Shown here piece by piece: positions 1-27,024 of a stretch of 27,024 nt of DNA. Both the position numbers and the translations under genes were made by a program. The notes under the pieces are model-generated. The model saw only the letters and a program-made list of their open reading frames with translations, was not told the DNA's origin and did not search any database. Position 1 is the stretch's first letter, and each line of letters starts with the position of its first letter. Source of the stretch: Hadesarchaea archaeon (lineage in GTDB: Archaea > Hadarchaeota > Hadarchaeia > Hadarchaeales > WYZ-LMO6); assembly GCA_029259185.1 (NCBI GenBank), contig JAPDJF010000044.1, positions 1 to 27,024 on the forward strand, in the 5' to 3' direction.

Positions 1-924
1 ATTCCCGCTCCAAATGTGAGTTCAGCTCAGCTTAGGTTCGCAGTACCGAGGGATTGGATTGAACTCAACAACATCGATGAGAAAACGATCAGAGTGTTTA
101 GATGGTCTGCTGGTCGGTGGGGAGAGCTACCTACAGAGTTTGTCTCGGAGGACTCTGACTACATGTACTTTGCGACGACAGCACAAAGTCTTTCGCTCTT
201 TGCGATAGGGGGAGAGCAGAAAGAAGAACTTCCATCACCGATTTTCCCAACTCCGTTCTTCCCAGTACCAACTTACTTCATGTTGATCTTAGCTTTCGGG
301 GTTTTAGGCGGTGTTGGATTCGTAGCCTATCTCCGATGGTTCCGACCCATCCCGCCCTTCATACCCATCAATCGCTTAGCAGCTCTAAGACCTAGGATCT
401 CCCTGCCACGTTTGGTGCCATCAGTTCCGATCCCATCGCTAGAAAAACTAGAACCAGCCCCGTTCACGCCGGTTCCAGACATGCCGGAGGGTCCTGTAGA
501 GCCTGTGCCCATATCCTTCCGTCCACGGATGGAGAAGGCCGTTCCTCCAATCTTTGGGATGGAACCATCAGAGATCCTGCGCAGTTTGAAACGTCCTCCG
601 CGTCCACCTGAGCCTAAAATTTCTCTGAGCCATTTGAGACGGGTGTTTGAGCCCGTGGAGCCATTGGTCTCGCTTGACGGCCTTAAACGTGCTGCACGTA
701 GGGTTGAGCCATTCATCCCTGTGCGAAGTTTGATGTGGGTTGGGGAGCGTCCGAGACCTTCGCCCCCATCTAAACCTCTTAGACGAAGGGGCAAGCCTAT
801 CAAGCCGGCAGTCCCAATCGAAAAGCTTTCAGTCGCTGGGAAAAAGGTATCTGTGGAGGAGAGAAAGAGAGAAGACTTCACAGATTTCTTGAAACGTTTG
901 GAGCGGAAGGTAATGGAAGAGTAG
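1..924 (+). CDS. 5'-truncated PGF-pre-PGF domain cell-surface protein with one TM helix and a Pro-rich cytoplasmic tail
   Basis: Frame is open from base 1. The segment LRFAVPRDWIELNNIDEKTIRVFRW..GRWGELPTEFVSEDSDYMYF....SLSLFAIGG matches the C-terminal half of the PGF-pre-PGF domain. It is followed by a hydrophobic helix (YFMLILAFGVLGGVGFVAYL) and a basic, Pro-rich tail. Confidence 0.8.
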   Translation: MPAPNVSSAQLRFAVPRDWIELNNIDEKTIRVFRWSAGRWGELPTEFVSEDSDYMYFATTAQSLSLFAIGGEQKEELPSPIFPTPFFPVPTYFMLILAFGVLGGVGFVAYLRWFRPIPPFIPINRLAALRPRISLPRLVPSVPIPSLEKLEPAPFTPVPDMPEGPVEPVPISFRPRMEKAVPPIFGMEPSEILRSLKRPPRPPEPKISLSHLRRVFEPVEPLVSLDGLKRAARRVEPFIPVRSLMWVGERPRPSPPSKPLRRRGKPIKPAVPIEKLSVAGKKVSVEERKREDFTDFLKRLERKVMEE

Positions 925-1045
925 TTCTGAGTTGCACATCTTGTGTATTTTTTTAGGTATCACCATCACCTTTTTAAATATGGGTTTCGTTACCCAAAAA
1001 TATGGGCCGGGAGGAGGAAAGCGGGGGGAACTCTGGAGAATTGAA

Positions 1046-1810
1046 ATGAAAAAGAAGGGTGTAGTGCTGGGAACATTTTCTGCCAAAGGTGGAGTGGGAA
1101 AAACCACCACCGTCGCGAATCTGGGGGCGTCTATCGCTCAAAAACTTAGAAATCGCGTCATCGTGGTCGAAACGAACATGACTGCTTCTAACTTAGGGCT
1201 TCACCTAGGTATCCTCGATCCTCCTGTGGTCATCCAAGATGTCATTTTCGGGAAAAATAAGATTGAGGAAGCTATCTTAACCACCGAATACGGTTTACAT
1301 ATAGTTGCTGGTACGGTAGCCTTCACCGAGGAGCTGGGTTCAATAAACCTTATGCCTATTTTGGATTTGTTAAGAAAGAGGTACGATCTAATCATTCTCG
1401 ACTCCGCTCCTGGATTTGCTTTGGAAGTTATAGCTTCGATGAGGTGTGTTGATGAGTTACTAGTGGTGTGTCAGCTTCAAGTTCCGGCAATAGCGGGAAC
1501 CCTCCAAAGTTTCAGATTCGCGGAGAAATACAAAGTTCCTGTTCTAGGAGTGGTGATGACCCAAGTTATGGGCAAGAGGTTCGAGATCCCATTATCCGAA
1601 GTTAGGAAGACGTTGAAATGGCCCATTTTGGCGGTTATTCCAGAGGATGACATGGTCAAAGAGAGTATAACACGTGGAATACCCGTGGTATTGTATGCTC
1701 CTGAATCTAGCGCTGCGGTGGAATATAGGAAGCTGGCTCAGTTAGTGTTGAATCACCTGAAGATACGTAAGAAGAGGGGAAAAGCTAGAACCCGAGGCAG
1801 GAAGAGATGA
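1046..1810 (+). CDS. minD: MinD/ParA-family ATPase
   Basis: Deviant Walker A AKGGVGKTT, IILDSAPG switch motif and IPED..V.ESI..G.PVV..AP.S.AA..Y..LA C-terminal signature. ATG at 1046 is preceded by GGAGA; the 932 start adds a non-homologous extension. Confidence 0.88.
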   Translation: MKKKGVVLGTFSAKGGVGKTTTVANLGASIAQKLRNRVIVVETNMTASNLGLHLGILDPPVVIQDVIFGKNKIEEAILTTEYGLHIVAGTVAFTEELGSINLMPILDLLRKRYDLIILDSAPGFALEVIASMRCVDELLVVCQLQVPAIAGTLQSFRFAEKYKVPVLGVVMTQVMGKRFEIPLSEVRKTLKWPILAVIPEDDMVKESITRGIPVVLYAPESSAAVEYRKLAQLVLNHLKIRKKRGKARTRGRKR

Positions 1811-3015
1811 CGATCTACGCGTTTTTTTGTCTGGCCTCCTTTTTCATCGCTTTGATTTCAGGGATTTACGTACTCTCCAAAAATCCAAAACGTCATTTAA
1901 ATATGCTCTTCGCTTGGTTCGTGTTCATTTACTCCGCTTATGTTCTAGCTAATTTCTTTGAATGGACCTCTCCGAATGAAAACGTGGCTCTCATGTGGTC
2001 AAAAGTACGTCTTGTCATGATGTTTTTCGATCTCCCGGCTCTCCTTCATCTTATTCTTTTTTTCCCAGAGGAGTCTCCTGCCATCAGAAGAAGACCGTAC
2101 CTTCCAGTCTTCCTTTACATCCCCGCCTTCATAATGTCCCCAATTTCTTCTGCCACGAATTTTTTCTTCGAGGGGGTACGGGAGTATCCTTGGGGTTTTT
2201 ACGAAGGTGCACCTGGTCCTGGTCTCTTCGTGTGGGCACTTTACTTTTTCGTGTTCGTGGGTTACGGAGTTTTTTACTTGTTCAAGTTGCGCATCAAGGC
2301 TTCCGGGATAATGCTCAAACAGGTAAATCTATTCATCGCGGCGATCCTTTTGCCTGCCACCGCCAGCGTAGCTACATACATGGTTCCCTCTGGACTAGGT
2401 AGTTATGCCATTCCTCCCCTAACCCCATATTTCATATCGATTGGAATTCTGTTGATAGACTCCGCCATTCTTAAGTATCAAATGCTCGTTATTCCACCAA
2501 TTTCGAGGTTATATATCCCACTTCCTGAAGAGAGTAGATCGGATAAGCCGAAATATAAGATGCAGCCTGGATATAGCTATGCGTTTGAGGAAAAGGAGCC
2601 AAAGCGTGGAGTAGAAATGTTTTTAGATGCGGTTTTCCACGGGATTCCCGGAATATGGATAACCTCCAGCCTCCCTTATAAAATCGAAAGGAAATACGGT
2701 CTCTCTAGGACACCAATAGTGGCGATGATCTCCGAGCGAATAAGGGGGGAAATAACCGTGAAACCCTCCGACCTAGGGTATGCGAAGAGCATAGTTTCCC
2801 ACTACCTCTCCCGTACTAGAGGGCACGCGGCGGTGCTCGTTGATTGTTTCTACGAGCTACTCGTGGCCAACGGATTCAAAAGGGCTTTGGGCTTTGTTGG
2901 AGCCCTGAGGAGGAAGTGTGTGGAAAAGGGAGCGTCTCTGATCGTAACCTTTGACCCCGAGAAGTTGACACGTGAATGTGTGAGAGAACTCAGGAGTACA
3001 CTTCGGGGTAATTGA
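1807..3015 (+). CDS. Membrane protein with N-terminal 7TM sensor-like domain (HisKA_7TM-like) and C-terminal DUF835-like domain
   Basis: About 7 hydrophobic segments in the first ~225 aa. The C-terminal GIWITS..P...AVLVDCFYELLVANGF..AL.F...LR.......ASLIV..DP pattern is typical of DUF835. ATGA overlap with the minD stop. Confidence 0.72.
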   Translation: MTIYAFFCLASFFIALISGIYVLSKNPKRHLNMLFAWFVFIYSAYVLANFFEWTSPNENVALMWSKVRLVMMFFDLPALLHLILFFPEESPAIRRRPYLPVFLYIPAFIMSPISSATNFFFEGVREYPWGFYEGAPGPGLFVWALYFFVFVGYGVFYLFKLRIKASGIMLKQVNLFIAAILLPATASVATYMVPSGLGSYAIPPLTPYFISIGILLIDSAILKYQMLVIPPISRLYIPLPEESRSDKPKYKMQPGYSYAFEEKEPKRGVEMFLDAVFHGIPGIWITSSLPYKIERKYGLSRTPIVAMISERIRGEITVKPSDLGYAKSIVSHYLSRTRGHAAVLVDCFYELLVANGFKRALGFVGALRRKCVEKGASLIVTFDPEKLTRECVRELRSTLRGN

Positions 3016-3040
3016 GCAGTGTTCTTCAAAGAGAAATAGG

Positions 3041-3724
3041 ATGAAGTCTAATGATCAGCGGATGATCGACCTTATTTCGTTTGATTTGGATGGAACACTT
3101 GTGGATAAAAGTTTTGCTGTCGAGGTCTGGCTAGAGGAGATACCTCGAATATATGCTGAGAAGTGGAAAATACCCTTCGAAGAGGCCAGAAACGTCATCA
3201 AGAGGGAATACGACTCAGTTGGGGATGGCAAATTGGAGTGGTATGATCTGGGCTATTGGTTGAGGAGATTCGATCTCAGGGTGAAGTTCAGAGAGCTCTT
3301 TGAGAGGTGTAAACCCGCCATAAGAACCTATCCCGAGGTTCCAGAAACATTAAAGGATTTGAAAGGGGAGGGATTTAGGCTTGTGGTCCTCACCAATGCT
3401 CCTAGGGAGTTCGCACTCTTCCAGCTCGAAGCGACGGGGATAAAAAAGTATTTTGATCGAATTTTCTCGTCTTTCTCAGATTTCGGAAAAGTGAAAAGGT
3501 CGAAGGAAACCTATTCGCGCGTTCTTGAGATATGTGGAGTTTCCATTCCCCAGGCGGTTCATGTTGGCGACCATTTCGAGCATGATTACTTGGTACCTAG
3601 GGAGTTAGGGATGTTGGCGTTTTACTTGGACAGGAGTGGTAAAACACATGGAAGATTCATACTTCGGGATTTGAGCGAGTTAAAGGGAAGGATTTTCGAG
3701 GAGGTGGGTAATAACAGTTGTTGA
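3041..3724 (+). CDS. HAD-superfamily hydrolase (subfamily IA)
   Basis: Motif I FDLDGTL, motif II LTN, motif IV HVGDHFEHD. The start may be ATG 3062. Confidence 0.9.
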   Translation: MKSNDQRMIDLISFDLDGTLVDKSFAVEVWLEEIPRIYAEKWKIPFEEARNVIKREYDSVGDGKLEWYDLGYWLRRFDLRVKFRELFERCKPAIRTYPEVPETLKDLKGEGFRLVVLTNAPREFALFQLEATGIKKYFDRIFSSFSDFGKVKRSKETYSRVLEICGVSIPQAVHVGDHFEHDYLVPRELGMLAFYLDRSGKTHGRFILRDLSELKGRIFEEVGNNSC

Positions 3725-3743
3725 TATCTTCACAAATACAAAT

Positions 3744-4046
3744 TTGATGGCACTAATGAGGATGAAAGAGGCCTCAAAGTACACGGGTTTGCACCCCCAC
3801 ACCCTGCGGAAGTACATCGACCAGGGCGTGATAAAGGGGGTAAGGCTTGGGAAGCACCGGCTGGCAAGGTTTGAATTCGAGTATCTGAGGGAAGCTTTCG
3901 CTTCCTATGGAGTGGGTATCCGAGTCGTGGAAGAAAACGAAAGCCCGAAGAACTCGTCGAGGATCTTCATTTTCGGCGGCTCTACGGAAGCGTGGGGCAA
4001 AAAGAATCGTGAAGGCGATAAAGGAGGAGTACCATGTCTAAGATAA
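3744..4046 (+). pseudogene. tnpA: IS607 serine transposase TnpA, internally deleted and frameshifted
   Basis: The MerR-like HTH (KEASKYTGLHPHTLRKY...IKGVRLGKHR) is fused directly to RLARFEFEYL, so the catalytic YARVS domain is absent. The ELVEDL, RLYG and KRIVKAIKEE motifs lie in shifted frames. Confidence 0.85.
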
Positions 4047-4374
4047 CAATCCCCGGCGCGCTTGTGCGCATCGATCCACGAGACGAGGTTCGCTTGGAAG
4101 AACTCTACCGCCGCTTCGGCAACGCTAGGCGGCGAGCGTACGTGCTCAAGCAGCGGGGTGTCGAAAAAGCCGAGATCGAGTGGATTTTACAGATACAGAT
4201 GAAACTCAACTCCCGCTACGCAAAAGATGCCCACCGACGCTTAGGATGGAGGGTAAGATCCTGCGTGACGTCGTGCTGGTGCTGAATAAAGGCAATGAAA
4301 GCCCGAAGCGGGGGCTAAGTGCGGGAAGCGGGCTTACCGCCCCCCGCTCAAGGCCCCCCTCTGAGCGGCGATGA
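4034..4374 (+). pseudogene. tnpB: TnpB remnant (N-terminus plus extreme C-terminus; RuvC core deleted)
   Basis: The N-terminal L.EL.RRFGNARRRAY...LNSRYAKDA is typical of IS607-associated TnpB and then breaks abruptly. No RuvC motifs are present. Confidence 0.72.
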
Positions 4375-4578
4375 GGTTGCGGTTCGTTGCAACGGAGGCT
4401 ACTTGGAATCCCTGACATCCGGGGCTTCCCTTTCGCGGGGAGCTTGAAAACCGACCTACCATGTATTCGGGTGGAGATATGTTAGGTTTTGGTGACAAGG
4501 GGGATCGAACTGGTTGAGTACTCACGAAGTGTCCGTTTGGACCGAAAATCCTATTGTTTGGGACGATATGAGTAGAAA

Positions 4579-4854
4579 ATGATGAGGGTGAGAGCACACG
4601 TTTACGTGAGGGGAAGGGTCCAAGGAGTCTTCTTCAGGTATGAAACGAGAGAGCTGGCTAGGAAGCTTGGGATCCAAGGGTGGGTTCGCAATTTACCGGA
4701 CGGAAGGGTAGAGGCGGTGTTCGAGGGTGAGAAGAAAATGGTTGAGGAGATCATAAAGTTTTGTCAGCATGGCCCTCCAGGGGCGCATGTGGAGGGGGTG
4801 GATGTGAGGTGGGAAGAACCGGAGGGGGAGCCAGACTTCTACATAAGGTGGTGA
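4579..4854 (+). CDS. acyP: Acylphosphatase
   Basis: VRGRVQGVFFR and GWVRNLPDGRVE signatures, HGPPGAHV. Confidence 0.96.
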   Translation: MMRVRAHVYVRGRVQGVFFRYETRELARKLGIQGWVRNLPDGRVEAVFEGEKKMVEEIIKFCQHGPPGAHVEGVDVRWEEPEGEPDFYIRW

Positions 4855-4855
4855 G

Positions 4856-5314
4856 ATGAGCATCAAATCGCTCGCAGAGATAATGGAGGAAATGCGATTA
4901 AAGTATAGGAGACATCCAGAACTCAGAAAGAGTTGGCGGGTATTGGCCGGGAAGGATGAATACGGGTACCAAGATATATTCTTCTACGCACCCGATGTGG
5001 GGTTATGGCAAATCAAGGGGGAGATGCTCAATCCGTTTGAGCTGATGGGAGTTGGGACGAAGTTCCATGCGAGGAAAATAGACGACGAAATAAAAGAGAT
5101 AATGGAGAAAGGGGATCCTGTTCCCTTTGGTCTCGCGTCTTTTCATCCGAAGTCCAAAAACATGTTAGTCATAGCTACTGGAGTAGGTAGGTATCAGGAT
5201 ACCCTCAGCCATCTCGGGAATTTTCTTTCCACGTATCAGGATAGTGAGAGGGAACTCAGAAAAAAGCTAAGTGAGATGAGGAGAAAATTGGGTATGGATA
5301 TGGCTTATCTCTAG
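4856..5314 (+). CDS. Conserved archaeal hypothetical protein
   Basis: 152-aa ORF starting 1 nt after the acyP stop, with GGTGA RBS and globular composition (WRVLAG.D...DIF, NPFEL.GVG..ARKIDDEI). Confidence 0.75.
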   Translation: MSIKSLAEIMEEMRLKYRRHPELRKSWRVLAGKDEYGYQDIFFYAPDVGLWQIKGEMLNPFELMGVGTKFHARKIDDEIKEIMEKGDPVPFGLASFHPKSKNMLVIATGVGRYQDTLSHLGNFLSTYQDSERELRKKLSEMRRKLGMDMAYL

Positions 5315-5820
5315 GGTTCTGAAAAACGGTAACAAATGAACCGTTTTTCTTGGGATTCATCACGCTCGGACCCCTCGAGAGTTCATCAGGGCTCCCAGCA
5401 CGCTTTTCCTCGCCAGAGCGAACCCACGATGCGATCGAGCTTTGCCTCGTGGGGAAGTCCCTCCATCTGAAGGGTACAGGTTCACGGCAACGTTGAGTTG
5501 CCGTGAGATGCTCCTTTCGGGGCTTTGTTTGCTTCCCCACACCTGGAGCAGCGCCTGGTTGAGTTGCGCGGGTTGAGCGGTATGCTTGTTTGATGGCGGA
5601 GTCAACGTAGTGCTTCGCGTAGCCCCAGCGTTCCATGAGCCTGTAGCGTAGCACGTGGTGTTTGAACTCCCTGGTTTTCGGCAGGATGGGAATGAGTCTC
5701 GTTGCGGTGTACCTGACCCCACGAATCTTTCGTTTCACTCGTGCGGGTCGCTCAACCCACCGAGCGCGTTGTCATACCTCGCCATCATCAATATACAAAT
5801 TCTGGAACTGTTGAGAAAGG
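5315..5820 (-). mobile_element. tnpB: Degenerate TnpB-encoding (IS607-like) element with multiple internal deletions; boundaries approximate
   Basis: Minus strand, across three frames: RLIPILPKTREFK..LR..LMERWGYAKHYVDSAIKQAY (TnpB/Cas12f-like N-terminus), LNPRNSTRRCSRCG (Zn-finger half) and RQLNVAVNLY/LQMEG (RuvC-III region). Subterminal 10-bp inverted repeat at 5321-5330/5340-5349. Confidence 0.78.
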
Positions 5821-5910
5821 CGGAGGAACGATAACTCATTTGAGTTTCAGGAGATTAACTCCACCGCCGGGAAGTCCCTTCCGCAAGGGAGGGATGAGAG
5901 GTGGAACGCA

Positions 5911-5918
5911 TATATAGT
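5911..5918 (+). promoter_or_regulatory. Putative TATA box of the element's internal promoter
   Basis: TATATAGT lies about 25-29 nt upstream of GTG/ATG 5937/5940, with a purine-rich BRE-like sequence just upstream. Confidence 0.55.
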
Positions 5919-5939
5919 AGTTTGTAGTAACCTATTGTG

Positions 5940-6074
5940 ATGACGAAATACACCATCACGGTTGAAGATAGGTTGTGGGAGGAATTCAAGCGGACCATAA
6001 CGAAGGACAAGACCATCAATGAAGCAATAGTGGAGCTGATAAAGAAAAAAGTGGAGAGGCAGGGGCGTGCTTAG
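5940..6074 (+). CDS. 44-aa ribbon-helix-helix-like protein (absent from the ORF track)
   Basis: My translation is MTKYTITVEDRLWEEFKRTITKDKTINEAIVELIKKKVERQGRA: an alternating beta-strand followed by two amphipathic helices. Its stop overlaps the tnpB start. Confidence 0.7.
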   Translation: MTKYTITVEDRLWEEFKRTITKDKTINEAIVELIKKKVERQGRA

Positions 6075-6258
6075 CCACAGGTTCCGCCTGTATCCTTCAA
6101 AGACAGCCGAGCGCGCTCTGAATCGACACATGGAGCTGGGACGGCCCGAGCGAACGCCTGTGGAGATGGGGCCTCTACCCCGCGTTCCGGCGCAAGCCGT
6201 GGTCGCTGGGCATGTCCCGTCGCTGAGGCAGGAAGCCCCCTGCGAGAGCTGGGGGTAG
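6067..6258 (+). pseudogene. tnpB: TnpB remnant: first ~24 codons fused in frame to the C-terminal tail
   Basis: SHRFRLYPSK...AL (TnpB N-terminal HTH motif) is joined to G.PE.TPVE......SL.QEAP (typical TnpB tail overlapping the omegaRNA). Confidence 0.85.
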
Positions 6259-6263
6259 TTCAC
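6138..6263 (+). ncRNA. Putative TnpB omegaRNA (reRNA) scaffold; the guide would be the flank from 6264
   Basis: GGG-ACGG-CCC hairpin; CCTG/CAGG and GATGGGGC(6165-6172)/GTCCCGTC(6214-6221) stems; CGGC-GCAA-GCCG tetraloop; terminal hairpin; potential GAAC/GTTC pseudoknot with the 3' end. Confidence 0.65.
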
Positions 6264-6265
6264 TG

Positions 6266-9118
6266 ATGCGGACCTCGATAAATCCTTTTGAGGGGTTGAT
6301 CAAGCCTATCCGGAGCCTACTTTTGGAGCGGGGGTTTACTGAGCCTACCCCGCCACAGCGATTGGCAATACCCGCGATCTTGGAGGGTAAAAACGTCCTA
6401 CTCATAGCACCCAGCGGATCCGGAAAGACTGAGGGAGCGTTTTTGCCCATACTCCATCTTCTCCTCACCTCTCCAACCTATGGGCGGGGAGTGAAAGTGC
6501 TCTACATAACCCCCCTACGTGCTTTGAACAGGGACATGCTCGAACGATTGGAGTGGTGGTGCAGGGCCCTAGATCTGCGGATAGCCATCCGCCATGGGGA
6601 TACTCAACTTTCAGAAAGGCACAGACAAGCTTTGGTTCCTCCAGATGTGCTCATAACTACTCCAGAGAGTCTCCAGATCCTTCTCGTGGGCAGGAAACTC
6701 AGCCATCACCTAAGAGAGGTTCGGTGGGTAATAGTGGATGAAGTGCATGAGCTCGCTGACAATAAGAGAGGTGCCCAGCTCGCCCTTTCGCTTGAGAGGT
6801 TAAGGGAGCTCTGTGGAAGGGAGTTCCAGATAGTGGGATTGTCGGCCACTATCGGGTCTCCAGATGAGGTTGCGAGGTTCTTGGTTGGCGAGCGGAGACC
6901 ATGTGAAGTTCTAGATGTGGGCATGGTGAAAGAGCTGGATCTAAAAGTAGTCTATCCTCACCCCACTAGTGTTGATCGAGCCCTAGCTTCAAAGCTTTAT
7001 ACTTTCCCCCAGGTAGCTGCCCGGATGCGGAAAATGCGAGAACTCATAGAGAACCATGGGTCAACCCTCATCTTTACGAACACTCGGCCTATGGCTGAGA
7101 TCCTCGCCAACCGATTCAAGCTTTGGGATATCGAGTTTCCCATAAGTGTTCATCACGGTTCACTCTCAAGTTTTTCGAGGGTAAGAGCAGAGCGTGGATT
7201 GAAGCATGGAGAATTCAAAGCACTGGTGAGTACTTCTTCTCTCGAATTGGGTCTCGACATCGGGAGTGTGGATCTCGTCATCCAGTATAACTCACCTCGA
7301 CAAGTGACTAGACTCCTCCAACGGGTTGGAAGAAGCGGACATAGGATAGGGGAGATAGCGAAGGGGGTGATTGTAGTTCAGGACTCTGACGACATGCTGG
7401 AGTCAATGGTCATAGCTTCCCGTGCTAAGCGAGGAGAACTTGAGCGGGTGAAGATTCAGGAAAAGCCGCTCGATGTTTTGTTTCACTCTCTCGTCTCTTT
7501 CTTGATATCGGGGCGAGGAGGTGAGGTGGAGAAAGTCTGTGAGCTCTTCAGACGAGCATACCCGTTCCGGAACTTGGAGATAGAAGAAGTGTTGAAGGTC
7601 CAGAGGTTCGGTCAGGGGTTGAGCCCCAGACTCTTCTGGGTCTCGGAGGATGGTAAAGAATTTTCAAGGGCTAAATCGTCGAAAGCGGTGTTCGAGTACT
7701 ATTTCGGGAATCTTTCGATGATTCCAGACCTCAAACAATATTTGGTGGTGGACGATGAGTTGAACCAACCTGTAGGTATCCTTGACGAGTCGTTTATAGC
7801 TGAATATGGAGAACCGGGAGTGAAATTCACGCTGGGGGGAGAGATATGGAGGATAGTCCAAGTCTTTGGCTCTAAGGTTTACGTTAGGCGGGATGACGAT
7901 CCCGTGGGGGCGGTCCCGACTTGGATAGGGGAGGAAATTCCAGTTCCGTTCTCTATTGCCCAGGAGGTAGGGGCTGTGAGGAGAAAAGTGGAAGAGGCTT
8001 TCAGAAATGGAAAGACAGAGGAGAGGATCGTAGAAGAACTTGCCCGTGAGTATGGAGTTGACGGGGAAAACTTAAAACCTCCCGTGTCTGAAATGATCTC
8101 TCAGCTTAGACTCGGGTTACCTCTTCCCACGGATAGGCGCTTGACGGTAGAGAGGATAGGGGAAATTTGTGTATTGAATGCGTGTCTTGGGACCCTCGTG
8201 AATCGTACGCTGGCAAGATTTATCGCCCACAGGATATCCTCTGAGTTCATCGAGGTAGTGGCATCCAAGATCGATCCGTACCGGATAGTCTTCCGTTCAC
8301 CTTCGGTGGATCCGGAGATGGTGGTGAAATTTGTGGAAGAGTCCCCGAGGTTCCAAGAGGATTTAAGGAAAATTGTTGAGGAAAGCAGGTTCTTCAGGTG
8401 GCGTTTGGTGCAAGTAGCTAGGAGAATGGGTGTGCTCAAGCGGGAGGTGGAGCTCTCAAATTCCCTGGTGGAGAAACTCGTGATAGCTTTGAGGGGAACT
8501 CCAGCGTTTGAGGAGACTTTTAACGAGGTTGTCCACAGAGATTTGGATCTCGAGCAAACTATGGAGGTGTTTAAACGTGTGGGTAGGGGGGAAATCGAGG
8601 TGGTTTCGCTGGGGGAAAGGGAGAGTCCAACTCCGATGTCGGCACCCCTCTGGAGGCAACAATCTGTGGGTATGGATCCTATTGCACCAAGGCGCTTGAA
8701 GCTTCTCGCAATGGCATCGGCTAAGGCTAGGCTTCTGAGCGAGGTTAGGACGTTCGCTTGCGTTACGTGTAAAGGATGGGTTCAGGAGTTCAGCATTGCC
8801 AACCTAGATGAAAAACCCATATGTCCGAAATGTGGGAGTCACATGGTGGGCATGGTAGAAGAGCCAGCAGAGGATGTAAGGAGGGCTGTCGAGCTCTTGG
8901 AGCGGGGAAAAGAAAACGAGGTGTGGAAAAGACTCGTGAAGACTTCGGAGGTAATTGGGGAATACGGGAAGCTTGCGGCAATAGCTCTGGCGGGTAGGGG
9001 TATAACACCGTCGGTTGCTAGGGAGATTCTGAAGAAGGAAAAGAGTTTTTCCACTTCTTTTCTCCAAACTTTGCTTTTGAGGGAGAAGAGTGCGATGCTC
9101 AGGAGATGGGGTGGCTAA
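6266..9118 (+). CDS. lhr: Lhr-family SF2 ATP-dependent helicase with C-terminal Zn finger
   Basis: APSGSGKT, YITPLRALNRD, DEVH, GLSAT, HHGSLS, SLELGLDIG, QRVGRSGH, IPD..Y and VPTW.GE motifs; C-terminal CVTC...CPKC. Confidence 0.93.
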   Translation: MRTSINPFEGLIKPIRSLLLERGFTEPTPPQRLAIPAILEGKNVLLIAPSGSGKTEGAFLPILHLLLTSPTYGRGVKVLYITPLRALNRDMLERLEWWCRALDLRIAIRHGDTQLSERHRQALVPPDVLITTPESLQILLVGRKLSHHLREVRWVIVDEVHELADNKRGAQLALSLERLRELCGREFQIVGLSATIGSPDEVARFLVGERRPCEVLDVGMVKELDLKVVYPHPTSVDRALASKLYTFPQVAARMRKMRELIENHGSTLIFTNTRPMAEILANRFKLWDIEFPISVHHGSLSSFSRVRAERGLKHGEFKALVSTSSLELGLDIGSVDLVIQYNSPRQVTRLLQRVGRSGHRIGEIAKGVIVVQDSDDMLESMVIASRAKRGELERVKIQEKPLDVLFHSLVSFLISGRGGEVEKVCELFRRAYPFRNLEIEEVLKVQRFGQGLSPRLFWVSEDGKEFSRAKSSKAVFEYYFGNLSMIPDLKQYLVVDDELNQPVGILDESFIAEYGEPGVKFTLGGEIWRIVQVFGSKVYVRRDDDPVGAVPTWIGEEIPVPFSIAQEVGAVRRKVEEAFRNGKTEERIVEELAREYGVDGENLKPPVSEMISQLRLGLPLPTDRRLTVERIGEICVLNACLGTLVNRTLARFIAHRISSEFIEVVASKIDPYRIVFRSPSVDPEMVVKFVEESPRFQEDLRKIVEESRFFRWRLVQVARRMGVLKREVELSNSLVEKLVIALRGTPAFEETFNEVVHRDLDLEQTMEVFKRVGRGEIEVVSLGERESPTPMSAPLWRQQSVGMDPIAPRRLKLLAMASAKARLLSEVRTFACVTCKGWVQEFSIANLDEKPICPKCGSHMVGMVEEPAEDVRRAVELLERGKENEVWKRLVKTSEVIGEYGKLAAIALAGRGITPSVAREILKKEKSFSTSFLQTLLLREKSAMLRRWGG

Positions 9119-10356
9119 GGTTTCTCCCTTTCCACGATGGTAGCTATTCCTACTCCCCCGCCTCCACAGAGTGTTTGGAGTCCGTACCGCAGGTTCTTGC
9201 GTGCCATCCAGTGAACCATTTCCGTGAAGTAGAGGACACCTGTGCACCCGATTGGATGCCCAATGGATATTGCACCACCGGTTGGATTTATGCGCGGGTC
9301 ATCAAATGCCACACCGAATTCTTTACAGAACGCTAGTACCGGGGAGGCAAAGGCTTCGTTCGGTTCCCATACGTCGATATCGTCCATTTGAAGCCCTGCT
9401 CGGTTCAACGCTTTCTTCATGGCAGGTATAGGTCCCAAAAGCATGGTGACAGGGTCACTACCCGCTACCGCCATGGATTTTATCTTCGCCATGGGTTTTA
9501 GTCCCAGATCGTCCGCTTTTTCTCGTGTCATGAGCATGACTGCGGCAGCTCCGTCAACGATGGCAGAAGAGTTCCCTGCGGTAACGGTTCCACCTTCTTT
9601 GAACCCAGGCGGGAGAGCTTTCATTCGCTCATACGCGGTTTTGGGATCATCAAGTGCTTGGGCTCTGGGGGGTTCATCTGTCTCTACCATCACTTTTTCC
9701 CCCTCGCGTCCAACTTCTACTGGGACGATCTTTTTTTCGTACCATTCACGCTCCCTGATAGCCTTCACAGCTTTTTGATGACTCCAGAGACCGAATCTAT
9801 CTTGCTCTTCTCTGCTCAACTCGTACCGCTCGGCAACGATTTCTGCCGCTACACCCATCACGGTAAAGGCTCCCCTCTCCTCAGCGCGCTGATGGATTGA
9901 GACTGGGAAGCCAGCTTTCATTGCCGCCTCTAAATCAGACCCCATTGGATAATGACTCATGTGTTCCACCCCAGCTGCTATCGCTATTTCCCCACACCCA
10001 CTCATGAGGGCTTGTGCTTGGGAGTTTATAGCCTGGAGTCCAGCATTGCAATAACGGTTAACGGTCCAACCGCATACTTCGTCGGGCAAGTCAGCAGCTA
10101 GCACTCCTACCCTCCCTATGTTCAAACCTTGTTCTCCGATCTGGCTCAGACATCCCACGGCAACATCCTCTATCTCACGTTCATCGAATGCACCCGATTT
10201 CTCCTTTACACGGTCTGCAAGTCCCCTGAGTGCGGTGGCGAGCAGATGTTGGGCTGAAACTTCTGCGAACATACCTCTTTTTTTAGTTCCAGCCCACCCC
10301 GATTTGCCCGTAGGTGTTCTGACCGCCTCTACGACCACCACTTCTTTCAAGTCCAT
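9115..10356 (-). CDS. Thiolase (acetyl-CoA C-acyltransferase)
   Basis: VRTP.G, NRYC (nucleophile Cys), TAGNSS.IVDGAA, NEAFA, GHPIGCTG, LCGGGG.G. Confidence 0.95.
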   Translation of the reverse strand: MDLKEVVVVEAVRTPTGKSGWAGTKKRGMFAEVSAQHLLATALRGLADRVKEKSGAFDEREIEDVAVGCLSQIGEQGLNIGRVGVLAADLPDEVCGWTVNRYCNAGLQAINSQAQALMSGCGEIAIAAGVEHMSHYPMGSDLEAAMKAGFPVSIHQRAEERGAFTVMGVAAEIVAERYELSREEQDRFGLWSHQKAVKAIREREWYEKKIVPVEVGREGEKVMVETDEPPRAQALDDPKTAYERMKALPPGFKEGGTVTAGNSSAIVDGAAAVMLMTREKADDLGLKPMAKIKSMAVAGSDPVTMLLGPIPAMKKALNRAGLQMDDIDVWEPNEAFASPVLAFCKEFGVAFDDPRINPTGGAISIGHPIGCTGVLYFTEMVHWMARKNLRYGLQTLCGGGGVGIATIVEREKP

Positions 10357-10438
10357 TTTCTGAATAAGATCAAGACCCCTAGGTTTAGATTTTTTTCTCC
10401 TCTAGGAGCTAGGTAATTTCTGTTGTGGGTGTTGGGTT

Positions 10439-10990
10439 TCACTCCCACCATCGCTTGGATCTGGGCATAGCGATGATCTCTCGTACTTCAAGTCTCTTCT
10501 TCATGTCTCCATCAAGCATATCTTCAGGTGTTGCGGCCTTCAGGATCAATGCGGTATCGGCACCTCTCGCCGTTCCCCCTATCCCTATTACTTCCTCTCC
10601 GGGTCTTATAGCTCCCCTCTCCGTAGCCATTACCACCACCTCGACAGCAACTTTGAACCCTTGGCCCAACATGTAAAGAGCCTTCCTGAGTTCGAGGCCC
10701 ATTTTCCGGAAAATCGGAAAACAGTTTTCAAATATAATGACGTTTCTCTTTTCAAGTTCCTTTTTCGCTTTCTTTCTCAACCTTTTCATGGAGATAACTA
10801 CGATTTTGGTGTCTCCCTTCACGCGTTCAGCTAGTTGTAGAGCAGTTTCACCCGAATCGCTCGCGACCACGATTTTGTTGATTCCAGTTTCTTTTGCTCT
10901 TTTCACCACAGCGTTGATTACCTCATCAGTGTTCGCAGCTCCCGGTTTCTGAAAATAGATATCTCTCCTCTCCACTCGCTCCGGAACCAT
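10439..10990 (-). CDS. Pyruvate-kinase C-terminal-like domain protein (MTH1675-type, function unknown)
   Basis: YF.KPG..NT, IVVAS.SGETA, GQGFKVAVEV..MA...G, GIGGT.RGADTA, REIIAMP. ATG 10990 lies about 25 nt below a TTAATA box. Confidence 0.82.
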   Translation of the reverse strand: MVPERVERRDIYFQKPGAANTDEVINAVVKRAKETGINKIVVASDSGETALQLAERVKGDTKIVVISMKRLRKKAKKELEKRNVIIFENCFPIFRKMGLELRKALYMLGQGFKVAVEVVVMATERGAIRPGEEVIGIGGTARGADTALILKAATPEDMLDGDMKKRLEVREIIAMPRSKRWWE

Positions 10991-11181
10991 ACGCTCTTTT
11001 CTCAAAAGAATACGTATTAATCTTCCGTAGGGACCGTGGGTTCTTGGTGAGTTGGAGATTTGGGCTTTCCGCGATACGGAGAGTCACTAGATCGATTTGG
11101 GAGGGCCGAATGGTAGGTTTTTGGGAGAAGGCCTCCGCGAAGAGTTTTTTTCATGGGTTTTACAATCAGCTCGGTAGGTGA

Positions 11182-12354
11182 GTGGGTTCGATCCAGGATC
11201 TCCGGACATTGCTGGTCGTGGGTGTTAACACGAGACCCGTAGTTAAGTCCGCCAAAGCTCTCGGTTTAAAGGTCATCGCAGTAGATAGATTTTGCGATTT
11301 GGACCTCCTCTCTGTGGCCGATCGCGTTCTTCCTCCTGCCCCTCCCTCGCCGGGTAGCCATCCCGATTTTCTAAAGTTGAGTACTCAAGCTTTCGAGGCT
11401 TATGAGGTGGATGGTGTCATCCTCGCTTCAGGGGTTGAGCATGATGTCAAATTGCTCAAGGTGCTTACGAAACGCTCGAGAATACTGGGTAACGATTTGA
11501 GGAGGCTTAGGAGTTGCATGGAGAAAAAGTATTTTCGAATAGCCGAGAAAGTCGGAATCCCCTTTCCACCCACCGAGCGTGTTAATTCACTCGATCGAGC
11601 ACTCACGGTAGCGGAGGATATGGGGTATCCGGTAGTGGTCAAGCCTTCTTTTGGGGGAGGGGGAATAGGAATAAGATTGGCGAGATCGGAGATCGAGATG
11701 AAACAAGCATTTGAACACGCGATTTCCTTTGGGGATGGGAAATCCGTGTACGTACAGAAATATGTGGAAGGCACTGACATAAGCACAAGTGTTCTCTCCG
11801 ATGGAGAGCGTGCCAAGTGTTTGACAGTAAATGAACAGATAATCGGGAATGAGTTCCTCGCTTGCCCCCGACCGTTCGGATACTGTGGGGCAGTAGTGCC
11901 TTTTTCCACGAGAAGAGATGTGTTGAGGGAAGTACGGACATATTCAGAAGATATATGTGTGGAGCTAGGCCTCGTGGGAACGAACGGTGTGGATTTTGTT
12001 CTTTCTGACAGGCCGTACCTCATAGAGGTTAATCCAAGATTTCAGAGTACCATCGATTGCGTTGAGTTGGTACTCAGAATAAACCTCGTTGAGGAGCATC
12101 TTAGGTGGTGTGGTATGGAATCTAGAAGCTATGGGAAACCCCGGGGATTTTCCGTGAAGCTAATCCTCTATACCAAAAAGGACTTAGTAGCCCCTAGGCT
12201 CAGGGGGGTTCCAGGAGTCATCGACATACCTTGGGAAGGGCAGCGTATTCTAGCCGGGCGGCCGCTTTGCAGTGTTCTGGAGTTTGGAGAAAGGAGAGAG
12301 GAAGTTGTGGAGAGGGCTTATGAGAGGGCTGGCATTGTTTATTCTTTTTGTTGA
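11182..12354 (+). CDS. ATP-grasp carboligase (COG2232-like; C1-cofactor-cluster associated)
   Basis: G.NTRP...SA..LG...A.D.F.DLDL N-terminus, VVKP..GGGG.GI, Q.YVEG, GTNGVDF, IEVNPRFQ.T; AGGTGA RBS. Confidence 0.85.
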   Translation: MGSIQDLRTLLVVGVNTRPVVKSAKALGLKVIAVDRFCDLDLLSVADRVLPPAPPSPGSHPDFLKLSTQAFEAYEVDGVILASGVEHDVKLLKVLTKRSRILGNDLRRLRSCMEKKYFRIAEKVGIPFPPTERVNSLDRALTVAEDMGYPVVVKPSFGGGGIGIRLARSEIEMKQAFEHAISFGDGKSVYVQKYVEGTDISTSVLSDGERAKCLTVNEQIIGNEFLACPRPFGYCGAVVPFSTRRDVLREVRTYSEDICVELGLVGTNGVDFVLSDRPYLIEVNPRFQSTIDCVELVLRINLVEEHLRWCGMESRSYGKPRGFSVKLILYTKKDLVAPRLRGVPGVIDIPWEGQRILAGRPLCSVLEFGERREEVVERAYERAGIVYSFC

Positions 12355-13067
12355 ACTTTTTCAAGTTCTTCTCTCCCTATCCTTCCGCTGTGGAGAGCAG
12401 TGGCTACGAGTACCCCTGCTATTCCTATCTTTTGTAAGAACCTTAGATCCATCCCATGTCTCGTTCCACCGCCGGTAAGCAAGGGAACCGTGGCTATCCG
12501 AAGGGCTCTTTCGATTAGGGCGACATTCGGCCCCACGTTAGTTCCTACCCTATCGAGATTCAACAAAAGGATTTCCGATACTCCCGCGTCCTCGAAGTTT
12601 TGGATCACATTTGCGAGCGGTCTTTTTACCTCTTTAGATGAAGCCACGACCCTCCCCCCCTTCAGATCTATACTTCCTACCAAAGGACGCCCATAATCTA
12701 GAGCTTTCCTAACTTCTTCAAAGTTTTCAAGCGTTTCAGTAGCCATCACTATCTTGTTCGCTCCTCTTTCCACATAAGGTTCAATTTCTTTTGCCCTTCT
12801 GAATCCAGCGTCGACCATGAGCATGACGTTGGTCTCTTCGGACAATTTTTCTATTACTTGAAGGTTATTTCCGATGGATTCTATGGCATTGAGATCAGCC
12901 ACGTATACCTCTCTCAGTCCGAGATTCTCGAATGCCAGAACAATCGAGAGTGGATCAGGATCCGGTGTCAGAACACTTTTGACCGGCGCATACTCCTTCC
13001 TTCGTCCACCTACTGCGTGTACGGCGAGCCCATTCAGCAGGTCCACCACGGGTATTACTCTCATCAC
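12339..13067 (-). CDS. HisA/HisF-related TIM-barrel protein (Orf17-like, C1-cofactor linked)
   Basis: IPVVDL..G.AVHAVGG.R..Y.P, YVADLNAI, VDAG, ATETL, LDRVGT..GP, GGG.R, LVATALH.G. Confidence 0.88.
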   Translation of the reverse strand: MMRVIPVVDLLNGLAVHAVGGRRKEYAPVKSVLTPDPDPLSIVLAFENLGLREVYVADLNAIESIGNNLQVIEKLSEETNVMLMVDAGFRRAKEIEPYVERGANKIVMATETLENFEEVRKALDYGRPLVGSIDLKGGRVVASSKEVKRPLANVIQNFEDAGVSEILLLNLDRVGTNVGPNVALIERALRIATVPLLTGGGTRHGMDLRFLQKIGIAGVLVATALHSGRIGREELEKVQQKE

Positions 13068-13108
13068 ATCACTTTTCGAGATTCATGTTTCCAACAATTA
13101 GATCCGAT

Positions 13109-13756
13109 TCACAGAGAAATTTCTTTTGCTGGCCGGATTTGGGTACATACAGTTTTCTTTGAGGTTAACACACCCTTTATCCTGTTTGGATGCTTGCCGT
13201 TGACGATCCAACAAGTTATTCCTCCCTTCTCTAGTAGCCAAGATATTTCCTTGTCGACCACAGGTTGGTTCACCCTCTTTAGGTCTCCCGTGGTCAAAAG
13301 ATTTCTCCTTCTTCCCCCCACTCGGATCCCGTCGGTCATCTTCACCAAGATGAGTTTTTTGCACCCAACCCGCAGAGAAACCCATGCTGATATCGAATCC
13401 GAGGTGACGTCCCAGCATCTCTTAAGATCCTCACAGCGATCGAGTTCTCGGAAGGGGAGAAAGATTGTGCATCCTGAACTCAGACTTTCTAAAGATTCGG
13501 TGAGCCTCGATCCTTCGATGAGCTCATGCAGGACGATCCCGTAAACATTCATCGCGAGGAGGGCCACGGAGTGGGCAGTCTCGTCTGAGAACTTCAAGTC
13601 CTTTTGGAGCTTCCTTATCACCCTCGCAAGTCTCCCTCCGCCCGGAACCACGAGGATGTTGTATTCTTTCGAAACGGTAGCAAGGGTCATGCAGAGTTTC
13701 CTCAAGTCCTTCGGGTCGGCTTGGAGACTTCCCCCTATTTTTATTACGGCATCCAT
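13109..13756 (-). CDS. mfnE: [5-(aminomethyl)furan-3-yl]methyl phosphate kinase (amino-acid kinase family)
   Basis: VIKIGGSL, VPGGG.LA, AH..A..AM, WDVTSDSISAW, K.TDG; operon context with mfnB/D/F. Confidence 0.85.
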   Translation of the reverse strand: MDAVIKIGGSLQADPKDLRKLCMTLATVSKEYNILVVPGGGRLARVIRKLQKDLKFSDETAHSVALLAMNVYGIVLHELIEGSRLTESLESLSSGCTIFLPFRELDRCEDLKRCWDVTSDSISAWVSLRVGCKKLILVKMTDGIRVGGRRRNLLTTGDLKRVNQPVVDKEISWLLEKGGITCWIVNGKHPNRIKGVLTSKKTVCTQIRPAKEISL

Positions 13757-14754
13757 ATCGTGGCCTCTTGGGCTAGAACCCCTGCCCCCAACGCAGGTGT
13801 CATCACCGCACCACCTTCACCGTAGATCTCACCCAGATCCACGGTTTTCTTGAAGCCAGCCTTTCGTGCAGATTTTTCTGCTAAAATTTTTCTCCCTACC
13901 CCTGAGATCACGATCTCGGAGTCGTGTGGGATCCTGTATCGCCTTGCCACCTTGACGATCCCCTTAACGATGGATTTTATTTGTTCTTCGTGGAGAGCTC
14001 TAGCAGCCTTCACAATGAACTCTTTTCCGAGTTCCTCCAAGTCAGAACAGAAAATCCTCGCAATGCGCCGAGAACAACTTTCGACATCCTTCCCTCTTCC
14101 ATCGGGAGTCTCGCAGTTGTACTCTTTCTCTCCTATCATTCCCAACACCGTGTACACATCACCCATTATCGAAAAGTTTTCTGAGGCAGTCCCTACTCCT
14201 CTGATTTCCCGGAGCACACAGGTGGTGGGAGTACGTAGGATCCCGGTGTAGACTAGTTCCCCCCTCTTCAATCGTTGGAAATCCGTGCTCCCCAAATTGG
14301 CCACTTTTCCGCCCGCGATGGGGGTTATATCAGTAGTCGTGCTTCCGACATCCACGAAGAGACATTCCGGAAACTTTCTCTTCACGATTTCAGCGCTTGC
14401 TACCCAATTAGCAGCAGCGAGTTTTCGAGGTTCGTTTTTGGCCTTGTTGGATTTTAGCACCCTCCCATCGATCGTCACGAAAAAGCAGTGCTCTCCGAAC
14501 ACCCTCTCTACCTCCTTAACAATTTTTTTCGCACCGATAACTTTTGTTTTAAATACATCAGAGAGCTCTCCCGTCATCACAGCACCTATCACGCTCAGGT
14601 TTGGTATTCCAGCCAACTCTCTGAGGAAACCCTTCAGTCTCTCCCACTCCTTCCAAAGAGGGATGTAACGGATCGAATAGTCTATGATTTTCTCACCATC
14701 GAGCAGAATAGCTTTAGTGTTGGCTCCACCCACATCAATACCTAGAGAACGCAT
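13744..14754 (-). CDS. mfnF: MfnF, hydantoinase/oxoprolinase-family methanofuran biosynthesis protein
   Basis: GIDVGGANTK, PLWK, MTGELSD.F, AAANWVASA, DVGSTTTDI.P, GELVYTG.LRT, TPDGRGK. Confidence 0.92.
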   Translation of the reverse strand: MRSLGIDVGGANTKAILLDGEKIIDYSIRYIPLWKEWERLKGFLRELAGIPNLSVIGAVMTGELSDVFKTKVIGAKKIVKEVERVFGEHCFFVTIDGRVLKSNKAKNEPRKLAAANWVASAEIVKRKFPECLFVDVGSTTTDITPIAGGKVANLGSTDFQRLKRGELVYTGILRTPTTCVLREIRGVGTASENFSIMGDVYTVLGMIGEKEYNCETPDGRGKDVESCSRRIARIFCSDLEELGKEFIVKAARALHEEQIKSIVKGIVKVARRYRIPHDSEIVISGVGRKILAEKSARKAGFKKTVDLGEIYGEGGAVMTPALGAGVLAQEATIWMP

Positions 14755-15859
14755 CTACTCCAACTCCGAGTAGCCCCGATATTCTCTCCAGCGCATCTTT
14801 AATCTCCTTTTGGGCGTTGGTACTCTTCTTCCCAGATCCCGTCAGTACCATACGTGAGACCCTCCCCCTGCCGAAAGGTACAGGAGGTGTTACGAGCGCG
14901 CGGATCTCTTTTAACTCATCGAGCAGATTCCACTCCAACCCCCCACTTTTTCGGAGTGTGTATATCCTGATGACCGCGTGCCCCTTGAGGGTAGGTCTTT
15001 TGACTTCGATTCCTTCAAGCATTCCCTTTATCAGCATCTCAGCTAAGTTCTCTCGAATAACGCGGGTGAGTCCCACGAAGGACGTTGTGATTCTGGGGTT
15101 CATCTCTATGAAATATGGAGTTTTTCTTATGACCATGTCTACTCCGCAAAGTCCCCTCACGCCCAAGAGCTTCGCACTCTTGCTGGCCAAGGACTCACAT
15201 TCTCTCGACAAATGAGAATTCAACTCTAAAGGGATCCGGCTCCCCGAGTACCTGAATTCTCTCCCGCACACGAAGACTTCCTGTTCGTTGAGTGAAAGGG
15301 GGGTGACATGGTCGGTGACCATAAGGCAGCAACTGGCGTGGGTACCATTGATGAACTCTTGAAAAATTGTCTTTCCTGATCTTTTACCGTTAAAAAACTT
15401 GACACCAGTACTCCCCACCCCTCTAACGGGCTTAGCCACCGCTTTCTCGATGTTCGGTGGTTTCCTCCAAGTATTCGGTAGTCTCACCTCAGCTTTGAGT
15501 CTGAGGTACGTTGCCCACTTGTCACCTGAGAGCCGTACAGCTTTCCCATCACTTCCTAGCACTCGGATACCTTTCTTTTCAAACCATTCCGTTAGTTCAG
15601 CGAGTTTCGGTTCTGGTCCTATCAATAGGGCAGCATCTGGGTCAAAATGCAGCATCTCCAGCAACGAGCCTCGGACGATCTTTACTTCAGTATCGATTAA
15701 ACTGGCAAGCCTTTGGAATTTTTTGTGGAGGGGGGCCACAACATCGAAACCCGAATCTTTAAATTCTCTTACCATGGTTCTTAGGAAAGCGAACCCCTCT
15801 GGGAAGAGAGATAGTTCGCCTCCCAAGCCAGAGACGGTCTCTAGGATCAGTACCCGCAG
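14735..15859 (-). CDS. mfnD: ATP-grasp tyramine--L-glutamate ligase-like protein; probable CTG start
   Basis: EG.A.L.....F, IGPE, DKW.TY..L, KP..G.GS.G, QEFI.G.HAS, PLSLNEQ, GVD, IEMNPRITTS. The frame extends upstream to CTG 15859 (RVLILE), which is preceded by GGTGA. Confidence 0.82.
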   Translation of the reverse strand: MRVLILETVSGLGGELSLFPEGFAFLRTMVREFKDSGFDVVAPLHKKFQRLASLIDTEVKIVRGSLLEMLHFDPDAALLIGPEPKLAELTEWFEKKGIRVLGSDGKAVRLSGDKWATYLRLKAEVRLPNTWRKPPNIEKAVAKPVRGVGSTGVKFFNGKRSGKTIFQEFINGTHASCCLMVTDHVTPLSLNEQEVFVCGREFRYSGSRIPLELNSHLSRECESLASKSAKLLGVRGLCGVDMVIRKTPYFIEMNPRITTSFVGLTRVIRENLAEMLIKGMLEGIEVKRPTLKGHAVIRIYTLRKSGGLEWNLLDELKEIRALVTPPVPFGRGRVSRMVLTGSGKKSTNAQKEIKDALERISGLLGVGVDAFSRY

Positions 15860-15860
15860 C

Positions 15861-16571
15861 TCAGCTCACCAGTATCTCCTTGATTCTCTTCACGAGTTCG
15901 ACCGAGAGTTCTCCGTTCCTATCCCTTGAGATACACACAGCCCCCCGCACCCCCACTATATCGGGACCCAGAGATTTGATGGTTCGGATTTCATCAGGTC
16001 CTAATGAGCCTGAGAGCGCTATCTCGATCCCCAGAGAGTGCGCTTTTTCGACGATTTCCTTTAGCTCACTTTTCGATAAGAAATCTGTCAAGGGTTTTCC
16101 ATCCTTTATTCCCGTGTCAATCATCACTATCTCAGCATTTGCGATTTTTGCTACTTCGGGTAGGAGAAAAGGTTCAATGGTGTTTGTTCTTTCGAAGTCT
16201 CCATAGCCACATACCACAACTTTCACCTTCTTCGAAGAAAGCTTGGCAGCCCTCACAACTTGTTTCATCAAGTGAGCGGCATCTTCCAGTCTCCTCGGTC
16301 CTTTTAACCCTACTTTCACGATATCGGCACCAGCCTCGATGGCCCCGAGGGTTGCCAGTGATGCACTTCCGGGTAAGTCGGGGAAATCACCTATCGCGGC
16401 ACTGATCGGAACATAGGCGGGGATCGACTTTTTCGTTTCCGAGATGATCCACGGAAAGCTGGCACCTAGAGAGCCCTCCTTTGGGTTCTTGATATCGATG
16501 ATATCCGCCCCTCCTCTAAACGCTTTTATCGCCTCGTGAGCACTGGTTGAGCTGATCAGGAGTAGGGTCAA
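15861..16571 (-). CDS. mfnB: (5-formylfuran-3-yl)methyl phosphate synthase
   Basis: LLIS....EA..A..GGADIIDIKNPKEGSLGA.FPW, SAAIGD, KVGL, MIDTGIKDG, ALSGSL, DIVGVRGAVC. Confidence 0.95.
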   Translation of the reverse strand: MTLLLISSTSAHEAIKAFRGGADIIDIKNPKEGSLGASFPWIISETKKSIPAYVPISAAIGDFPDLPGSASLATLGAIEAGADIVKVGLKGPRRLEDAAHLMKQVVRAAKLSSKKVKVVVCGYGDFERTNTIEPFLLPEVAKIANAEIVMIDTGIKDGKPLTDFLSKSELKEIVEKAHSLGIEIALSGSLGPDEIRTIKSLGPDIVGVRGAVCISRDRNGELSVELVKRIKEILVS

Positions 16572-16702
16572 GCTCTCACTTCACAGTCTCAAGAAATGTA
16601 AGTCCATGAGTATTATTTAATCCCGTTGGTAGTTTCCTCCTATGGATTTCATCATTCACGATAAAGCGGAGCCTTTATTCCCCACCCCTTGGAGAGATTT
16701 AG

Positions 16703-17707
16703 ATGCTCATAGATATCACTCTCCCACCCCTCCCTTGGGATGAGATTCCGGAGCATGCCAGAAAAGCGGAAGAAATAGGATTTGACTGCATATGGATGGG
16801 GGAGACCAGTCGTGATCCTTTCATTCCTTTGGCGTTAGCAGCGGAGCATACCAAAAGGATAAAAATCGGGACTTCTGTTTGTGTGGCTTTTCCGAGGAGC
16901 CCAATGACTGTGGCTTATACAGCTTGGGATCTCCAAACCCTCTCTCATGGGCGTTTCGTGTTAGGACTTGGTACCCAGGTGAGGGGGCACATGGAAAGAC
17001 GTTTCAGCGTGAGGTGGGATCCACCTGGATCAAAAATGCGAGAATACGTTTCAGCTCTGCGGACTATATGGGATTGCTGGCAGAATGGAAGACCTTTAAA
17101 CTTCCGTGGAGGGTTCTATAATTTCAGTTTGATGACACCGTTTTTCGATCCTGGTCCCATAAAGTATCCCCATATTCCAATACACTTAGCTGGAGTTAAT
17201 CCATACATGTGTCGACTCGCCGGGGAAGTGTGTGATGGTCTTCACATCCATCCTTTCCATTCCCCCAAATATGTGAAAGAGGTCGTGTTGCCGAATATCG
17301 AGAAGGGTTTGAGAGAATCCGGAAGAAAACGCAAAGATGTCCAGCTGGTCGCTGGAGTCTTCATAGTTACGGGAGGGAGTGAAGAAGAAATAAGGCAAAC
17401 GGAGGAGTACATACGATTTCAGATAGCCTTCTACGCTTCCACCAAAACGTACAAAAAAGTCATGGAGCTTCATGGTTGGGGGGAAATCTCGGAGAGGTTG
17501 TATAGAAAATCTTTGAAGGGAGATTGGGCCTCGATGGCTGGGGAAATTACAGATGACATCTTTGAAACCTTTGCGGTCAAGGGGAAGCCACACGAAGTGA
17601 TCGAGGAAGTAAAAAATAGACACCGCGGGTTAGCGGACAGGCTGATATTGTATCCAATACCGGCTCTGGCTCACCTAGAAACCTCCATGTGGGGGGAGGT
17701 GATTTGA
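16703..17707 (+). CDS. LLM-class, probably F420-dependent oxidoreductase (TIGR03617/MSMEG_2256-like)
   Basis: ET.RDPF.PL.LAAEHT, VAFPRSPM..A..AWDLQ..S.GRF.LGLGTQVRGH.ERRFS, LMTPFF.PGP, H.HPFHS, QIAFYAST..Y. Confidence 0.9.
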   Translation: MLIDITLPPLPWDEIPEHARKAEEIGFDCIWMGETSRDPFIPLALAAEHTKRIKIGTSVCVAFPRSPMTVAYTAWDLQTLSHGRFVLGLGTQVRGHMERRFSVRWDPPGSKMREYVSALRTIWDCWQNGRPLNFRGGFYNFSLMTPFFDPGPIKYPHIPIHLAGVNPYMCRLAGEVCDGLHIHPFHSPKYVKEVVLPNIEKGLRESGRKRKDVQLVAGVFIVTGGSEEEIRQTEEYIRFQIAFYASTKTYKKVMELHGWGEISERLYRKSLKGDWASMAGEITDDIFETFAVKGKPHEVIEEVKNRHRGLADRLILYPIPALAHLETSMWGEVI

Positions 17708-18171
17708 GTTTTGACCGCCCGTCTAGTGTTCAAACGTTTCTCCATCTCCACCCATCCCCCTACCTTCTTTTTCTTTTTGAATCCAAACTTTTTGAACAGA
17801 CTCATAGACGGACGGTTCGATTCCAAGATTCTAACTCTTACCACGCTACGGTTATCGGATCTGAGTCTCTTCAATTCTTCCCCGAGCAGTTTCTCACCCA
17901 CCCCTTTCTCCCTGTATACGGGATGGACAGCGATTTGATAGATCCACACATCACCCTCCAAACTGGGGAATCCTACTATGAACCCTATCACTTTGTCATC
18001 GTGAAGAGCTAGGAGGAAATATCTTTTGAAGCCGAGCACCATGTATTCATAAGTCCCTTTTACGGATGCTCTGAGGGGCTGACATATCTTAGCCAATCTC
18101 TCCACAGCTTCGGCATCACTCTCTCTAGCCTCCCTTAGCTGGTATTCGGTAGTTTTTCCGATCCTGCTCAC
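17671..18171 (-). CDS. GNAT N-acetyltransferase, EctA-like N-terminus
   Basis: QIAVHPVYREKGVG acetyl-CoA motif and N..S..LFKKFGF. The GTG start overlaps the comDE stop (GTGA). Confidence 0.88.
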   Translation of the reverse strand: MSRIGKTTEYQLREARESDAEAVERLAKICQPLRASVKGTYEYMVLGFKRYFLLALHDDKVIGFIVGFPSLEGDVWIYQIAVHPVYREKGVGEKLLGEELKRLRSDNRSVVRVRILESNRPSMSLFKKFGFKKKKKVGGWVEMEKRLNTRRAVKTQITSPHMEVSR

Positions 18172-19298
18172 GAGATCGCCTTCATGAATCTCTTTTTTAT
18201 CTCCACGGGTGTTAGCGGGATGTTTTTCACTCTCGCGTTTCCCGGCTTTATCAAGACGTGGATAAATTTCGGTCCGTCCTTCTCGTGTATCCTTTCCATA
18301 ACGGATTCTAACTCTCTTTTCGTTTGTGCGTGGTAGGTTAGCTTTATGTTCGCACTAATGGCTACTAGTTCCATGTCGATATCAGAGTATGCACACGTGG
18401 GTTGGTCTCCCGTGCTTCCGAAGGTTCCGTTGTCCAGACAAATTACAGAAAGATTTTCAGGTTTCTCGATTCCGATTATAGGGAGCACATTCGATCCAAG
18501 CAAACTGCCATCACCGTCCAAGACTATCACATCCCTCTTCACTTTTAAAGAAATTCCGAGGCCTATCGAGGAAGCTTGGGTGTAGCTACCGAGCATATAG
18601 AAATTGAGATCCCTGTCCCGGAGGTGATATAGTTCCTTGCTTGGTACTCCTATGTTTGAGATTACGATCTCTTCGTCCAAGTGCTTCACTATGGTTTTTA
18701 TGGCCTCGTATCGCGTCATCTCCGGCTCGCGCGTGCTTTTTCGGTATTGAAGATTAACCTCCATCTTTCTGGGAGGAAAGGTTTGGTTCACTTCATTCGT
18801 GTCCTCTTTCTCCCAGACCTTCGGAGAGATTAAAACAATGAATGGGGTATTCTCTTCGTAGGCCCTTTCGATAGCTTCTTCGAGCAGGTCTATCTGGGAT
18901 CTTTCCAGTACCGTTAGGTACGGGATCTTCCAAGCCTCAAGAGCTCTAGGGAGATCCTTATTGAATGGTATCTGGGCAGGTATTTTTTCCTCGTAGATCC
19001 CTCTCCAACTCGCGATCACGGGAATCGGAAGCTCGTACGCAACTGACAGGGAGAGCAGAGCATTAAAGCAGTTGCCGAGCCCTGAACTCTGGATGACTAG
19101 AGCTGGTTTTCCTCCCCCCAAATATGCACCCGCACATATTCCTACTCCGTCCTCCTCCTTGTTAAGAGAAATGATGTGGAAAGATGAATCCGCACCGAGG
19201 AGGGAGATGAGGGTTTTGATTCGCTCACACGGTAGGATCGGAATGATGTCGATCTCGTGCTTCTTCATTATGTCCACGACTCTATTCCCTACGGACAT
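18168..19298 (-). CDS. comDE: Sulfopyruvate decarboxylase, fused alpha/beta subunits
   Basis: Alpha part: LPC, EEDGVGICAGAYLGG, IQSSGLGN..NAL.SL, SWRG.Y.EKIPAQ. Beta part: MTRYEAI, NIGVPSKELY, NFYMLGS, TPP motif DGDGS...DNG..GSTGDQ. Confidence 0.95.
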   Translation of the reverse strand: MSVGNRVVDIMKKHEIDIIPILPCERIKTLISLLGADSSFHIISLNKEEDGVGICAGAYLGGGKPALVIQSSGLGNCFNALLSLSVAYELPIPVIASWRGIYEEKIPAQIPFNKDLPRALEAWKIPYLTVLERSQIDLLEEAIERAYEENTPFIVLISPKVWEKEDTNEVNQTFPPRKMEVNLQYRKSTREPEMTRYEAIKTIVKHLDEEIVISNIGVPSKELYHLRDRDLNFYMLGSYTQASSIGLGISLKVKRDVIVLDGDGSLLGSNVLPIIGIEKPENLSVICLDNGTFGSTGDQPTCAYSDIDMELVAISANIKLTYHAQTKRELESVMERIHEKDGPKFIHVLIKPGNARVKNIPLTPVEIKKRFMKAIS

Positions 19299-20559
19299 CT
19301 CTCCACCATTCCCTTAGACTAGACTCAATTTCTTCTATTGGAGTATCCCATCTCATCCTCAAATCAGGTTCGATTTCAATTATCGCCAAATCCTCTTTCA
19401 CCCTGTCATATCCTCCCCCACTGATGTTCAGTAATACCTTCTCATCCTTCCCCACTTTTCCCATTTCGACAGCTTGCAGGAGGGACGCAACGCACACCGA
19501 AGCAGCGGGATCGAGGTCTATCCCTTCTACCCCCTCAAATAATTTTTCGGCGTTTACAGCTTCCTCATTCGTTATCCCGTACATCTCCCCTCCCGTCTCA
19601 TGCAAGACATCGTAAACACCTCCCCTTAGGGAATAGGGGGGGTTCCGGTTGGACAGGACGCTCGCGTACATATTCTCTATTGCGTCACCAGCGTTCGGTA
19701 GGTCCACGTCAGGAACTATCTCCTTTCTCCCGGCCCTCCAGGCCCGAAACATGGGTGCGAAGGGAATGTTTTGGGAGAGGTGGAGCCTCGGCAATTTCTT
19801 CCCGAATCTCCCGTCGTTGAGCACCCTTTTCGAGGCTTCAAACACCGCTATCGCTCCCACCCCACTCCCCACTGCTTGGAAGTAGTGGTCGGGCAACCTC
19901 CCAATCGTTAAGATAGAGTCTAATAACAGGGTTCCCATTCCATCTCTCCTGGCCACATTCCGCACGCCTCCTTCGAAAACCATTCCTTCTAAGCTAGCGA
20001 TTCTCTCCCCGAGCTTGATGGTGTCCGTGTAGTCACCTTCAACTGATATCAGCAAGCATGTGGGGGTTGGTTCCACCACACTCCACATCCGGAAGACGTA
20101 TTGTTTGGGTACGAGAACCACCACCGGAGAACCCGTTAGATAAGAAATATGCGCGAAAGCCCTCCCTGTGTTACCGGCTGACGGTATCACCGGAATCTTT
20201 TTGCTTCTTTCCGTCAGCCTCGGAAATGTCGCAGCAGCCTCCAGTTCCTTGAATGAACAAGTTCTGATCCGTGCTTCTCTCTCCGGCCAGTAACCGCTGA
20301 AGCTTATGTAGAGTTCAGGGAGCCCTAGTTCTTTTCCAAAACCTTCACTCTTGTAGGTAATGGGAGCGGTATCTATGTCGATGGGATTTTCGGCTGGCAA
20401 CCAATCGATGAACTTCCACATTCCCGGCAGGTTTTTCACACAGAACTTCTTCGTTTCGTATTCACTGACCAAGAGGGAATCATGGTGGGGACATCGGTTG
20501 GTGAACTCATCTTTGATTCTTCTACCACACTCTAAACATCTCAGGACGTACTTCCCCAT
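19282..20559 (-). CDS. Cysteate synthase (PLP, threonine-synthase-like)
   Basis: FSGYWPE, TCSFKELEA (PLP Lys), SAGNTGRAF, EGG.RNVARRDGMGT, YFQAVGSG.G, VLSNRNPPY; adjacent to comDE. Confidence 0.93.
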   Translation of the reverse strand: MGKYVLRCLECGRRIKDEFTNRCPHHDSLLVSEYETKKFCVKNLPGMWKFIDWLPAENPIDIDTAPITYKSEGFGKELGLPELYISFSGYWPEREARIRTCSFKELEAAATFPRLTERSKKIPVIPSAGNTGRAFAHISYLTGSPVVVLVPKQYVFRMWSVVEPTPTCLLISVEGDYTDTIKLGERIASLEGMVFEGGVRNVARRDGMGTLLLDSILTIGRLPDHYFQAVGSGVGAIAVFEASKRVLNDGRFGKKLPRLHLSQNIPFAPMFRAWRAGRKEIVPDVDLPNAGDAIENMYASVLSNRNPPYSLRGGVYDVLHETGGEMYGITNEEAVNAEKLFEGVEGIDLDPAASVCVASLLQAVEMGKVGKDEKVLLNISGGGYDRVKEDLAIIEIEPDLRMRWDTPIEEIESSLREWWRDVRRE

Positions 20560-20564
20560 GTGGA

Positions 20565-21818
20565 TTACTCCAAACGGGCCACGGGGTTTGCCAGTAGGAA
20601 CTTCCTCCTTATGATCATCCTTTTTAGCATGGAGGCCAACTCCTCCGCTCTCTCCCTGTTTGATTGTCTCAATGTTATGGGAATTTCCTTTCCCCCGATC
20701 TCTATTCTACCCAAGTTCCCTTCGAATGCACCGTTTGGACACAGGCGCACACAGGCTCCACAGTTAAAACACTTACTTTCATCAATACCTTCCCCTTTCC
20801 TGAAAGCCTTGGTCGGACAGTATTTCTGGACCTCACACACTTCATGTTCCTGACATTTGCGGGGATTGAATCTTATCTTCAGATCCGTGTTCTTCCAAAC
20901 TTTTCCGTAGTCGCTCTCTGTGAAGGGGACCCTATCGTGGATATCAGCTATGGGTAGGCCCACCTCCTCGTCTGTCTTCTCCAAATTCGAGAATATTTTT
21001 TCATCCAAGACGGGGATCGGGATAGCTATCGAAGTCACACATTCAGGGCCGCTGGACGTTACGAACCCACCCATGAGTTCAGGACTCATCCCATGCATGT
21101 CAGCAACCACTGACAGATTCGGTCTCTGGACAGAACTCCTAGTTCCCTTGCTCAGCACATATCCAACTGCTCCGTTAACGAGTACCTTGGTTCCAACTCC
21201 GATCGTCTGGAGGTGGGGATCATTTTCAAGAGGATTTATCTCTCCGCACCCGCTTACAGATATCTCCTCATATGGCCCTCTTAGTCCCATCACGGAGAAG
21301 ATACTCTTTACTTTACCCTTTTTCGTGTTGAGGAATCCCATATAATTCCTGAATGAGCTCCTAGTCGTGAGAAGTTTTGCGAATCCCAGTTCACTGATCG
21401 TCACTTTCTTTCGAAATACCTTGCCGTCAGCCTTCACCTTGACTTCCACCCTCTTACCTTCGACGAGTTCCCTGAACAAGTGTCCGCCTCCGTACTCTTG
21501 AGGTTTCGATTCCGAGCGAGCAGTCCCGTACACTATCACATCTACGATTCCGAGCCTCTCGTTTGGACATGGACCCGGAAACGCGGGCACATCGTTGATC
21601 CACACCTCATCAGCCCTTTCGAATTTCCCCCCCCTCGTTATGGGTATGGAAAGGATAGCGGCGGTTCCAGACATCAATCCGCATGTAGCGGTGGTCACCA
21701 CATCCACATCTTCGGCGCGAGTTTTTTTCTTCCTGACCCTCTCTTTGAATTCTCTTGCGGTTAGAACTACGGCTTTGCCGCTCTCTATCTTCTCATTTAT
21801 GTCTTCTATTGTTTTCAA
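20565..21818 (-). CDS. Methanogenesis marker 16 metalloprotein (DUF39/HcyBio domain + ferredoxin); candidate coenzyme M synthase ComF
   Basis: KTIEDINEKI..GKAVVLTA.E, DVVTTAT.G.MSGT, GPCPNERLG..D, YGGGHLF, SGCGEINPLEND, GGF.TS.GPEC, C-terminal CFNCGACVRLCP. The probable start is TTG 21818 after GGAGG. Confidence 0.88.
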   Translation of the reverse strand: MKTIEDINEKIESGKAVVLTAREFKERVRKKKTRAEDVDVVTTATCGLMSGTAAILSIPITRGGKFERADEVWINDVPAFPGPCPNERLGIVDVIVYGTARSESKPQEYGGGHLFRELVEGKRVEVKVKADGKVFRKKVTISELGFAKLLTTRSSFRNYMGFLNTKKGKVKSIFSVMGLRGPYEEISVSGCGEINPLENDPHLQTIGVGTKVLVNGAVGYVLSKGTRSSVQRPNLSVVADMHGMSPELMGGFVTSSGPECVTSIAIPIPVLDEKIFSNLEKTDEEVGLPIADIHDRVPFTESDYGKVWKNTDLKIRFNPRKCQEHEVCEVQKYCPTKAFRKGEGIDESKCFNCGACVRLCPNGAFEGNLGRIEIGGKEIPITLRQSNRERAEELASMLKRMIIRRKFLLANPVARLE

Positions 21819-22050
21819 CTTCCCTCCCCCAACTGATTTTCTCCCACGATCTCTCGTGTAGATAGTAACAGATAATCTTCGTAGAAGCATCGAGTCCACC
21901 TATGGCTCCGGAGAGAGGAACATCGTGGGTTAAAGTTAGTGCGATAATGAATGTTATCAGAGTGGCTATCGACCGCCAAGATAAAGTCTTAGCTACAGAT
22001 CTGCGTTTGGAGTCTATGCTCTTCACGGAGAGTCTTCTAGGATTGGACAT
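21793..22050 (-). CDS. DUF2061-family small membrane protein
   Basis: RRSVAKTLSWR..ATL.T and K...YYLHER.W..I.WG signatures. Confidence 0.88.
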   Translation of the reverse strand: MSNPRRLSVKSIDSKRRSVAKTLSWRSIATLITFIIALTLTHDVPLSGAIGGLDASTKIICYYLHERSWEKISWGREVENNRRHK

Positions 22051-22054
22051 CGAC

Positions 22055-22798
22055 TCACTTCAAATTTCGGGTGTGGATCCCGCATTCCCCCCCACATTTA
22101 CTCGTTCCGAACCACCTTCCTTCTCTTTCTTGTTGCCAATCGTAAATAGGAACTGTACACGGCTCGCAACCCAGTGACCTGATCCGTTTGCCCCCGGGGA
22201 AGATTTTAGTATACCAAGGGTGCAGCTCAATGCCGTTGCGCTTCAAATACCTCAACACATCCTGCTCGGTCCAGTTTAGTATCGGATTAACTTTTACCAA
22301 ACCCCTGAATTCTATCTCTTTCACTCCCGTTCTCGTCCTCCCCTCGGTGTTTCTTAGTCCACATATCCATGCATCAAGATTTTTGACGGCTTCTCTTGCT
22401 GGGTTCACTTTCAGTAGCTCACAACACTTGTCTGGGTCTACCTCGTAGATCTTCTTTCCATATTTTCTCTCGACTTCTGATTGAGCGGCTTCGAACTCAT
22501 CGGTGGGTAGCAACACAGTTTTCACCCCATGTTCCTTCAGCACAGGAGGAACCTCTTTGGCCACGATGTACACGGTGGTGTTCAATCCCATTTTTTCGTT
22601 CATTTTCACAAGATATTCAAAAGTTTCACGTGGTTTGAATGGGGTCATTATGGAGAAAACTGGTATGTCTGGGTCAACCTCTCGAGCTAGATGGACGGTT
22701 GCCATGCTGTCTTTCCCGAAAGAGCAGGCTACAGCTATCCTTGGATATCTCTCTACAGCAGTTTTTATCAACTCTTTTGAGAGTTCTTCTTTGTCCAT
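22055..22798 (-). CDS. cysH: APS/PAPS reductase (CysH), [4Fe-4S] APS-reductase type
   Basis: SFGKDS PP-loop, CC...K, WI.GLR, KVNPI..WT, SLGCEPCT, REGRW, C-terminal ECGIH. Confidence 0.92.
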   Translation of the reverse strand: MDKEELSKELIKTAVERYPRIAVACSFGKDSMATVHLAREVDPDIPVFSIMTPFKPRETFEYLVKMNEKMGLNTTVYIVAKEVPPVLKEHGVKTVLLPTDEFEAAQSEVERKYGKKIYEVDPDKCCELLKVNPAREAVKNLDAWICGLRNTEGRTRTGVKEIEFRGLVKVNPILNWTEQDVLRYLKRNGIELHPWYTKIFPGGKRIRSLGCEPCTVPIYDWQQEREGRWFGTSKCGGECGIHTRNLK

Positions 22799-22801
22799 TT
22801 C

Positions 22802-22862
22802 ATTCTATTATTTTGGGGAAAATAGAATAAAAAATTTTAGCTAGTTTTCACAATAGTGAAAA
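22802..22862 (-). promoter_or_regulatory. AT-rich promoter of the cysH-comDE operon with two perfect inverted repeats
   Basis: ATTCTATT-N11-AATAGAAT (22802-22828) and TTTTCAC-AATA-GTGAAAA (22845-22862) flank a minus-strand TTTTTATT TATA-like element about 30 nt upstream of the cysH ATG. Confidence 0.5.
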
Positions 22863-22869
22863 TTTTGAT

Positions 22870-24414
22870 TCAAAAAATCTCTTCCTCTTGTATGTACCCT
22901 CTCCCCGTTTTCAGAGCTATTTCAGCTTTCTGTAGTTCCCTCCCAAGATACGCGGCGTGGACGGGATCTTTCACGAGTCCTCTTCCCAATATCTCATGAC
23001 ACAGGGTTTCGGATTTCTCTCCTTTAAATACAATCTCGGGTTTCCTCCCTTCGTACAAAATAACCACTATTTCCCCCTCGGAAACGTATATTCTAAAAAA
23101 TCGACCACTCTCCATTTTGAATCTTTTTCTTTCCGGTGGTGGTCGGGCTCGAACGACCTTAGTAGATCCCTCGATTTTCTTGTCGTATCTCTCGAATATC
23201 CTTCTTTTTTCCTTGAGGATTAGCATGTCTATCCCCAAGTCTTTGGGAACGGATTTTCGCCACTTGGCTAACGTGATGATGTCTCTCGCCCTCCTGAGTT
23301 CAAAGACGTTTCCCCTCGTTTTGTCGCTGGCTTCGACCGTGAGGAGAATACTTACCTTAAGTTCACAGGCAGCACCGGCTAGGAGGGCCGTCATGCCGAT
23401 CGAGTCCGCGTCGCACAGCTCCACAACGTTTCCTACTCCCATGAGCAGAGGAAGATCTGGCTCTCGCTCCCTGACCGCTGAGAAAGTGGTGAGTGAGGCC
23501 ACGAAACCCATGTTTAGGGGCTCGATGATCGGATCCGCTATAACTCTCTTAAATCCAAGTTTTCTGGCTTTTTTGACCAGTTCCAAGAGGTCCTTACACC
23601 TTTCCCTCGGGGATCTCTTCCTCCTCGGGACGAGGACGACGGGCACATCGAGGCCCTCGAACTTCTCCACGCCTTCCCAGCTTAAACTGAGGATGAGATC
23701 GGCCCCGCTATCGACGGCACTCTTGATCTCTTTGAGGTTCATCGTGTCTATACTCACTGGTACCCCGAATTTTTCTTTCAGGAGGGAAACGAGCCTCCCA
23801 GCCTTTTCAGGTTCTTCCCTCCCCCCCACCATCCCAACATCCAATATCTCAGCACCTTCCTTCAAGTATCGCCTAGCCATCTTTATCACTTCCTCTTCTG
23901 GAAGGGATGGGGCATCAGGGATTTCAGCCATCACGCGCGGAGGGAATTTTCCCCCAATCCCTATCGCTGATTTTCCTTCACCGATGAGGAAGCTTGATGG
24001 CTCCCGCATGTCCCGCAACGCCTCTCTTTCGATCTCCTGGAGAATTTTGGAGGTAGCCTTTTCTATCTCGGACTTGAGGAGTTTGCATGCGGGAACTTTT
24101 TTAGAGAGCTCGATTCTCTCTAAATTATCCAGAACGACTGGCAGATCGGCCGCATGTTTCGGTCCTCGGTAGACTGGAACCCCAGTTTCTCTTTCAATTT
24201 CAGACGGGTCAAAGAGAACTAGGCCAGGGACGAGAATCATCCGGTACTCGTTCAAATCGAGTTTTCTAATTTCCTTGATTGCAGTTTTTGGATCGATGAA
24301 GGTGGCGACCGGGGTCGGTATTACCAGAGTTTCCGTTTCTACCCGGCTTTTGTCAGAGTATTCTTTCACCAGTGGAGCGGCGAGCTTCCCTGTAATCAAG
24401 AGGATTTTTTTCAT
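22870..24414 (-). CDS. Dihydropteroate-synthase-like protein (MJ0107/Orf20-like) with C-terminal DUF4346-like domain
   Basis: ILLITGKLA, GPKHAADLP, AEI.DAP, ILDVG, PVSIDT, IADPI.EP, GVGNV.EL.DADS.G, C-terminal HAAYLGREL.KAE.AL..G..Y.QE. Confidence 0.9.
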   Translation of the reverse strand: MKKILLITGKLAAPLVKEYSDKSRVETETLVIPTPVATFIDPKTAIKEIRKLDLNEYRMILVPGLVLFDPSEIERETGVPVYRGPKHAADLPVVLDNLERIELSKKVPACKLLKSEIEKATSKILQEIEREALRDMREPSSFLIGEGKSAIGIGGKFPPRVMAEIPDAPSLPEEEVIKMARRYLKEGAEILDVGMVGGREEPEKAGRLVSLLKEKFGVPVSIDTMNLKEIKSAVDSGADLILSLSWEGVEKFEGLDVPVVLVPRRKRSPRERCKDLLELVKKARKLGFKRVIADPIIEPLNMGFVASLTTFSAVREREPDLPLLMGVGNVVELCDADSIGMTALLAGAACELKVSILLTVEASDKTRGNVFELRRARDIITLAKWRKSVPKDLGIDMLILKEKRRIFERYDKKIEGSTKVVRARPPPERKRFKMESGRFFRIYVSEGEIVVILYEGRKPEIVFKGEKSETLCHEILGRGLVKDPVHAAYLGRELQKAEIALKTGRGYIQEEEIF

Positions 24415-25079
24415 CAGGTCACCTGGTTCATCATGGCTTTCAGGGATTCGGCGATTTCTGCGATGATAGCGGACTCTTCAGAACTCGGGGCTATATGGTC
24501 GCACAACCTTTTATACTCCTCAATCTTTCCGAGTCTTCGTTTGGCCTCTTCCGTCTTTCCTCCCTCGATAGCCTTCATCACTTTGGTCGCGAGCACAGCG
24601 GATTCGATCAAGAAGAAATCCGATCTCTTGAACGGTCGAACGAATGGCTTAGCCACTTCTATTTTTTTTACGGTTAACGTTATGTAAGCTATCTCAGATT
24701 CACCCAACTCATCCGAAAGCTTTTCTTTTGTGATCTCTTTCACCTCCAGGTCTGCGTACGCTGGGAGACCAATCACCCGGGGAGCGTTCACCATTTTTGA
24801 TCGTGCGAATTTGAGTTGGTTTTCGCTAAATCCCAACAGTTTTTTGAGGGCGATCCTCACGAGAAGTTTTGCGTCCTCCGTGAGGTTAATGGTAGCCCCC
24901 TTCCACTTCTCAAGATTTCGAAAGGTGTGTGTATCGGTGAAAACCTTCACCCCCACCTCAAGCTCTCCCACTTTCCTAACACCAACTACTGCTGCGTGGG
25001 GTAACCCATCCGGGTTAAATGTTGATATTATCACTTCGGCCGGATGCCAAGTTAATCCGATCTCATCAAGAGAGCTCAT
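24414..25079 (-). CDS. DUF447-family protein
   Basis: EVIIST.N.DG.PHAA..GV, F..THT..NL, IN.T.D, R....LIE..V.AT; adjacent to the DHPS-like gene with a 1-nt overlap. Confidence 0.85.
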   Translation of the reverse strand: MSSLDEIGLTWHPAEVIISTFNPDGLPHAAVVGVRKVGELEVGVKVFTDTHTFRNLEKWKGATINLTEDAKLLVRIALKKLLGFSENQLKFARSKMVNAPRVIGLPAYADLEVKEITKEKLSDELGESEIAYITLTVKKIEVAKPFVRPFKRSDFFLIESAVLATKVMKAIEGGKTEEAKRRLGKIEEYKRLCDHIAPSSEESAIIAEIAESLKAMMNQVT

Positions 25080-25160
25080 GTTCGATTAGTTTAAGGTACG
25101 TTAATATTTAGAATTTTGATCCTTTGCGAGTCTCAAAGTTTTTCCGTGATATTCTTGGTC

Positions 25161-26126
25161 TTATGGTCGCACACCCTCCAGTAGGGTGAGCATCCAAGCG
25201 GAGGCGGTTAGGTCGGCAGTGGTTCCTGGGTTTATATCCCTTCTTTTAAACTCCGAGTCAAGTTTTGCGATAAGTTCTCTTCCCCTTTTCGTGAGCATCC
25301 CTCCTTCCTTCAGCACGATTCTAGCTTTCTCGCTGGTCTCTTCAGCTATTTTCCTCCCCTTGATTCGAGAGACGAAAGTATCTGGACGATGTGCTAGGAG
25401 TTCTAGGAAGATTTGAACCGTCGTAGTATTTATACAGCGAGTTCGTCGGTAAATCTCTTTGAGACGCGGGTGCCCGAAACCAAAAGTTATGGAATAATCG
25501 GTGACCCATTCTCTCGCCACATCGTCCCACTCAGAACAGATTTTCATCACCTCGTACGCAGATATTCTCCTCTTTATCAATTCTCTTCTGGATTTGGGAT
25601 CATTCACATCGAGTTTTTCCAGCTTTCCCAGACCTGCAGGTTTGGCCGCGAGCACCGCTTCATACAAGCCCACCGCATCCGCAGGGGTAGTGGACCTGAG
25701 TACTCGGGAGATGTTGTGGCGGAGCGCCCTCATCGTCAGTTTCCCCCTCTCCCCAATGGCCATTCCGGCGGAGGCGGCTAATGGAACCAAGAGCATCACG
25801 CTTCCGAGATTTGTGTTACCATTTCTCTGCCATCTCATCGTCTCCGAGACAGCTTCACTGATGTATTTTCCTATGCCTATTTTCGAAAGTTCGAGTTTTC
25901 CTCTCCCGGCTAGGAAACCATTTCGGGTGACTGAAAGGAGGGAAGGGCCTATCGCTATGGCACTAGCGATGAACTGTTCGAACGTCGATTCAGGGATATC
26001 GGATGTTCGATGCACGTTTCCAGGTTTCGGATAGCCGCTGACTTCGAGGGCAGAGGCGAGTTGAGCCGCTCGCGCGATATCTTTCAACACTCTCGTGTGG
26101 GGTTTCATCCAACATTTTGAGTTCAT
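25161..26126 (-). CDS. citG: Triphosphoribosyl-dephospho-CoA synthase-like protein (archaeal CitG/Orf7-like)
   Basis: LEVSGYPKPGNVHR, NTNLG..MLL.PL, FL.LLA..PDT...R, INPGTTADLTA. ATG 26126 follows GGAGG. Confidence 0.9.
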   Translation of the reverse strand: MNSKCWMKPHTRVLKDIARAAQLASALEVSGYPKPGNVHRTSDIPESTFEQFIASAIAIGPSLLSVTRNGFLAGRGKLELSKIGIGKYISEAVSETMRWQRNGNTNLGSVMLLVPLAASAGMAIGERGKLTMRALRHNISRVLRSTTPADAVGLYEAVLAAKPAGLGKLEKLDVNDPKSRRELIKRRISAYEVMKICSEWDDVAREWVTDYSITFGFGHPRLKEIYRRTRCINTTTVQIFLELLAHRPDTFVSRIKGRKIAEETSEKARIVLKEGGMLTKRGRELIAKLDSEFKRRDINPGTTADLTASAWMLTLLEGVRP

Positions 26127-26228
26127 GTGGCCCCCTCCCAAAAACCTTCCTTTCTTAGTCGAGGGCTGATAAAACCATTCTGGAGCGCTGGAATGCATTT
26201 CTAGAATGTAATCGATTCCGTATTTTAG

Positions 26229-26415
26229 AACGGAATCGAGCGAGAAACCCCGAGTGCTTTAGCCGTGGGGTGAATGCGTGCCGAGGGCCGATTCTGCAAT
26301 AGCTAACGGCCCGAGCGAACGCCTGGAGACCAAGACCCCCGTAACCCCCCTTCCAAGGGGGATCGAGCCTGGTCGTCGAAGAGGAAGCCCACCGCTTTAG
26401 CGGTGTGAAATTCAC
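26229..26415 (+). mobile_element. 187-bp IS200/IS605-derived miniature element (PATE/MITE-like), no ORF
   Basis: Left-end hairpin ACCCC..GCTTTAGC..GGGGT (26247-26271) downstream of TTAG; right end GAAG-CCCACCGC-TTTA-GCGGTG-TGAAATTCAC. Confidence 0.78.
26306..26415 (+). ncRNA. Putative orphan TnpB omegaRNA scaffold
   Basis: 26306-26325 is identical to 6141-6160. It has a GACCA/TGGTC stem, a CCCCCTT/AAGGGGG hairpin, a terminal hairpin and a TTCAC end. Confidence 0.55.
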
Positions 26416-26476
26416 GTCAACCATAGAAACACCGTGGAGGGGTAGGGTGATGAACGCTCAGGTCACGGTTTTCAGT

Positions 26477-27024
26477 TTATCTCCCTTCCTTTTTTTCTTC
26501 AGATTTTTGGATTTCTTTTCCCAGTAAGAGCTCCAACAGGGTTCGCTGGTTTACTTCTGCTCTAGCACGCCAACCCAAGTACAACAATCCTTCGTCATCC
26601 TCCGAGAGATAACCGATTTTTATGAATCGGTCTATGGTGGACTCTACTCTCCAGCGTGGAAACTTCTCTTCCAAGATGCTCTCTATCTCCTTTAGGGGGG
26701 CCTTGCCACCTTTAGACAGGATGTGGGCCAATGCTATCGTGAGCATCGCCATGTCATCTATCCTCCACCCGAAGGTTCTAGCTTCCGTAAGCGTGGGATG
26801 ACCTTTCAGCGTGACGTAGTATCTATCAGCCTCCGGATCCCCACCCTCCACGCGCTTGATCGTTAACCCGAGCTTTTGCAGTTCTTCGTCGAGGATTTCG
26901 ATGATCCGCTCGTGATCCCTTCCCAAAGCTCTCTTCAGTTCCCAGCCCTTGGCCCCGGGTTGTACGTGGTGTTTGAAAAGGAGGAGCTGGGCGGCCCTAG
27001 CTAACTTCTCCTTCAGATCCGCGA
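26477..27024 (-). CDS. 5'-truncated conserved archaeal protein, probable tandem winged-helix (Nse1/Nse3 kite-like)
   Basis: The frame is open to the window edge (..KLARAAQLLLFKHHVQPGAKGWELKRALGRDH..). The C-terminal IDRFIKIGYL...EGLLYLGWRARAEV resembles kite WH-B endings. Confidence 0.6.
   Translation of the reverse strand, partial: ADLKEKLARAAQLLLFKHHVQPGAKGWELKRALGRDHERIIEILDEELQKLGLTIKRVEGGDPEADRYYVTLKGHPTLTEARTFGWRIDDMAMLTIALAHILSKGGKAPLKEIESILEEKFPRWRVESTIDRFIKIGYLSEDDEGLLYLGWRARAEVNQRTLLELLLGKEIQKSEEKKEGR

What the first reader, a model, noticed from the sequence alone, without database searches (positions are those of the whole stretch)
17671..22798. Self-contained APS-to-coenzyme M operon with its own sulfite-generating reductase
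Seen: six same-strand genes with overlaps or gaps of 5 nt or less: cysH - DUF2061 - marker 16 - cysteate synthase - comDE - GNAT. CysH has the CC and CxxC ligands of [4Fe-4S] APS reductases. Known: cysteate synthase uses phosphoserine + sulfite, ComDE yields sulfoacetaldehyde, and the marker16/cysteate synthase/comDE trio is the Methanosarcinales-type CoM route. The sulfite source for CoM is poorly defined. Inference: here APS reduction is dedicated to supplying the sulfonate sulfur of CoM. No sulfite reductase or cysteine synthase gene is in the operon. Sat and the cysteate aminotransferase must be encoded elsewhere. I do not recall this six-gene arrangement being described, but cannot verify that.
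Basis: partly seen in the sequence, partly recalled or inferred. Interest (0 to 1): 0.78.

Follow-up and report, generated by a model that had tools for sequence, protein, structure and literature searches.

The report
APS reductase gene heading coenzyme M operon
A sulfite-making enzyme gene sits at the head of a coenzyme M biosynthesis operon in a small methane/alkane-type archaeon, and the same pairing recurs in other archaea, which points to where the sulfonate sulfur of this cofactor comes from, although this genome shows no known way to make the enzyme's substrate.

Summary
The six minus-strand genes are real: CysH (22055-22798), DUF2061, marker 16/ComF, cysteate synthase, ComDE and a GNAT. 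CysH carries the CC, CxxC and ECGIH cysteines of Fe-S APS reductases.

The link to coenzyme M is not a one-off. In another archaeal class, 12 of 79 genomes hold a 61-75% identical CysH. In 6 of those 12 it lies directly upstream of marker 16, followed either by cysteate synthase or by ComA-ComB-ComDE. Both routes consume sulfite. In one more it lies beside ComB. Heimdallarchaeota pair CysH with cysteate synthase.

'Self-contained' is wrong. The 95%-complete genome has no Sat, no CysD, no convincing APS kinase and no sulfite reductase. The APS source is therefore unknown.

No other genome of its phylum has this CysH (0 of 65). Three genomes of the sister genus carry marker 16-CS-ComDE-GNAT without it. 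It is most likely a horizontal add-on.

I found no paper describing the arrangement. Yu et al. 2018 only speculated on the link.

The parts
22799..22869 (-). 71-nt AT-rich spacer upstream of cysH. It follows a T6 run at the end of the preceding dihydropteroate-synthase-like gene. Candidate archaeal promoter region of the operon.
   Evidence: Read by eye. No promoter model for archaea was available, so this is inference.
22055..22798 (-). CysH, an assimilatory sulfonucleotide reductase of the [4Fe-4S] APS-reductase type (247 aa). First gene of the unit.
   Evidence: PF01507 133 bits and NF002537 163.1 bits against a cut-off of 154. CC, GCxxCT and ECGIH align with 7lhr. These cysteines are invariant in 27 of 27 relatives.
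21793..22050 (-). DUF2061 small predicted membrane protein (85 aa), function unknown.
   Evidence: PF09834 66.2 bits. Also found next to or near cysH in G112, G113 and G166, in a Dehalococcoidales locus and in a Bacteroidetes locus.
20565..21818 (-). Methanogenesis marker 16 metalloprotein (ComF, coenzyme M synthase). Likely start is TTG 21818; the longest ORF reaches 21899.
   Evidence: TIGR03287 522.7 bits against 363.95, with PF01837 and Fer4. Start site and from the alignment starts.
19282..20559 (-). Cysteate synthase (phosphoserine + sulfite -> cysteate).
   Evidence: TIGR03844 597.2 bits against 324.9.
18168..19298 (-). Fused sulfopyruvate decarboxylase ComDE.
   Evidence: TIGR03845 192.3 bits against 147.95, and TIGR03846 237.3 bits against 221.5.
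17671..18171 (-). GNAT acetyltransferase, role unknown. Conserved after ComDE in the sister genus.
   Evidence: PF00583 54.8 bits. 57-60% identical copies follow ComDE in 3 of 3 sister-genus loci examined. No hit in the 13 loci of the other class.
17611..17616 (-). T6 run about 55 nt after the GNAT stop. Candidate archaeal terminator, lying inside the 3' end of the convergent F420-dependent LLM oxidoreductase gene.
   Evidence: Read by eye; inference only.

Best explanation
The six genes form one coenzyme M biosynthesis unit. Its first gene encodes a thioredoxin-type Fe-S APS reductase.

Proposed flow:
1. CysH reduces APS (possibly PAPS) to sulfite.
2. Cysteate synthase adds the sulfite to phosphoserine.
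3. An aminotransferase encoded elsewhere makes sulfopyruvate.
4. ComDE makes sulfoacetaldehyde.
5. Marker 16 (ComF) makes CoM.

The genome has no sulfite reductase, so the sulfite is not on its way to sulfide. The branch serves the sulfonate.

The cysH(-DUF2061) module was added by horizontal transfer to an older marker 16-CS-ComDE-GNAT operon. The same cysH-CoM coupling exists in another class of Mcr-bearing archaea. There, a TauE-CysD-CysN module seen in three of the ortholog-bearing genomes can make APS.

Shown: gene identities, cysteine motifs, tight same-strand packing, and recurrent linkage to both kinds of sulfite-using CoM enzymes.

Inferred: enzyme activity, co-transcription and the flow of sulfur.

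Not explained: where APS comes from in this genome. The operon is therefore not self-contained.
For: 1. Gene identities are all above curated cut-offs.

2. The APS-reductase cysteines are present.

3. In the class of G041, 12 of 79 genomes hold orthologues, 67-75% identical over full-length matches and 61-69% for the two contig-end fragments of G113. Of those 12:
- 6 have cysH immediately upstream of marker 16: G109, G072 and G077 followed by CS; G104 followed by ComA-ComB-ComDE; G083 and G049 with marker 16 only.
- G111 has ComB-cysH.
- G072 has a TauE/SafE transporter between CS and ComDE.

4. Heimdallarchaeota loci pair cysH with a cysteate synthase scoring 489 bits against 324.9. Two metagenome loci do the same.

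5. Bacterial members of the same CysH clade sit between sulfite reductase and a PLP-dependent (PALP) enzyme that I read as cysteine synthase, so the clade is a genuine sulfite producer.

6. No NIR_SIR sulfite reductase was found in G000 or its family (0 of 6). None was found in 8 of the 12 ortholog-bearing genomes.

7. CysD-like genes occur in 8 of 12 cysH-bearing genomes against 14 of 67 others. A CysN-like neighbour was present in 3 of 3 loci examined.

8. In G054 the array marker 16-ComA-ComB-...-TauE-CysD-CysN is contiguous.

9. A thioredoxin gene is present in G000.

10. An independent contig spans the array.
Against: - G000 (94.9% complete) has no Sat. Its only PAPS_reduct-family hit is cysH itself, so it has no CysD. 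APS kinase gives only a 20.7-bit P-loop-like hit.
- Sat is also missing from 0 of 6 genomes of the family and from 0 of the 12 ortholog-bearing genomes.
- Three sister-genus genomes carry the same CoM operon without cysH, and none of the 5 sister-genus genomes has a cysH ortholog. In the other class, 45 of the 51 marker-16 genomes have no cysH next to marker 16. cysH is therefore dispensable for CoM synthesis.
- In 5 of the 12 orthologue loci no CoM gene is adjacent. Three of those ortholog-bearing genomes (G041, G110, G112) show no marker 16 above the search threshold.
- CysH scores below the TIGR02055 APS_reductase cut-off: 125.1 bits against 235.3.
- There is no RNA or biochemical evidence.
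- Related genomes are not independent samples.
Confidence: 0.6

Rival explanations
1. Metabolic orphan. cysH (with DUF2061) arrived by horizontal transfer from a donor in which it worked with CysDN. It is intact but idle here, because the recipient cannot make APS. CoM synthesis uses sulfite from the environment or from an unknown source, as in the sister genus.
For: - cysH orthologues were found in 0 of 65 other genomes of the phylum.
- The sister genus has the operon without cysH.
- No Sat or CysD is present in G000.
- The window CysH sits in a 98/98-supported clade with the other class.
- G000 has only a partial TauE-family match.
Against: - The ORF is full length and every invariant residue of the family is kept.
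- It occupies the promoter-proximal position with a 4-nt gap to the next gene.
- The array is present in a second sample's contig with only 10 differing letters over 5.6 kb.
- Four other ortholog-bearing genomes also lack a CysD-like gene, so 'orphan' CysH is recurrent rather than an accident. Incomplete assemblies could explain some of these.
Confidence: 0.17
2. Altered chemistry. This CysH clade uses a substrate or partner other than APS/thioredoxin. For example, it might use another sulfonucleotide, or a resolving cysteine in its own tail. Or it works with marker 16 in the sulfur-insertion step rather than feeding cysteate synthase.
For: - The most frequent neighbour is marker 16, not the sulfite user (6 of 12).
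- The clade has an extra conserved cysteine four residues before the catalytic one, KCGGECGIH.
- No APS source was found in G000.
Against: - Bacterial members of the same clade, with the same KCGGECGIH tail, lie between sulfite reductase and a PLP-dependent enzyme read as cysteine synthase. That is the classical context.
- All APS-reductase ligands are kept.
- Heimdallarchaeota pair cysH with cysteate synthase in a genome where no marker 16 was found.
Confidence: 0.1
3. Ordinary assimilatory sulfate reduction for cysteine and sulfide. The operon position would be incidental.
For: CysH family membership. Bacterial clade members are in that role.
Against: - No NIR_SIR sulfite reductase in G000 or its family, 0 of 6.
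- No Sat or CysD.
- Linkage to CoM genes recurs in several different gene orders.
Confidence: 0.03

Closest known systems
Methanosarcina acetivorans CoM cluster MA3297-MA3299 (cysteate synthase, ComDE, marker 16). Passages of PMC12068725 were read.
   Same: The same three enzymes lie contiguously. The route is the cysteate-synthase one, with marker 16 as CoM synthase.
   Different: Here a CysH and a DUF2061 gene are placed in front and a GNAT behind. A term search of that paper found no occurrence of sulfite, cysH, PAPS or APS reductase. Its supplementary neighbourhood figure could not be seen.
Bacterial [4Fe-4S] assimilatory APS reductase CysH (M. tuberculosis 7lhr, P. aeruginosa 2goy).
   Same: PAPS_reduct fold family. 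CC + CxxC cluster ligands and the C-terminal ECG(L/I)H catalytic cysteine align.
   Different: - Only the C-terminal 140 residues or so align strongly (82.9 bits).
- It scores below the TIGR02055 cut-off.
- It has an extra conserved Cys in KCGGECGIH and a 6-residue insertion before the CxxC.
- It is encoded with CoM genes, not with sulfite reductase.
Putative APS/PAPS reductases of ANME and methanogens (Yu et al. 2018, PMC6286981; passages read).
   Same: That paper notes APS/PAPS reductase homologues in genomes lacking sulfate activation. [quoted passage not shown] It suggests such genes 'may be important for' CoM with its +4 sulfonate. It also mentions a bacterial-type second APS reductase in some Methanosarcinales and an unclassified one in ANME-1b.
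   Different: The passages I read give no gene-neighbourhood link to CoM genes. The link there is a suggestion, not an observation. I could not see its supplementary tables.
Sulfate assimilation of Methanothermococcus thermolithotrophicus (PMC10322725; passages read).
   Same: A methanogen with sulfate-reduction enzymes. [quoted passage not shown]
   Different: That pathway uses Sat, APS kinase, a dissimilatory-type PAPS reductase and Fsr to reach sulfide. Here there is a CysH-type enzyme, with no Sat and no sulfite reductase, and the gene sits in a CoM operon.

Membership tests
[4Fe-4S] assimilatory APS reductase (CysH type) | PAPS_reduct (PF01507) domain | tested here: met
   133.2 bits against a cut-off of 22.5.
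[4Fe-4S] assimilatory APS reductase (CysH type) | Cys-Cys pair plus CxxC cluster ligands | tested here: met
   C125, C126, C211 and C214 align with the CC and GCaPCT of 7lhr. They are invariant in 27 of 27 sequences.
[4Fe-4S] assimilatory APS reductase (CysH type) | C-terminal ECG(L/I)H catalytic cysteine | tested here: met
   ECGIH at 238-242 aligns with ECGLH of 7lhr and ECGIH of 2oq2.
[4Fe-4S] assimilatory APS reductase (CysH type) | Score above curated NCBIfam cut-offs | tested here: inconclusive
   NF002537 (phosphoadenylyl-sulfate reductase): 163.1 against 154, met. TIGR02055 APS_reductase: 125.1 against 235.3, not met. TIGR00434 cysH: 146 against 165.1, not met.
[4Fe-4S] assimilatory APS reductase (CysH type) | APS (versus PAPS) dependent sulfite formation with thioredoxin | not testable with these tools
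   Needs an enzyme assay. A thioredoxin gene is present.
Self-contained sulfate/APS-to-CoM pathway | A sulfate-activating enzyme (Sat or CysDN) in the same genome | tested here: not met
   PF01747: 0 matches. PF01507 hits only cysH. tblastn with a CysD-like protein hits only cysH. Both EF-1alpha paralogues score as EF-1alpha, not CysN. Genome completeness is 94.9%.
Cysteate-synthase (Methanosarcinales-type) CoM pathway | Cysteate synthase, ComDE and marker 16/ComF all present | tested here: met
   TIGR03844 597.2 bits, TIGR03845 and TIGR03846 192.3 and 237.3 bits, TIGR03287 522.7 bits. All are above cut-off.
Cysteate-synthase (Methanosarcinales-type) CoM pathway | Cysteate-to-sulfopyruvate aminotransferase | not tested
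   Generic aminotransferase; not searched.
Cysteate-synthase (Methanosarcinales-type) CoM pathway | A CoM-using enzyme (Mcr/Acr) in the genome | tested here: met
   Two MCR_alpha matches, 85.6 and 83.2 bits, on contigs C38 and C13.
Single operon | Same strand, short gaps or overlaps, promoter-like spacer only at the 5' end | tested here: met
   Gaps of 4 and 5 nt; overlaps of 4, 17 and 26 nt; a 71-nt AT-rich spacer before cysH. The promoter reading is by eye.
Single operon | One transcript across the junctions | not testable with these tools
   No RNA run is listed for this stretch.

The most novel reading that the evidence does not exclude
Many Mcr-bearing archaea run a dedicated branch, free of sulfite reductase, that takes oxidised sulfur to sulfite only to build the sulfonate of CoM. 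In genomes such as this one, which have CysH but neither Sat nor CysDN (also G041, G049, G055 and G112 in the searches made), the substrate comes from a sulfate-activating enzyme of an unrecognised family, or CysH uses a different sulfonucleotide. The recurrent small membrane protein DUF2061 may be part of that missing step.
Probability: 0.2. Interest if true: 0.82.

Novelty: new variant of a known kind. Interest (0 to 1): 0.66.

Why it matters
CoM is essential for every methane- or alkane-metabolising archaeon that uses Mcr. Both known routes to it start with free sulfite. These organisms live in reduced, sulfidic settings, and the source of that sulfite has never been established.

Two papers state the puzzle from the other side. 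Methanogens and ANME carry APS/PAPS reductase genes whose role is unknown, often without sulfate-activating genes (PMC6286981 and PMC10322725, passages read).

A cysH gene fused into CoM operons joins the two puzzles. It occurs with either cysteate synthase or ComA, in at least two archaeal phyla. In one genome the CoM genes continue into a TauE-CysD-CysN module.

This gives a directly testable hypothesis: sulfate -> APS -> sulfite -> CoM.

It also exposes a sharper gap, namely CysH-bearing genomes with no known way to make APS.

Tried and rejected
- Complex prediction of CysH (alignment A2) with DUF2061 (alignment A1): no verdict, score 0.00. It is not evidence either way.
- RNA evidence: no RNA holder was listed for the stretch. 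Only DNA contigs could be laid.
- Second EF-1alpha paralogue of G000 (contig C20) as a hidden CysN: rejected. It scores 622 bits as EF-1alpha, above that cut-off, and 247 bits as CysN, below that cut-off. Its 242-aa upstream neighbour has no family and reads as a membrane-anchored helical protein, not a PP-loop enzyme.
- Rfam scan of the window: no match.
- The metagenome scan with CysH returned only 10 loci. Two showed cysH-CS and the rest were short or bacterial-type.
- The rest of the window (1-14800) holds no sulfur-activation gene among the 10 ORFs scanned.
- DUF2061 literature: 6 papers, all incidental mentions judging by their listings. None was read.
- Literature on the arrangement:
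  - 'cysteate synthase' + 'cysH': 0 papers.
  - 'cysteate synthase' + 'PAPS reductase': 1 paper, Yu 2018.
  - 'cysteate synthase' + 'APS reductase' + 'coenzyme M': 2 papers.
  - 'cysteate synthase' + 'ANME': 2 papers.
  - None of the 20 listed papers holds 'phosphosulfolactate synthase' together with a reductase term.
  - Supplements were closed and subscription journals are not covered, so 'not in print' holds only for these searches.
- I did not name the taxon of G000. I can say only that its phylum holds 66 species genomes of 0.6-2.2 Mb.
- The label 'Methanosarcinales archaeon' for L027 is the record's own title.

Full report
**Observation**

The window is contig C18 of a 1.27-Mb assembly with 54 contigs, 94.9% complete. 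Between 17671 and 22798 six ORFs lie head to tail on the minus strand. Pfam and NCBIfam name them as follows:
- CysH: PF01507 133 bits; NF002537 163.1 against 154.
- DUF2061: 66 bits.
- Methanogenesis marker 16: TIGR03287 522.7 against 363.95.
- Cysteate synthase: TIGR03844 597.2 against 324.9.
- Fused ComDE: TIGR03845 and TIGR03846, both above cut-off.
- A GNAT.

The junctions are a 4-nt gap, a 26-nt overlap, a 5-nt gap, a 17-nt overlap and a 4-nt overlap. The 26-nt figure takes marker 16 from TTG 21818, which follows GGAGG and is where relatives' alignments begin.

A 71-nt AT-rich spacer precedes cysH, after a T6 run at the end of the upstream gene. A T6 run follows the GNAT. Both were read by eye.

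A contig from another sample spans 17000-22632 with 10 differing letters. A contig from another study bridges the DUF2061/cysH junction. The arrangement is therefore not an assembly artefact.

**What the CysH is**

The best solved relative is the M. tuberculosis Fe-S APS reductase 7lhr. In the alignment the CC pair, the GCxxCT motif and the C-terminal ECG(L/I)H cysteine all match. The cluster-less PAPS reductases of yeast and E. coli lack those cysteines at the same columns.

In an alignment of 27 relatives, C125, C126, C211, C214 and C239 are invariant. The protein passes one NCBIfam equivalog cut-off but not TIGR02055.

In a tree it falls in a 98/98-supported clade of 12 with proteins from another archaeal class. 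Outside that clade and one long-branched metagenome sequence comes a bacterial group (Dehalococcoidales, Planctomycetota). There the gene sits between a sulfite reductase and a PLP-dependent enzyme that I read as cysteine synthase. Next out is a Heimdallarchaeota group.

The clade is thus a genuine sulfite-producing reductase family.

**The link to coenzyme M recurs**

I searched the 79 genomes of the class that holds the closest named relative (record title 'Methanosarcinales archaeon').
- 54 of 79 have mcrA, some with 3-4 copies.
- 51 of 79 have marker 16.
- 12 of 79 carry an orthologous CysH. Full-length matches are 67-75% identical. The two contig-end fragments of G113 are 69% and 61%.

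I fetched all 12 loci and compared them:
- In 6, cysH lies immediately upstream of marker 16.
  - G109, G072 and G077 continue with cysteate synthase. G072 has a TauE/SafE transporter and then ComDE.
  - G104 continues with ComA-ComB-ComDE.
  - G083 and G049 show marker 16 only.
- G111 has ComB-cysH.
- G112 and G113 have cysH-DUF2061 followed by a PycB-like gene. So does G166, found in a 401-genome phylum sample.
- G041 and G055 have cysH at a contig edge followed by unrelated genes.
- G110 is a 5.9-kb contig without CoM genes.

ComA and cysteate synthase are unrelated enzymes whose shared substrate is sulfite. The same cysH stands in front of either. This is the strongest argument that its product is meant for them.

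Outside Mcr archaea, a Heimdallarchaeota genome and two metagenome contigs have cysH directly followed by a cysteate synthase scoring 489 bits. In that genome a ComDE-like gene was found but no marker 16.

**Sulfate activation**

In the same class Sat occurs in 5 of 79 genomes and in none of the 12.

A CysD-like gene occurs in 22 of 79: 8 of the 12 against 14 of the other 67. It scores 180-233 bits on TIGR02039. One copy passes NF003587 at 327 against 195.

In 3 of 3 loci examined from ortholog-bearing genomes, it is followed by a CysN-like GTPase. In two of these a phosphodiesterase-family gene follows, and in one a TauE transporter precedes.

G054 has no cysH orthologue. There the array CCG-domain protein, marker 16, ComA, ComB, two small ORFs, TauE, CysD-like, CysN-like, phosphodiesterase-family gene is contiguous on one strand. 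This is the only one of the 22 CysD-like loci on the same contig and close to marker 16.

Sulfite reductase (NIR_SIR) was found in only 4 of the 12.

**This genome**

G000 has two mcrA matches and a thioredoxin. It lacks the following:
- Sat.
- Any PAPS_reduct-family gene other than cysH, hence CysD.
- A real APS kinase; the only hit is 20.7 bits.
- NIR_SIR.

Its family of 6 genomes has neither Sat nor NIR_SIR.

No other genome of its phylum has this CysH (0 of 65; 0 of 40). True cysteate synthase occurs only in G000, in three genomes of the sister genus and in one other genome of the order. In those three sister genomes the operon is marker 16-CS-ComDE-GNAT without cysH or DUF2061.

So cysH, probably together with DUF2061, is a horizontal addition to an existing CoM operon. 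The operon is not self-contained, because the APS source is unknown.

**Interpretation**

I put about 0.6 on CysH feeding sulfite to cysteate synthase for CoM.

Against it stand three points:
- The dispensability of cysH in the sister genus and in most marker-16 genomes.
- The absence of any expression or enzyme data.

The main rival is an intact but idle passenger gene (0.17). An altered substrate or a role with marker 16 is possible (0.1). Ordinary sulfate assimilation to sulfide is nearly excluded (0.03).

**Literature**

Yu et al. 2018 (passages) reported the following:
- APS/PAPS reductase homologues occur in ANME and methanogens.
- Such genes may matter for the sulfonate of CoM.

Jespersen et al. 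[quoted passage not shown]

The marker 16 paper (passages) does not contain the terms sulfite or cysH.

My searches found no paper joining cysteate synthase with cysH. Supplements were closed and many journals are not held.

I therefore class this as a new variant of a known kind: a CoM operon extended by its sulfite-generating step. The idea was foreshadowed, but the genomic evidence appears not to have been described.

Noticed in passing
L070 (G054:C14:54000-70000), about 3300-12100: One-strand array: CCG-domain Fe-S protein, marker 16, ComA, ComB, two small ORFs, TauE, CysD-like, CysN-like, phosphodiesterase-family protein. A sulfate-activation module is contiguous with CoM genes in a genome without the cysH orthologue. 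What reduces APS there is open; the HdrD-like CCG protein is a candidate.
   Followed up: partly
window 22055-22798 (CysH residues 235-242); alignment A2: An extra cysteine four residues before the catalytic one (KCGGECGIH). It is conserved in the archaeal, bacterial and Heimdall members of this clade and absent from the outgroup (ECGLH only). It could act as a resolving cysteine.
   Followed up: no
L030 7914-9984 (Heimdallarchaeota MAG, G042); also L055 and L056: A cysH-cysteate synthase gene pair in an Asgard genome. That genome also has a ComDE-like gene (220 bits), but no marker 16 was found. This suggests sulfite-to-cysteate/sulfoacetaldehyde chemistry outside Mcr archaea.
   Followed up: partly
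L044 551-3355, L049 2-2664, L068 6298-9109; L046 3855-6927: cysH-DUF2061 is followed by a PycB/OadA-like biotin carboxylase subunit in three genomes. In G111, ComB-cysH is followed by a carboxyltransferase. The tie between cysH and carboxylase genes is unexplained.
   Followed up: no
window 11182-17707 and 22870-25079: The CoM operon is embedded in other cofactor genes. Those scanned: MfnB (15861-16571), a dihydropteroate-synthase-like TIGR00284 protein (22870-24414), DUF447 (24414-25079), an F420-dependent LLM oxidoreductase (16703-17707, convergent), and ATP-grasp, HisA-like and amino-acid-kinase-family ORFs (11182-13756). The neighbouring ORFs 13744-14754, 14735-15826 and 25161-26198 were not scanned.
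   Followed up: partly
G000 contigs C38:269-649 and C13:272-646: Two mcrA matches each begin about 270 nt from a contig start. The assembly probably breaks in or near two similar mcr operons.
   Followed up: no
G000:C20:4175-5416 (L066): A second EF-1alpha paralogue (622 bits) besides the copy next to rpS10 on C5 (701 bits). It sits next to an uncharacterised 242-aa membrane-anchored protein. It is not CysN by score.
   Followed up: partly
L043 (G104) versus L042 (G055): The CysH proteins are nearly identical (tree branch lengths 0 and 0.004), but the contexts differ: cysH-marker 16-ComA-ComB-ComDE against cysH followed by unrelated ORFs. This suggests recent movement of the gene or a binning problem.
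   Followed up: no
window 3725-4855: About 1.1 kb without any ORF of 110 aa or more and without an Rfam match.
   Followed up: no
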